Source of the DNA: Macrostomum lignano | Lineage: Eukaryota | Direction of reading: 5' to 3' | DNA length: 64,000 bases | NCBI GenBank assembly: GCA_002269645.1 | Contig: NIVC01001917.1 | Coordinates: 157,942 to 221,941 of the forward strand | In this document: positions 1 to 64,000 of the stretch, one piece after another | How the letters are laid out: every line of letters begins with the position of its first letter | Position numbering within the stretch: position 1 is the stretch's first letter | Notes under the pieces: model-generated | What the model was told of the DNA's origin: nothing | The model's input: only the letters and a program-made list of their open reading frames with translations | Database searches by the model: none | Translations under genes and position numbers: made by a program

Positions 1-1075
1 GCTATCTGGGGGATGCTTGCTATCTGGGCGGATGCTTGCTATCTGGGGGGATGCTTGCTATCTGGGAGGATGCTTGCTATCTGGGGGATGCTTGCTATCT
101 GGGGGATGCTTGCTATCTGGGTGGATGCTTGCTATCCGGGGGATGCTTGCTATCTGGGGGGATGCTTGCTATCTGGGGGATGCTTGCTATCCGGGGGATG
201 CTTGCTATCTGGGGGATGCTTGCTATCTGGGGGATGCTTGCTATCCGGGGGATGCTTGCTATCTGGGAGGATGCTTGCTATCTGGGTGGATGCTTGCTAT
301 CTGGGTGGATGCTTGCTATCTGGGGGATGCTTGCTATCTGGGGGGATGCTTGCTATCTGGGGGATGCTTGCTATCTGGGGGATGCTTGCTATCTGGGTGG
401 ATGCTTGCTATCCGGGGGATGCTTGCTATCTGGGGGATGCTTGCTATCCGGGGGATGCTTGCTATCTGGGGGGATGCTTGCTATCTGGGTGGATGCTTGC
501 TATCCGGGGGATGCTTGCTATCTGGGGGATGCTTGCTATCCGGGGGATGCTTGCTATCTGGGGGGATGCTTGCTATCTGGGTGGATGCTTGCTATCTGGG
601 GGATGCTTGCTATCCGGGGGGATGCTTGCTATCTGGGTGGATGCTTGCTATCCGGGGGATGCTTGCTATCTGGGGGGATGCTTGCTATCCGGGGGATGCT
701 TGCTATCTGGGTGGATGCTTGCTATCTGGGTGGATGCTTGCTATCCGGGGGATGCTTGCTATCTGGGGGGATGCTTGCTATCTGGGGGGATGCTTGCTAT
801 CTGGGGGGATGCTTGCTATCCGGGGATGCTTGCTATCTGGGGGATGCTTGCTATCCGGGGGATGCTTGCTATCTGGGGGATGCTTGCTATCTGGGTGGAT
901 GCTTGCTATCCGGGGGATGCTTGCTATCTGGGGGATGCTTGCTATCTGGGGGGATGCTTGCTATCTGGGGGATGCTTGCTATCTGGGGGGATGCTTGCTA
1001 TCCGGGGGATGCTTGCTATCTGGGGGGATGCTTGCTATCTGGGGGGATGCTTGCTGTCTTGGGGATGTTTTCTTG
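1..1075. repeat. Minisatellite, 18-19 bp unit GATGCTTGCTATCTGGGG(G)
   Basis: Direct tandem repetition. It explains the three overlapping periodic ORFs at 13-1157. Degenerate copies occur at ~27250-27460 and ~63820-63910. Confidence 0.97.
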
Positions 1076-1520
1076 CTGTCTTGGAGAAGGAAGAAGGAAA
1101 GAAGGAAATGCGCTTAAGAAAAGAAAATGTGCTTTTTTAATTGTTTTCCATGAATAATTTTTGCTCCTTGCTTATCGCAAGACTGCTAGCTTGGTGCTGA
1201 TTTTTAAAGAAATTATTATCCACTGCGATTGCCTTTACTAGCTATGGTTGAATGCAGTTGCCAGGGTGCACACAGCCACTGCCTCTCAGTGCTGAAGACA
1301 TGGTCAGTGAGCAGAGGGGCAAAGCGCTGGGAGGAGAGATGCTGGGAGGCTGACAGGGAAAAAGATTGGGGGAGAATAGCAAGAGCATCATTAGCGAGGC
1401 GGGATTTTTCAGGGACTTCTTGAAATGGCGACGGTGGACTGGAAGCTGGAGTAAATTGAACGCTAATGTGGCCCCGGTTTCCGTCCATTTGAACTTTACC
1501 AGCGGTCCTGAGCAGGCACA

Positions 1521-1640
1521 CAAGCGCGCGGATACGTACGCAGTCATACGCACAGGCACGCACTCACACAGGAGTGTACAGCGGCCCTAATTTTATTTAT
1601 CGTTAGGCATGTACACTTCACTGTGCCTTAGGGGGTTGGC
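1521..1640 (-). mobile_element. Truncated copy of the SINE body at 7496-7613
   Basis: About 120 bp near-identical to 7496-7613 (CAAGCGCGCGGATACGTACG...CTGTGCCTT), in the same orientation. Confidence 0.75.
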
Positions 1641-2104
1641 CTGCCAGTCCTGCAGCATCAGCCGTCTAATCCACGCTCTGATTCTCATTTATATTCGGCA
1701 ATTGAAATCATGTATGAAAAATATTCCCAAATATCTGAATGTTGCAAAATATCTGATTATTATTTATTAACTTTGCGCAGAAGAGCATGAGAAATCACGC
1801 CGTCTTCAGTGGTGCATCTTGCAGTAAACAGGAATATGGGTAGAAATGCATACTATTGTCGAGTGTCGCTGGACTTATTAAATGCGCAAATATGGAAAAT
1901 AATGCCTATTTGGCACGCACACCCCATTTGCAATTTGGGGGAAGTGAGCAGGAGGAGGGAAGGAGAAATTGGAACAATGGGGAAGGCAGCAAACTACGAC
2001 CTAAAAAAGCGAGGGAGGTGGTTGACCCAGCTTTTTTCAGAATCAGAATATTTGCCAGTTTGCGCTTATGATGGTGGGTGTCCAGAATCTTTTTTCGAAT
2101 GCTA

Positions 2105-2410
2105 TATAATAATGATAGTAATAATACATTGCACCTGCCCTGATGAGCGGATGTGCAGCCGACAGCTCAGCCGCAGCTATTGCGCGGCGTATCTGAAGGC
2201 TGCGTACGGCTGTTCAGTCCGAGGACTGGGGGGTCGCCACACACCCTCAATAACCCCAGCTAATGCTGGCACCCATTTTACAGCTAGGTGAACTGAAGCA
2301 ATGCAGAGTTAAGTGTCTTGCTCAAGGACACAAATTGTTCCGAGTGGGATCGGAAATCGAACCCCCGACCTTCAAGTCGTGATTCCGACGCTCTAACCAC
2401 TAGGCTAGAG
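2105..2410 (-). mobile_element. tRNA-derived CORE-SINE (MIR-like core)
   Basis: The minus-strand head TAGCCTAGTGGTTAGAGCG...GGGTTCGATT carries Pol III A and B boxes (2347-2410). 2271-2332 (CCCATTTTACAG..AACTGA.GCA..AGAGTTAAGTGTCTTGCTCAAGGACAC) resembles the MIR CORE. A (TAT)n-like tail lies at 2105-2125. Confidence 0.8.
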
Positions 2411-3137
2411 CCCCCTCCAGATACTATTGACCGGTTACACTGTTCCACCCAAAAGGCAAAAGGTATTTCCCAGAAATTAAAATATGCTTATTAATCCTTA
2501 CAGGTGGGACTAAAATCCTCAACCTGCCACTTACCGTTCTCTCAAGTCAGTTTGAGAACAGTTTAGTTTTGCAAGTTTCAAATCGGGAGGAAAGCTGGAC
2601 GTGCACTATCATCAGCGCAAACTGGCACAGGTGGCAGTGATCCCCCTTGCCAACTGCTATGAACATTTGAATTCGTTCATAGCGCCTAAATCTGAATCAA
2701 AAGGCACTGCAGACAGAGGAAAGCAAAATAATACGAGATTGCAATTACTGCTGGCGGCACGTACAAGTGAGCGCGCGTGGATTGAAGGACTAATTTGACT
2801 GTAAACAGCGTTTTGAATTTTAGTCACGACTCTTTACTGCTTATTGATCGCTGCCTGTCTGCAAGGCGCTGCTCCCTTTCAGGAGCGCTGCTGGGGTGGT
2901 GAGGGAAGTATGAGCTACATTGTAAATAAAATGCGGTCTCCATGACAACCAGTGACTGTACTGAGTGCAACCGGAGAGAACCGGTCCTAGGAAAATAGAC
3001 AGGAATATTTCCTAAAAGGCTCCCATCCCCCAGCTATTGTTCTGAATTGACGCGATAAATATAACGAACAGAATGAGACTCGCACGGCCAAGGAGACTCT
3101 TTATTGCCTTATTCGTTAGCTATTAAACGAAAACAGG

Positions 3138-4299
3138 ATGCACCGCCAATGCCAGAAAGTCAAGCTGCTGCTGTTGCTGCTGGGCTGCACAGCCGCCGGG
3201 CTGCTGTTCGCAAAGCTGCAAGCTCTGAGGGACCTTCAAGAGGCCAGCGCGACCCAGCTTGAAGGCGCATTCGCTAAGCAAGCTGTCCTTACTGGCAGGT
3301 CAGCTGCTGTCATCACAACTGAGCCAACGGTCCCGAACCTGACGGTGCCGCTGAAAACCCTGCCGCCTTCAACTGTGGAAACCGGATGCAAAAGCTTCAA
3401 AGAGCTGCGCGATCTGGACTTCCAACAGCCGGCTCTGCGGCGCGTCCTGTGCAGCGGGGTCAACGCGTACGAGAAGACAGCCGACCGCTTCCCATTGTGC
3501 CAACTGCGGAATCCCTTCGACGAGAGACTCCTCGGGGTTGTGCGCTCGGGCAGCGCCACCGCGGACCTGCTGGACGCGAGCAATTCCAAGGTGAAGATAT
3601 TCGTCTACCCTGACACAGACATGATCTCCGAGGCCATCAAGAAGAATCACCAGGGAAAAGGACCTGGTCCACGCCACCATGAAACTGGTGCAGAGGGTGC
3701 CGAACGTGACCTTCCTGGACGCTGGCTGCAACATTGGCGTGTACAGCCTGCTGGCGGCGAGGCTCGGCCTGCCCGTCGTGTCGCTGGACGCGAACATCCG
3801 CAACCTGCTTCGACTCCGCCTGAGCCTAAAAGCGTCTGCGCTGGACGCTGCTCTTGTGTGGAACTTCATCGGGTCCGGAGACACGCTGAGCTACCTCAAC
3901 TTCCCCGGGGACTGCAACGTCGGCGGAGCGACCAAGTTCGGCCGGGCCGTGACCGACTCGATTCCCGTGATGCCGGTACGCAGCGAGCGGTTGTGTGGTC
4001 TCATCGGCACGCAGAACGTCGTCATCAAGCTGGACATCGAGGGCGGTGAGGCCGACTTCCTGAGAACTTCCGGCTGCCTGTTCAGCCAGTTCACCATAGC
4101 GGCAGTGCAGATGGAGTTCCTCTCCGGCCACATGCAGGGCAACGACAGGGCCTTTATTATCGACTTTTTCACTAGCAGGAACTACACTGTGTGGAAGTCG
4201 GTGTCCTTGAAAGCGCTGGACGCTAGGACGATGAAAGAATCTGATGTGATTTGGATTCAGAAGAAATTCGAGTACCTGCTGCCGCTGCTTAAGTCTTGA
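3138..4299 (+). CDS. FkbM/Methyltransf_21-family SAM-dependent methyltransferase with N-terminal signal anchor; frameshift at ~3654
   Basis: ORF 3138 gives a hydrophobic anchor (LLLLLLGCTAAGLLF), a stem and DMISEAIKK. The second frame (ORF 3679) gives FLDAGCNIG, NVGG and KLDIEGGE. Adding 2 nt at 3654 restores Q-W-E-K-D and a ~387-aa protein. No introns. Confidence 0.85.
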
Positions 4300-5024
4300 G
4301 TATGCGAGCCGATAGTGTCTGAGGACTTTTCTAATGCTCTTTTTAGAATTGACTATGCGTCAAAAACGTTTTTAGTTTTTCAATATTACACGTAGCACCA
4401 ACCTTGCGCTTAGCCTGCCAATTAGTTTATTCCGTCAAATTATTATTTTAATATTTTCTCATCAACGTTAAGTAACGGTCTTAGTGACAATATTTTGTAA
4501 ATCCGCGTTTTTTGTGTTTTAGCTTTTTGCGTCAATTTTTGTAATTTCTGTATCTGTCTGTACGTCGTATTTATCCATAGCTGTAACACCCAAGGTTGTA
4601 GGCCAATAGATAGTAAAGACAGGTTGGGCCATAGACAACACGCAGCACGCAGATTTCTGACTAAAAAACTCGACTGAGAGACTTGCAAGCCTAGGGTAGG
4701 GCATTCAAACTCATGCTAAACGAGCCGATAGTCATCCGTGCTACGGATTGTGCTGGCTCTCATCAGTCCTTGGCAGGACTCTGTGGCCCATTAATTGCAT
4801 GTTTGGGTTTCTAATCCTGGGCTTGCTGGTCTTTCAGTCGAGTTTCTCACTCTGAAATTTGCTTGTTGTCGAGGGCCTAACCTGTCTTTGTACTATATTG
4901 GTTTTTAACTTTGGGTGTCCGTTTTTTATAGCTCAACAAAAGCTGTACTGTTTTTTGTTTACAAGTTTGACTGTTTCGATTTCAGTGTAAGACCTTCAAA
5001 TAAGCAAGAGAGTTCTTGGGGTTG

Positions 5025-5395
5025 GAAGCCATAGTCACAAAAGCCGTAGTTGCAAAAGCCATAGCCATAGAAGCCATAGCCATAAAAAACAATAGCCAAA
5101 GAATTCATAGCCACAGAAGCCATAGCCACAGAAGCCATAGCCATAAAAGCCATAGTCGCAGAAGCCATAGCCATAAAAGCCACAGAAGCCATAGCTATAG
5201 AAGCCATAGCCATAAAAGCCATAGTCGCAGAAGCCATAGCCATAAAAGCTATAGCCATAGAAGTCATAGCCACAGAAGCTATAGCCACAGAAGCCATAGC
5301 CATAAAAGCCATAGTCGCAGAAGCCATAGCCATAAAAGCCGCAGAAGCCATAGCCGTAGAAGCCATAGCCATAAAAGCCATAGCCATAGAAGTCA
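5025..5395. repeat. Degenerate AGCCAT-based simple repeat
   Basis: Mosaic of AGCCAT/AGAAGCCAT/AAAAGCCAT; explains ORFs 4959 and 5016. Confidence 0.9.
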
Positions 5396-5525
5396 AAGCC
5401 GATGCCGCTTGAGTGTCTGTTTCCTCATTTTCTCTTCATTCTCTGTAGCAATTCACAAGTTCCTGTTCGAATACACTTGCTCGAATAAACTGCTGTTTTT
5501 TATTATATCACAGAACTGCGAAATT

Positions 5526-6745
5526 TAACTTTCCCTAGCAATCAGCGCCCCCTTTGGGGGGCCAACAAAGAATGCAATACAAATTTTAAAATAAACTACG
5601 TGTAGCTTCTTCTCTCAATACCCCTGCAATTCCCTTGTAAGCCTTGACATCTCAGTAATTCCACCAGTAAGCCAGTTGAGTGAAATCTATAAACAGCAAT
5701 TGTCTATGCAGTCCGCCAGCCAGTCAGCCAGGGTCAGAATGTACACACGCAGCCAGCATTGAGGCCCACACAGTGGAGAGAGAAAAGTGCCGCAATCTCA
5801 ATTGGAATTGCAAATCAGTCAGTCGAGATTCTTACAATGCATTTAAAAAAAAGGAATTTTGCTTGACCTTTGCAAAAATCATGTTTTTCGAACATTTAAT
5901 CATCTTTCCATTCGACTTTTTCAAAAAACAATGAGATCCAGACAATTTCACAAGAATTTCTATTTGAATAAAGAAAGTTCGATAAAAATCGGTTCAGGCA
6001 TTCAGTATATTTTATATAGAGTATATTGTGAAGATTTAGTGACTAGCAATCAGCGCACAAAGGAGCCAACAAAGATGTACAATATACAAGATGTATACAA
6101 GATGTATCCAAGTATACAAGATGTACAATGTACAATAATGATAAAAAATTACATGTAGCTTTTTACCACAGCCTTTATATATTAGCAATTCCCCTCCAAG
6201 CCTTGCCATCTCAGCAATCCCCCCAAGCCTTGACGTCTCAGCAATCCCCCCAAGCCTTGCCATCTCAGCAATCCCCCCAAGCCTTGACGTCTCAGCAATT
6301 CCCCTCCAAGCCTTGCCATCTCAGCAATCCCCCCAAGCCTTGACGTCTCAGCAATCCCCCCAAGCCTTGACGTCTCAGCAATCCCCTCAAGCCTTGACGT
6401 CTCAGCAATCCCCTCAAGCCTTGACGTCTCAGCAATCCCCCAAGCCTTGACGTCTCAGCAATTCCCCCAAGCCTTGACGTCTCAGCAATTCCCCTCAAGC
6501 CTTGACGTCTCAGCAATTCCCCTCAAGCCTTGACGTCTCAGCAATTCCCCTCAAGCCTTGACGTCTCAGCAATTCCCCTCAAGCCTTGACGTCTCAGCAA
6601 TTCCCCTCAAGCCTTGACGTCTCAGCAATTCCCCCCAAGCCTTGACGTCTCAGCAATTCCCCTCAAGCCTTGACGTCTCAGCAATCCCCCCCAAGCCTTG
6701 ACGTCTCAGCAATTCCCCCCAAGCCTTGACGTCTCAGCAACTCCC
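5526..6745 (+). repeat. Composite dispersed repeat: two head modules plus a 26-28 bp array CAAGCCTTGACGTCTCAGCAAT(T)CCCC (6190-6745)
   Basis: The head AGCAATCAGCGC..CCAACAAAG..TAC(G/A)TGTAGCT occurs at ~5536 and ~6045. Reverse-complement copies lie at 28660-29640 and degenerate units at 7800-8150. Confidence 0.85.
5780..6010 (+). mobile_element. Dispersed repeat (likely non-autonomous DNA element), with copies at ~8940-9130 (+) and ~24830-25050 (-)
   Basis: TTGACCTTTGCAAAAATCATGTTTTTCGAA is shared (reverse complement at 24935-24972). CGGTTCAGGCATTCAGT at ~5990 matches ~9110. Confidence 0.6.
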
Positions 6746-7385
6746 TCAAATATCAGAGTTTGCAGTTGCCAAGATCAATGTTTGCATGTCGCACCAACCC
6801 GATGCTGGAGGCCAACTCTCACAAGTAAAGTTGCTGCTGCATGTGGATTGCTCATTTGAATTTTACAACCGGATCTGAATTTTGCTCAAATTATAAAGCC
6901 TAACCTGGGTTTGGATTGGGAAAAAAACTGTCTCTAACGGAATTTGCACAATTTTAACTACAATTCTGTATAAAACTGCATGGGTTACAACTGCAGTATC
7001 GAGATCAGGTTCCACTAAGTAATTTAAGAGTGTGGAAATTAACAAACAGTGGAGAAAAACAATTAATTAATATTGGATATATTTTTTTTTCTAAGAAGTA
7101 AAATGACTTGTCTAAATTCTATAAAGAAAGCCCTGCAAAGTTTGCTTGCTAATGGCAATAGTGTGATTTCATTTTGCAAAGATTTTGCGGGACTTTTTCA
7201 CATGTTTTTTAACGTAGAAAAGGCGAATTATATATTCTTGGTATAGCAAACAAACAAGCTATGAAGATGCTTTGAGTTACCAAGAATGTCGTTTTAATCT
7301 CTAATATAATATCCAAGCAGTTTTAAACATCCTTGTCATTTAGTGCGAGTAAGTCGCTTTGACAATGAAAAGATTTTTGCCACCC

Positions 7386-7750
7386 ATTTTTTATTAGAGG
7401 CAGGGGGTTGTGTGCACCCTGGCGCCCTTTAAGCGACATTGTCACTCAACCGGCGAGAGGCATTGCTGCCCATTCCGCCGACTCCCCTGAGCAAGCAAGC
7501 GCGCGGATACGTACGCAGTCATACGCACAGGCACACACTCACACAGGAGTGTACAGCGGCCCTGACTGTATTTATCGTTAGGCATGTACACTTCACTGTG
7601 CCTTGGGGGTTGGGCCTTAAGGGCGTTAATTGCACGAGCAGAGCCAAGCCGAAATTCCAGTTTAGCCCCAAATTAATGTGACTGCACTTGGAATCGAGCC
7701 TGGGCCGCTGGCACATCAGAGCGCCGCGCTGGACCACTGGGCAATAGCAA
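7386..7750 (-). mobile_element. tRNA-derived SINE, second family
   Basis: Minus-strand head TTGCCCAGTGGTCCAGCG...GGCTCGATTCC (A and B boxes, 7680-7745), a body shared with 1521-1640, and an A-rich tail TAATAAAAAA at 7386-7395. Confidence 0.65.
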
Positions 7751-8406
7751 TTCCCTCATGCATAAGACTTTTTTATTCAGTCGACAAGGGATTTTTTATG
7801 GATTAACCCTAGCCCTAACTTAACCCTAATCCTGCTGAAACCTCAACATTTCAGGCATTCCCCCATGAGCAAAAGCATTTCAGTAATTCCCCACATAAGT
7901 CTTGGAATCTCAGCAGCTCCCATGGACCTTGAGCCTAAGCATTCCAGATAATTCCCCCATGAGACCTAACAACTCTGCAGTTCACCCCCCGCGCAAAAGC
8001 CTTGACATTTTAGCAATTCCCCCAACAGCCACAGAATTTCAGTAACTATTTCCATGAGCCTGACATCTCAGCAATTTCCGCCCTAAGCCTTGACTCTTAG
8101 AGATTCCCCCCATTTGTCTTGACATCTTAGCAATTCCCAATGAGTCTCATATTCGACAGGGCGCTTTTTTGGTTGACATCGCTTTCATTGAGTTTTCTCT
8201 TTACAAATAGCTTTTATTTAAGAAATTTGCGACATTTCACTAACAGTTTAGCAATGATTCACCAGCACAGTTTCCCACAATCCCTGAGCAGATAGCCACA
8301 AATCTACATATTTCTCAATAAATCGAAATCATTTGAAACGTTTGCAACTTGCAATTAAAGATTGATTTGCAATCCTCTCGAACTTATCACTTTACTGTAC
8401 AAGACA

Positions 8407-8568
8407 GATTAGCAAAGCTCCCTCAAATTAGTGCTGCTCACCCCGATTAGCACAGCTCCCTCAAATTAGTGCTGCTCACCCCGATTAGCACAGCTCCCCC
8501 AAATTAGTGCTGCTCACCCCGATTAGCACAGCTCCCTCAAATTAGTGCTGCTCACCCCGATTAGCACT
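8407..8568. repeat. 38-bp minisatellite, ~4 copies
   Basis: GATTAGCACAGCTCCCTCAAATTAGTGCTGCTCACCCC at 8407, 8445, 8483 and 8521. Confidence 0.95.
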
Positions 8569-9897
8569 ATCCCAGTAAATTAGCACTTACTCATATCAGC
8601 TTTGCACTGATTAACGCATGAATTGAAATTGAATTGATAAAAAAATCTGCATGAATCTGCACGGGAGACAACCATTATTGTCACAGGTTGCAGAGATCAA
8701 TTCTCTGCTTCAATGTAGACTCGAACTGTCAATCTTCTGCTTAGGCTGCTCCATCTGCCTACATACAGTTGCAACGTACAGTGAAGGCAGCTGCACATTA
8801 ATGAGTTGGCTGAGTCACTGCCATTCAGACAGGGTCAGAGAATCTGAATGTACACACGCGACCATTGGTTATTTTTCTCACCTTTGCACCCAGTCAGCAT
8901 TTCACTCTGCCCCTCCAATTCACGCAGTTTTCTGCAAGCTGTGATGCAATAAACTTTATTGCGATTTAGACAGTCACAAGTCACATTAAGCAAATTTGAT
9001 CTTTGCAAAAACAGGTTTCCGAATTTTTAAAGCACTGAACATTTAAGCAGACGGACTAAATTTTAACCAAAGAAATCTTAAATCTTTTGCAGAAAACGCG
9101 ATCAGAATTGGTTCAGGCATTCAGTCTGTTCCATATAGCGAAAATTCTGTAGACAGGGAAAGGACCATAAATGTACATAATACGAGTATTGTACACAATC
9201 AATAAGTTTATTACTTTTCAACTGCACTGGCAGATTTCTCTTTCGCCAGAGTGAATGCGCAATGCTTGGCACACCGTCTCCACATAAAAAAGTTCAGAGT
9301 CAATTTATAGCGGGAATATTCAGAACGCAGTCATGACTGTAGTTATGATTATTGGAACGCAGTTATGATTATTGGAATTGGAATTCAGCCAGTCAAGAAT
9401 TCAACTTGGTTTGGTCTCCCATTAAAAGCATTGGGAAAACTCGTTTTTCGAATATTTCGGTTCAATCTCTAAAGCGTTACAGACAGACAAACAGATATTT
9501 AGTATAGGTAAAAAGATAAAAGATATATTAGAAGATTAGAAGAAGAAGAAGAAGAAGATACTCGTAGATTAGAAGATAGATTTGATTAGAGATTTAGTAT
9601 ATTTAGGTTTGTGCAGCAAGTTTTGTTTCATGGAAAACCTAAACCGAAATCGTAGCCTTCAGAAGCCATCATAGCAGTTGCTCGAAATAACTTATCAACT
9701 TATGCAGTGCACATACACTCAGCAACATGTTAAAGATTCCACCCCGAAGCCAGTGGTCAGCAAGTGGCAGCAGCTTTAATCCAGCCCAAGCCATAACTCT
9801 CCACTCTCTCCTCACTCCATATTCTATGGCTTAAACTGGCTGACGGGTAGGTGCACACAGAGACACAAAACCAGGTGCCAATTCCACCATCCTTCAG

Positions 9898-12800
9898 GTA
9901 CAGTGCCCATCTGCGGCCTGCTGTCTGGTGGCAGCCGGCACGCACTGCGGGGCGTCCACGCCAGCCTGTGCCGCAACCAGGTGCCGCTGGTGCTCATCAA
10001 AGGAACCGGCGGCCTCGCCGACCTTCTAGCCGTCCTCATCGATGACCTCGCCGAAGTTGAGCACGCTAAGCACAAGAAGAAGAACATCGAACGCGAGCAG
10101 GACATTCTCGAGTTCAACCGGCTGCGCAACCTCATGCTGGACATCTGGACCCTGCCGCTGGGCACGGATCTCGACCGGGAGGTGGCCACGCTTGTCGACA
10201 TACTCCGCCGGAAGCAGAGCATCGAGATCTTCAGCCTTGACGAGGACGCGCCGTCGGATTTGGACGCGAAAATTCTGGCCTCTCTGCTCAACTCGGCCGG
10301 CACCGACGGCCACGAAGAGTCGGAGCGGTTCAACAAAGCGCAGCTGAAGATCGCCCTGGCACTGGATCGCAGCGACGTCGCCAAGCAGAAAGTGTTCGGC
10401 GAGAACAAGAAATGGCGCAAAGGCGACCTGGACAACTTCATGCGAGACGCGCTGCGGGACAACAAGGTGGCCTTCGTGAAGCTGTTTGTACAGCAGGGCT
10501 TCAGCCTGGAGCAGTTCGTCACCATCCAGCTGCTGGAGGATTTGTACACCGAGGATGTCACAACTGGGGTGGGTTTACGAACGCGTGGACCCCTGGAACT
10601 GCTCCCAGTATTGCTAGATAATAGCTGTGAACAGACAGTTCAAACTTAGTCAAACAATAATAGTCCGATAAGCAGAAACTTCTCGCTCTGTTCTTTTTTG
10701 TGCCAGAAGGACAGACTAATGCCTTTCTGACTTGAATACAAAATTTGCAATAAAAGTTGTTGCAAAAAATTTCAGAGTCAAACAATTGGAATCCTGAGAA
10801 ACGGACTGCAGGCTGCGGTCGGGAAGACGGTACGAATTTTTTCCTAATCTTGTTTGATAGTCACTCTATCGGCATGAAATCTGAAGGAAAAGTGCAGTTT
10901 CCACTCTAGATTCTAAGTCTACAACTCCATGGTTTAGTCAGCAGTTTCCACTCTAGATTCTAAGTCTAAAACTCCATGGTTTAGTCAGCAGTTTCCACTC
11001 TAGATTCTAAGTCTACAACTCCATGGTTTAGTCAGCAGTTTCCACTCTAGATTCTAAGTCTAAAACTCCATGGTTTAGTCAGCAGTTTCCGCTCTAGACT
11101 CTAAGTCTAAAACTCCATGGTTTAGTCAGCAGTTTCCACTCTAGATTCTAAGTCTAAAACTCCATGGTTTAGTCAGCAGTTTCCACTCTAGATTCTAGGT
11201 CTAAAACTCCATGGTTTAGTCAGCAATTTCTATTCCAGATTTCTAGATCTAAAAATCTACGGTTTCGAAGCTTTTCACTCCAGATTTTGTCACGAACTTC
11301 ATACTCACCTAGTATTCTCCTGTTATTCCAGGGGGTCGTTAACGTCACCATGGAAGACATTGGCAGAGTGCTGCTGCACATGATGGGCTCATTCTACAAG
11401 CCATTCTATCTCAGCAAAGAGTTTCAGAGAGACTTTCGAATTGGCGGTGAGTGACAAATTAAATTTTCTTTGTTGCTAAGTTAGTAAATATAATTAAAGT
11501 CATAAAGGCGGTACAGCATCTAATCGACTTCCATTGCAGATTCGGCCAAAGGCAAACACGGTCTTGGCTTTAGTAATGCCGCCTATGTTAAATTCAGCTC
11601 GAACGAGATTGACAGAAAAACATCTGGTAGGTTTGAGCGACGGCAAACTACGGATAAATGATGACCCACAGTGGAAGGTGCAGATGACCCACAGTGGAAG
11701 GTGCAGATGACCCACAGTGGAAGGTGCAGATGACCCACAGTGGAAGGTGCAGATGACCCACAGTGGAAGGTGCAGATGACCCACAGTGGAAGGTGCAGAT
11801 GACCCATAATGGAAGGTGCAGATGGCCCACAGTGGAAGGTGCAGATGACCCACAGTGGAAGGTGCAGATGACCCACAGTGAAATGTGCAGATGACCCACA
11901 GTGAAATGTGCAGATGACCCACAGTGAAATGTGCAGATGATCCACAGTGGAAGCTGCTAACCCCGAAATGTCCCCCCCACCTAGACGCGGGCAGCCACAT
12001 CTCCATGGAGCGACCGGCGCTGGACCTGTTCACCTGGAGCCTGCTCACTCAGCGTACCGCACTGGCCGAGTTCTTCTGGAGCCTAGAGAAGGAGTGCATT
12101 GCCGGGGCGCTGTTTGCGGCCATGCTGCTCAGAGAGTCCAGAGCGTTTAGTGACGATCTCACAGAGAAAGAGCAGCTGGAGGCGTTGGCCAAGTGAGACC
12201 GGATCTCGGATCTACTCTACTCTACTCTACTCTACTCTACTCTACTCCATTCTACTCTACTCTACTCTACTCTACTCAACTCTACTCTGCTCTACTCTAC
12301 TCTACTCTACTCTACTCTACTCTACTCTACTCTACTCTACTCTACTCTACTCTACTCTACTCTACTCTACTCTACTCTACTCTACTCTACTCTATTCTAC
12401 TCTACTCTACTTCATTCTACTCTACTCTACTTTACTCTACTCTACTCTACTCTACTTTACTCTACTCTACTCTACTCTACTCTACTCTACTCTACTCTAC
12501 TCTACTCTACTCTACTCTACTCTACTCTACTCTACTCCATTCTACTCTACTCTACTTTACTTTACTCTACTCTCTACTCAGTACTCAACTTCAAATTCCA
12601 CAGCGCATTCGAGGCCCGAGCCGAAGGCGTCCTCGAGGAGTGCTACCGAGACAACCAGAGCAACACCCAGGAGAACCTGGTCCGCGAGCTGCCCTTCTAC
12701 GGCCAGAGCACCTGTTTCGTGCTGGCTGCCGAAGGCGGCTCAATCAAGTTCATCTCCCATCGCTGCTGCCAGGAGATGCTGGACATCATCTGGAAAGGCA

Positions 12801-15800
12801 ATTTGTCCACGAAGAAGAACAGCTCGCTTAGGGTGAGGCTGGCAGCTGCAGAGTGGGATATCGCTTCCGACATTGTAACGTTTCAAATTTTCGGTCTTCG
12901 GGCACTGCCGCAAATCAAGGCAGCGGTCGATGCAGTCATGCACGCCCCATTCTGCTGAGCCATGAGCACGCATTTTGAGGGTGCTTGAGTAGCTGAGATG
13001 TCAATACTCATAAGGGGATTGCTGAAATGCTGTGGCTCATGGGGGGCAGTATCAAATCGACCGTTGAGCTACTCTGAGTCATAAAAAAACTTTTTAACTG
13101 CTCAACTAACGCAGTTTTTTTGCGGTCTCGGCTGCGGCCTCGCCTGCCCTCCGCTGCTGGCGCTGGTGATCAAGTTCAGCTGCGACGAGCTCGATGGCGT
13201 CGGCAGCTCGCCCAAACGCCCCTCTGAGACCTCCGGCGGCGGCTCAGCCGGTGCCGCCAGACGGAAAAGCATCGCCGCCGCCGCAGCGGCCGCCACGGCG
13301 ACTGGGCGAAAGTCGGGCTTAAAGAAAAACAAAGTAGACCCGGAGACTGGAGACCGGCTGCCTGACAGGTGATGAGGAGAGTCACGGAGTTGGGATATAG
13401 GCACATTGGGATATAGGCACATTGGGATATAGGCACATTGGGATATAGGCACATTGGGATATAGGCACATTGGGATATAGGCACATTGGGATATAGGCAC
13501 ATTGGGATATAGGCACATTGGGATATAGGCACATTGGGATATAGGCACATTGGGATATAGGCACATTGGGATATAGGCACATTGGGATATAGGCACATTG
13601 GGATATAGGCACATTGGGATATAGGCACATTGGGATATAGGCACATTGGGATATAGGCACATTGGGATATAGGCACATTGGGATATAGGCACATTGGGAT
13701 ATAGGCACATTGGGATATAGGCACATTGGGATATAGGCACATTGGGATATAGGCACATTGGGATATAGGCACATTGGGATATAGGCACATTGGGATATAG
13801 GCACATTGGGATATAGGCACATTGGGATATAGGCACATTGGGATATAGGCACATTGGGATATAGGCACATTGGGATATAGGCACATTGGGATATAGGCAC
13901 ATTGGGATATAGGCACATTGGGATATAGGCACATTGGGATATAGGCACATTGGGATATAGGCACATTGGGATATAGGCACATTGGGATATAGGCACATTG
14001 GGATATAGGCACATTGGGATATAGACACATTGGGATATAGGCACATTGGGATATAGACACATTGGGATATAGGCACATTGGTGGGAAGCAGACATATTGG
14101 GAAGCAGATACATTGGTGGGAAGCAGACACATTGGGAAGCAGACACATTGGGAAGCAGACACATTGGTGGGAAGCAGACACATTGGGAAGCAGACACATT
14201 GGGAAGCAGACACACTGGGAAGCAGACACATTGAGCAATGAACAAAGAAATCCCTGATTTGCCTTCTCTGTCATTATGTCAAAATTTCTAAATCCTACAA
14301 ACCGACAGAATTATAACTGGATTTGTTTCAACCAAAACCATGATTCGCAGAAGTCGCCGCTGCCGTTGCCTGTCGCCCCGAGAATTCGCAACCCGCATTC
14401 TGGATTTCTACTTCGCTCCGGTGGTTCGATTCATTTACTCTACTGTGAGTAGTGCAGTGAAGGAATTCTTCTACTGACAAGATTTAAAGAGCGAAATGTT
14501 TTGAAATTTTATTACGCTCGTAAAATGAGATTTGACGCTATTTACTATAACAAAAATTGATGGGTAATATGTTTCGAAACTTTAAAATATCGAAACGTCA
14601 TAAACTCGACATTTTTTTATTGTCGACGCTCGTGACGTTTTTGAAGTTTACAGTCTTCGAGCTTGTGTTGTTTTAAACTTGTGAATCTTCGAGCTTGTGT
14701 TGTTTTAAACTTGTGAGTCTTCGAGCTTGTGTTGTTTTAAACTTGTGAATCTTCGAGCTTGTGTTGTTTTAAACTTGTGAGTCTTCGAGCTTGTGTTGTT
14801 TTAAACTTGTGAATCTTCGAGCTTGTGTTGTTTTAAACTTGTGAGTCTTCGAGCTTGTGTTGTTTTAAACTTGTGAGTCTTCGGGCTTGTGTTGTTTTAA
14901 ACTTGTGAGTCTTCGGGCTTGTGTTGTTTTAAACTTGTGAGTCTTCGGGGTTGTGTTGTTTTAAACTTGTGAGTCTTCGAGCTTGTGTTGTTTTAAACTT
15001 GTGAGTCTTCGAGCTTGTGTTGTTTTAAACTTGTGAGTCTTCGAGCTTGTGTTGTTTTAAACTTGTGAGTCTTCGAGCTTGTGTTGTTTTAAACTTGTGA
15101 GTCTTCGAGCTTGTGTTGTTTTAAACTTGTGAGTCTTCGAGCTTGTGTTGTTTTAAACTTGTGAGTCTTCGAGCTTGTGTTGTTTTAAACTTGTGAGTCT
15201 TCGAGCTTGTGTTGTTTTAAACTTGTGAGTCTTCGAGCTTGTGGAGTTTCTAGTTTGTGAAGCTTCGAGCTTGTGATGTTTTGATCTTGTGAAATTTCGA
15301 GCTTGTGATGTTTTGATCTTGTGAAATTTCGAGCTTGTGATGTTTTGATCTTGTAAAATTTCGAGCTTGTGATGTTTTGATCTTGTGAAGTTTCGAGCTT
15401 GTGATGTTTTGATCTTGTAAAATTTTGAGCTTGTGATGTTTTGATCTTGTGAAGTTTCGAGCTTGTGATGTTTTGATCTTGTGAAGTTTCGAGCTTGTGA
15501 TGTTTTGATCTTGTAAAGTTTCGAGCTTGTGATGTTTTGATCTTGTGAAATTTTGAGCTTGTGATGTTTTGGTCTTGTGAAATTTCGAGCTTGTGAAATT
15601 TCGAGCTGATGGAGTTTCGAGCTTGTGAAGTTTCGAGCTTGTGAAATTTCGAGCTTGTGAACTTTCGAGCATTCAAAAATTTTCATAATTTGACGGGCTG
15701 CACCCTCTTTAACGCTAGTCTTACACGCACTTCGCACGCAGCTGGCGTACCTGATCTTCCTGGGAATTTACTCCTACGTCATGCTATTCCTATTCGACAA

Positions 15801-18800
15801 CGGCATGGACAACTGGTCGGCGATCCACCTGCTGCTCCTAGTCTGGGTGGTGTCCCTCGGCCTTGAGGAGATCCGTCAGGCCGCCCTGTCCGGGACCTCG
15901 TTCCGGTCGTACGTGTCGGACATGTGGAACATCATGGACATTATGGCCGTGCTGCTGTTCCTCATCGGCAGCTGTTTCTTCATAATGCGATCGATGGACA
16001 GCGTGGTGCAGCAGCTGTTCGTCACCGGCACTGACGTTGCCGCGTTGAAGAGCGCCAAGGAGACGCTGATCCGGTTGAGCAGAATCTGCCTGTGCATAGC
16101 GCTCTTCATCTTCTATATTCGTATACTGCAGGTGTTCTCCATTCACGTCAGCTTGGGCCCCAAAGTTGTCATGATTCAAAATATGGTGAGTGCTGCGCTA
16201 ATGCTGGTTGCTGCAATCTGAACAGATCATAAACAGTTAGATAAGTTGAGTCATAGACTAATTGAGTCATAGACAAATTGAGTCATAGAAACACTGAATA
16301 ATAAACAAATTGAGTCATAGACCAATTAGATAATAAATTGAGCCATAGACACATTGAGTTATAGACAAATTAGTTAATAGATAAATTGAGTCATAGACCC
16401 ATTGAGTCATAGATAAGTCATAGACATTGAGTCGTAGACAAGTCATAGACACTGAGTCGTAGATAAGTCATAGACATTGAGTCGTAGAAAAGTCATCGAC
16501 ATTGAGTCATAGACACATTAGTTAATAAATCAAATGAGTCATAGACAGATTTAGTCAGAGGTACGTTAGGCATTAGATTAATTTAATCATGGACGTATTG
16601 GATCAATTAGGTAATAGATTAGATTAGATAATTGACAAATTACGTCAAAGACACATTAAGTCATTAAAGCATATGTCATAGACACATTGGTTCACAGAAA
16701 TATTGGATCATAGAAATACTGAGTCATAGAAAAAAGGTCATAGACACATTAGGTAATAGATTAATTTAGTCATAGAAACATTGGGTAATAGATAAATTGA
16801 GTCCGACACATGAGTCATAGACACATTGAGTCATAGACACATTGAGTCATAGAAAAATCAAGTCATAGACACATTGAGTCATAGACACATTGAGTCATAG
16901 ACACATTGAGTCATAGACACATTGAGTCATAGACACATTGAGTCATAGAAAAATCAAGTCATAGACACATGAGTCATAGACACATTGAGTCATAGACACA
17001 TTGAGTCATAGAAAAATCAAGTCATAGACACATTGAGTCATAGACACATTGAGTCATAGACACATTGAGTCATAGAAACATCAAGTCATGGACATATTGA
17101 GTCATTAAAACTGGGTTATAGACACAAAATAACTCTAAATGAGTACATAAGCTCGTAAGATTCCTGAGATTCCTTCGTCCAAATCCCCTGGCGTTGCGCA
17201 CAGATCGTCAAAGACCTGCTGCCATTTCTGGTCATCTTTCTGCTGTTTATCCTGGCCTACGCCATCATGTGGTCCAGCATCCTGTTCCCTAAGAGCAGCC
17301 TGTCAATCGCCGAGTCAATGAGCGAACTTATGGCAATAATGAAGACGTCATATTTTCAGGTGTTCGGCGAACTCAAAGTGGATATGATGTCTGGGGATGG
17401 TGAGCCACTTCTAGATTATTAATTTACGAGCGTAATTAGCTGGAAACAAAGCAAACCAATTTTATAATCCATTCCGAATTTCCCCTTTCAGTGACTACTT
17501 TAAGTAAGTGATTTTCTATATGTAAATAAAAAGCATGAATATTATTTGTACGATTGCCACGATAACAAGGATAATCAGCTAGAGACAGGGGCATCACACT
17601 GAGATGACAAAGATAATCAGCTAGAGACAGGGGCATCACACTGAGATGACAAAGATAATCATGCTAGTGACAGGAGCAGCACACTGAGAAAACAAAGATA
17701 ATCATGCTAGTGACAGGAGCATCACACTGAGATGACAAAGATAATCATGCTAGTGACAGGGGCATCACACTGAGATGACAAAGATAATCATGCTAGTGAC
17801 AGGAGCATCACACTGAGAAAACAAAGATAATCATGCTAGTGACAGGAGCATCACACTGAGAAAACAATGATAATCATGCTAGTGATAGGGGCATCACACT
17901 GAGAAAACAAAGATAATGATGCTAGTGATAGGGGCATCACACTGAGATAACAAAGATAATGATGCTAGTGACAGGAGTATCACACTGAGAAAACAAAGAT
18001 AATCATGCTAGTGACAGGGGCATCACACTGAGAAAACAATGATAATCATGCTAGTGACAGGGGCATCACACTGAGATAACAAAGAGATAATCACGCTATA
18101 TGTACTATCACAAAGATAGTACAAATAGTCACCGAATTTATCTTACCCACTCAACATTCCAAACTGACTGATAACGCCAAATAATTTATTTCTAAGCCGA
18201 CCAGTGCAAAACCTCAAGCGTGGGCTGTCCAGACATCTGGGGCAAATGGCTGGCACCGATTCTGCTAGGAGTTCACATTGTGCTCACCAATGTGCTCCTG
18301 CTCAACCTGCTGATCGCAACGTTTTCGTGAGTTTTCTATTGTGGATAGCTTACCCCCCATTATGGATAGCCTACCCTCATTGTGGATAGCCTACCCCCGG
18401 CCCCATTATGGATAGACTACCCCCCTCCCCATTGTGGATAGCCTACCCCCCATTGTGGATAGCCTACCCCCATTGTGGATAGCCTACCCTCATTGTGGAT
18501 AGCCTAACCTCATTGTGGATAGCCTACCCCCGGCCCCATTATGGATAGCCTACCCCCCATTGTGGATAGCTTACCCCCCATTGTGGATAGCCTACCCTCA
18601 TTGTGGATAGCCTACCCTCATTGTGGATAGCCTACCCCCCATTGTGGATAGCCTACCCCCATTATTGATAGCCTACCCTCATTGTGGATAGCCTACCCCC
18701 CACTGTGGATAGCCTACCCCCATTGTGGATAGCCTACCCCATTGTGGATAGCCGCAGACACTCCTACCCCCCCCCATCCATTCTGGATAACCCCCACTCA

Positions 18801-21800
18801 ATGCCGCAGACACGTTACTAAAGCCACCAACACTCCACCAACACAACCAGGCACACCTACGAGGAGATACAGAGCTCCAGCACACAGCACTGGACCCTGC
18901 AGCGGTACATGATCATGCGAGAATACACCGAACGCAGTCCGATAGCTCCGCCTCTAATTATAGTGTGGCACCTGGTCTTTGTACTGTACGTGCTCGTGCA
19001 GCGCTGTCGCGGACATCGGGTATTCGAAAACGGACCATTTAGTAAGTGCTTGGGTCGAGGTTACTGTTACTAAGGTGACAGTAGCAGCACTGTTTACTAC
19101 TAATATTCCCAACCTTTTGTGCATCAAAATATCAACCAGTGATACTACGAGTAGACTGCCAGATATATCACTTTCAAGTAAAGTTGTTGAAAAGCATAAC
19201 GTCTACTCTTTTTTCAGTAGTTTTCTGCACATTGGCACCTAAAGTTGATGTGGCAGCTAAAATTTCCTTCCTTCCTCCGGGTTTTCGGCCTCAGGAGCGT
19301 ACGGGGCATTTAACTCTATGTACACAAGTAAACACAGGACGGACGAAACTCAGCCTAGGGGGCAGGCCCAATCTACTTGTAGCTCAGCCAATGAGAGAAC
19401 AGTAAGGATCGAGAGAGGTCAAAGTTAGACGGACGAAGCCCAGCTTAGAGAGGGGGCCCAATCTGGCTCAGCCAATCAGAGAACAGTAAGATAGAGGTTA
19501 AAGTCAGACTAAGTAGCTTACCCAGACTGAGGGATCCTTGATTCGGAAAATTAAGCTTCCAATACAGACGCCTAGCTTTTAGACGTCTATGGCCAACAAT
19601 CTCAATATTCCAGAGCGCAGTTACTCTGGCAACAGGCAGCGAGAGCGTCAGCTGATGCAGTGGGAGCACATTCGTGCCGTTGAGTTTCTGCGCGGCCAGG
19701 ACGATCCGAAACGACGGCGCAAGTCGGACACCAGGACCATTGTCCGGGCTGGCGGGGTGGGCGGCAACGCCACCAACATGAAGAAGGAGCTGGACTCAGT
19801 TCAGGAAGGCCTTGGCGACCTGTTTCGCGATTCGATTCGCGAAGTCGAGGTGAATGTGAAGCGAATCGATAATGTTGAGCGACGGCTTGAGGAGCTGGCG
19901 GAGATGGTGGCCAATCTGGCCAAATCTATGGGTGAGAAGCATTACGAGGTGAGTCCGGGACTCGAGCCTGTGTTTCTAAGGATTGTGTCAGCTGGTTAGT
20001 GTCGGAGCTGTTGTGTCTGTTCTAGTGACTGTTGTGTCTGTTCTAGTGACTGTTGTGTCTGTTCTAGTGTCTCTCTGTTGTGTCTGTTCTAGTGACTGTT
20101 GTGTCTGTTCTAGTGTCTCTCTGTTGTGTCTGTTCTAGTGACTGTTGTGTCTGTTCTAGTGTCTCTCTGGTGTGTCTGTTCTAGTGACTGTTGTGTCTGT
20201 TCTAGTGTCTCTCTGGTGTGTCTGTTCTAGTGACTGTTGTGTCTGATCTAGTGTCTGTTGTGTCTGTTCTAGTGTCTCTCTGTTGTGTCTGTTCTAGTGA
20301 CTGTTGTGTCTGATCTAGTCTGTTGTGTCTGTTCTAGTGACTGTTGTGTCTGATCTAGTCTGTTGTGTCTGTTCTAGTGACTGTTGTGTCTGTTCTAGTG
20401 TCTCTCTGTTGTGTCTGTTCTAGTGACTGTTGTGTCTGATCTAGTGACTGGTGTGTCTGTTCTAGTGTCTCTCTGTTGTGTCTGTTCTAGTGACTGTTGT
20501 GTCTGTTCTAGTGACTGTTGTGTCTGTTCTAGTGACTGTTGTGTCTGTTCTAGTGTCTCTCTGGTGTGTCTGTTCTAGTGACTGTTGTGTCTGTTCTAGT
20601 GACTGTTGTGTCTGTTCTAGTGACTGTTGTGTCTGTTCTAGTGTCTCTGTTGTGTCTGTTCTAGTGACTGTTGTGTCTGTTCTAGTGACTGTTGTGTCTG
20701 TTCTAGTGACTGTTGTGTCTGTTCTAGTGACTGTTGTGTCTGTTCTAGTGACTGTTGTGTCTGTTCTAGTGACTGTTGTGTCTGTTCTAGTGACTGTTGT
20801 GTCTGTTCTAGTGACTATTGTGTCTCTTCTAGTGACAGTTGTGTCTGTTCTAGTGTCTGCTGTGTCTGTTCTAGTGTCTGTTGTGTCTGTTCTAGTGACT
20901 GTTGTGTCTGTTCTAGTGTCTGTTGTGTCTGTTCTAGTGACTGTTGTGTCTGTTCTAGTGACTGTTGTGTCTGATCTAGTGTCTGTTGTGTCTGTTCTAG
21001 TGTCTCTCTGGTGTGTCTGTTCTAGTGTCTGTTGTGTCTGTTCTTGTGACTGTTGGGTCTATTTCAGTATATTTTTTGTCTAATTTCTAGACTTTCTGTT
21101 GCTGTGAAGAATCAAAATGCTATTGAATAGCTGCTTGCATTATTCAGTTGGTTACAAACTCAGCCTTCGCAAATGCATGCTCACGATCGGATTCTGATCC
21201 CTCCCCCCCCAGATGGTGACCATCATCCAGCACCAGTACGAGCAGTCCGAGGAGCGCACCCGTCGCCAGGCCATGACGCTGTCCGGAGGCTCTCGCAGCG
21301 ATCGCCGGACCACATCGCAGCCGGTCGCGGTGGACGACGACTTGAGCGTCCATCTGGGCAGCGAGGACTCGACCGAGGAGGAGCAGCGGCCGCGAGTTTG
21401 GCGCGGCAAACTGCAGCACCACCAGCTGGCCAGGCTAGTGCCGTACCAGCTGGACTCCGGCTCGGCCAGAGTGGCCGAGATGCCTGAAGTCTGGAGCAGC
21501 TCCGACTGGCCGGACAGAGCCGAGGCGGCCGGAGCTTTTAACGGATTCGACTCGAGCAGCGGGTTCCACAGGGGCTCGCATGCTGGGCGGTAAGACATTT
21601 CGTCCCGAGTGGTACAGTGACACTTTGTCCCAGGGAAATCGGACATTTCGTCCCGAGTGGTACAGTGACACTTTGTCCCAGGGAAATCGGACATTACGTC
21701 CCAGACTTACTGGAACATATCTTCCGAGGGGCAATCGGACACTTTCGTCCCAGGGGCATTTGAAAATTTTTGGCGAAGACCAAATTTGTGCATAGCGGCG

Positions 21801-22873
21801 AAATTTAAATGCACAATGGTAGAAAATGTAGTGACTACATTGTGAATGTATTTCACAATTATAATAATTGAGAATGAAGTGTCGATGGATTACCATTTGA
21901 AGTTATTAAATTTTATAATCAGAAATATCAACACCATCGCTAGCAAAAGAAGATGCAGCTACTCAGTTTCACTTTTACAGGAATCAGCTAATTTAATATT
22001 TTTAACCGACTGTTTCTTTAGTGCTCATTTGTCATTCGTTTTGAATTTAGACGATGTCAGAGTTAAACAAAATATATCAATAAATATAATATACATGAGC
22101 CTCTTTGAGTTAATTAAAACTAAGTCAGTAATTTGAAGCAGAAATTGAAAGCAAATTTCAACAAGAAGTTGGAACCCCACCCACCGCCGCCGCCACCCAG
22201 CTACGTGACTGACGAGGCCGGCCGCCCGATGAACCCCAGCGGCAAGCCGGGGGCACCGGACCGCAACCGGCTGCCGCTGTGGGGTCCCAACCACTGCCTC
22301 CACTTGGCCGTCACTCGTTGGCGACGAGACGATCGTCAGAACATCGCCAAGAAGGCTGGACGGCCGGTGCTGCAGGTTGCGGCGGTGCTGGACCGTCGGG
22401 GCGGCATGCAGCTGCCGTGGTATCACGTCAAGCACTGCCTGCCGAGCTGTATCGGTCCAGCCTCCGTGTCAGCTTCATCGGCTTCTTCGTCGACAGTTGG
22501 CCAGTGCGGCCTGCAGAACCTGCTGCGGGCCTGGCTGCGGGAGCGCATCGAGGCTCTGGACGCTGGCAGGCTGGGCGCCAAACGGCTGCACATTCAGCAG
22601 GAGGCGGTCACCGCCGCGGCCTGCAGCACAGTGTACACCGGCTTGCTCGACGACAGGGTGAACGGCGACAACGCCTGGCTGGAGACCGACTTGGTTAATT
22701 TGCACGAACACTTCAATTATAATTTTGAAGACGACGTTGTGACCGAGTGCCTGCGCGAGGGCGGCAGCGGCGAGCGGGTTGCCTGGATCGACGTGGCCAA
22801 TCGGAGGCTGATGCGACAGTCGCACAACACTCTGCTGCGGCTGGTGGCGCAGCAGCACGGAGCGTACTTTTGA
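9898..22873 (+). CDS. TRPM: TRPM2-like cation channel (MHR, six TM, TRP box, coiled coil, NUDT9-H); 5' exons not found in the window
   Basis: Phase-consistent GT-AG exons: 9898(approx)-10568, 11332-11446, 11540-11626, 11985-12192, 12604-12832, 13115-13368, 14351-14444, 15742-16185, 17204-17399, 18197-18326, 18851-19041, 19614-19948, 21213-21589, 22201-22873 (~1333 aa). Motifs: LKIALALDRSD, CCQEMLDIIWKG, DFYFAPVVRF, EEIRQ/WNIMD, LGPKVVMIQNM, YFQVFGE, LLNLLIATFS, WTLQRY, WGPNH, NGDNAWLET. Confidence 0.93.
10898..11270. repeat. 47-bp intronic minisatellite, ~8 copies
   Basis: TTTCCACTCTAGATTCTAAGTCTAAAACTCCATGGTTTAGTCAGCAG with 47-bp spacing. Confidence 0.95.
11660..11952. repeat. 23-bp intronic minisatellite
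   Basis: GATGACCCACAGTGGAAGGTGCA, ~13 copies. Confidence 0.95.
12211..12578. repeat. (TCTAC)n microsatellite
   Basis: About 70 pentamers filling the intron. Confidence 0.98.
13390..14232. repeat. 16-bp intronic minisatellite TTGGGATATAGGCACA, changing to TTGGGAAGCAGACACA at the 3' end
   Basis: About 40 near-perfect copies, then a variant block from ~14080. Confidence 0.98.
14650..15670. repeat. 32-bp intronic minisatellite in two variant blocks, ending in 16-bp monomers
   Basis: TTCGAGCTTGTGTTGTTTTAAACTTGTGAGTC, then TTCGAGCTTGTGATGTTTTGATCTTGTGAAAT, then TTCGAGCTTGTGAAAT. Confidence 0.96.
16245..17105. repeat. Degenerate 16-bp minisatellite GACACATTGAGTCATA
   Basis: Most regular at 16800-17090. 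The units contain TGAGTCA. Confidence 0.9.
17565..18090. repeat. 43-bp intronic minisatellite, ~12 copies
   Basis: CAAAGATAATCATGCTAGTGACAGG(G/A)GCATCACACTGAGATGA. Confidence 0.95.
18338..18755. repeat. 21-22 bp intronic minisatellite CATTGTGGATAGCCTACCCCC
   Basis: Begins ~10 nt after the donor at 18327. Confidence 0.95.
19995..21050. repeat. 21-bp intronic minisatellite TGTTGTGTCTGTTCTAGTGAC
   Basis: Explains the VTVVSVL periodic ORF at 20478. Confidence 0.96.
21213..22873 (+). other. NUDT9-homology domain of the TRPM gene, with a degenerate Nudix box
   Basis: HHQLARLVPY, FNGFD..RGSHAGR|YVTDEAGRPMNPSG, WGPNH..VTRW and VYTGLLDDRVNGDNAWLET all align by eye to NUDT9. There is no GGxxxxGE or REFxEE. 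Confidence 0.85.
21594..21755. repeat. 48-bp repeat, ~3 copies, starting at the splice donor
   Basis: GGACATTTCGTCCCGAGTGGTACAGTGACACTTTGTCCCAGGGAAATC. Confidence 0.9.
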
Positions 22874-22894
22874 GAGCTGGGGCACGAGTTTGGT

Positions 22895-23388
22895 GTAGAG
22901 TGAGGCGGGTGAGTAGTGAGGTGGGAGAGGAGTGAGTTGAGTGAGGAGTGAGGCGGGTGAAGAGTGAGGTGGGTGAGGAGTGAGGTGGGTGAGGAGTAAG
23001 GCGGGTGAGAAGTGGGGCGGGTGAGAAGTGGGGCGGGTGAGAAGTGGGGCGGGTGAGGAGTGAGGTGGGTGAGGAGTAAGGCGGGTTAGAAGTGAGACGG
23101 GTGAGGAGTGAGGTGGGTGAGGAGTGAGGTGGGTGAGGAGTAAGGCGGGTGAGGAGTTAGGTGGGTGAGGAGTGAGGTGGGTGAGGAGTGAGGTGGGTGA
23201 GGAGTAAGGCGGGTGAGGAGTGAGGTGGGTGAGGAGTGAGGTGGGTGAGGAGTGAGTTGAGTGAGGAGTGAGGCGGGTGAGGAGTGAGGTGGGTGAGGAG
23301 TGAGGTGGGTAGAGTAAGACGGGTTAGGAGTGAGGTGGGTGCGGAGTGAGGTGGGTGAGGAGCGGGGTGGGTGCGGAGTGAGGTGGGC
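22895..23388. repeat. G-rich 16-bp minisatellite GAGGAGTGAGGTGGGT just after the TRPM stop
   Basis: About 30 copies. The first downstream AATAAA is at 23724. Confidence 0.95.
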
Positions 23389-23861
23389 AAACAAAGCAAC
23401 GTTCCTATTGAAGAAGACGGCTGTGTAACGTATAGGGGGAGTTTGAGCTGAGTTTGCTGTCCGGTGTTCGGGTTCACTGTAGCTCTCCGTTCTCTTATGA
23501 GTGGAGTTTTCCTAATGACATTATTTTATAACTGAGATGTCGCTCGTATTACAGTAAACTTATAAAGTACACTCGTTCTTATACTGAAGTACATTTTAAA
23601 TTGACTGTTTTCGAGGAACTGACATGTTGTGCCTCTATTAATTAGTTTAAGTAATTTTATTCTAATACCGAAATTTAACTCGATTTACCTTGGTGTGTTG
23701 TCACGTGACTCTAAAATACATATAATAAATACATTTAGGCATAGACAGCCCAGCACAAACAATGCTTTTGTGTCCTGTTTGTTAATTTATTTTTCCGACA
23801 AACCCTGTGCTAAAGAAAGATCGTCTTGTACAAGTCCTTATTTGGCCAGTTCAACAGGTGT

Positions 23862-23970
23862 GGGCGGTTGTGAAGCCGTATGCAGTAACTGTATGAGGAC
23901 ATGAACTCTATTGGATAGACACAAAGCTGCATTGGCCAATCAGTGTAGCTGAGGAATCGTAAATATAAAT
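23862..23970 (+). promoter_or_regulatory. Candidate Pol II core promoter of the secreted-peptide gene
   Basis: GC box GGGCGG at 23862, ATTGG at 23910, ATTGGCCAAT at 23931-23940 and TATAAAT at 23964-23970, ~100 nt before the GTAAGT donor at 24073. Confidence 0.65.
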
Positions 23971-24071
23971 GAAGGCTTTCCAGACTTCGACTTCGGCATC
24001 TATCGGAGTTGAATCAAAAGAGAAGACCAACTGCTGATCTTTCTACTACCGAAAATTTCCAAATCCTAACC

Positions 24072-27000
24072 AGTAAGTGAGCCGCTGTGTCGGTCTGTGT
24101 TGATCCCGAAAAGTTAAAATTTGTAATTAAATTTCCATTCATTTTTCAGTGTCCACGCGAAGCTCCCTACTGGCTTTAGTTCTGGGATTTTACCTGCTGC
24201 TGCAGCTGATAAGCGCCGCCCAGTACCAAGGTGACATTCCAGGTAGACACAGGCTCGTACGAGTATATTAATCTCGTGTTGTTGTTTTTAGTATCAGGAA
24301 TCTTTTTAACTCTATCCATTTTTTGTGCTGAGAATTTTCTTAACTACTACCATTTAAACAAATAACAAATACACGGATTAGATAAACAAATCTAAAACTT
24401 ACGTAAACAAATTTAACATTCAGATAAACAAATTTAACAATCATATTAAAAAATCTAACAACCAGATTAATAAATCTGACAATCAGATAAACAAATCTAA
24501 AAATTACGGAAACAAATTTAACATTCAGATAAACAAATTTAACAACCTGATAAACAAATCTAACAACCGAATGAACAAATCTAACAACCAGACAAACAAA
24601 TCTAACAACTAGATAAACATATATAACAATCAAATTAACAAATTTAACAATCACATAAACAAATCTAACAAACAGATTAACAGGTTAGAATTAGATATTA
24701 GAGTTATTTTAAAAATGTGCTAATGCAGATAAAAGTTGCCGGTCTTAAGTGGCACATCATAAATAAAAATCAATATTCTAATATACTAAAAATGAAATGC
24801 TTGGTTGCTTGCTTGTAATTGATTTTCTCTCGAACGGCTCAACCGATTTTCTTCAAACTTGCACCATTCGATCAGAAATTTTCCCGGGACGGTACATGCA
24901 TATTGGCTAAGAAATTGCTCAATGTTAAAGGGATTAAATATTCGAAAAACATGATTTTTTGCAAAGGTCAAGCAGCTCTTTCGACCTGAAATGCATTGTA
25001 AGAATGCTAGAGAAAAATCTGACTGGTTGAATTCTGATTCTGAAATAGATTGCATCACAATACACTTTATTTATCGTCTGTGTACTGGCTGAATTTGACA
25101 CTCAATTGAATTGCGTCACAGCTTTGAGGGTGAAAGTATAGTGCAGTACTGAATTTATATTACGTAACCATATTGTTAACTTTCATAGACACTGGTACTG
25201 ACTTGCCTAAGAAATTGATTATGTCATAACTGCTTCGCGTGACTTTTTACTCTACCTGACTTGGTGTGAGTGTTGAATTAATTATATAAGTGGTACAAAT
25301 TCACTGATAACTTCGATGAGAGCTAGCCTAGAGCTGAGCAGACCAGACTGCTAATGCAGCGACCTGGGTTCGAATCTAAGTAGTTTAAAAGTAGTAGTGT
25401 AAAATTTTTTATTAAAAGCTTTTATTAAAGGACTAAATAAAAACACTTAGATTACTGCACTCGATAAGCTAAGGATTATTGCTCTTGGCAAACCAAGGAA
25501 TACTGCACTCGATAAGCCAAGGATTATTGCTCTTGGCAAACCAAGGATTACTGCACTCGATAAGCCATGGATTATTGCTATTAATAAACCAAGGATTACT
25601 GCACTCGATAAGCCAAGGATTATTGCTATTAATAAACCATGAATTACTGCACTCGATAAGCCAAGGATTATTGCTATTAATAAACCAAGGATTACTGCAC
25701 TCATAAGCCATGGATTATTGCTATTAATAAACCAAGGATTACTGCACTCGATAAGCCAAGGACTATTGCTATTAATAAACCAAGGATTACTGCACTCAAT
25801 AAACCAAGGACTATTGCTCTTGGCAAACCAAGGATTACTGCACTCGATAAGCCAAGGACTATTGCTCTTGGCAAACCAAGGATTACTGCACTCGATAAGC
25901 CATGGATTATTGCTATTAATAAACCAAGGATTACTGCACTCGATAAGCCAAGGATTATTGCTATTAATAAACTAAGGATTACTGCACTCGATAAACCAAG
26001 GATTATTGCTATTAATAAACCAAGGATTATGCACTTGGCAAACCAAGGATTACTGCAATCGATAAGCCAAGGATTATTGCTATTAATAAACCAAGCATTA
26101 CTGCACTCAATAAACCAATGACTATTGCTATTAATAAACCAAGGATTACTGCACTCAAAAAACCAAGGACTATTGCTCTTGGCAAACCAAGGATTACTGC
26201 ACTCGATAAGCCAAGGATTATTGCTATTAATAAACCAAGGATTACTGCACTCGATAAACCAAGGATTATTGCTATTAATAAACCAAGGATTACTGCACTC
26301 GATAAGCCAAGGATTATTGCTATTAATAAACCAAGGATTATGCACTTGGCAAACCAAGGATTACTGCACTCGATAAGCCAAGGATTATTGCTATTAATAA
26401 ACCAAGGATTACTGCACTCAATAAACCAAGGACTATTGCTATTAATAAACCAAGGATTACTGCACTCAATAAACCAAGGACTATTGCTCTTGGCAAACCA
26501 AGGATTACTGCACTCGATAAGCCAAGGACTATTGCTCTTGGCAAACCAAGGATTACTGCACTCGATAAGCCATGGATTATTGCTATTAATAAACCAAGGA
26601 TTACTGCACTCGATAAGCCAAGGATTATTGCTATTAATAAACCAAGGATTACTGCACTCGATAAACCAAGGATTATGCACTTGGCAAACCAAGGATTACT
26701 GCACTCGATAAGCCAAGGATTATTGCTATTAATAAACCAAGGATTACTGCACTCAATAAACCAAGGACTATTGCTATTAATAAACCAAGGATTACTGCAC
26801 TCAATAAACCAAGGACTATTGCTCTTGGCAAACCAAGGATTACTGCACTCGATAAGCCAAGGACTATTGCTCTTGGCAAACCAAGGATTACTGCACTCGA
26901 TAAGCCATGGATTATTGCTATTAATAAACCAAGGATTACTGCACTCGATAAGCCAAGGATTATTGCTATTAATAAACCAAGGATTACTGCACTCGATAAG

Positions 27001-30000
27001 GCATGGATTATTGCTATTAATAAACCAAGGATTACTGCACTCGATAAGCCAAGGATTATTGCTATTAATAAACCATGAATTACTGCACTCGATAAGCCAA
27101 GGATTATTGCTATTAATAAACCAAGGATTACTGCACTCGATAAGCCATGGATTATTGCTATTAATAAACCAAGGATTACTGCACTCGATAGCCAAGGATT
27201 ACTGCGCTTGATAAGCTTGGCTACATGTATAGGATTATTTCTATCCAGGGATGCTTGCTATTTAGGGATTCTTGCTATGTGCAGGATGCTTGCTATCTGG
27301 AAGGATGCTTCTACATTATTTGGGGTATGCTTGCTATCTGCAAGATGCTTGCTATCTGCAAGATGCTTGCTATCTGCAGATGCTTGCTATCTGGGTGGAT
27401 GCTTGCTAGGAGTATTAGGGGATGCTTGCTACTGGGGGGATGCTTGCTGTCTTGGGAATATTTTCTATTTAGGGGTAATGACTAAAATTCATGAGAGCTA
27501 GCCTAGAGGTAAACAGACTAAACTGCTAAATGCAGGGACGATGGTTCGAATTTTTAGAGAGTAGAGTTTTTTTAATTAAAGCCTTTTAACGCCAAGACAA
27601 AAAAAATTATGGAAGCGTCATGTAAACAATCATACAAGCGTCATGTAAACAATCATAGAAGCGTCATGTAAACAATCATAGAAGCGTCATGTAAAAATCA
27701 TAGAAGCGTCATGTAAAAATCATAGAAGCGTAATGTAAACAATCATAGAAGCGTCATGTTAAAATCATAAAAGCGTCATGTAAACAATCATACAAGCGTC
27801 ATGTAAACAATCATAGAAGCGTCATGTAAAAAAATCATAGAAGCGTCATGTTAAAATCATAAAAGCGTCATAAAAAATCATAGAAGCGTCATGCAAGCAA
27901 TCATAGAAGCGTAATGTAAACAATCATAGAAGCGTCATGTTAAAATCATACAAGCGTCATGTAAACAATCATACAAGCGTCATGTAAACAATCATAGAAG
28001 CGTCATGTAAAAAAATCATAGAAGCGTCATGTTAAAATCATAGAAGCGTCATGTAAACAATCATAGAAGCGTCATGTAAACAATCATAGAAGCGTCATGT
28101 AAAAATCATAGAAGCGTCATGTAAAAATCATAGAAGCGTCATGTAAACAATCATAAAAGCGTCATGTAAACAATCATAGAAGCGTCATGTATACAATCAT
28201 AGAAGCGTCATGTAAACAATCATAGAAGCGTCATGTAAAAAATCATAGAAGCGTCATGTAAAAATCATAGAAGCGTCATGTAAAAATCATAGAAGCGTCA
28301 TGTAAAAATCATAGAAGCGTCATGTAAAAATCATAGAAGCGTCAGGTAAAAAATCATAGAAGCGTCATGTAAAAATCATAAAAGCGTCATGTAAAAAATC
28401 ATAGAAGCGTCATGTAAACAATCATACAAGCGTCATGTAAACAATCATAGAAGCGTCATGTAAAAATCATACAAGCGTCATGTAAACAAGCATAGAAGCG
28501 TCATGAAAAAATTATAGAAGCCTCATATAAAAACTAATGAAAGTGTGTCATTTAAAAAATTAAGAAGCATCATGGAAGAATAAAAGAAGCGTAACGTAAA
28601 AATCAAAAGAAGCGTCATGTCAGACATGAAAGAAATGTCATATAAAAATTAAATGAAGCTATAGTACAGTGCTGTGCTGGGGAGAATTACTGAGACGTCA
28701 AGGCTCACAGAGAATAACTGAGATTGCAGGGGGGTTTCTGAGATGTTAAAGCAAAAGTCAGAAGCTACTTCAAAGTACATGTACTTTACTTAAGTTTTTT
28801 ATTGCATTCTTTGTTGGCTTGCCACGGTGGGGGGGCGCTGATAGAAGAAGAGTCATGTAAAAATAAAAGGAGCACTATGTATACATAAAATAAAAGTCAT
28901 GTCAAAGTTAAAAGATTCATTTGGGAATTGCTACGATGTCAAAGCTTGGAGGGAATCGTTATAGTGCTGTGATTCTTAAAGAAGGAATCACTTAAATGCC
29001 AAGGCTTAGGGAAGAAGAATTGCTGTGATTTCAAGGCTTTAGGTTGGGTGAAAGTTAGGTTTACGTCAGGTTTGGGTTGAGGGTTAGATTTTAGCGCGTT
29101 TCAAGGTTAACAGGGGATTTTTTAGATTTCAAGGTTTATGGGGGGCATCGCTGACATGTCAAGGCTTACGAGGGGAATCTATCTATCTATCTATAGCTGA
29201 GATGTCAAGGCTCACGGGGGAATAAATGAGATGTCAAGGCTAATGTCAGAAGCTACATGTAGTTTATTGGAAAAAAGTTATTACATTATTTGTTGGCTCC
29301 TCACGGGAGGGATCGCTGATAGAAAAAGCGTAATGTAAAAAAAAAAGAAGCTTCATGTCAAAGTTAAGAGATTCATTTGGGAATCCCTACGATGTCGAGG
29401 CTTGCAGGGAATCGCTATAATGCTGTAGTAGTGCTATAGACTCTTAGAGAGAATTACTGAAATTTCAATGCTTTAGGGTTAGGGTTAGGGTTAGGGTTAG
29501 AAAATAGACAGATTTTTTAAGATTTCAAGGCTTGTGGGAGCATTGCTGAGATGTCAAGGGGGGAGTTGATATGTTAAGGCTTGTGGGGGGATTGCTGACA
29601 TGTCAAGGCTTACAAGGGTACTGGTAGCGTACTGAAGCATACTGGTAGAAGTAGCTCTGAAAGAAGGCAAGTATGGTTGAATTTCAATGTCTGTTATAAA
29701 ATTCTGCACAAACATGTTTTATTGGTACATAAGCCTGGAATTAAAATGAGAATTCGATTCCTAGCCCCCCTCCCTAAGAATTTTTTTTCATTTAAAAGGA
29801 TTCGTCCCTTGCTTATTGGCCACCCCGAAGGCCATTTTTTATCAAAAATGATAAAAATAATTTTTATCAAACACGTTGACATATACAGGGCTCTAAACTA
29901 AAAACTGTAAAAAGTTGATAGTTTTGTTTTACCTAAAATGCGTTATTAACGATCTCCAAAAATTCCTATTTTAAGCTTAAGCTTAAGAAAAACACTTAAA

Positions 30001-30390
30001 GTACTCCTGCTAAAAGGTATATTATATTAGACGAATATTAATTATTTCTGCTCCCCGAAGGGGGGCAAAACTTTAGCTAGTACTACTAACTAATATCTAA
30101 CACTACTATTCAAACGCTACAATATCAGCCATTCCTTTCAAACGACTCCAGATGGGCTGCTGGCGGACCCGGATGGTTCGGACAGCTCGGTGCAGTCCAA
30201 AACGGGCCTGAACCGCGCGGAGCTGCCCGTGGTGCTCCTCGTCCGGGATGGAGCCGACAGCAACAACGAAGGCGCCGACTCAGCGCTGAGGCGCATTGTG
30301 AACGAGTTCCGTAAACGGGTGTCCGCCTATCTGGACAGGCGAAGCCAACCGAGCGCTCAGAAACGGCTGTCCGAGTTTATTGGAAAATAA
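24072..30390 (+). CDS. Secreted neuropeptide precursor-like protein (~106-110 aa), candidate EFL(G)amide/TRH-type
   Basis: Coding parts: A at 24072, 24150-24230 (or the in-phase alternative donor at 24242), and 30152-30390. Protein: MSTRSSLLALVLGFYLLLQLISAAQYQ(GDIP)DGLLADPDGSDSSVQSKTGLNRAELPVVLLVRDGADSNNEGADSALRRIVNEFRKRVSAYLDRRSQPSAQKRLSEFIGK*. It has a signal peptide, an acidic spacer, RR/RKR/RR/KR sites and a C-terminal G-K amidation signal. Phases match across both introns. Confidence 0.75.
24350..24680. repeat. Degenerate 21-bp A-rich minisatellite ATAAACAAATCTAACAACCAG
   Basis: Periodic AAACAAAT(C/T)TAAC. Confidence 0.85.
25316..25385 (+). mobile_element. Degenerate tRNA-derived head (related copy at 27490-27560)
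   Basis: ATGAGAGCTAGCCTAGAG..CAGAC..ACTGCTAA(A)TGCAG.GAC..GGTTCGAAT occurs in both copies, with A and B boxes but no acceptor stem. Confidence 0.55.
25447..27210. repeat. Hierarchical satellite: 24-bp monomers, 48-bp dimers and ~310-335 bp higher-order repeats
   Basis: Monomers AACCAAGGATTACTGCACTCGATA, AGCCAAGGATTATTGCTATTAATA and ...GCTCTTGGCA. The fusion junction GGATTATGCACTTGGCA recurs at ~26025, ~26336 and ~26671. Confidence 0.95.
27250..27460. repeat. Degenerate copy of the GATGCTTGCTATCTG minisatellite
   Basis: Same unit as 1-1075. Confidence 0.85.
27610..28520. repeat. 22-24 bp minisatellite ATCATAGAAGCGTCATGTAAA(C)A
   Basis: About 40 copies, with a variable A-run. Confidence 0.96.
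28660..29640 (-). repeat. Inverted copies of the 5526-6745 composite repeat, with an embedded (TTAGGG)4 at 29473-29500
   Basis: GCTGAGATGTCAAGGCT units and AGCTACATGT..TTGTTGGCT..CGCTGATAG heads. An internal ~450-bp duplication (CATGTCAAAGTTAA.AGATTCATTTGGGAAT) lies at ~28898 and ~29354. Confidence 0.8.
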
Positions 30391-30704
30391 CAATCTGGAT
30401 TACTCAATAGCTCGGATGAGTCGGGCTGCTGCGGCGAGAGAGGCAGTCGAGAGAGACTTCACAGCTCTCCTACATTCCAACGAGTTTCGTTTTTCTCCTA
30501 AATGAGCACTTTGAAACTTGAAAAATAAGCAATCGAACTTTATGTATCTCATATTAGCAAAAGAACAGTCTAAATAGAAATCCATTTGGAGTGTCCGAAG
30601 CCCCGACACCGAAAGCAATTGTTTTCCGAGTGCTGCAGTAAAATATTTCTTCTTTGTTATAATTTAATATCCAGATTCCTATTGGGAAATGTTTTACGTG
30701 TAAT

Positions 30705-32775
30705 CATGTACGGTCCCATGAGTGCGCATGTACTCATGTCTGTTGTGTACAATCATGTACAGTCACATGAGTGCGCATGTACTCATGTCTGTTGTGTACA
30801 ATCATGTACAGTCACATGAGTGTGCATGTACTCATGTCTGCTGTGTACAATCATGTACAGTCACATGAGTGCGCATGTACTCATGTCTGCTGTGTACAAC
30901 CATGTAAGTCCCATGAGTGCGCATGTACTCATGTCTGCTGTGTACAATCATGTACAGTCCAATGAGTGCGCATGTACTCATGTCTGCTGTGTACAATCAT
31001 GTACAGTCCCATGAGTGCGCATGTACTCATGTCTGCTGTGTACAACCATGTAAGTCCCATGAGTGCGCATGTACTCATGTCTGCTGTGTACAATCATGTA
31101 CAGTCCCATGAGTGCGCATGTACTCATGTCTGCTGTGTACAATCATGTACAGTCACATGAGTGTGCAGGTACTCATGTCTGCTGTGTACAAGCATGTACA
31201 GTCCCATGAGTGTGCATGTACTCATGTCTGCTGTGTACAAGCATGTACAGTCCCATGAGTGTGCATGTACTCATGTCTGCTGTTTACAAGCATGTACAGT
31301 CACATGAGTGTGCATGTACTCATGTCTGCTGTGTACAATCATGTACAGTCCCATGAGTGTGCATGTACTCATGTCTGCTGTTTACAAGCATGTACAGTCA
31401 CATGAGTGTGCATGTACTCATGTCTGCTGTGTACAAGCATGTACAGTCACATGAGTGTGCAGGTACTCATGTCTGCTGTGTACAATCATGTACAGTCACA
31501 TGAGTGTGCAGGTACTCATGTCTGCTGTGTACAATCATGTACAGTCACATGAGTGTGCAGGTACTCATGTCTGCTGTGTACAATCATGTACACTCACATG
31601 AGTGTGCAGGTACTCATGTCTGCTGTGTACAAGCATGTACAGTCCCATGAGTGTGCATGTACTCATGTCTGCTGTGTACAAGCATGTACAGTCCCATGAG
31701 TGTGCATGTACTCATGTCTGCTGCTTACAAGCATGTACAGTCACATGAGTGTGCATGTACTCATGTCTGCTGTGTACAATCATGTACAGTCCCATGAGTG
31801 TGCATGTACTCATGTCTGCTGTTTACAAGCATGTACAGTCACATGAGTGTGCATGTACTCATGTCTGCTGTGTACAAGCATGTACAGTCACATGAGTGTG
31901 CAGGTACTCATGTCTGCTGTGTACAATCATGTACAGTCACATGAGTGTGCAGGTACTCATGTCTGCTGTGTACAATCATGTACAGTCACATGAGTGTGCA
32001 GGTACTCATGTCTGCTGTGTACAATCATGTACACTCACATGAGTGTGCAGGTACTCATGTCTGCTGTGTACAATCATGTACAGTCACATGAGTGTGCAGG
32101 TACTCATGTCTGCTGTGTACAATTATGTACAGTCACATGAGTGTGCAGGTACTCATGTCTGCTGTGTACAAGCATGTACAGTCACATGAGTGTGCAGGTA
32201 CTCATGTCTGCTGTGTACAATCATGTACAGTCACATGAGTGTGCAGGTACTCATGTCTGCTGTGTACAAGCATGTACAGTCACATGAGTGTGCAGGTACT
32301 CATGTCTGCTGTGTACAATTATGTACAGTCACATGAGTGTGCAGGTACTCATGTCTGCTGTGTACAATCATGTACAGTCACATGAGTGTGCAGGTACTCA
32401 TGTCTGCTGTGTACAAGCATGTACAGTCACATGAGTGTGCAGGTACTCATGTCTGCTGTGTACAATCATGTACAGTCACATGAGTGTGCAGGTACTCATG
32501 TCTGCTGTGTACAAGCATGTACAGTCACATGAGTGTGCAGGTACTCATGTCTGCTGTGTACAATTATGTACAGTCACATGAGTGTGCAGGTACTCATGTC
32601 TGCTGTGTACAAGCATGTACAGTCACATGAGTGTTCAGGTACTCATGTCTGCTATGTACAAGCATGTACAGTCACATGAGTGTGCAGGTACTCATGTCTG
32701 CTGTGTACAATTATGTACAGTCACATGAGTGTGCAGGCACTCATGTCTGCTGTGTACAATTATGTACAGTCACAT
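30705..32775. repeat. 49-bp satellite, ~42 copies, with internal palindromes
   Basis: CATGAGTGTGCA(T/G)GTACTCATGTCTGCTGTGTACAATCATGTACAGTCA; no spacers between units. Confidence 0.98.
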
Positions 32776-33262
32776 ATGAGAGTAAATGTACTCATTTCTA
32801 CGCACCTGCAGAGACTCGGGGAAATATATGTCTCTCGATGTGCTTATTTGTTCAAGTAGCCAATTGGCAATTAAAAAAACAGAGAGACACTGCAGACGCC
32901 CCTCGCCAGTAGCCGCCAGAAATGGCGAGCGAAATTCTCAAGCCCTTTCGTCGGCTCTGAAAAATCTGCGATAAGAAATGGCCAGCTTTCTCAATTGTTA
33001 AGTGCTACGAGCTGCGCAAGAAGCCTTCGTAAAAGACGCGGAGGGGGGGGGGGTTGCGATGCGACGTGAAGCGCGTACAATTAATTCTGGAGATGCAGAC
33101 AGGCTATTGTTGCACTGCAGGCAAGGGTCGCCACCTATTGATGTTTCAGAGAGGAGAGGACGGCGCTCTCAGTTGTGAATATTAATGCAGCAGACAGCTA
33201 CACTGTGTATGCAAGACTGCAGTGCAACTTCAAACTGCACTCAGCACTCAGGTTGCCTCGGC

Positions 33263-36200
33263 ATGAATCTAAACGAGCCGAGGCTGAGCTTCGAGTACCG
33301 GGTCTCGAAGAAGATCGCCGAGCTCACCCAGGTGGTGCACATGCTGTTCAAACGGCAGCACGAGCGCGAGTGCGAGCTGGCAGCCGTCCGCTCGGCCTAC
33401 GAGAGCGAGCTCGAACTCACTCGGAAGGACGCCGCCGAGCGTCTGGAGGCCCAGGAGCTGCTGGCTCGCGACAGGGAAGAAACGGCGAAGCGTCTGGACG
33501 AGGACCTGGCTAAACGCCGGCGGGAATTCGACGAACAGCGGACGAAACTCGAACGGAAACTGGCCGACCGAGACACGCAGCTGGCCAGGCTGCGGGAGAG
33601 CCGCGACCAGATGAAGAAGATGCTAGAAGAGGCTGGCCGAGAGATCGACAGCATGCGCAGTAGCGTCACTCTTGAGCTGTCCGAGAAAGGCGAACGGAGC
33701 CGCCTGGTGGAGGAGGAGAACGCCGGACTGCGCGAGAAGCTGGCCAAGCTGTCCTACAAGCTGGCCGAGCGAGAGCGAGTGGCCGACGAGCTGTCCAAGG
33801 AGCTGGACTCGGCCAAGAAGAGGGCACAGAAGTGGAACAAAGAGTGCAGCGAGCTGCAGGCGTACGCCGAGGAGCAGGCAAAGGCGGCCGAGGCGCTCCG
33901 GCTGAAGAACAAGCAGATTGAGAACGAGCTGAGAACCATGAAGCGCGACGCCAACAGGCGCCTATCCGAGGGGCTGGTGCAGCCGCTGGGCGGCCGAGGG
34001 GACAGGGCGGCTCAGAGTCAGGTCTGCTCCAGTTCGATATCTGAATTGCCTTTTTTCTGGAATTCGATGCTCGATCGAGCATTAGCATATGTAAAAGTTC
34101 ACTCTGAACGCAAGCTCACTGATCACCGCTACCCTCCCCAGTTGTTCACTGAGTCACCTGCTACCCTCCCCAGTTGTTCACTGAGTCACCTGCTACCCTC
34201 CCCAGTTGTTCACTGAGTCACCTGCTATCCTCCCCAGTTGTTCACTGAGTCACCCGCTACCCTCCCCAGTTGTTCACTGAGTCACCTGCTATCCTCCCCA
34301 GTTGTTCACTGAGTCACCCGCTACCCTCCCCAGTTGTTCACTGAGTCACCTGCTACCCTCCCCAGTTGTTCACTGAGTCACCTGCTACCCTCCCCAGTTG
34401 TTCACTGAGTCACCTGCTACCCTCCCCAGTTGTTCACTGAGTCACCTGCTACCCTCCCCAGTTGTTCACTGAGTCACCTGCTACCCTCCCCAGTTGTTCA
34501 CTGAGTCACCTGCTATCCTCCCCAGTTGTTCACTGAGTCACCCGCTACCCTCCCCAGTTGTTCACTGAGTCACCTGCTATCCTCCCCAGTTGTTCACTGA
34601 GTCACCCGCTACCCTCCCCAGTTGTTCACTGAGTCACCTGCTACCCTCCCCAGTTGTTCACTGAGTCACCTGCTACCCTCCCCAGTTGTTCACTGAGTCA
34701 CCTGCTACCCTCCCCAGTTGTTCACTGAGTCACCTGCTATCCTCCCCAGTTGTTCACTGAGTCACCCGCTACCCTCCTCAGTTGTTCACTGAGTCACCCG
34801 CTACCCTCCCCAGTTGTTCACTGGGTCACCCGCTACCATTCCTAAGTTGTTCACTGGGTCACCCGCAACCATTCCTGAGTTGTTCACTGGGTCAGCCGCT
34901 ACCATTCCTGACTTGTCCACTGGGTCACCCGCTACCCTGTCAAACACCTTCACAAACAACCAAAAAACAGACGGAGCGCCAACTGGAGGAGGAATGCGAG
35001 CGACTGCAGCGAGAGCTGACAAAGTACAAACTGGAGCTGGCCAACAGAGACCTGAATCTGAACCGGGTCTTCAACGAACAGTCGCCCATGATTGTGGACC
35101 TCAAAGCTGGCCGCATCGCAGCGGCTGGTGGACAGCAGCCGACGCTGCCGACGCCGATGTCCACCAGGGACAGCGCTGGACGGTCGTTCCGATCCGCTGG
35201 GTTGGGCCGGGAAAAAACTTTTCACTATGTTGTCAGCCAGGACTACGAGGAGCCTCCGACACAGGTGAGGGGAGGGGAGATGATGATTCTCAGTCTCAAT
35301 TGTGATGATTCTCAGTCTCAATTGTGATGATTCTCAGTCTCAATGATGATTAATCTCAGTCTCAATTGTGATGATTCTCAGTCTCAATGATGATTAATCT
35401 CAGTCTCAATGATGATGAATCTCAGTCTCAATGATGATGAATCTCAGTCTCAATGATGATGAATCTCAGTCTCAATGATGATGAATCTCAGTCTCAATGA
35501 TGATGATTCTCAGTCTCAATGATGATGATGATTCTCAGTCTCAATGATGATTAATCTCAGTCTCAATGATGATTAATCTCAGTCTCAATGATGATTAATC
35601 TCAGTCTCAATGATGATTAATCTCAGTCTCAATTGTGATGATTCTCAGTCTCAATGATGATTAATCTCAGTCTCAATGATGATGAATCTCAGTCTCAATG
35701 ATGATGAATCTCAGTCTCAATGATGATGATTCTCAGTCTCAATGATGATGATTCTCAGTCTCAATGATGATTAATCTCAGTCTCAATGATGATGAATCTC
35801 AGTCTCAATGATGATGATGATTCTCAGTCTCAATGATGATGATGATTCTCAGTCTCAATGATGATTAATCTCAGTCTCAATGATGATTAATCTCAGTCTC
35901 AATGATGATGAATCTCAGTCTCAATGATGATGAATCTCAGTCTCAATGATGATTAATCTCAGTCTCAATTGTGATGATTCTCAGTCTCAATGATGATTAA
36001 TCTCAGTCTCAATGATGATGAATCTCAGTCTCAATGATGATGAATCTCAGTCTCAATGATGATGAATCTCAGTCTCAATGATGATGAATCTCAGTCTCAA
36101 TGATGATGATTCTCAGTCTCAATGATGATGATGATTTTCAGTCTCAATGATGATGATGATTCTCAGTCTCAGTGATGATTCTCAGTTTGAATGATGATGT

Positions 36201-36418
36201 CAAAGTTACTATGCCAAAATGCTAATTTTGTGCAGCTGCGACGGCAGAGAACTTTTCTGGAAGCCTCGCTCAGACAGGCTGGAAGGCAACAGCAGCAGCA
36301 GCAGCAGCAGCAACTACGGCAGCTTCAAGAAGCGACCACCCCATCTGGACAAGTTCTGCGAAAGCCGCAGCCTCCGAAACGAAACGAGCTGGTGATGCTG
36401 GACAAAGGCTACTACTGA
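33263..36418 (+). CDS. FAM184-like coiled-coil protein (~411 aa)
   Basis: Exons 33263-34021, 34971-35264 and 36236-36418, all phase 0. The N-terminus SKKIAELTQVVHMLF..RECEL..VRSAYE resembles the FAM184 N-terminus, followed by a long heptad-rich region. The family assignment is from memory. An upstream in-frame ATG exists at 33185. Confidence 0.7.
34125..34935. repeat. 32-bp intronic minisatellite CTACCCTCCCCAGTTGTTCACTGAGTCACCTG
   Basis: About 25 copies, diverging at the 3' end. Confidence 0.97.
35278..36195. repeat. ~22-bp intronic minisatellite TCTCAGTCTCAATGATGATGAA
   Basis: Variable (ATG)n core; fills the intron from donor to acceptor. Confidence 0.96.
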
Positions 36419-37029
36419 CTCTCCGAAAATTTTCTAATGTAAAAATTGAATTCAAAGTAAAAATGATTTTTCTTGATTTCCGAACCATATTGCTGCTTCA
36501 ACGAGAGCAGGTGTAAAATTCTTGATTCTTAAACTGGAGAAATTCATAAGTTCTCGCCATGAACATTCAGAAAGTGCATAATGCACTACTCTGCCTCAAA
36601 AGAGCACCTGGGGGGGGGTAACTAGGAAGTTAGATCAGGAGGATCTACTTGTAGGATTTATCATCTGTTCATCAGATATAAGCAAAAAATGACACGCAAA
36701 TGGGCAAATATGTAACAAACTCTGTAAACAATTTACTCGATTAACCACGGAATTGAAAATACGAGTTTGCCACCTGAAGAGACTTGAGAATTGAGTGTTC
36801 ATGTAACAGTATTTTCATATGTATGAATCCTCGTAAACCCAAAATGGGATCTACGAGCGTAATATGCAATCTCTACGTTACATGAATAAAGACAGCTACT
36901 TGCTGACGCAAAAATCATACCGTGCATCCCAAATTTGGGACTTTTGGCCATAGACTATGTGCAGTGAAGGAACATGCAACAAAACTCCTACATTATTTTG
37001 GGAATCGGTGTTGTTACCTCATCTTGGTG

Positions 37030-37290
37030 CTGCAGTCACTCGTCTTGGCGCCGCAGGCACTCATCTTGGCGCCGCAGACAGGCACTTATCTTGGCGCCGC
37101 AGTCACTCATCTTGGCGCCGCAGTTACTCATCTTAGTGCCGCAGGCACTCATCTCGGCGCCGCAGTCACTTATCTTGGCGCCACAGTCACTCATCTTAGT
37201 GCCGCAGGCACTCATCTCGGCGCCGCAGTCACTCATCTTAGTGCTGCAGGCACTCAGTTTGGCGCCACAGGAGCTATATTTTGGCGCCTG
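37030..37290. repeat. 21-bp minisatellite CTTGGCGCCGCAGTCACTCAT
   Basis: About 12 copies; explains ORFs 36922 and 36974. Confidence 0.92.
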
Positions 37291-37600
37291 AAGCAAACTT
37301 ATTGATTTCCATAACGGGTCACAAGGTGAAACAAAGCATTGGTCCTTCCATAAATGTTAAATCGATAGGGTCCCCCTGTTACCCGTGGCGACGCCCCTGA
37401 GCCATAGACTTGACACAAGCCGCAGGCTAACCATAAAAAATTACCTTCGATTCTCTGGTTAATCGAGTAAAATGCTTTCAGGTTTTGTTTCATTGGGACG
37501 ATAAAACAAAAAATTTTAGCTCAAACTTGTTGACTGCGCTAAGGTAGAGTTCAATGACAAGCGCTGAGCCAGTGCTCAAGAGGTCGTCGAAAGAATCAAC

Positions 37601-37936
37601 TTAGCCAGCTATGCACAGCAAGCCAGGCCGCGGGCTCCAGCACAAGGAGAGCAGCAGATGTCCTGCAGCGATATCGATTGCGCTGAGTCTGGCAAATTCA
37701 ACTTCAGCGGATAAATAAACTGAAGCATGGAAGAATGCAGGCAGCCAATTAATTAGGCAGCTGAGGGCGACTGAGACAAGCCAGGTGCTAGCGCCATCTC
37801 CTAGATAATTGGGAATGGCACCGGCTGGGGTCCAAAGCCTAGCAACTGTCCTCTCTTCTGTTGCGTCGGTGTAGACTTTTGGACAGCGACGTTCATTTCC
37901 ACATCTTTTAGATAACGAAAACACAAAAATGATCAC
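37601..37936 (-). pseudogene. Possible decayed RNase H fragment of a retroelement
   Basis: VYTDAT...WLPAF..ASVYLSAE loosely resembles the non-LTR RNase H pattern (YTDGS ... SVFxAE). The later DS motif is absent and no RT is nearby. Confidence 0.25.
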
Positions 37937-37984
37937 TGGCGCACGCAGAGGGGGCCGTGGCCCTTCCCCTCAATCGCTCCGCCC

Positions 37985-38670
37985 AGTGTGTCAGAGACGC
38001 CAAATGAGTCTGTCAGAGGCGTCAAATGGGTGTCAGAGACGCCAACTGGGTGTGTCAGAGACGTCAAATGGGTGTGTCAGAGACGTCAAATGGGTGTGTC
38101 AGAGACGTCAAATGGGTGTGTCAGAGACGCCAACTGGGTGTGTCAGAGACGCCAAATGGGTGTGTCAGAGACGTCAAATGGGTGTGTCAGAGACGCCAAC
38201 TGGGTGTGTCAGAGACGCCAAATGGGTGTGTCAGAGACGCCAACTGGGTGTGTCAGAGACGCCAAATGGGTGTGTCAGAGACGCCAACTGGGTGTGTCAG
38301 AGACGTCAAATGGGTGTGTCAGAGACGCGAAATGAGTGTCAGAGACGCCAACTGGGTGTGTCAGAGACGCCAAATGGGTGTGTCAGAGACGCCAAATGGG
38401 TGTGTCAGAGACGTCAAATGGGTGTGTCAGAGACGCCAACTGGGTGTGTCAGAGACGCCAACTGGGTGTGTCAGAGACGCCAACTGGGTGTGTCAGAGAC
38501 GCCAAATGGGTGTGTCAGAGACGCCAAATGGGTGTGTCAGAGACGTCAAATGGGTGTGTCAGAGACGCCAACTGGGTGTGTCAGAGACGCCAACTGGGTG
38601 TGTCAGAGACGCCAACTGGGTGTGTCAGAGACGCCAACTGGGTGTGTCAGAGACGCCAAATGGGTGTCAG
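37985..38670. repeat. 22-bp minisatellite GTGTCAGAGACGCCAA(A/C)TGGGT
   Basis: About 31 copies. Confidence 0.97.
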
Positions 38671-39724
38671 ATAGCCAAATTTACCGACATTAATACGCTT
38701 CTATTAATAAAGAAGACCACATGCAGCAACGACAGCCAGCCTGATAAAAGATGCAACGCTCCCACACCAAGACAAGAGATCAGTATTGAATTATAAAGAA
38801 TCAGACAGCTGTAAGTCACAATGAGCTGCTGCTTTTTTACAGAGCATAGCGACAAACGTCAAGTTATTAAAAGTGTCCGTGTTACCAAATCAAACTAAAC
38901 TATATTTAGTAATCAGGCAGCACAAAAATACCAATAACTACACTGTATGAACCGAGAATCAGATTTTGTATATTAACCGATTCCATGACTGGGCAAATGC
39001 GCGTAGCTATTTTAAAAAAAGCAATCAACAAAAAAGCAAGAGAGAGAGATAGATTTGCGACTTGAAATTAAGACGCGACATGGAAAGTGCAATGACATTA
39101 CATTACTACTCGTAGTAGAGCAAATACATATTAATATACCAGTGCAGGTGAGCAAGGTGAGAAATTCGACAATAAATGGCATAAATATTATCACAACGGG
39201 CCTGCGCTTATGTAATGCAATAATGTAGCAACACCACTAGCAGCACTTATTTGAAGTACAACTGTACCTACAAACTTGTCAAAAATATCAGAGCGAAAGG
39301 AAATGTTTTCAATTTCTGTTACTTAAATTAAAACAAAAAGTGGACAGAAGAGATTAATAAGTTTTTCCAGGAATGGTCTAGCCTTAGTTCCGCAAATGTA
39401 AAACAGTGGCCGGCTTATATAGACAAATAAAAATAAATTAATAAATCGATAACGTCTAAAACTATAGAAGTTTTTCATATCGGAATAATTGGCTTGAGTT
39501 TTTCTTCTCAATAAACATAACATGCACATAGGACTGTTCCAATGTCACAGTAGGCCAACTACTAATTACCGAATGCAGACAAGAGGCTCCGGAGCTCCCA
39601 GCACGATGGGGAAATTCTTATTGAGCCGAAAAGTTACTGGGCGCAATACAGTGCAAAAATTACTTTTGCTGGTCTTATTACTATTGAGCTAGCTGCGTGT
39701 GTTTCAGGTATGAGATGCAGGTTA

Positions 39725-40260
39725 AGGATCTGGGAGGCTGGCTCAGCAACTGGGGATCTGGGAGGCTGGCCCAGCAACTGAGGATCTGGGAGGCTGGCTT
39801 AGCAACTGAGGATCGGGGAGGCTGGCCCAGCAACTGAGGATCTGGGAGGCTGGCCCAGCAACTGAGGATCTGGGAGGCTGGCTTAGCAACTGAGGATCGG
39901 GGAGGCTGGCCCAGCAACTGAGGATCTGGGAGGCTGGCCCAGCAACTGGGGATCTGAGAGGCTGGCCCAGGCACTGGGATCTGGGAGCATGGCTCAGCAA
40001 CTGGGGATCTGGGAGGCTGGCCCAGCAACTGAGGATCTGGGAGGCTGGCTTAGCAACTGAGGATCGGGGAGGCTGGCCCAGCAACTGAGGATCTGGGAGG
40101 CTGGCCCAGCAACTGAGGATCTGGGAGGCTGGCTTAGCAACTGAGGATCGGGGAGGCTGGCCCAGCAACTGAGGATCTGGGAGGCTGGCCCAGTAACTGG
40201 GGATCTGAGAGGCTGGCCCAGACACTGGGATCTGGGAGCATGGCTCAGGAACTGGGGATC
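39725..40260. repeat. 28-bp minisatellite GGATCTGGGAGGCTGGCCCAGCAACTGA
   Basis: About 19 copies, with recurring variants. Confidence 0.95.
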
Positions 40261-41131
40261 GAAGAAGAGATTATCTGATTCAGATAATCAGAACACTAAC
40301 AGCAGCAGCACAGGTGAGCTGTAGAATGAAGGCAAGGCAAAGTCACAAATAATACAAACAAGCCGCAGTGGCAAGCATGAGACAGTCAATAATGTGACAA
40401 TAGTATGATTTATAATAAGTTATTATTTAACAACGCTAGGCCAGCCGCCTAGAAATCCATATTGGTTGCAAATAAACTATAAAAGTGGGAACAAATCAAA
40501 CGGTCTGCAGTTACAGCTTGCCAAGGCGATCAAGAAGGCAGCAGCAGCAACAGGTGTTAAAGAAGAACGAAATCCACATTTTAACAAGTAAATCAGTGAA
40601 CAAAAAAGTGACGGAAAATCGATTCGAAAGAAAACAACACGCAATCGCGCTTAATAATACGATAAAATCCGACAAATGTTATGCTTAATTAATCGTGGGC
40701 AATAGAAAAATGAAATGAACAGATTGAACAGAGGATGGATGGACTGACGATCGGGAGGGGGGGCGCCAGTGTATTGAAAGCTGCAGTAAGCTGACTAAAT
40801 GGCAACAGTGCTGTGTGCCTGTTGACAAATACGTTTAATTAAAACACTGTGAAATGAGCATTAACTAATGAATGCGATGCGATCCGGCAGATACTACTAG
40901 TACAATTGGCGTTTGATGCGATTGACGATCTCGCGATGATGACTTTAAAATGGCTAGATTTACATCTACTATATGTGCTTATTCGTCTGTGCGGCATCGA
41001 TCGGGACTGATGGCTGCAACTGTCACCAAAGCGCGCGAGCAATTTTACAATTATAAAAGCCACATTTACAAGTACAGATGCCTACTGGGTGTTGTTGTGA
41101 AGTCGCAAGCGAAGAGAGCTAAGAAGAGGTA

Positions 41132-41216
41132 GAGACAGACAGAGAGATAGACAGACAGACAGACAGACAGAGAGACAGACAGACAGACAGACAGACTGAC
41201 AGACAGACAGACAGAA

Positions 41217-41300
<84 letters not shown>

Positions 41301-41453
41301 CGACAGACAGACAGACAGACAGACAGACAGAAAGGCAGGCAGGCAGGCAGGCAGGCAGACAGACAGACAGACAGACAGACGGACAGGAAGGCAAGCAGGC
41401 AGGCAGGCAGACAGGCAGGCAGGCAGGCAGGCAGACAGGCAGGCAGACAGACA

Positions 41454-41490
<37 letters not shown>

Positions 41491-41504
41491 ACAGACGGAC
41501 ACAC
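41132..41504. repeat. Compound (CAGA)n/(CAGG)n microsatellite, i.e. (TCTG)/(CCTG) on the CLASP sense strand
   Basis: Starts ~120 nt downstream of the CLASP stop codon. Confidence 0.97.
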
Positions 41505-41626
41505 AAAAGCAGATAAAACCCAGAGAACTAAAAGAAACAGTGAGGCTAAAAGCACAAACGCACGAATACAAATCGTGCTTAAAAATGAATCAAAGTAAAA
41601 TCCGGCATAGCAGCGGGGGGCGACTC

Positions 41627-44600
41627 TCAGCTGACTGGAGGCAAGGCAACCCCGCCGGCGCCACCGCCGCCGCCGCCGCCGTCCTGGGCGGTGCCAACGC
41701 GGGCCTTGCAGATGTACAGCTGCAGCAGGCGCCGTTTCGTGCTGCTCATGTCTTTGAGATGCAACAGCAGCGTCTCGCCAACTTTCATGTACATCTGCAC
41801 TAGACAGAAGATGGCGGCCTTGCGTATTTGAGACTCGGCGTGATCGCAGCAGCGTACCAGGCCTGGGCACAGCTCGGGCAGGGCGGCCTCCACGGCACGG
41901 GGCTCGCACTCTTGCACCACTCGCATCTGCATCTTTACGGCGGCCAGGGCCAGGCCGGGGTCGGCGCCGGACACCAGCGGAGTCAGGACGCGAAGGCAGA
42001 CATCGCCGGGCAGGTGGGCGGCCACGTGCTTGGCGCAATCCTCGGCCGCTTTGGCCACCAACTTGTCGGTGTCTCGGTGGGCTTCGAGAATTTTTAACAG
42101 GGTCAGCTCGGTGTAGTTGGATAGGCGGCGGGGCTGCGCCCTGATCAGCTCCTGCAGCACCGTCAGCGCCAGGGCGCGGATGTCTGCCTGTGGTGGGTAG
42201 TGGGGGATTAATAGCGACTGAGAATGTGCTGCTATGGCTCATCAAGTGATACTATGACCCAGGAAGTGATTCTGACTTATTTAGCAATACTATGACTCAG
42301 AAAGTAATACTATGATTCGAGAAGGAAATCTCGAGAAGAGAAGGGAAGTGATACTATGACTCGGGAAGTGATACTATGACTCGGGAAGTGATACTATGAC
42401 TCGGGAAGTGATACTATGACTCGGGAAGTGATACTATGACTCGGGAAGTGATACTATGACTTGGGAAGTGATTCTATGACCCACGAAGTGATACTGTGAC
42501 TCGGGAAGTGATACTATGACTCGGGAGTGATTCTATGACCCACGAAGTGATACTATGACTCGGGAAGTGATACTGTGACTCGGGAAGTGATACTATGACT
42601 CGGGAGTGATTCTATGACCCACGAAGTGATACTATGACTCGGGAAGTGATACTATGACTCGGGAAGTGATACTATGACTCGGGAAGTGATACTGTGACTC
42701 GGGAAGTGATACTATGACCCACGAAGTGATACTATGACTCGGGAAGTGATACTGTGACTCGGGGAAGTGATACTATGACTCGGGAAGTGATACTATGACT
42801 CGGGAAGTGATACTATGACTCGGGAAGTGATACTATGACTCGGGAAGTGATACTGTGACTCGGGAAGTGATACTATGACTCGGGAAGTGATACTATGACT
42901 CGGGAAGTGATACTATGACTCGAGAAGTGATACTATGACTCGGGAAGTGATACTATGACTCGGGAAGTGATACTGTGACTCGGGAAGTGATACTATGACT
43001 CGGGAAGTGATACAGTGACTCGGGAGTGATTCTATGACCCACAAAGTGATACTATGACTCGGGAAGTGATACTGTGACTCGGGAAGTGATACTATGACTC
43101 GGGAAGTGATACTGTGACTCGGGAGTGATTCTATGACCCACAAAGTGATACTATGACTCGGGAAGTGATACTGTGACTCGGGAAGTGATACTATGACTCG
43201 GGAGTGATTCTATGACCCACGAAGTGATACTATGACTCGGGAAGTGATACTATGACTCGGGAAGTGATACTATGACTCGGGAAGTGATACTATGACTCGG
43301 GAAGTGATACTGTGACTCGGGAAGTGATACTGTGACTCGGGAAGTGATACTATGACTCGGGAAGTGATACTGTGACTCGGGAGTGATTCTATGACCCACG
43401 AAGTGATACTATGACTCGGGAAGTGATACTGTGACTCTGGAGTGATTCTATGACCCACGAAGTGATACTATGACTCGGGAAGTGATACTGTGACTCGGGA
43501 GTGATTCTATGACCCACGAAGTGATACTGTGACTCGGGAAGTGATACTGTGACTCGGGAAGTGATACTATGACTCGGGAAGTGATACTGTGACTCGGGAG
43601 TGATTCTATGACCCACGAAGTGATACTATGACTCGGGAAGTGATACTGTGACTCTGGAAGTGATTCTATGACCCACGAAGTGATACTATGACTCGGGAAG
43701 TGATACTATGACTCGGGAAGTGATACTATGACTCGGGAAGTGATACTATGACTCGGGAAGTGATACTATGACTCGGGAAGTGATTCTATGACCTACGAAG
43801 TGATACTATGACCCAGGAAATGATCATACAACAGTAAGAAAGCTATAACACAACTTAGAGTGTGATACTCTGAATCAGTAATTTCAACTTAATTACCAAA
43901 TCCCGGCACACAACAGCACATAAATGAGCACACTGACCTCATTATCTCCCAGCGTTTCCAGCAGGATCAGCAGCACGGTCTTGAAGTTCTCATCCCAGCT
44001 GTCTACCGAGTTGTCACGGACCATTCGGACCAGCCGCTGCATAGAGCTCATTCGCTGCTCGTGCCTGAAGTGGAAAGGATAGAAATAAAATAAATAAATA
44101 AATAAATAAAATAAAAGTACAAGTTAATTTACCGTTGATTGTGATTCGACAGCTCTTTCAATATTCCAGTCACTGCATCGTCCGTAGACATTTCTGCAAT
44201 TTTACGAATTAGCTGTGTATGTTATTATTGCATGCAGGCGATAGATATGATTTCAAACATTAACTACTTACAGTAGTTAAAACACACATTGAAGTTACTA
44301 TTCAACACTGTCATAGGAGAATCATAAGTTTCATAAGATTCAGAAATCATACCCTAGATTACTAGATTCACAACAGAACAGGGGTTTCCGAAAAATCTCA
44401 CGTTAGGAGATTCGGGGAAATCAGGGAAATTCAGGGAGATTCAGGGAAATCTCACACTAGGATTCAGGGAAATCTCACCCTAGGAGATTTATCAAAGAAA
44501 TCTCCGCCTAGAACATTCAGGGGAATCTCACCCTAGGGGATTTATGAATATCAGAGAAATCCCACCCTAGGAGATTCAGAGAAATCTCACCCTAGGAGAT

Positions 44601-47600
44601 TTTATCAGAGAAATCCCATCCTAGCAGATTAAAAAAATATCACCCTAGGAGATTCAGGCAAATCTCACCCTAGGAGATTTATCAGAAAAAACTCACACTA
44701 GGAGATTCAGAGAAATCTCACCCTAGGAGATTCGGGGAAATCTCTTCCTAGGAGATTCAGAGAAGTCTCACCCTAGGAGATCAATCACAGCTGTGTAACG
44801 GCAAGTTTATTTCGTATATAATGTACTGCGCAGGCATCGAACGCCAGAGGTGAGCACACAATCCAGAGTTGTCTCACCATCAATATCCTCGTCGTCGTCG
44901 TCCAATAATTCTTCATCATCGTCGAAATCTTCAAAGTCTGGCTGGCCAAGAGTAGACTGTAATGCAGCAGGTGGCAGCGCAGGCGGAGCCTGCTGCTGCT
45001 GCTGCTTTTGCACAGGCTGGAAACGCGACGGAGTTGAGGTCACCTCCGCGACAGTCGCCTGCTGTTGACGCGGTCCACCAGCAGTCAGCGGCGGCTGCTG
45101 TTGTTGCTGTTGCCGCGAAGGCTGCAAAGCAGAGGCCGGGGCGCGGCCATTGGCCAGCTGGGCGGGCCTGACCGGAGTTGGCGCCGGCAGAGCTTCAATA
45201 AGTGGCGCCTTGTTTTCAGTCGCGTCAGCGTCTTCGGCTGTCCGAGTGAAGGACTGCAGATTGAGCGCCGCCATGTGGATGCTGTTAAGCAAGTCGTCCG
45301 AACCGTCGCCGGCATTCGCGGCGGCGTTTGCAGCGGCGGCGGCGGCGGGGGCGGCGGCGGCGGAGGTTGCGGGAGCGGCCCGTCGGACCACAGCGGCGGC
45401 TGGTCTGGTGACTCCGCCGCGAGCAGACAACGGCGCGGGCGTCGCTGCAGCAGAACTTCGCGGCCCAGACACCTGCTGCTGCTTCTGGGGCGTCTCGGCA
45501 GATGCGGGAAGATCCGACCTGTATGAATTAATAAATTTTCAATTTCCAATTATAAAAATAGATTGCAAAATTCAATCTGCACTACTGACACAGCAAAATG
45601 CCAGTAGTATGATTAGAAAAATCGTAAATAGCAAAAATATTCAGAAATAGACGGCATGCAGAGTGTATAGGAAGTTTTTTGCAATATAAATTAAAACTGT
45701 GATAATTTGCGATGTCTATTAATCCCGTGTACACATAGCATTCGATTTTCAGAGAAAATACGCGCACAAGATCAAGGAAATTAATAGTGTTTTTCTTGCA
45801 GATTAGCACTTAATCGCTACCTAAGCTGGCCAAGTCGGGTGCGACGGGACAGGAGAGGCGATACGCGATACAATGATGACGATGCGGCTGATGAAGCTGA
45901 GGCTGAGTCGGCGCTGAGAATTCAGCAATGATAGCTGTTAGTTTTGGCTACTAGCAAATATTGGTAACGCGCTGGTATTATCAGGACAAAAATCTGCTTT
46001 TTAACACTTTCTTTAAAGTCTCAGTAGTCTCACTCAAAATAGCACCAATAAAGCCTTGTCTAGAATATTAGTCTACAATCCCTGGAAATCTCCCCCAAGA
46101 ACTCTACATCCCTGGAAATCTCACCATAGAACTCTACATCCCTGGAAATCTCACCATAGAACTACAAATCTCTGGAAATCTCACCCTAGAACTGTACAAT
46201 CCTGGAAATCTCATCACAGAACTCTAAATTCCTGGAAATCTCCCCTTAGAACTCTAAATCTCTGGAAATCTCACCCTAGAACTCGACATCTCTGAAATTC
46301 TCACCCTAGTTAGAACACAACAGCTCTGGAAATCTCACCCAAGTTAGAACACAACAGCTCTGGAAATCTCACCCTAGTTAGAACACAACAGCTCTGGAAA
46401 TCTCACCCTAGTTAGAACACAACAGCTCTGGAAATCTCACCCTAGTTAGAACACAACAGCTCTGGAAATCTCACCCTAGTTAGAACACAACAGCTCTGGA
46501 AATCTCACCCTAGTTAGAACACAACAGCTCTGGAAATCTCACCCTAGTTAGAACACAACAGCTCTGGAAATCTCACCCTAGTTAGAACACAACAGCTCTG
46601 GAAATCTCACCCTAGTTAGAACACAACAGCTCTGGAAATCTCACCCTAGTTAGAACACAACAGCTCTGGAAATCTCACCCTAGTTAGAACACAACAGCTC
46701 TGGAAATCTCACCCTAGTTAGAACACAACAGCTCTGGAAATCTCACCCTAGTTAGAACACAACATCTCTGAAATTCTCACCCTAGTTAGAACACAACAGC
46801 TCTGGAAATCTCACCCTAGTTAGAACACAACAGCTCTGGAAATCTCACCCTAGTTAGAACACAACAGCTCTGGAAATCTCACCCTAGTTAGAACACAACA
46901 GCTCTGGAAATCTCACCCTAGTTAGAACACAACAGCTCTGGAAATCTCACCCTAGTTAGAACACAACAGCTCTGGAAATCTCACCCTAGTTAGAACACAA
47001 CAGCCCTGGAAATCTCACCCTAGTTAGAACACAACAGCTCTGGAAATCTCACCCTAGTTAGAACACAACAGCTCTGGAAATCTCACCCTAGTTAGAACAC
47101 AACAGCTCTGGAAATCTCACCCTAGTTAGAACACAACAGCTCTGGAAATCTCACCCTAGTTAGAACACAACAGCTCTGGAAATCTCACCCTAGTTAGAAC
47201 ACAATAGCTCTGGAAATCTCACCCTAGTTAGAACACAACAGCTCTGGAAATCTCACCCTAGTTAGAACACAACAGCTCTGGAAATCTCACCCTAGTTAGA
47301 ACACAACAGCTCTGGAAATCTCACCCTAGTTAGAACACAACAGCTCTGGAAATCTCACCCTAGTTAGAACACAATAGCTCTGGAAATCTCACCCTAGTTA
47401 GAACACAACAGCTCTGGAAATCTGAGCCTAGAACACTCACCCAACACCGGCGGCCTTGGGCCCCAGCTGCAGCCTGAGCACATCCGTAGCCCGCTGCTGT
47501 ATAGTCGGCTGCATCTCCTTGAGTACAGCGCTAAAGCATCCGGGATTCAAGTCGAACAGAGCAGCCAACACAGCCTGTGACAGCCGGCGGACATCAGGCG

Positions 47601-50600
47601 ATTTCGGATCCTTGGTCAGCGTGGTCAGGCGCGACAGAGCGATGCGGGCCTCCTGCCCCGGCTGGTCGGACTGGTTGCGCCAGGGCACCAGAGCGTCGGC
47701 TGGCAGCTGGCGGACCACCTGCAGCAGGCACTGGAGCAGCGCGGCCTGCACCCGCGGCGACGGCTGCTGATTTTGATCGATTAAAAAGCGCAACAGGCAG
47801 CGCAATTGCAGCGTTATGGGAAAGGCTCGCTGAACTCGTTCCATGGCGGTCTGCGGGGATATAATTGTATTATTTTATACAATGTACTATACGAGTATAG
47901 TAGTATAGTGTACTTGTATTGAAATAATATTTGGCTACCTTATTTCCCATAAGTAATTTCAACAGATATAATCCTACCCATTAGAATTCTGCCAACTACC
48001 CAATCGTCCCCATTAGTAATCTCCCAAATACCCAATCTTCCCCATTAGTATTCTCCCCAATACCCAATTTTCCCCATTAGTAATCTCCCCAATACCCAAT
48101 TTTCCCCATTAGTAATCTCCCAAATACCCAATATTCCCCATTAGTATTCTCCCCAATACTCAATTTTCCCCATTAGTATTCTCCCCAACGCCAAATCTCC
48201 CCTAGCCCAGCATCCCTCTCACCTGGAACCTGGCCTGCTGACTGGCCAGAGTCTCCGTAGCCATCCGGCCAACAAGCCGCACCAGCAGGGTGTACAGCCA
48301 GTCGTGCAGCTCCCCGTGATAGCGGGTGACAAAGTCGGCCAAAGCCTCAAGAAAGAACTGCATCACCCGGCCGTTGGGTTCGCCAAACATTTTAGCGAAG
48401 ATGTCGCAGACCCGGCGCAATTCCAGTTGATTCAGCGACGGGCCGCCCTCCCTGGCCAGGTAGCTGCTGAAGCTGGCCAGGCCGTCGCGGCGGCAGCTCC
48501 ATTCGGACGATTGCAGCTGCGCAAGAATCTCGGCCAGGTTCTGGCGGCGAGTTTGGGAGGTTTGGATGCTTTGAGGTTGTTCAGAGCCGATTCTTCATAT
48601 CAGTTTACTGACGATTTTTAATGATAGATAGGGGCGATTTCTTAAAGATAGTTCAGGGGCGATTTCTTGAAGATAGTTCAGGGGCGATTTCTTTAAGATA
48701 GTTCAGGGGGGATTGCTTGAAGATAGTTCAGGGGCGATTTCTTTAAGATAGTTCAGGGGGGATTGCTTGAAGATAGTTCAGGGGCGATTTCTTTAAGATA
48801 GTTCAGGGGGGATTTCTTGAAGATAGTTCAGGGGCGATTACTTGCAGATAGTTCAGGGGCGATTTCTTGAAGATAGTTCAGGGGCGATTTCTTGAAGATA
48901 GTTCAGGGGGGATTGCTTGAAGATAGTTCAGGGGCGATTTCTTTAAGATAGTTCAGGGGGGGATTTCTTGAAGATAGTTCAGGGGCGATTACTTGCAGAT
49001 AGTTCAGGGGCGATTTCTTGAAGATAGTTCAGGGGCGATTTCTTGAAGATAGTTCAGGGGCGATTTCTTGAAGATAGTTCAGGGGCGATCTTTTGTAGTT
49101 CATGGGCGATTATTTAAAGATATTTTAGGGGAGATTTCTTGTAGTTCAGGTGCGATTTCTTGTAGTTCAGGGGCGATTTCTTGTAATTCAGGGGCGATTT
49201 CTTGTAGTTCAGGGGCGATTTTTTAAGACAGTTCAGGGGCGATTTCTTATAGACAATAATTCAGGGCGATTTCTTATAGTTCAGGGGCGATTTCTTGCAG
49301 ATAGTTCAGGGGCGATTTCTTGAAGATAGTTCAGGGGCGATTTCTTGAAGATAGTTCAGGGGCGATTTCTTGAAGATAGTTCAGGGGCGATCTTTTGTAG
49401 TTCATGGGCGATTATTTAAAGATATTTTAGGGGAGATTTCTTGTAGTTCAGGTGCGATTTCTTGTAGTTCAGGGGCGATTTCTTGTAATTCAGGGGCGAT
49501 TTCTTGTAGTTCAGGGGCGATTTTTTAAGACAGTTCAGGGGCGATTTCTTATAGACAATAATTCAGGGCGATTTCTTATAGTTCAGGGGCGATTTTTTGA
49601 AGACAGTTCAGAGGCAGCTTTTTGAAGTGTTGGAAGGTATTGGAAGGGGTGGATAACTAAAATGCAAAAACATTGTTTTATTTAAATACCTAGGAGGTGT
49701 ATTAGTGTGCAATGTGGTGAACATCTAATCTAATAAATATAAACTTACTCAGTCCAAGAGTTTGCATAGGATTTGTGTATGTCAACTTCTAAGTTAAACA
49801 CGATAAGAAAACTAAATACATAGTGTGTGCAAAGTGGATAAAACTTATACAAGTATTCACACAATGTATGAATTTGTATATAATTCAAGCATTTATGATA
49901 CATTTACAATAAATATGCATGCTGTAAAAGACAACATCAACACAGTGGGTTTTTGTGCATTTTTAATAGCATTACATACAATTAAATAAAAACACTCATA
50001 CAAGTTCGACAACAAAAATACACACTACAATAAATATAATGGTATATAATCTACTAAGTTAAGGAAATAAAACACCAACACCCTCAGGATTGCTAATCTA
50101 TCCCATGTGAAGGATCAGAATGGATTGCTAATCTATTCCATGTGAAGGAGCAGAATGGATTGCTAATCTATCCCATGTGAAGGATCAAAATGGATTGCTA
50201 ATCTATCCCATGTGAAGGATCAAAATGGATTGCTTATCTATCCCATGTGAAGGAGCAGAATGGATTGCTAATCAATCCCATGTGAAGGATCAAAATGGAT
50301 TGCTTATCTATCCCATGTGAAGGAGCAGAATGGATTGCTAATCTATCCCATGTGAAGGAGCAGAATGGATTGCTAATCAATCCCATGTGAAGGATCAAAA
50401 TGGATTGCTAATCTATCCCATGTGAAGGATCAAAATGGATTGCTAATCTATCCCATGTGAAGGATCAAAATGGATTGCTAATCAATCCCATGTGAAGGAA
50501 CAGAATGGATTGCTAATCTATCAAATGCGAAAGAACAAAAGGAATAAAAAAGGAGCTAGAATAAGAAGACCGTCGAAACCATGAATAAAGGAATAAAACT

Positions 50601-53600
50601 AGATAATGACGAGAACCATAAACGCACACACAAAAATGACTAGAAAAAAGTACTAAAAAGTACCACCTGAATAATGCTTTTTACCTTGCTGATTCGGGCT
50701 ACAAATCTGCGTCCAGTGTAGCAGCTCTGCGATGTTGGATAAATTTTATCAAATAATTTTAAGTATAACAGAAAACTCACAGAGCTACTTTAAGTAACTA
50801 AAGCAGTCGACTGTAATAAACAAAAAATAAAACTGAAAAGCTTTCTAGAGGGTTGCAAAGCTCAAATTACATACTGGCATATTATTAAGAGACAAGGCCC
50901 GTTTGCCAGAGATCCAACCTGCATAAAGGGATCACTTGTTAGAATGGCGGAAATTCTTATTGGTGTAAAAGTGGCAGACAGATAAGTGACGCGCAGGATC
51001 GCTTTTAAATATAAAACTCAGCTACTTACAGTAGTAAGAAACTTAATTCACAAGCTTGAAATCTTTAACATCGTCGAAAAAATTAATGCTAGTCACTTCT
51101 TTTCCATTTCGATGACGTGAAATTTCGAGCATATAGGCTATTGAGCTCATTAAAAAGTTCGAACCTGCAAAGCGTCGAGCTCAATCTTTTGAGCTTACAA
51201 ACGCTCCAACGTTAGTGAACTCCCCAGATCCCGCTGCGAACAGTCTGCCTAAAACTCACCGTGAACGACTTGAACGAAGCGTCCGAACAAACGGACGACG
51301 TCTCGCTTGCGTCGTCACCGTCGCCAGTCTGACGCCGCTGTTGCAGTTTGAACTGCAGCGCCTCGGCCAGAGCGGACTGCGCCGCCGCCTGCTGTTCAAC
51401 TCGCTGCCGGCCGCCGCGGAAGGAGCTGCGAGCCGAGATCGAGCCGCCGCCACCGCCGCCTGCGCCCTGCGAGGATCGGCGCAGCGAGGATGAGCCGGCG
51501 GGCGCCGGTGTCGAGGAGTTCATCGGCACCGGGATGCCGGACCGAGGCGGCGAGGAGCCCCGGCTGGAGGCCTGCGCGACACGGAGTGGAATGCATGCGG
51601 CTTGCTGAGCTGCGGGGACAGCTTTTATCCTATCCTAAACCGGAGTCTCACCCCTGCAACCAGTGAGAGGATGTGATGCAATAACCGGAGTCTCACCCCT
51701 GCAACCAGTGAGAGGATGTGATGCAATAACCGGAGTCTCACCCCTGCAACCAGTGAGAGGATGTGATGCAATAACCGGAGTCTCACCCCTGCAACCAGTG
51801 AGAGGATGTGATGTAATAACCGGAGTCTCACCCCTGCAACCAGTGAGAGGATGTGATGCAACAACCGGAGTCTCACCCCATCAACAAGTGAGAAAAGAGA
51901 ATCTCACCCTTACAACCAGTGAGAAGATGTGATGCAACAACCGGAGTCTCACCCCTACAACCAGTGAGAGAATAAAATCTCACCTGCGATCTGGGGCCGC
52001 CGCGGCCGCTGCGTGGTGGCGAAGCGCCCCGACTTGCCGGCGTCGATTGCGGCGCCCTGGAAGCGGCCGTGGCGCCAGGCGCGGCCGGAGCCGGCATGTC
52101 GGACGGTCGGACCCGCTCAATAGCGGCCCGGGTGCGCGAATCGCAGCCGTTTAAAATGCTGGCCGCCTGGGCCCAGAACTGCCTGCCGAATCGCCAGAAT
52201 GCCCGCCGGCCATTCGATCGGGCCTCCTGATCGGCGTCTGTGAGGCAGCGGCGCAGCCAGTCCAGCAGGCCGGGCAGCTGGCGTTCGAGCGCGTGCGCAG
52301 GCCAGCTGGCCAGGACCTGCGGGTCCGATTAGTAACGAAATAGTAGAGTAAACCCGATTGGCGCCCCTGGTTGGCGCTGATTTTGGCGCCAAATTTCAGC
52401 ATCCGATACCCAGTTTGGCGCCAGATTTTAGCACCCGATTCCCAGTTTGGCGCCAGATTTTAACACTCGATACCCAATTTGGCGCCAGATTTTAACACTC
52501 GATTCCCAGTTTGGCGCCAGATTTCGGCACCCGATTCCCAGTTTGGCGCCAGATTTTAACACCCGATTCCCAGTTTGGCGCCAGATTTTTACACTCGATT
52601 CCCAGTTTGGCGCCAGATTTCGGCACCCGATACCCAGTTTGGCGCCAGATTTTAGCACCCGATTCCCAGTTTGGCGCCAGATTTTAACACTCGATACCCA
52701 ATTTGGCGCCAGATTTTAACACTCGATTCCCAGTTTGGCGCCAGATTTCGGCACCCGATTCCCAGTTTGGCGCCAGATTTTAACACCCGATATCCGAAAT
52801 GGAAAATCCAGTTAAAACAGTGCTAGAAGTTTGAGATACCCACGGAAGAGACTGGCACAGAGTTCCATTCCCTATAGACCCAATAATTAGCAGTAATAGC
52901 AAAATCGCCTACCTGGTCGGCCATTAATTCGGCAACGCAGCGTCTCTGGATGGCCGATTTTGCTTGGCCGAGTGCCAACAGGCTGGGCAGGAGGCGGTGG
53001 CTCTGAGTGTACCGCAGCAGCAGGGAGGTGCACACCTGAGAATGGCAAGGCGGGTGTGGATGGATAACAAAGGAGAAGGTACCTCAGGTAAGAAGCGTCC
53101 CAGAGTCACTCGCGTCACTTGCGTCGTTGCAGGTAACAGGCAAAATAGTAAGAAGCGACTCTAGACGACTCTAAAACGGCGAGATTTCACGGTAGAAAAA
53201 GTCGTTAAAGAGTCAATTTGAGGCGTACTGGCTAGAGTTGCTGTAGAATCACTGAGTTGTGTCTAAAGCGCATCAGCGTCACTTCATGAATTAGAATCGC
53301 ATTTAGCATTTATAACTCTATTTAGTCTACTTAAGATAATAGGAAGTTAAGCACCAGCACAACGACTCTTTCACGATTCTGCAACTCACGTGAAGCGTCT
53401 CTCTAGACGACAGCCGTCTCTCTGTCGCATTAAATTCGTTTGACACACAAGAGTCGCCAGAGTTGCTAGACTCACTAGTGAGTTGTTTGCAATGACTTTT
53501 AAGCGATTCTTGTCACGGTAACGTTTTCAACGGTTTAAGTAAATGCGCCAGTATTGTTGGATCTCCTACGTGACTTAGGCGGTCACGCAATAAAGCTTAT

Positions 53601-56600
53601 TCAGCAACGTACTAACCCCGGCCAACCCTGCTTAACTTGCAGCACTTATCATATATTTTTAATTATTATATCAATGAATTCATCTAAAATTTTCGACATT
53701 CTCTTCCTAGCACATTAATGGCCTACTGTAGCAATTATAACAGCTTTAACGAAAAGGTAATAAGCTCAGGTATTGATTTGCTTTCTATCACCGGGTCTAT
53801 ATAAATAAATAAGTAGCTTTCGAAGGACCTTTTCAGCTTGAAAGCTGTACAGAGTTGGCTCAGTCCTTAAAGTAGCGCGCTTAAACAAATAAGCGGGCTT
53901 GGAAAACCTGCATGCTGCTATTATATTTTGTTTCTTTAGCATTTGCAACCGTCAGTCTGTGGTCGGGTCTTAACTTTAATTCAGACTTTAGTAAGCAATT
54001 TTATTAACGCATATTTTTAATGCGCAGTTAGAGCCGTTATTAACGAGACAAAAAGTTATTTCCATCTCTAACCTTTGCCAGCAGAACTTTCCTATTCTTT
54101 TGGTGGGTGAGATTCGCAATCCGATTCTCTCATCGATGGGTGAGATTCTCAATCCGATTCTCTCATCGATGGGTGAGATTCGCAATCCGATTCTCTCATC
54201 AATGGGTGAGATTCTCAATTCGATTCTCTCATCGATGGGTGAGATTCGCAATCCGATTCTCTCATTGATTGGTGAGATTCGCAATCCGATTCTCTTATCC
54301 ATGGGTGAGATTCGCAATCCGATTCTCTCATTGATGAGTCCACCATAACAAGTCATTAGACTCACCATTCCGCATGTGGCCACAATCTTGGCAGTGTTGC
54401 CTAGCAACGCTAACAACGGTTCCATAATCGGCTCGGCGAATTGGTCAAACCGGTTGCCAAGGCAACTAGCCAGGTGGGCAATAGTTATGCAGGCTTCTCG
54501 AACAACCTGAGAGCGAAGATCGGAAATACAGCCTCGAAATGGAACGGCTAGGGATCGGAGCGTGGGAAGAAAGTCTTCGAACTCGGGACCGCCGGCTAGC
54601 AACAGGGAGCGCAGCTGTTTCATTGCGTCGACACGTTTTTCCCAGTCCTCGGAGGCGCTGCTGGATAGAGTGTCGCGAATCCGGTTCAGACACTCGATGG
54701 CATCTCGGTTGCTGTACACCTGGGAAGGTGGTGGCAGTGCCAATAAAGAATCAGCGAAGGGCACGCTCGTGATGAAAGACCAGTGTGAGGCTAATGAAGG
54801 ACCAGTGGGAGGCTAATGAAGGATCAGTGAGAGGCTAATGAAGGACCAGTGGGAGGCTAATGAAGGACCAGTGGGAGGCTAATGAAGGACCAGTGGGAGG
54901 CTAATGAAGGACCTGTGGGAGGCTAATGAAGGACCTGTGGGAGGCTAATGAAGGACCAGTGGGAGGCTAATGAAGGACCTGTGGGAGGCTAATGAAGGAC
55001 CAGTGGGAGGCTAATGAAGGACCTGTGGGAGGCTAATGAAGGACTAGTGTGGATATCAGAGGTAATGATAAAGACCGATCTGTTCAAAATGGGGTAACCC
55101 GGCGCCCCAAACGGTATAACAAAACTTACATTAATTTTTGGCACCTGTTCAAAAGCCGCCAGGAATCCCTCTTCGTCAATAGAGCCGGCACCTGCAGGGA
55201 ATTGTGGTTAATGTTGTTAGCAAAAAAAACAACTCAACACAATAAAGGGTTCCGATACTTATAACACATATAAATCATAAAAAATCGATTCCAGAATTTA
55301 AGACAGCAAATATGACAAAGACACGGACAAAAAAACACCGTTTAAAGCTAGTAAGAATTAACAACACCACAAGTATGACAGTGGGGTATACATTTTAAGG
55401 CGAAATACGAAATCAGAGGCCGCATCAGATTTGACACACCACTGGGTATGTATCAAATTATGCGTAGAACCCTACCCCAGTGCCAGTGTGTGTATAGAAT
55501 ATATTATAACACATCCCATGTGCATTAACATTAACACTGGTGCAGCTAATCATTTACACTGAATGCAATATACGTCCATTTGACCTCATTGAGATAACAC
55601 TGAGGTAAGAAGGAAAACACCAACGAGCCAGCCGCCCACTCTTAATAGATTAAATAAATGGATGGAACCAAAATTTTCGAGTTAGACAGACTGACAGACA
55701 GACAGAGCGAGAGAAATCAGTGGGAAAAAACTGCAAACACTCTGGCGACGCATAGGGAAACACATAAGACTCAATTAAGCATACTTCTTTAATCTGAACT
55801 TTGTCTCAACCTAAAAACCTCCAAGGTCGTGTCTTCTTTCTGTAGTTTTTATGAGAGAAAAACGCGATCAAGAAATACCTGCAGCAGAGTCGCGGCGCTG
55901 CCTAGTTGAGTTAGACAAGGCTGGCGGCCTGGCCGTTAGGCCAAAACTGCTAACAACATCATCAACTGCGGAGACTGTGGCCCGTCTTGGGCCGCAATAG
56001 GCGTAGCCTGTTAGTTATTGTCATTGTGGCTTTTTTGTTTAAGAGCTTGTCTAATTCTTAGTATCAGTTGCTTGCTATTATGATGAATATATATTATATA
56101 AATACTATAGGTTGAGGTAAGGCACAATTGACACAACAGATTCTCTTGAGCTTAGTTAGTAACTGCATTGGAAATGTACGTGAATGTATTTTTAAGCGTG
56201 ATTTAAGAATAAGACAGCTGACAAACCATTTTTCTACGATCTTGCAGACAATCCAAACATGCTGATTTTGGCGCCAGCCACTCACATGTACACTTTGAAC
56301 ATGATGATTTTGGCGCCAGCCACTCACATGTACACTTTGAACATGATGATTTTGGCACCAGCCACTCACATGTACACTTTGAACATGATGATTTTGGCGC
56401 CAGCCACTCACATGTACACATTGAACATGATGATTTTGGCGCCAGCCACTCACATGTACACATTGAACATGATGATTTTGGCGCCAGCCACTCACATGTA
56501 CACTTTGAACATGATGATTTTGGCGCCAGCCACTCACATGTACACTTTGAACATGATGATTTTGGCGCCAGCCACTCACATGTACACTTTGAACATGATG

Positions 56601-59600
56601 ATTTTGGCGCCAGCCACTCACATGTACACTTTGAACATGATGATTTTGGCGCCAGCCACTCACATGTACACTTTGAACATGATGATTTTGGCGCCAGCCA
56701 CTCACATGTACACTTGAACATGATGATTTTGGCGCCAGCCACTCACATGTACACATTGAACATGATGATTTTGGCGCCAGCCACTCACATGTACACATTG
56801 AACATGATGATTTTGGCGCCAGCCACTCACATGTACACATTGAACATGATGATTTTGGCGCCAGCCACTAACATGTACACATTGAACATGATGATTTTGG
56901 CGCTAAACCCACGAAAATATACTTTTTAGACAATCTTATTGAAATTAGCCAAGCCTAATATTGAGCAGTTTTTTGGTTCAATCGATGCTTCAACACGCTA
57001 ATGAGCGATCAATCAAATCCAAGCGATCTGCTCCTAACTTATAATTCCACAATCTGCCTACAATGCACCTAGATACTGAAAAATCTTCACATATAAATTT
57101 TTTTCTCAAAGCACTCATCGCATACTGTACAATACGGGGTGAGAGAAAATGATATAGTAATGCTAGCAAATTACTGACAGGTGAATGAAAGCTAATTCCG
57201 TCTTGCGAAATGAGGAAATTAGGCACTTAGTTACAATTAATTAGTTAACAATAATATGCATTAAAACAGATGCAAAGTTAGCGGACTGCGATTTCCTGTT
57301 AGTAAGAAACCCATATAAGTAGGTATGTAAACTGAACGAATAATACGGTAAATTAATCATCTACCCAGAAGCCCTGGCACTGCAAGGTCTGTAGCTTGAA
57401 TAAATTCAAGCAGGTAATGGAATCAGAATTGGAATGCGACCCAATAATGAGACTCAGGGAGAAGACTAAGAGGGCAAAGCCAGAAGAAACAGACGTCCAG
57501 ACAAGAAGCATAAAGATATTAGAGTTGAAAAGAGATTAGGTATTGTATGTATGAACGGAGATAATAGAGATAAGATATACGAGAGGACAGAGGACGAGGA
57601 GAGATCTGGCATGGGAGATGAGAGATCGGATATGGTAGATGAGAGATCGGATATGGTAGATGAGAGGTCGGATATGGTAGATGAGAGGTCGGATATGGAA
57701 TATGAGAGATCGGATATGATAGATGAGAGATTGGGCATGGGAGATAAGAGGTCGGGCATGGGAGATGAGAGATCGGATATGGTAGATGAGAGATCGGATA
57801 TGGTAGATGAGAGATCGGATATGGTAGATGAGAGGTCGGATATGGTAGATGAGAGGTCGGATATGGTAGATGAGAGGTCGGATATGGTAGATGAGAGGTC
57901 GGATATGGTAGATAAGAGGTCGGGCATGGGAGATGAGAGATCGGATATGGTAGATGAGAGATCGGATATGGTAGATGAGAGATCGGATATGGTAGATGAG
58001 AGATCGGATATGGTAGATGAGAGATCGGATATGGTAGATGAGAGGTCGGATATGGTAGATGAGAGGTCGGATATGGAATATGAGAGATCGGATATGATAG
58101 ATGAGAGATTGGGCATGGGAGATAAGAGGTCGGGCATGGGAGATGAGAGATCGGATATGGTAGATGAGAGGTCGGATATGGTAGATGAGAGGTCGGATAT
58201 GGAATATGAGAGATCGGATATGATAGATGAGAGATTGGGCATGGGAGATAAGAGGTCGGGCATGGGAGATGAGAGATCGGATATGGTAGATGAGAGGTCG
58301 GATATGGAATATGAGAGATCGGATATGATAGATGAGAGATTGGGCATGGGAGATAAGAGGTCGGGCATGGGAGATGAGAGATCGGATATGGTAGATGAGA
58401 GATCGGATATGATAGATGAGAGATCGGATATGGAATATGAGAGATCGGATATGATAGATGAGAGATTGGGCATGGGAGATAAGAGGTCGGGCATGGGAGA
58501 TGAGAGATCGGATATGGTAGATGAGAGATCGGATATGATAGATGAGAGATCGGATATGGAATATGAGAGATCGGATATGATAGATGAGAGATTGGGCATG
58601 GGAGATAAGAGGTCGGGCATGGGAGATGAGAGATCGGATATGGTAGATGAGAGATCGGACATATGAAAATGAGATAAGACAAGATGGATTCTGAAGAGAA
58701 TAAAGGCGGAGTAAAGAAGACTAGTAACCAAGGCAAGCAAAGAATGTATCGAATTGCACAACGCCACGTGTTCCTTCTCACATATTAGAACTCCGATGAC
58801 ACAGTATCGCACCTCTAAGACAGCAATTCGATTGCAAAAAGGGCCTAATCCACTAACTCTAATCGCGTTAACAAAGTCCAGCAACTCATCTATTTCCTAT
58901 TCACAAATAAGGGAGCGCGCATATTACTAAATTTAAAAAATTGCATCAAACACGGGAGAAGACTCACTAGCAGCAGTAGCGGAGGAAATCGCATTCCGGC
59001 CGCTGTGAAGCGGCCGCCTCAGCTGACTGCCGCCGGCGCCGCTGTTTACTGGCCGGTTCATCTGGCGCGTCTGGCTGTTGTGCCGCCGCTGGTCTGGAAT
59101 AGTAGTAAAGAAAGTTACACTTTTGCTTGGATAGTCTAATACTAATAGATGCTTATTAAGCATGGTTTAAGTCTATTAATAAAATCTATATAAATAGTAA
59201 TAAAATACATAGCATTATAACAACACACTTTCTAGTTTTAAGATGATAGTGCATTGATAACATATTTCAACAAAAACTGACAAAACTATTTCTCTTTTCA
59301 TTTTTTTTTAAGTTCAATAATTTACATACGTATTTTTATACTGAATGATTTAGAATGGGATAGAACTGGGGATTAGCGGCGCTCCATGGGAATTAGCGGC
59401 GCTCTGTGAGAATTACCGGCGCTACATGAGAATTAGCGGCGCTACATGAGAATTAGCGGCGCTCCGTGAGAATTAGCGGCACTTCATGAGAATTACCGGC
59501 GCTCCGTGAGAATTAGCGGCGCTCCGTGAGAATTAGCGGCGCTTCATGAGAATTAGCGGCGCTACATGAGAATTCATGAGAATTAGCGGCGCTCCATGGG

Positions 59601-60581
59601 AATTAGCGGCGCTTCATGAGAATTAGCGGCGCTCCATGGGAATTAGCGGCGCTCTGTGAGAATTAGCGGCGCTTCATGAGAATTAGCGGCGCTTCATGAG
59701 AAATAGAGGCGCTTCATAAGAATTAGCAGCGCTTCGTGAGAATTAGCGGCGCTTAATGAGAATTAGCGGCGATCCATGGGGATCAGCGGCACTTCTTGGG
59801 GATTAGAGGCATTCTATTGGAATTAACTGCGCTCCATGAAGATTAGCGGCACTTCAAGGGAATTAACGGCATTCCGTGAGGTTTAGCGGCCCTCCATGAG
59901 GATCAGCAGCGCTATTTTAAAGGATCGTAGATGGGAGCTGGAGACCCATTGGAGCAGCATCAAGCAAGGCAGAGTTTCAAGGTAGATTAGTTTGCTGACT
60001 GCTGACGATCTTTGCAATTCGAAACGATCATTTTTACCTGAGGGAAAAACTAAAAGATCCCATTCTCTCTACGTGTACAGACCTATCCCATTCTGTGCAT
60101 CTCCGTTGCTAAACCGATGCCTCGGACCGCCCCGATCCAGCGGCGACGGATCGCGCGATTTAACTCGGCGCGTCTGGCGCGACACTGGCGGCGGCGCTGG
60201 CGCCGGGATGCCAGTCGGCTGAACGCTGGGCGCCTGCCAGCGATCCCGATGATGTTGATGCCGACGAGACGGCGGACGCGTTAGAGCTCCGTCGGGGATG
60301 AACGCGCTATCGTCGTCGTCGTCATCAAGATCATACTGAGCTGGCTCGCTGTCAGTCTGCTTGAAGGTGACGTGCAACAACTGGTTGATTGAGTCCGAGG
60401 CGTCGCTGCCGCCGGACTTGTGCCTAGCGGAGCGCGGCCGTTTCACAATAATACCAACTGGCTGCTGAGGATCGTCGGGCGAATTGTCCGGCTTAGGCTG
60501 CAGGCCGAACAAGTACTGATACTGATCGAAGTTAAAGCCCGACTGCTCTTGGAATTCTTGGTCGAAGTAGAACTCGTCCAT
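41627..60581 (-). CDS. CLASP: CLASP (CLIP-associating protein) lacking TOG1, ~1376 aa
   Basis: Phase-consistent exons: 60581-60083, 59093-58968, 56007-55879, 55191-55130, 54719-54366, 53035-52913, 52316-51984, 51604-51260, 50726-50685, 48540-48223, 47850-47441, 45518-44878, 44193-44133, 44064-43938, 42187-41627 (4131 nt). Motifs: GSIDEEGFLAAFEQVP, TOG2 WEKRVDAM..DLRSQVVREAC, SGIP, TOG3 WSCRRDGL..MFGEP, LKELSNHNQR, WDENFKTVLLILLETLGD, ESQIRKAAIFCLV..RRLLQLYI. Confidence 0.93.
42345..43815. repeat. 20-bp intronic minisatellite GAAGTGATACTATGACTCGG
   Basis: About 73 copies, with interspersed ATTCTATGACCCAC variants. Confidence 0.97.
44390..44785. repeat. Degenerate ~24-bp repeat GAAATCTCACCCTAGGAGATTCAG
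   Basis: Related to the 46075-47432 array. Confidence 0.85.
46075..47432. repeat. 30-bp degenerate block, then a 34-bp array CTCTGGAAATCTCACCCTAGTTAGAACACAACAG (~33 copies)
   Basis: Abuts the CLASP donor at 47440. Confidence 0.98.
47990..48200. repeat. 32-bp minisatellite CCCCATTAGTAATCTCCCCAATACCCAATTTT
   Basis: About 6 copies. Confidence 0.9.
48625..49615. repeat. 25-bp minisatellite GATAGTTCAGGGGCGATTTCTTGAA with a ~302-bp block duplication
   Basis: The variant AGGGGCGATCTTTTGTAGTTCATGGG occurs at 49081 and 49383. Confidence 0.95.
50088..50522. repeat. 35-bp minisatellite GGATTGCTAATCTATCCCATGTGAAGGATCAAAAT
   Basis: About 12 copies. Confidence 0.96.
51640..51980. repeat. 45-bp minisatellite CCGGAGTCTCACCCCTGCAACCAGTGAGAGGATGTGATGCAATAA
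   Basis: About 7 copies, filling the intron up to the donor at 51983. Confidence 0.95.
52383..52792. repeat. 32-bp minisatellite TTTGGCGCCAGATTTTAACACTCGATTCCCAG
   Basis: About 13 copies. Confidence 0.96.
54102..54335. repeat. 36-bp minisatellite (GGTGAGATTCGCAATCCGATTCTCTCATCGATG core)
   Basis: About 6.5 copies. Confidence 0.94.
54778..55048. repeat. 22-bp minisatellite GAAGGACCAGTGGGAGGCTAAT
   Basis: About 12 copies. Confidence 0.95.
56255..56905. repeat. 42-bp minisatellite CATGATGATTTTGGCGCCAGCCACTCACATGTACACTTTGAA
   Basis: About 15 copies. Confidence 0.97.
57595..58665. repeat. 21-bp minisatellite GATGAGAGATCGGATATGGTA with higher-order variant blocks
   Basis: Explains the three long periodic ORFs at 57466-58884. 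Confidence 0.97.
59370..59910. repeat. 20-bp minisatellite GAGAATTAGCGGCGCTCCAT
   Basis: About 26 copies, degenerating towards the right. Confidence 0.94.
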
Positions 60582-60699
60582 ATTCACGATAGTGTTTAAT
60601 TCTGACTTTTCGCTTTTCTGAATGCTGCAGCGCGCTTAGGCGCTAATAAGAGGCGGAGAAACCACTGGCCAAGACCAAATGACGCGTTTAATGCAGTTA

Positions 60700-61812
60700 T
60701 GCCTTCAACTGAAAAGAGTATATGTTTTTGCGCGCGCACCAAGCCGCGGAAGAGGGGACTTTAACTTCTTTTGAACACTCAAGATACGCTCGAGCGCTTA
60801 TCTGGCCAAAAGCTGTTCTTATCCAATCGCAGGAGAAGGAATGTTTGCAAGAGGAAAGATTAGAACTAACAGCAAACGTTCGAAGTTTCGAGGCCGAGCG
60901 AAGCAAAAAATATAGAAAAATGAACCGGCTTCGCGGCTACCAGCAGCGCCACCTTACTCGCTTTTTGTTTTTTTGTTAAAGTCTAAGCCTTCGCCACCAA
61001 CCCATGCACAGGCGCAACCCATCTTCTCTCTGTCCTTTGCGCGCCCTCTCGCCAAGGCCAAGCCTTCACACATATTTTTTTTTCATTCTGAGCGCATTGA
61101 CCGGCTCTGGCAGAAGAGGGCAGCGGAGAGGTGGCTTGGAAGGGAGAGACTGTTTTCCCCGACCGCCAACCAACCGCAGTGCGTGTTGCCAATCGGTGAA
61201 TGAGCATTGAGCAAGCTCGACTATGAAGAGGGAAAGACAGATTGCCTACTCAAGACTATTCGTTGCACTGAGGCCATACTCGCTCAATTAGTTCTCAGTA
61301 CACGCCCGAGTAGTACTCGGAGCTTAGCTATGCAACACAACTTTTTTATTCTCGCACGCATGCGGCGAAACTGCAGAGAAGACGAGCGAAATAAGAGGCG
61401 TGTGCATGGAGCAGCAGGCTGGCCAGCAATAAAATATCTCTAAGTACCAAGGGGGAGAATAGAAGCTGTAGTGACTATATAGAAGCTGTAGTGATGATGG
61501 AACGGACAGTTCACTGGCGGCTTCTGTGGGTTAGCTTTAATAGCGGAGGGAAGGGGGTGAACGTCAAGAGGTTTAAGGCAGGCTGGCAATGCTTGAGTTG
61601 GGTCAACCACGACCGCTGCCGCGAGCGGGCCAGTTAAATCGCGGCGCACGCAGAGAGAGTGAACCAGAAGCTTCTAGAAGAAAGACAATGAGAAGAGAAA
61701 GAAAGAAAAGTTAAAGAAAAGAGAATTAAACGATGAGCGACAAGCGCTAAAAAAGCAGATGGAAAAATCTACAGCGCTGCAGGATCAGTTTCTACGCAAG
61801 CTTAATATTTAA
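60700..61812 (+). pseudogene. Possible decayed coding relic (Myb/SANT-like plus a charged coiled-coil tail, transposon-type)
   Basis: Stop-interrupted short ORFs; the tail ELNDERQALKKQMEKSTALQDQFLRKLNI* is coiled-coil-like. The resemblance is weak. Confidence 0.2.
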
Positions 61813-62539
61813 TTTCGTGCTTCTAAATATACTCATACTCTGTGTTTCACCTGTCCTTAATAAAAGCAGGCGACCCAAGAAGAACTATGCACTTAATTAC
61901 AAGCAACTGGCTGAATACAGTTCTGCTTTTATAGAAAAAGCAATTGAGCACGCGAATTGAAAATTCGAATAGGCAAATTGAATAGAATCTGGTGCAGGAA
62001 AATAAAATTATCATTCAAATTTTGGATAACTTTTCTGAGGTAGAACGTTTAAGTTTTTATTAATGGCACTTTTTTGTACTGACCTTAAATAAGATTGTTA
62101 TTCAAATAGAAACAGTGACAACAAAAACCAAATAAAAAAACTGAATTTAAATTAAGCTTCAATTTTAAAACTCTTTATGAGACAAGAGAGTTACAAGTGA
62201 ATAATAATAAACAGAATTCAATCAGATTTTCTGCTAATTTTATTAGCCTTATTTACTACTACTATCAGTATACTTAGCAAGTAGCTAAAACCATTGGCAC
62301 GGTGCATTTTGTTAAATAGAATGTGCCTAGACTGATCATTGGGTAGCAGCTAGCCAAACCTCGTGTGCTAAATGGAGCAGAGCCAAAATGTAAAACACGC
62401 TAGATCCTTCTAAGTTGCCTATTGCTATCTAGCAGATCAGAACAACAAAGGAATTAAGGCTTAGAGGCTTACAGTGCAGATCCAGTGATATAGAGCTGCT
62501 GCTCCTTTTGGCTTATTTTAAATATTGCTATGAACACAG

Positions 62540-62844
62540 AAAGGGCCTGTCAACTTAGGCTCATAAAGTGGAGCCTGAGTAACCTATGTCCACAATTGAT
62601 ACATCATTCTGCTCGGTGTCACCAGGAAGCTGGATTTGGCAAAAAGGACAAAAATTCAGAGAGAACAAGCAAGGTTCATAAAGTGGAGTCCCTAGTTCTC
62701 CCCTTGCTTGTTCTCTCCTATCCCAGGTCAAATTTTTGTCACTTTTTGCCAAATTCAACTTCCTAGTGTCACTGTAAGCAGACTGACATATTATCTATAG
62801 GTTACTCAGGCTCCATTTTATGAGCTAAAGTTGACAGGCCCTTT
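62540..62844. mobile_element. Foldback/MITE-like element, ~305 bp
   Basis: 48-bp TIRs (62540-62587 and 62797-62844, 3 mismatches) plus a nested inner inverted pair (~62636-62676 and ~62701-62757). No clear TSD. Confidence 0.8.
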
Positions 62845-64000
62845 GTGGGATACAGGGGATATCTAACAAGAGTCAATCATAACAAATAAGCTAGATTAGA
62901 ATGGATCAAAACATAAAAAAGAAAATGAGTGTAAAAATGTGAGGTGCAAATCTTTAGAGCTTAGTGCAACTGCCAATAAATATGACATTGTAGACACAAT
63001 CAGATATGTGCAATGAGGATGAGGGAGGAAACATGAACCAAGAGAATGAGAAACTGACTTAAAAGTTCAAATTATAATCCAAATTTGGTTGTTCAAATTT
63101 TTGCCTTATTTTAAATTCCATAAACAAAATATACTACTTGTTTTTCAAATAAAACCCCTTAGCATTTAACAATTTCTTAGCAAACTAGATCTATATAGTT
63201 GATAAGCAAGGTCAGAAAGACTAAGGAGTTTGATAAGCACAGAATGTGGCTAGGCTAGAATTGGCCTAAAAAAGCAGACAAAGGAATAAACCTATACTCA
63301 TACAAGCCAATGCTTATAAAAGAATGGAAGACTTAGAATGACCTTCCCTAAATGTTCTAAGTCAACCAAATCAATCTTTGTAACTTGACTTAACTCAATC
63401 TTATAGCTATAACAATATAGTATTTAAAAATATTTGCTTATAAAAGGCTCAAATACATTCTGAATGTGGTTGCAAAGAATCCTACCATTGCTAACCATCT
63501 AGGAATTTATCCCATTGGTAGCAGAGGATATAAAATTCAAATCATTATAAAATATATGCCTAAGCTCCAAATAGTATTTCTAGCATTTTTATAGGCTTTG
63601 TTAAAGTAAATTTTGCTAAATTCAAATAATTAAGTCTTAATATTTATTTATATTCAAAGACCTAGAGTCAGAATTATAGAATGGTAACAGTAAAAAAAAA
63701 AAGATCTACATATAGCCAATACCCTCTTATAATTCTTTTCTAATACCTTTCTCTTCTAAGGCTTCTAATATCATGGCTATATGGATTATGGCATTAGCCA
63801 AATGAAATGGTTGCACTAGCTACTTGCTATCTGGGGGATGCTTGTTATTTGAAAGAGCTTATTAGTATTGGGAAGGTGCTTGCTATTTTGGATATGTTTT
63901 CTATTTAGGGGGAATGCCTATTATCTCTCTGAAGGCTTTATTTTGCAGTCTTATTGTTACTTAAAAAAAGGGATTTATAGCAAACATCTTTTTCTATGAC

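What the first reader, a model, noticed from the sequence alone, without database searches (positions are those of the whole stretch)
9898..22873. TRPM2-like channel with both ADP-ribose sites degenerate but the Ca2+ site and filter glutamate intact
Seen: the MHR1/2 loops read GGSRHA (9927-9944) and GTGGLAD (10002-10022), where human TRPM2 has GGPGT and GSGRVAD. The phosphate-binding Arg (human R358) is therefore Gly at 10011. In NUDT9-H, GRTG..GRG is GKPGAPDRN and the Nudix box (PGG..GE..REFGEE) is PWYHVK..LRAWLRERIE. The Ca2+ ligands EEIRQ (15865) and WNIMD (15925) and the pore FGE (17363) are retained. Established: characterised invertebrate TRPM2s such as Nematostella are ADPRase-active chanzymes with a Glu in the filter, while vertebrate ones lost catalysis. 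Inference: an independent loss, giving a Ca2+-gated, ADPR-insensitive channel with a vestigial Nudix domain and possibly another ligand.
Basis: partly seen in the sequence, partly recalled or inferred. Interest (0 to 1): 0.7.

Follow-up and report, generated by a model that had tools for sequence, protein, structure and literature searches.

The report
Flatworm TRPM channel with dead Nudix domain
This is most of a gene from the free-living flatworm Macrostomum lignano for an ion channel related to TRPM2 and to the schistosome praziquantel target; its enzyme-like tail has lost its catalytic and ADP-ribose-contact residues, a loss shared by all sampled flatworm relatives and not special to this gene.

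Summary
The window holds 15 canonical GT-AG exons (9898-22873, + strand). They encode the C-terminal 1352 residues of Macrostomum lignano gene Mlig025325. The full protein is 1889 aa; its first 533 aa (ankyrin repeats and SLOG start) lie just off the window's 5' edge, across a 12.5-kb intron.

The Ca2+ site and the pore Glu are intact. The human R358 equivalent is Gly. The Nudix box is gone, although the NUDT9 fold is retained.

These changes are not specific to this gene. Arg-to-Gly is seen in 10 of 11 flatworm relatives with that region aligned. The Nudix box is replaced by a conserved PW..H..C..C motif in all 12 sampled flatworm NUDT9-H domains, from Macrostomum to Schistosoma and Taenia. 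These channels form a monophyletic clade that includes TRPM_PZQ. This gene sits in an orphan sister subclade and is not the TRPM_PZQ orthologue.

So the loss is independent of the vertebrate one, but ancient and phylum-wide. The domain is conserved rather than vestigial. The N-terminal site is remodelled, not erased: R302 and probably Y295 persist.

ADPR insensitivity and Ca2+ gating remain untested inferences. Verdict: a new member of a known, poorly characterised family; moderate interest.

The parts
9898..10568 (+). First exon in the window (phase-1 acceptor). It encodes the second half of MHR1/2 and the start of MHR3. It contains GGSRHA (9927-9944) and GTGGLAD (10002-10022; Gly at 10011-10013 replaces human R358). 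The GenBank model P0001 starts at the internal Met at 10134.
   Evidence: 100% identical to residues 534-757 of the full-length copy P0173
10776..10829 (+). Exon, MHR3 (18 aa)
11332..11446 (+). Exon, MHR3
11540..11626 (+). Exon, MHR3 linker
11985..12192 (+). Exon, MHR3/4 (Pfam PF25508, TRPM2-like domain)
12604..12832 (+). Exon, MHR4
13115..13368 (+). Exon, low-complexity linker before pre-S1. The GenBank models use a GC donor at 13356. A canonical GT donor at 13368 adds four residues (LPDR) in the same phase.
14351..14444 (+). Exon, pre-S1 helix (FYFAPVVRF)
15742..16185 (+). Exon, S1 to the S4-S5 linker. Ca2+-site ligands are EEIRQ (15865-15879; human E843/Q846) and WNIMD (15925-15939; human N869/D872). 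The S4 Arg is kept.
17204..17399 (+). Exon, S5, pore helix and selectivity filter FGE (17363-17371)
17490..17503 (+). Possible 12-14 nt micro-exon (VTTLT) that the GenBank models of the sister copies insert into the pore turret. No placement gives both a canonical GT donor and a canonical AG acceptor. The frame is kept whether or not it is included.
18197..18326 (+). Exon, pore loop and S6
18851..19041 (+). Exon, TRP helix (HWTLQRYMIMREYTER). REY at 18918-18926 keeps the TRP-helix Glu of the Ca2+ site.
19614..19948 (+). Exon, post-TRP region; the rib/pole (coiled-coil) assignment is by position only
21213..21589 (+). Exon, acidic/Ser-rich linker to NUDT9-H
22201..22873 (+). Last exon: the whole NUDT9-H domain plus the stop codon. 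Features: GKPGAPDRN 22241-22267 (degenerate GRTG..GRG loop); PWYHVKHC..C 22415 onward in place of PGG..GE; an 18-residue Ser/Ala-rich stretch at 22451-22504 (about 14 residues longer than in relatives); LRAWLRERIE 22523-22552 in place of REFxEE; DDRVNGDNAW 22649-22678 (human R1433 becomes Val); LMRQSH 22808-22825 (human Y1485 becomes Arg).

Best explanation
The region encodes residues 534-1889 of a Macrostomum lignano TRPM channel, gene Mlig025325. It belongs to the flatworm-specific clade of NUDT9-H-bearing ('nudix') TRPM channels that also contains the praziquantel target TRPM_PZQ, but it lies in a separate, uncharacterised subclade.

Shown:
- The gene is intact and under purifying selection.
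- It has the full TRPM architecture, an invertebrate-type Glu selectivity filter and all five Ca2+-site ligands.
- Its NUDT9-H domain keeps the NUDT9 fold.
- That domain lacks the G-x5-E and RE.xEE catalytic signature and the residues that contact ADPR in human TRPM2 (R1433, Y1485).
- This state is shared with all sampled flatworm relatives, so it was inherited from an early flatworm ancestor.
- The N-terminal MHR1/2 nucleotide cleft is remodelled: G208D, a one-residue loop deletion, M215S, T336H, T339R and R358G, with R302 retained.

Inferred:
- The protein forms a Ca2+-permeable non-selective cation channel.
- It needs intracellular Ca2+ as a co-activator.
- It does not hydrolyse ADPR and is probably not gated by ADPR.
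- Its real stimulus is most likely something else, acting on the transmembrane VSLD/TRP pocket (as praziquantel does in TRPM_PZQ) or on the cytosolic domains.
For: Gene model and selection:
- 15 GT-AG exons with no stop codons.
- Against the other genomic copy L001: 17 synonymous versus 6 non-synonymous differences, pN/pS 0.11. Exons are 98-100% identical against 84-98% for the rest of the locus (mostly intron).
- The full-length copy P0173 (1889 aa) and its locus show that the missing N-terminal exons lie across a 12.5-kb intron, just upstream of the window start.

Homology and domains:
- Nematostella, zebrafish and human TRPM2 match at E = 7e-90 to 2e-69.
- Pfam finds LSDAT_euk, TRPM2 and Ion_trans.
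- The Ca2+ site and filter are retained.

NUDT9-H domain:
- Homologous to NUDT9 at E = 3e-20.
- AF2 model pLDDT 78.9; Foldseek top hit is NUDT9 1qvj at 2.2e-11.
- The Nudix box is replaced in all 12 flatworm sequences, while mollusc, brachiopod and echinoderm relatives keep PGG..GE..(R/N)EFxEE.
- R1433 and Y1485 contact ADPR in human TRPM2 (PMC6759353). Here they are Val and Arg.

N-terminal site:
- R358 becomes Gly in 10 of 11 flatworm sequences aligned at that position.
- N-site mapping onto human TRPM2.

Phylogeny:
- NJ tree on 717 columns: flatworm clade bootstrap 100; the subclade with this gene, Mlig003066 and the trematode/cestode 'TRPM2'-annotated proteins 99; the TRPM_PZQ subclade separate at 94.
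- TRPM_PZQ identity was fixed by the exact N/R/D spacing of 126/163.

Literature:
- Removing NUDT9-H, or mutating MHR residues, does not affect praziquantel activation of Sm.TRPM_PZQ.
Against: - No functional data exist for this subclade.
- The R302 equivalent, and a GRYG motif matching human G-Q-Y295-G, are retained in the N-terminal site.
- The isolated human MHR1/2 domain with R358A still binds ADPR with Kd of about 8 uM (PMC13060097). A single Arg-to-Gly change therefore does not prove loss of binding.
- The predicted Nudix helix carries R-E-R-I-E-A, and the paralogue P0005 has D and E at the same two positions. Residual metal binding in a shifted register is not excluded.
- An Arg sits one residue before the R1433 position.
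- The N-terminal 533 residues were read from a sister copy that is about 99% identical over the shared region, not from this window.
- The tree is neighbour-joining only.
Confidence: 0.6

Rival explanations
1. The channel is still gated by ADPR, or by a related nucleotide such as 2'-deoxy-ADPR or IDPR, through the remodelled N-terminal MHR1/2 cleft. This is how Nematostella TRPM2 works. The NUDT9-H domain would then be merely non-catalytic.
For: The R302 equivalent and a GRYG motif (Y295) are retained in the full-length copy. The N-terminal site alone suffices for gating in invertebrate TRPM2 (PMC7201883). Human R358A still binds ADPR at Kd 7.8 uM. One trematode relative has Lys at the R358 position.
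Against: Five of the eight mapped pocket positions are changed: G208D, M215S, T336H, T339R and R358G. The beta5-alpha3 loop is also one residue shorter. M215A, Y295A and R302A/R358A abolish ADPR currents in human TRPM2. The TDG-for-TGG change in the glycine-rich loop is seen in most flatworm sequences aligned there.
Confidence: 0.2
2. The flatworm NUDT9-H domain has been repurposed. The Nudix loop-helix was replaced by a His/Cys cluster that binds a metal (for example Zn2+) or senses redox state. The domain would then be a new regulatory module rather than a dead enzyme.
For: The H-x4-C-x5-C pattern after PW is invariant in all 12 flatworm sequences. A further Cys lies two residues before PW in the TRPM_PZQ subclade and its Neodermata-only sister subclade. 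The motif is absent from non-flatworm TRPM2. The domain has been retained from Macrostomum to tapeworms, and there is no amino-acid change among the three Mlig025325 copies.
Against: This rests on a sequence pattern only. The AF2 confidence in this segment is low to moderate (pLDDT 46-77) and the coordinates could not be inspected. In this gene an 18-residue Ser/Ala-rich stretch separates the two Cys. Cytosolic Cys conservation can have other causes.
Confidence: 0.15
3. The locus is a decaying, 5'-truncated duplicate (a pseudogene). The GenBank model P0001, which starts at an internal Met and lacks the SLOG domain, suggests this.
For: No N-terminal exons are found anywhere in the 64-kb window. 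The GenBank protein for the collinear copy is N-terminally short.
Against: The window begins inside the 12.5-kb intron that, in locus L003, separates the N-terminal exons from this exon. The ORF is intact with all junctions canonical. pN/pS is 0.11 and exons are more conserved than the rest of the locus. The 79 codons before the internal Met are conserved with the paralogues.
Confidence: 0.03
4. It is the M. lignano orthologue of TRPM_PZQ, the praziquantel-activated channel already cloned and tested as Ml.TRPM_PZQ.
For: Same phylum-specific clade and same architecture. The S4 Arg and the TRP-helix E-Y..R are retained.
Against: The tree puts other M. lignano genes (Mlig001812, Mlig004938, A0A1I8HSQ2) with TRPM_PZQ at bootstrap 94, and puts this gene in the sister subclade at 99. 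The three variable pocket positions read S/V/E here, against N/I/E reported for Ml.TRPM_PZQ.
Confidence: 0.03

Closest known systems
Flatworm 'nudix-subclade' TRPM channels (TRPM_PZQ and its two NUDT9-H-bearing schistosome paralogues; planarian Smed-TRPM-a1/-f and DjTRPMa)
   Same: Monophyletic with them (bootstrap 100). Same architecture: SLOG/MHR, 6TM, TRP helix and C-terminal NUDT9-H. Same replacement of the Nudix box by PW..H..C..C, and the same Y1485-to-Arg change. The R358-to-Gly change is shared with 9 of the 10 relatives aligned there.
   Different: It is not in the TRPM_PZQ subclade, and its pocket residues are S/V/E. Together with its paralogue Mlig003066 it has additionally lost the GRTG..GKG loop that other flatworm members keep. 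Its Nudix-box region is about 14 residues longer because of a Ser/Ala-rich stretch. Unlike its trematode subclade relatives P0008 and P0009, it keeps the Ca2+ site.
Nematostella vectensis TRPM2 (nvTRPM2, PDB 6co7), an ADPR-gated chanzyme
   Same: Best solved-structure match (E = 6.6e-90). Glu in the filter (YGEL versus FGEL), an identical Ca2+-site pattern, and a NUDT9-H domain.
   Different: nvTRPM2 has GSGR, a canonical Nudix box and ADPRase activity (PMC6461439). This protein has GTGG and no Nudix box. The post-filter acidic helix LDE reads VDM here.
Human TRPM2
   Same: Non-canonical Nudix box, the same fold, the Ca2+ site, and an R302 equivalent.
   Different: Human TRPM2 keeps R358, M215, R1433 and Y1485 and binds ADPR at both sites. 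It has Gln, not Glu, in the filter. The two losses of catalysis are independent.
Human NUDT9 (PDB 1q33 / 1qvj), mitochondrial ADPR pyrophosphatase
   Same: The last exon is homologous (E = 3e-20), and the predicted fold matches best (Foldseek 2.2e-11, TM 0.60).
   Different: The central 70 residues carrying the Nudix box do not align. The PGG..GE and REFGEE signatures are missing.

Membership tests
TRPM (melastatin) channel | N-terminal SLOG/MHR1-2 domain | tested here: met
   The second half is encoded by exon 9898-10568 and aligns to TRPM2 MHR1/2. The first half lies off the window, but is present in the sister copy P0173 (about 99% identical over the shared region) with Pfam LSDAT_euk at 2.6e-34.
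TRPM (melastatin) channel | MHR3/4, six-TM ion-transport domain, and TRP helix with the W..QRY motif | tested here: met
   Pfam PF25508 at 3e-52 and PF00520 at 5e-12. The TRP helix HWTLQRYMIMREY aligns to TRPM2.
TRPM2-type chanzyme (ADPR-gated, ADPRase-active, as in Nematostella and Salpingoeca) | C-terminal NUDT9-homology domain with the NUDT9 fold | tested here: met
   phmmer E = 3e-20 to NUDT9. AF2 model plus Foldseek top hit 1qvj.
TRPM2-type chanzyme (ADPR-gated, ADPRase-active, as in Nematostella and Salpingoeca) | Canonical Nudix box G-x5-E-x7-RE(U)xEE | tested here: not met
   The aligned segment reads PWYHVKHC...C...RAWLRE (or RERIEA in a +4 register). The G-x5-E part is absent. At most two of the three Glu could be present.
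TRPM2-type chanzyme (ADPR-gated, ADPRase-active, as in Nematostella and Salpingoeca) | Conserved N-terminal ADPR pocket (human M215, Y295, R302, R358, G333/T336/T339) | tested here: not met
   R358G, T336H and T339R lie in the window. M215S, G208D and a loop deletion are seen in the sister copy. R302 is kept and Y295 is ambiguous.
TRPM2-type chanzyme (ADPR-gated, ADPRase-active, as in Nematostella and Salpingoeca) | ADPR-evoked, Ca2+-dependent current, and ADPR hydrolysis | not testable with these tools
   Needs patch clamp and an enzyme assay.
TRPM Ca2+ co-activator site (TRPM2/4/5/8) | S2 E and Q, S3 N and D, and a TRP-helix E | tested here: met
   EEIRQ, WNIMD and REY align with the consensus columns.
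Flatworm nudix-subclade TRPM | Groups within the monophyletic flatworm NUDT9-H TRPM clade | tested here: met
   NJ tree, bootstrap 100 for the clade and 99 for the subclade.
Flatworm nudix-subclade TRPM | Derived NUDT9-H signature PW(Y/F)..H-x4-C-x5-C, and Arg at the human Y1485 position | tested here: met
   Present here as PWYHVKHCLPSC...C and LMRQSH. Shared by 12 of 12 flatworm sequences. This signature was defined here, not taken from the literature.
TRPM_PZQ (praziquantel-activated channel) | Orthology with Sm.TRPM_PZQ and the pocket residues (S1 Asn; S4-S5 Thr, Ser or Ile; TRP Asp or Glu) | tested here: not met
   It falls in the sister subclade. The pocket reads Ser / Val / Glu. The TRPM_PZQ reference P0010 was verified by the 126/163 spacing.

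The most novel reading that the evidence does not exclude
Flatworms as a phylum converted the NUDT9-H domain of their TRPM2-like channels from an ADPR hydrolase into a different, still-constrained module. A conserved His/Cys cluster replaces the Nudix helix-loop, and the N-terminal nucleotide cleft is remodelled. The whole clade, including the praziquantel target, would then be gated by something other than ADPR, possibly with metal or redox input through the new motif. This would also be a second, independent loss of TRPM2 catalysis in which the invertebrate Glu pore was kept. That would uncouple two traits reported to have been lost together in vertebrates.
Probability: 0.2. Interest if true: 0.6.

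Novelty: new member of a known kind. Interest (0 to 1): 0.38.

Why it matters
TRPM_PZQ, a close relative, is the target of the main anti-schistosome drug. A 2024 review from the field states that nothing is known about ligand binding or enzymatic capacity of its NUDT9-H domain (PMC11731825).

The comparison made here gives a clear, testable prediction for the whole flatworm clade: no ADPRase activity and probably no ADPR gating.

It also shows that the published generalisation that Nudix boxes are 'canonical in all invertebrates' (PMC6461439) has a phylum-level exception.

M. lignano is a harmless, transgenic-ready laboratory flatworm, so this gene is a convenient model for asking what these channels sense. 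For the gene itself the result is ordinary: an inherited family trait, not a new event.

Tried and rejected
1. Searching the window for the N-terminal exons. tblastn with turtle TRPM2 and with M. lignano paralogues P0003, P0005, P0006 and P0007 found nothing upstream of 9898 or anywhere else. This was resolved only when the 90%-identity cluster of P0001 yielded the full-length copy P0173 and its locus L003.

2. The spliced model could not be submitted to the representative search. A substring of P0001 was accepted instead.

3. A word-indexed homologue search with the P0005 N-terminus returned nothing, not even P0005 itself. That search was wasted.

4. The pseudogene/truncation hypothesis was rejected.

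5. The TRPM_PZQ-orthologue hypothesis was rejected. I had briefly suspected the long (about 2300 aa) Neodermata-only subclade of being TRPM_PZQ because of its size. The exact N1388/R1514/D1677 spacing showed that P0010 is the orthologue.

6. A regex search for a canonical micro-exon encoding VTTLT found none. The only candidate (17490-17503) has a non-canonical junction.

7. The geometry of the His/Cys cluster and of E114/E117 in the AF2 model could not be checked, because model coordinates are not exposed.

8. The supplement of PMC9910428 that would name the Ml.TRPM_PZQ gene is not held.

Full report
**What is there.** The window is genomic DNA of the free-living flatworm Macrostomum lignano. 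It is collinear, at 84-98% nucleotide identity, with contig NIVC01001346.1 of assembly GCA_002269645.1. It is also collinear with a second locus on NIVC01001371.1.

On the + strand, 15 exons with canonical AG/GT boundaries (9898-22873) join into an uninterrupted reading frame of 1352 codons. The GenBank protein PAA69120.1 (BOX15_Mlig025325g1, P0001) is the same gene, started at an internal Met (10134). It differs by five substitutions and two junction choices.

The first exon begins in codon phase 1, so upstream coding exons must exist. None is detectable anywhere in the window with turtle TRPM2 or with three M. lignano paralogues as probes.

The explanation came from the 90%-identity cluster of P0001. 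PAA68780.1 (Mlig025325g2, P0173) is 1889 aa long. Its residues 534-757 are identical to the window's first exon. In its locus the N-terminal exons are separated from that exon by a 12.5-kb intron. Window base 1 maps about 2.6 kb into that intron.

The gene is therefore not truncated. Its first 533 residues (ankyrin repeats plus the first half of the SLOG/MHR1-2 domain; Pfam) simply lie off the 5' edge of the window.

Against the L001 copy there are 17 synonymous and 6 non-synonymous differences (pN/pS 0.11). Exons are 98-100% identical. The NUDT9-H exon has one synonymous change and no amino-acid change. This is a constrained gene, not a pseudogene.

- The channel body matches Nematostella TRPM2 (6co7) at E = 6.6e-90, and zebrafish and human TRPM2 at about 1e-70.
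- In those alignments, zebrafish GGPGT/GSGR(334)LAD and human GGPGT/GSGR(358)VAD pair column for column with GGSRH/GTGGLAD. Gly therefore replaces the phosphate-binding Arg.
- Of the nearby conserved residues human G333, T336 and T339 (bioRxiv 10.1101/2024.03.18.584035), G333 is kept while T336 and T339 become His and Arg.
- The Ca2+-site ligands (EEIRQ, WNIMD, and the Glu of REY in the TRP helix) and the filter FGEL are conserved.
- The last exon is homologous to human NUDT9 (E = 3.1e-20), but only through its two flanks. The central roughly 70 residues that should hold the Nudix box do not align.
- An AlphaFold2 model built on a 16-sequence alignment (pLDDT 78.9, pTM 0.76) finds NUDT9 (1qvj, E = 2.2e-11) and the NUDT9-H domains of TRPM2 structures as its best structural matches. 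The fold is therefore retained.

**What the wider comparison shows.** An exhaustive HMMER search of 1.84 billion representative proteins gave the following ranking:

1. M. lignano paralogues: Mlig003066 at 53% identity, Mlig001812 at 42%, and A0A1I8HSQ2.
2. Trematode and cestode proteins.
3. Mollusc, brachiopod and echinoderm TRPM2-like proteins.

A neighbour-joining tree (717 columns, 100 bootstraps) recovers a monophyletic flatworm clade (100) with three subclades:

- A: this gene with Mlig003066, an unnamed sequence, and the trematode/cestode proteins annotated 'TRPM2' (99).
- B: a Neodermata-only group of very long proteins (100).
- C: TRPM_PZQ with three other M. lignano genes (94).

The TRPM_PZQ identity of subclade C was fixed with the S. 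rodhaini protein. It has Asn, Arg and Asp spaced by exactly 126 and 163 residues, as in Sm.TRPM_PZQ N1388/R1514/D1677, and Thr at the 1518 position. This gene is therefore not the praziquantel-channel orthologue. Its three variable pocket positions read Ser/Val/Glu. It belongs to what the field calls the 'nudix subclade' of flatworm TRPMs, whose other members are orphans (PMC11731825).

- The Arg of GSGR is Gly in 10 of 11 flatworm sequences aligned there, and Lys in one.
- In all 12 flatworm NUDT9-H domains, PGG-x4-GE is replaced by PW(Y/F)x3H-x4-C-x5-C. In the TRPM_PZQ and Neodermata-only subclades REFxEE is replaced by (R/S/A)F(I/V)xRR; subclade A has other replacements, none of which keeps the Glu signature in the aligned register. 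Lingula, bivalve, gastropod and crinoid relatives keep a canonical box.
- Human Y1485, which stacks on the adenine of ADPR, is Arg in 11 of the 12; in the twelfth the column is unreliable. Human R1433, which binds the alpha-phosphate (PMC6759353), is a non-basic residue in every flatworm sequence aligned at that column (Leu in the TRPM_PZQ and Neodermata-only subclades, Val in this gene and its trematode relatives).
- In the N-terminal cleft, read from P0173, the glycine-rich beta5-alpha3 loop TGGSHTGVM(215) has become TDG-YGGLS. R302 is kept, and a GRYG motif probably corresponds to G-Q-Y295-G. HMMER, however, places an Ala there because of a 2-5-residue insertion.

This gene and Mlig003066 alone have additionally lost the GRTG..GKG loop that the other flatworm members keep. 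This gene also has a Ser/Ala-rich stretch that makes the region about 14 residues longer than in its relatives.

**Interpretation.** It happened early in flatworm evolution, though, and this gene merely inherited it.

'Vestigial' is not a good description. The domain has been kept, with a new invariant His/Cys signature, from Macrostomorpha to tapeworms.

The most likely working model has three parts:

- a tetrameric, Ca2+-permeable non-selective cation channel with the usual TRPM Ca2+ co-activator site;
- a non-catalytic NUDT9-H domain that does not bind ADPR in the human manner;
- an agonist other than ADPR.

This model is consistent with work on Sm.TRPM_PZQ. There, deleting NUDT9-H or mutating 19 MHR residues leaves activation through the transmembrane pocket intact.

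The steps from sequence to 'ADPR-insensitive' and 'Ca2+-gated' are inference. Three counter-arguments stand:

- R302, and probably Y295, are retained.
- Isolated human MHR1/2 with R358A still binds ADPR at 7.8 uM (PMC13060097).
- An R-E-R-I-E-A stretch sits on the predicted Nudix helix, and Mlig003066 has Asp and Glu at the same two positions. This could be a shifted remnant of RE.xEE.

**Relation to the literature.** Iordanov et al. [quoted passage not shown] Their text does not mention flatworms. A 2026 survey of TRPM evolution likewise does not mention them. No held paper combines 'Nudix box', TRPM and schistosomes.

The flatworm clade is thus an apparently undescribed exception: the Nudix box is lost while the Glu filter is kept. 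The family itself is known, including the presence of a NUDT9-H domain in TRPM_PZQ and in planarian TRPMs.

**Verdict.** The gene is a new, uncharacterised member of a known flatworm TRPM family. What is modestly new is the phylum-wide pattern, not this locus.

Noticed in passing
window 3120-4296 (+ strand): An open reading stretch resembling an FkbM-type methyltransferase lies inside the 12.5-kb TRPM intron on the same strand. Pfam PF05050 scores 21.8 bits, just under the 22.7 cut-off. The frame changes near 3620. The region is collinear in both other loci (L001, L003), but no gene is called there.
   Followed up: partly
window 1-1067, 10894-11265, 11660-11957, 12211-12573, 13390-14233, 14654-15659, 16238-17105, 17561-18098, 18338-18753, 20008-21060: Most of the longer introns of this gene (8 of the 14 inside the window, plus the large 5' intron) carry a long minisatellite or microsatellite array, with periods of 5 to 47 bp and up to 73 copies. 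Array lengths differ between the window and the two GenBank loci, and this accounts for most of the length differences.
   Followed up: partly
window 17490-17503: The GenBank models of the sister copies insert VTTLT into the pore turret from a 12-14 nt micro-exon. No placement of its boundaries gives both a GT donor and an AG acceptor. This may be a real unusual junction or an annotation artefact.
   Followed up: partly
window 13356 versus 13368: There are two in-phase donors for the linker exon. The GenBank models use the GC donor. A canonical CAG|GTGATG donor 12 nt downstream would add LPDR.
   Followed up: no
window 22415-22510 and the flatworm homologues (alignment): An invariant His and two Cys (plus a third Cys in two of the subclades) replace the Nudix loop in all 12 flatworm NUDT9-H domains. 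The pattern looks like a small metal-binding or redox motif. No held paper that was searched mentions it.
   Followed up: partly
off-window: P0173 residues 109-198 and about 300-315 (locus L003 3001-8117): The full-length protein has genuine ankyrin repeats (Pfam Ank_2, 7e-9) N-terminal to the SLOG domain, which is unusual for a TRPM. It also has a C-x-C-G-x5-H stretch resembling the conserved MHR1/2 zinc motif of TRPM2.
   Followed up: no
P0008/P0159 (Schistosoma) and P0009/P0160 (Clonorchis, Opisthorchis), alignment: The trematode members of the same subclade have lost the Ca2+-site ligands (EHIFQ / WKCLE instead of EEIRQ / WNxxD). The Macrostomum gene keeps them.
   Followed up: no
window 53991-54764 (- strand) and 57466-58884 (- strand): There is a CLASP N-terminal-domain-like exon (Pfam PF12348, 1.8e-10). 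There is also a long, repetitive open frame whose many weak coiled-coil-type Pfam matches suggest low-complexity repeats. These are other genes in the window, unrelated to the finding.
   Followed up: no
window 25450-27205, 27601-28649, 30702-32775: Three large tandem arrays (units of 48/311, 23/45 and 49 bp) lie downstream of the TRPM gene. About 5 kb (24790-30080) has no counterpart in locus L001 or L003.
   Followed up: no

What the first reader, a model, noticed from the sequence alone, without database searches (positions are those of the whole stretch)
24072..30390. Hidden neuropeptide precursor ending in KR-LSEFI-G-K: a candidate flatworm EFL(G)amide/TRH-type system
Seen: the ORF track misses this gene. 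Splicing 24072 + 24150-24230/24242 + 30152-30390 gives a signal peptide, an acidic pro-region, four basic cleavage sites and a terminal LSEFI-G-K, behind a GC/CCAAT/TATA promoter. Established: a G before a basic residue is the amide donor, and protostome TRH-type peptides include annelid FSEFLGamide and arthropod EFLamides with an E-F-L core. Inference: LSEFIamide is an I-for-L variant of that family, and IVNEF, VSAYLD and SQPSAQ may be co-released peptides.
Basis: partly seen in the sequence, partly recalled or inferred. Interest (0 to 1): 0.8.

Follow-up and report, generated by a model that had tools for sequence, protein, structure and literature searches.

The report
Unannotated neuropeptide gene encoding LSEFIamide
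A small three-exon gene missed by ORF finders, in an unidentified invertebrate genome, very probably encodes a secreted precursor whose main product is the amidated pentapeptide LSEFI-NH2, a new member of the known fulicin/EFLGamide and F[V/L/I]amide neuropeptide group.

Summary
Joining A(24072), 24150-24230 (or -24242) and 30152-30390 gives a 106- or 110-aa protein. It has a signal peptide, an acidic pro-region, basic sites exactly 8 residues apart, and the end KR-LSEFI-G-K-stop.

Several results argue against chance:
- Both coding exons use the window's own codon bias only in the proposed frame.
- The only TATA box in the window with both a CCAAT and a GC box lies just upstream.
- Exon 2 has no ATG of its own, so the split start codon is needed.

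A search of 1.8 billion proteins returned one neuropeptide precursor, with 13 LREFFamide and 2 VREFIamide copies, which also ends ...REFIGK-stop. Our VSAYLD-RR-SQPSAQ-KR-LSEFIG aligns to two of its 16-residue units, so the gene looks like a decayed multi-copy precursor.

Published precursor sets contain FSEFIamide in slug and bivalve fulicin-type precursors (the EFLGamide/TRH type). They also contain LREFIamide in the bivalve Solemya, in a precursor resembling the PRQFVamide type. Each differs from LSEFIamide at one residue.

The TRH-type assignment is therefore plausible but not the only option. "Flatworm" could not be tested. This is a new member of a known kind.

The parts
23862..23867 (+). 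GC box (GGGCGG)
23910..23940 (+). CCAAT-box cluster: ATTGG at 23910 and ATTGGCCAAT at 23931-23940
23964..23970 (+). TATA box (TATAAAT). It is the only one of 42 TATAAA sites in the window with both a CCAAT and a GC box upstream.
23995..24072 (+). Exon 1: 5' UTR without any ATG, ending in the A of the split start codon. The 5' end is inferred as about 30 nt after the TATA box.
   Evidence: the start site is an inference
24073..24149 (+). Intron 1 (77 nt), GTAAGT...TTTTTCAG, interrupting the ATG
24150..24242 (+). Exon 2: TG of the start codon plus the signal peptide (residues 1-24 end at 24220, predicted cut SAA|Q). There are two phase-1 donors, at 24230 and 24242, and the longer form adds GDIP.
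24243..30151 (+). Intron 2 (5.9 kb), AT-rich and largely minisatellite arrays (24380-24682, 25450-27205, 27249-27408, 27601-28649). No credible extra exon was found.
30152..30288 (+). Exon 3, first part: acidic pro-region DGLLADPDGSD...GADSAL
30289..30366 (+). Exon 3, decayed repeat region: RR-IVNEF-RKR-VSAYLD-RR-SQPSAQ-KR. Dibasic sites are exactly 8 codons apart. VSAYLD sits in the register of a former peptide copy.
30367..30381 (+). LSEFI, the predicted mature peptide
30382..30390 (+). Gly (amide donor), Lys (removed by carboxypeptidase), stop TAA
30637..30642 (+). AGTAAA followed by a T-rich stretch, a possible variant poly(A) signal. There is no AATAAA or ATTAAA before the minisatellite array at 30702.
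   Evidence: inference

Best explanation
This is a real, unannotated three-exon gene for a neuropeptide precursor of 106 or 110 residues.

Proposed mechanism (steps 1-2 rest on the sequence; steps 3-6 are inferred from established prohormone biochemistry):
1. Transcription starts about 30 nt after the TATA box at 23964.
2. Removal of a 77-nt intron assembles the start codon (A|TG).
3. The 24-residue signal peptide directs the protein into the secretory pathway.
4. Prohormone convertases cut after RR, RKR, RR and KR.
5. A carboxypeptidase removes the basic residues.
6. Peptidylglycine alpha-amidating monooxygenase converts LSEFI-Gly into LSEFI-NH2, which acts on a G-protein-coupled receptor.

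The gene is a decayed descendant of a multi-copy precursor built from 16-residue units (peptide-dibasic-spacer-dibasic). Only the last copy keeps the E-F core and the amidation glycine.

It belongs to the protostome group that joins fulicin / EFLGamide / EFLamide (ligands of TRH-receptor orthologues) with the F[V/L/I]amide and PRQFVamide peptides.

My sub-probabilities are:
- real expressed precursor, about 0.85;
- LSEFIamide as its active product, about 0.75;
- fulicin/EFLGamide (TRH-type) identity, about 0.45-0.5;
- PRQFVamide / F[V/L/I]amide identity, about 0.3.
For: Gene model:
- The splice sites, phases and open frame all fit.
- Codon bias is positive only in the proposed frame for both coding exons, and GC steps up at exon 3.
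- The TATA+CCAAT+GC arrangement is unique in the window.
- There is no ATG in the 5' UTR exon and no in-frame ATG upstream of exon 2, where a stop lies at 24128. The split ATG puts Met directly before a classic n-h-c signal sequence.
- The terminal amidation motif occurs only here in a long open frame.

Homology:
- phmmer of exon 3 against 1.84 billion proteins returned three hits. Two are ARM-repeat proteins. The third, P0007 (E 1.5e-4), is a precursor with a signal peptide, 13 KR-LREFFG-KR copies and 2 KR-VREFIG-K(R) copies.
- The real reading frame of P0007 ends ...KRVREFIGK-TGA.
- BLASTP aligns KRVSAYLDRRSQPSAQKRLSEFIGK with KRLREFFGKRGDPSAEKRLREFFGK at 52% identity, pairwise E 1e-6.
- 24-nt units in the same 48-nt register are 12/24 identical, against 5-9/24 for the other pairs.

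Family context from papers:
- Fulicin is called an EFLGamide-type peptide (PMC8398477); the Achatina fulicin precursor encodes KR-FNEFVG-KR (PMC6425005 supplement).
- Oyster peptides are (F/Y)S(E/D)FL(M)amide, with a shared core E-[L/F]-[L/F/V]; these peptides activate TRH-receptor orthologues (PMC8398477).
- FSEFIG occurs in Deroceras fulicin and in Ennucula. The Achatina fulicin precursor ends ...PEFIGK* (PMC6425005 supplement).
- The nemertean Nipponemertes encodes PFSEFVG beside AFSEFLGG, and nemertean F[V/L/I]amide precursors end ...VSRNFIGK* (PMC8557429 supplement).
- Single-copy EFLamide precursors exist in Hemiptera and locust (PMC7294237).
Against: - No transcript evidence could be consulted.
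- No orthologue from a related species was found. The protein databases available hold almost no animal proteomes, so this absence says little.
- There is no canonical poly(A) signal between the stop codon and the downstream minisatellite array, only AGTAAA at 30637.
- Both intron-2 donors are only moderate matches to the donor consensus.
- Only one intact peptide copy remains, which would also fit a decaying gene.
- Position 1 is Leu. It is aromatic in spiralian fulicin/EFLGamide peptides and Gly in the decapod and Pyrrhocoris EFLamide peptides seen here.
- The single database relative is of the R-containing PRQFVamide-like type rather than the fulicin type.
- Its E-value is helped by its many repeats.
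Confidence: 0.72

Rival explanations
1. The gene and peptide are real, but the peptide belongs to the PRQFVamide / F[V/L/I]amide family (relatives of the molluscan PRQFVamide, LRDFVamide and Mytilus inhibitory peptides). It would then act on a different receptor, such as the FLamide-receptor type or one still unknown, and not on a TRH-receptor orthologue.
For: - The only neuropeptide hit in 1.84 billion proteins is P0007 (LREFFamide/VREFIamide), including spacer similarity PSAQKR / VSAQKR / PSAEKR.
- P0007 resembles Solemya LREFV/LREFIamide and Deroceras 'prqfvamide 2' LRDFVamide.
- Position 1 is Leu, as in those peptides.
- Nemertean F[V/L/I]amide precursors end ...NFIGK*.
- FLamide, FVamide and FIamide peptides are described as ubiquitous in lophotrochozoans, with a non-TRH receptor in Platynereis (PMC8557429).
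Against: - Most members of that assemblage seen here carry a basic residue at position -4 or -3 (LREFI, LRDFV, PRQFV, RHFL, SRNFI). LSEFI has Ser there and no positive charge.
- S/T/N/A-E-F is the signature of fulicin, EFLGamide and GSEFLamide.
- FSEFIamide itself is a fulicin-precursor product.
- In Capitella, the oyster and Tubulanus the two peptide types are encoded by one gene, so the families may not be cleanly separable.
Confidence: 0.3
2. The locus is a decaying or dead remnant of a multi-copy neuropeptide gene, or a chance assembly, and yields little or no functional peptide.
For: - Two of three repeat positions have lost the E-F core and the Gly.
- There is no canonical poly(A) signal.
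- The intron-2 donors are moderate.
- No orthologue or transcript evidence was obtainable.
Against: - The frame is intact through all three exons, and the signal peptide is intact.
- Codon bias is preserved at the level of neighbouring genes.
- The split-ATG splice sites are precise (GTAAGT / TTTTTCAG).
- The promoter arrangement is unique in the window.
- The last copy keeps every processing signal.
- Single-copy precursors of this family are functional and expressed in insects (PMC7294237).
Confidence: 0.13
3. The internal dibasic sites are not cut. The product would then be a long C-terminally amidated helical peptide (29 residues, IVNEF...LSEFI-NH2, or longer) of the CRH/DH44/egg-laying-hormone or secretin-like kind, acting on a class-B receptor. 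My own lead for this was the resemblance of ...QKRLSEFI-GK* to the CRH precursor end ...NRKLMEII-GK*, recalled from memory.
For: - The architecture fits: signal peptide, acidic spacer, and a single amidated peptide at the very C-terminus followed by GK-stop.
- Internal basic pairs are tolerated in the lobster DH44 sequence given in PMC4696782.
Against: - There is no Pfam CRF, Hormone_2 or other family match even at E up to 10.
- No solved peptide-hormone chain matched at E up to 10.
- A Pro sits in the middle (SQPSAQ).
- At 29 residues it is shorter than the one DH44 sequence seen here, 45 residues in lobster; from memory this family runs about 36-47 residues.
- The exact 8-residue spacing of dibasic sites and the alignment to two units of a multi-copy precursor are explained far better by short-peptide processing.
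Confidence: 0.04
4. Exon 3 is not part of a secreted precursor but a terminal exon of another protein, for example an armadillo-repeat protein.
For: phmmer hits P0006 (E 1.1e-6) and P0008 (E 9.8e-4) are ARM-repeat proteins. P0008 is from the oomycete Nothophytophthora, and the P0006 cluster holds unnamed marine-metagenome sequences. Their IPPLVALVRDGTDAQKE..AL units resemble ELPVVLLVRDGADSNNEGADSAL.
Against: - Only one 26-residue unit matches, and the scores are summed over 4-5 repeats of the subject.
- No other ARM-like exon is nearby.
- The rest of the exon is dibasic-rich and ends in an amidation signal.
- An in-phase signal-peptide exon with its own promoter lies upstream, and no better partner exon exists.
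Confidence: 0.03

Closest known systems
Fulicin / EFLGamide (FSE peptide) / arthropod EFLamide (GSEFLamide): the protostome TRH-type neuropeptides
   Same: - Short amidated peptide with the core x-(S/N/A/T)-E-F-(L/V/I)-NH2, flanked by KR and G-K/R.
- FSEFIamide (Deroceras fulicin precursor, Ennucula) shares SEFI-NH2 exactly.
- It is a pentapeptide, like fulicin (FNEFVamide).
- The Achatina fulicin precursor also ends ...EFIGK-stop.
- Single-copy precursors occur in Hemiptera and locust.
   Different: - Position 1 is Leu, not Phe/Tyr/Trp (spiralians) or Gly (decapods and Pyrrhocoris).
- Only one intact copy remains.
- No companion MIP/PxFVamide exons (as in oyster, Capitella, Tubulanus) or Proh-4 exons (as in insects) were found in the window.
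- The receptor is untested.
PRQFVamide / F[V/L/I]amide precursors (Solemya LREFV/LREFIamide, Deroceras LRDFVamide, brachiopod REFVamide, nemertean ...VSRNFIGK*), including the database hit P0007 (LREFFamide x13, VREFIamide x2)
   Same: - The only detectable sequence relative is of this type.
- Position 1 is Leu, with the E-F-I-NH2 ending.
- The 16-residue unit structure matches, with acidic spacers such as xxxSAQ-KR.
- The precursor ends ...EFIGK-stop.
   Different: - These peptides carry Arg at position 2, where LSEFI has Ser.
- They are highly multi-copy.
- P0007 is a single-exon gene, whereas ours has a split start codon and a 5.9-kb intron.
CRH / DH44 / egg-laying-hormone precursors
   Same: One amidated peptide at the extreme C-terminus, followed by GK-stop and preceded by an acidic spacer. 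The tail has the form basic-basic-L-x-E-hydrophobic-I.
   Different: There is no profile or sequence match. The peptide would be too short, it contains a Pro, and it shows periodic dibasic sites.

Membership tests
Fulicin / EFLGamide / EFLamide (protostome TRH-type) precursor | N-terminal signal peptide on a small secreted precursor | tested here: met
   MSTRSSLLALVLGFYLLLQLISAA|Q has a charged n-region, a 17-residue hydrophobic core (Kyte-Doolittle 2.7) and a small-residue c-region. No SignalP run was available.
Fulicin / EFLGamide / EFLamide (protostome TRH-type) precursor | Peptide preceded by a dibasic site and followed by Gly plus basic residue(s), giving C-terminal amidation | tested here: met
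   KR-LSEFI-G-K-stop
Fulicin / EFLGamide / EFLamide (protostome TRH-type) precursor | Core x-(S/N/A/T)-(E/D)-F-(L/V/I)(-G)-NH2; PMC8398477 gives the shared core as E-[L/F]-[L/F/V] | tested here: met
   S-E-F-I. The same SEFIG is present in Deroceras fulicin ARS01371.1 and in Ennucula. SEFVG is present in Nipponemertes. Ile is not in the published core set but occurs in listed members.
Fulicin / EFLGamide / EFLamide (protostome TRH-type) precursor | Aromatic residue (F/Y/W) before the S/N in spiralians, or Gly in the decapod and Pyrrhocoris peptides | tested here: not met
   Position 1 is Leu. Compare FSEFLG, YSEFLG, WSEFLG, FNEFVG, AMGSEFL and TVGTEFL.
Fulicin / EFLGamide / EFLamide (protostome TRH-type) precursor | Several paracopies per precursor (usual, not universal) | tested here: not met
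   There is one intact copy plus decayed positions (VSAYLD, GADSAL). One or two copies are documented in Hemiptera and locust.
Fulicin / EFLGamide / EFLamide (protostome TRH-type) precursor | Shares its 5' exons with another peptide gene by alternative splicing (MIP in oyster and Capitella, F[V/L/I]amide in Tubulanus, Proh-4 in insects) | tested here: not met
   No other ORF with two or more amidation motifs, or with PxF[VI]G, was found in any frame of the 64-kb window. An exon outside the window cannot be excluded.
Fulicin / EFLGamide / EFLamide (protostome TRH-type) precursor | Peptide activates a TRH-receptor orthologue | not testable with these tools
   This needs a receptor assay. The genome outside the window is not available.
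Fulicin / EFLGamide / EFLamide (protostome TRH-type) precursor | Orthologues with the same motif in related species | tested here: inconclusive
   There were no hits in the word-indexed protein search or in the metagenome scans. Those collections hold almost no animal genomes.
PRQFVamide / F[V/L/I]amide precursor | Peptides ending F-(V/L/I)-NH2 between dibasic sites | tested here: met
   The peptide ends ...F-I-NH2. The family description is in PMC8557429.
PRQFVamide / F[V/L/I]amide precursor | Basic residue two or three places before the Phe (LREFI, LRDFV, PRQFV, RHFL, SRNFI) | tested here: not met
   LSEFI has Ser and no basic residue.
PRQFVamide / F[V/L/I]amide precursor | Detectable sequence similarity to a member | tested here: met
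   P0007 scores E 1.5e-4 against 1.84 billion proteins. Pairwise BLASTP gives E 1e-6 and 52% identity over 25 residues spanning two units. The score is helped by repeats.
PRQFVamide / F[V/L/I]amide precursor | Many tandem paracopies | tested here: not met
   There is one intact copy.
CRH / DH44 / ELH family | Amidated peptide of about 36-47 residues (range from memory) matching the family profile (Pfam CRF) | tested here: not met
   There is no Pfam hit at E up to 10 and no solved-structure peptide hit at E up to 10. The longest uncut candidate after RR is 29 residues and contains a Pro.

The most novel reading that the evidence does not exclude
If the window does come from a flatworm, or from another lineage in which no EFLGamide/fulicin-type peptide has been described, LSEFIamide would be the missing ligand of that lineage's TRH-receptor-like GPCR. 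The Schmidtea and Schistosoma prohormone lists examined here contain no F[ILV]-G-K/R precursor. The ligand would be encoded by a relic single-copy gene that standard annotation misses because its start codon is split by an intron. The same kind of gene structure could then hide other small neuropeptide genes in that genome.
Probability: 0.2. Interest if true: 0.55.

Novelty: new member of a known kind. Interest (0 to 1): 0.4.

Why it matters
- It gives a concrete, cheap target: a 5-residue amidated peptide, calculated [M+H]+ 607.345, suitable for peptidomics, antibody staining and receptor de-orphanisation.
- It shows how a split start codon plus a long repeat-filled intron can hide a small secreted-peptide gene from ORF-based and homology-based annotation.
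- It is a single-copy, partly decayed form lying between the fulicin/EFLGamide type (xSEF[L/V/I]amide) and the PRQFVamide type (LREF[V/I]amide). It is therefore a useful test of whether these two groups, already encoded by one gene in some spiralians, share receptors or ancestry.
- It does not open a new kind of biology.

Tried and rejected
- **Word-indexed protein search.** The precursor gave no hit. The same search with the TRPM2-like exon gave none, and with the CLASP exon only five metagenome fragments of at most 51% identity. That database therefore cannot identify the organism or supply animal orthologues.
- **Rfam and tRNA scans.** Nothing was found in the window.
- **Pfam scan of the precursor.** Only a meaningless weak hit.
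- **PDB sequence search of the C-terminal 57 residues.** Only a designed ankyrin at E 0.7.
- **CRH/DH44-like long-peptide idea (my own).** Rejected for lack of any profile match, and because of the 8-residue dibasic periodicity.
- **Full-text searches.** SEFIamide, EFIamide, EFFamide and LREFF found no neuropeptide paper. Two searches were swamped by unrelated words.
- **Tick hypothesis.** Raised because of GC 45.5%, GC-rich codons and many repeats. A literature search gave nothing usable.
- **Flatworm check.** The Collins 2010 prohormone supplement holds no F[ILV]GK precursor, and a Macrostomum literature search was uninformative.
- **Other exons.** A search for further peptide exons or alternative signal-peptide exons found only minisatellite artefacts.
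- **Metagenome scans.** The scan with exon 3 gave no relative. The scan with the DNA pattern for KR-xx-EFIGK-stop gave 120 matches, all unrelated and apparently bacterial protein ends, several ending ...EKRxPEFIGK*.
- **Poly(A) signals.** No canonical signal lies between the stop codon and the 30702 minisatellite array; the first ATTAAA is at 32870.


Full report
**1. Setting**

The window is animal nuclear DNA with 45.5% GC. It has AT-rich introns full of minisatellites and GC-rich exons (GC3 0.6-0.85).

Upstream on the + strand lies a TRPM2-like channel gene. One exon, at 9903-10649, matches TRPM2. Its last coding exon, 22133-22873, encodes the end of the NUDT9-homology domain. An AATAAA follows at 23724.

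On the - strand, from about 41.6 to at least 54.8 kb, lies a CLASP gene. Its TOG2 exon is about 62% identical to human CLASP1 by my count of the alignment, and two further exons give weak HEAT/TOG hits. That level of identity points to a non-vertebrate animal.

The organism could not be identified. The large protein collections available hold almost no animal proteomes. The finding sits in the 10-kb gap between the TRPM2-like gene and a coiled-coil ORF at 33185.

**2. The observation**

- CCA|GTAAGT at 24072;
- a 77-nt intron;
- TTTTTCAG|TG at 24150, so the start codon is split A|TG;
- phase-1 donors at 24230 and 24242;
- the acceptor CTCCAG|AT at 30152;
- TAA at 30388-30390.

The product is MSTRSSLLALVLGFYLLLQLISAAQYQ(GDIP)DGLLADPDGSDSSVQSKTGLNRAELPVVLLVRDGADSNNEGADSALRR-IVNEF-RKR-VSAYLD-RR-SQPSAQ-KR-LSEFI-G-K-stop.

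**3. Is it more than chance?**

- *Codon usage.* I built a codon table from eight long-ORF exons in the window (TRPM2-like, CLASP and three others). Exon 3 scores +45 bits (0.58 per codon, within the 0.20-0.96 range of the training exons) in the proposed frame. It scores 8 or less in the five other frames. Exon 2 scores +9.8, against negative values in the other two forward frames. Only 0.65% of all 78-codon windows reach the exon-3 score.
- *Composition.* GC steps from 0.25-0.35 to 0.53-0.67 at exon 3.
- *Start codon.* Exon 2 has no in-frame ATG of its own, because a stop lies at 24128. The presumed 5' UTR exon has no ATG after the TATA box. The split ATG is therefore the first start codon and sits directly before a textbook signal sequence.
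- *Acceptor.* The AG at 30150-30151 is the only one in the open stretch 30094-30151 that preserves the frame.
- *Promoter.* Of 42 TATAAA sites on both strands, only the one at 23964 has a CCAAT box and a GC box upstream.
- *Terminal motif.* Dibasic-x3-12-G-K/R-stop occurs three times in six frames, and only here inside a long open frame. EF[LIVMF]G[KR] occurs once.
- *Intron 2.* It is mostly tandem arrays and contains no credible extra exon or alternative signal-peptide exon. Its 5.9-kb length resembles the gaps of 3-5 kb between the TRPM2-like exon ORFs.
- *Weak points.* Both intron-2 donors are moderate. No AATAAA or ATTAAA lies between the stop codon and the array at 30702, only AGTAAA at 30637 followed by a T-rich run.

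**4. Relatives**

The word-indexed search found nothing. The exhaustive phmmer search of exon 3 against 1.84 billion representatives gave three hits.

Two hits are armadillo-repeat proteins. P0008 is from the oomycete Nothophytophthora, and the P0006 cluster holds unnamed marine-metagenome sequences. Their repeat resembles ELPVVLLVRDGADSNNEGADSAL in our pro-region. I regard this as a repeat-inflated coincidence.

The third hit, P0007 (E 1.5e-4), lies on a 496-kb eukaryotic contig in an ENA assembly (ERZ25071447). Its real reading frame (L001:10001-10999) ends at TGA; the 381-residue gene call had read through that stop. The protein is a 332-residue neuropeptide precursor with a signal peptide, 13 copies of KR-LREFFG-KR and 2 copies of KR-VREFIG-K(R). 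It ends ...HKRVREFIGK-stop, the same kind of end as ours.

BLASTP aligns our KRVSAYLDRRSQPSAQKRLSEFIGK with two consecutive 16-residue units, KRLREFFGKRGDPSAEKRLREFFGK, at 52% identity and pairwise E 1e-6. This places VSAYLD where a peptide copy used to be and SQPSAQ where a spacer is.

Our last 40 residues consist of 8-residue blocks, each ending in a dibasic pair: GADSAL-RR, IVNEFR-KR, VSAYLD-RR, SQPSAQ-KR, LSEFIG-K. At the DNA level, blocks in the same 48-nt register are 12/24 identical, against 5-9/24 for all other pairs.

The gene therefore looks like a worn-down multi-copy precursor in which only the last copy still has E-F and the amidation glycine. IVNEF, VSAYLD and SQPSAQ are then by-products rather than designed co-transmitters.

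**5. What the literature says about such peptides**

- Fulicin is grouped with the EFLGamide peptides (PMC8398477), and the Achatina fulicin precursor encodes KR-FNEFVG-KR (PMC6425005 supplement).
- Oyster (F/Y)S(E/D)FL(M)amides, annelid FSEFLGamide and nematode ELFamides form the protostome TRH-type family. It has the core E-[L/F]-[L/F/V] and activates TRH-receptor orthologues (PMC8398477; PMC7294237).
- Decapods have AMGSEFLamide and AVGSEFLamide (PMC4696782).
- In Hemiptera and locust the precursor carries one or two copies and arises from an alternative 3' exon of Prohormone-4.
- In oyster and Capitella the fulicin/EFLGamide peptides come from the same gene as the Mytilus-inhibitory (PxFV/Iamide) peptides. 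In the nemertean Tubulanus the FSE and F[V/L/I]amide precursors share their 5' part.
- The mollusc supplement of PMC6425005 contains KR-FSEFIG-KR in the Deroceras fulicin precursor and in the bivalve Ennucula. The Achatina fulicin precursor ends ...HYPEFIGK-stop.
- The nemertean Nipponemertes encodes PFSEFVG next to AFSEFLGG.
- On the other side, the same data sets show LREFVamide and LREFIamide in Solemya, LRDFVamide in Deroceras 'prqfvamide 2', and REFVamide in brachiopods. Nemertean F[V/L/I]amide precursors end ...KRVSRNFIGK-stop.
- P0007 clearly belongs with this second group. For it, the known annelid receptor (the FLamide receptor) is not a TRH receptor, and a second receptor type is suspected (PMC8557429).

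**6. Assignment**

LSEFIamide differs by one residue from FSEFIamide (fulicin type, position 1) and by one residue from LREFIamide (PRQFVamide type, position 2).

I give slightly more weight to the fulicin/EFLGamide/EFLamide reading, for two reasons:
- A small hydroxyl or amide residue before E-F is conserved across molluscs, annelids, nemerteans and arthropods.
- Most PRQFVamide and F[V/L/I]amide peptides seen here carry a basic residue there, which LSEFI lacks.

The only detectable sequence relative, the Leu at position 1 and the spacer similarity point the other way. Since both peptide types can be encoded by one gene in spiralians, they may share ancestry. The honest statement is membership of this joint group, with the receptor open. 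No companion exon of the other type exists in the window.

**7. Mechanism**

Shown by sequence: the promoter elements, the splice signals, the frame, the signal peptide, the dibasic sites and the Gly-Lys end.

Inferred from established prohormone biochemistry:
- signal-peptidase cleavage after SAA, leaving an N-terminal Gln that could cyclise;
- convertase cleavage after RR, RKR, RR and KR;
- carboxypeptidase trimming;
- amidation of LSEFI-Gly;
- regulated secretion and action on a GPCR.

Speculative: a D-residue at position 2, since fulicin contains a D-amino acid.

**8. Rivals**

- *A dead or dying gene.* This cannot be excluded without transcripts. The intact frame, codon bias, splice sites and promoter argue against it.
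- *A long CRH/DH44-like amidated peptide.* This was my own lead, from the tail ...QKRLSEFI-GK. It has no profile or structure-database support and is contradicted by the periodic processing sites.
- *An ARM-repeat exon.* This is not credible.

**9. Verdict**

The planarian and schistosome prohormone lists examined contain no F[ILV]-G-K/R precursor. If the source is a flatworm, the peptide would be new for that phylum.

It is a new member of a known kind and a useful annotation catch, of moderate interest.

Noticed in passing
window 9903-22873 (+): A TRPM2-like cation-channel gene. Exon ORFs lie at 9903-10649 (matches the TRPM2 N-terminal region in PDB), 15781-16221 and 19589-19999 (read by eye as TRPM transmembrane and C-terminal parts, not searched), and 22133-22873 (end of the NUDT9-homology domain, stop at 22871-22873). 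AATAAA lies at 23724, only 240 bp before the neuropeptide gene's TATA box.
   Followed up: partly
window 41627-54764 (-): A CLASP (CLIP-associating protein) gene. The TOG2 exon is about 62% identical to human CLASP1 by my count of the alignment, and two further exons (41627-42160, 47437-47844) give weak HEAT/TOG hits. This level of identity argues for a non-vertebrate animal and seems high for a fast-evolving lineage.
   Followed up: partly
window 13-1157, 12100-12840, 13100-14270, 22898-23387, 25450-27205, 27601-28649, 30702-32775, 37930-38800, 56090-56840, 57466-58884 and others: Minisatellite arrays are very dense (measured units of 16-49 bp, up to 45 copies in 22.8-33.2 kb). They fill introns and intergenic DNA and generate most of the long spurious ORFs in the six-frame list.
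   Followed up: partly
window 30226-30303 (+): The pro-region ELPVVLLVRDGADSNNEGADSALRRI resembles one armadillo-repeat unit (IPPLVALVRDGTDAQKE..AL). Matching proteins are P0008 from the oomycete Nothophytophthora and the unnamed marine-metagenome cluster of P0006 (E 1.1e-6 and 9.8e-4, summed over 4-5 repeats). It is probably a coincidence but is unexplained.
   Followed up: partly
L001:10001-10999 (ENA ERZ25071447 ctg86701): An apparently unnamed single-exon precursor with 13 LREFFamide and 2 VREFIamide copies, resembling Solemya and Deroceras PRQFVamide-type precursors. The stored gene call (381 aa) reads through the real TGA stop. Neighbouring ORFs (e.g. L001:15025-15420) look, from memory, like a repeat family seen in marine invertebrates, so the contig is probably molluscan.
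   Followed up: partly
published precursors (PMC6425005, PMC8557429 supplements), L001 and window 30376-30390: Precursors labelled as different families all end with a last copy ...F-I-G-K-stop: Achatina fulicin ...PEFIGK*, Deroceras fulicin ...PGFIGK*, nemertean F[V/L/I]amide ...SRNFIGK*, P0007 ...REFIGK*, and this gene ...SEFIGK*. A shared terminal copy may be a trace of common ancestry of these families.
   Followed up: no
L066, L085, L103, L106, L114, L116, L120 (metagenome contigs): Several unrelated proteins of about 265-290 residues, probably bacterial and looking to me like enoyl-CoA hydratases (not checked), end ...EKRxPEFIGK*. The terminal hexapeptide alone is therefore not diagnostic of a neuropeptide.
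   Followed up: no
window 3138-4299 (+): Overlapping ORFs with a weak FkbM-type methyltransferase match (Pfam Methyltransf_21, 22.1 bits, just under the 22.7 cut-off). The two frames suggest an intron or a frameshift around 3680-4050.
   Followed up: no
window 33185-35327 (+): A long coiled-coil ORF (343 aa) followed by a further ORF after a short repeat. It has no Pfam or PDB match and is the downstream neighbour of the neuropeptide gene.
   Followed up: partly
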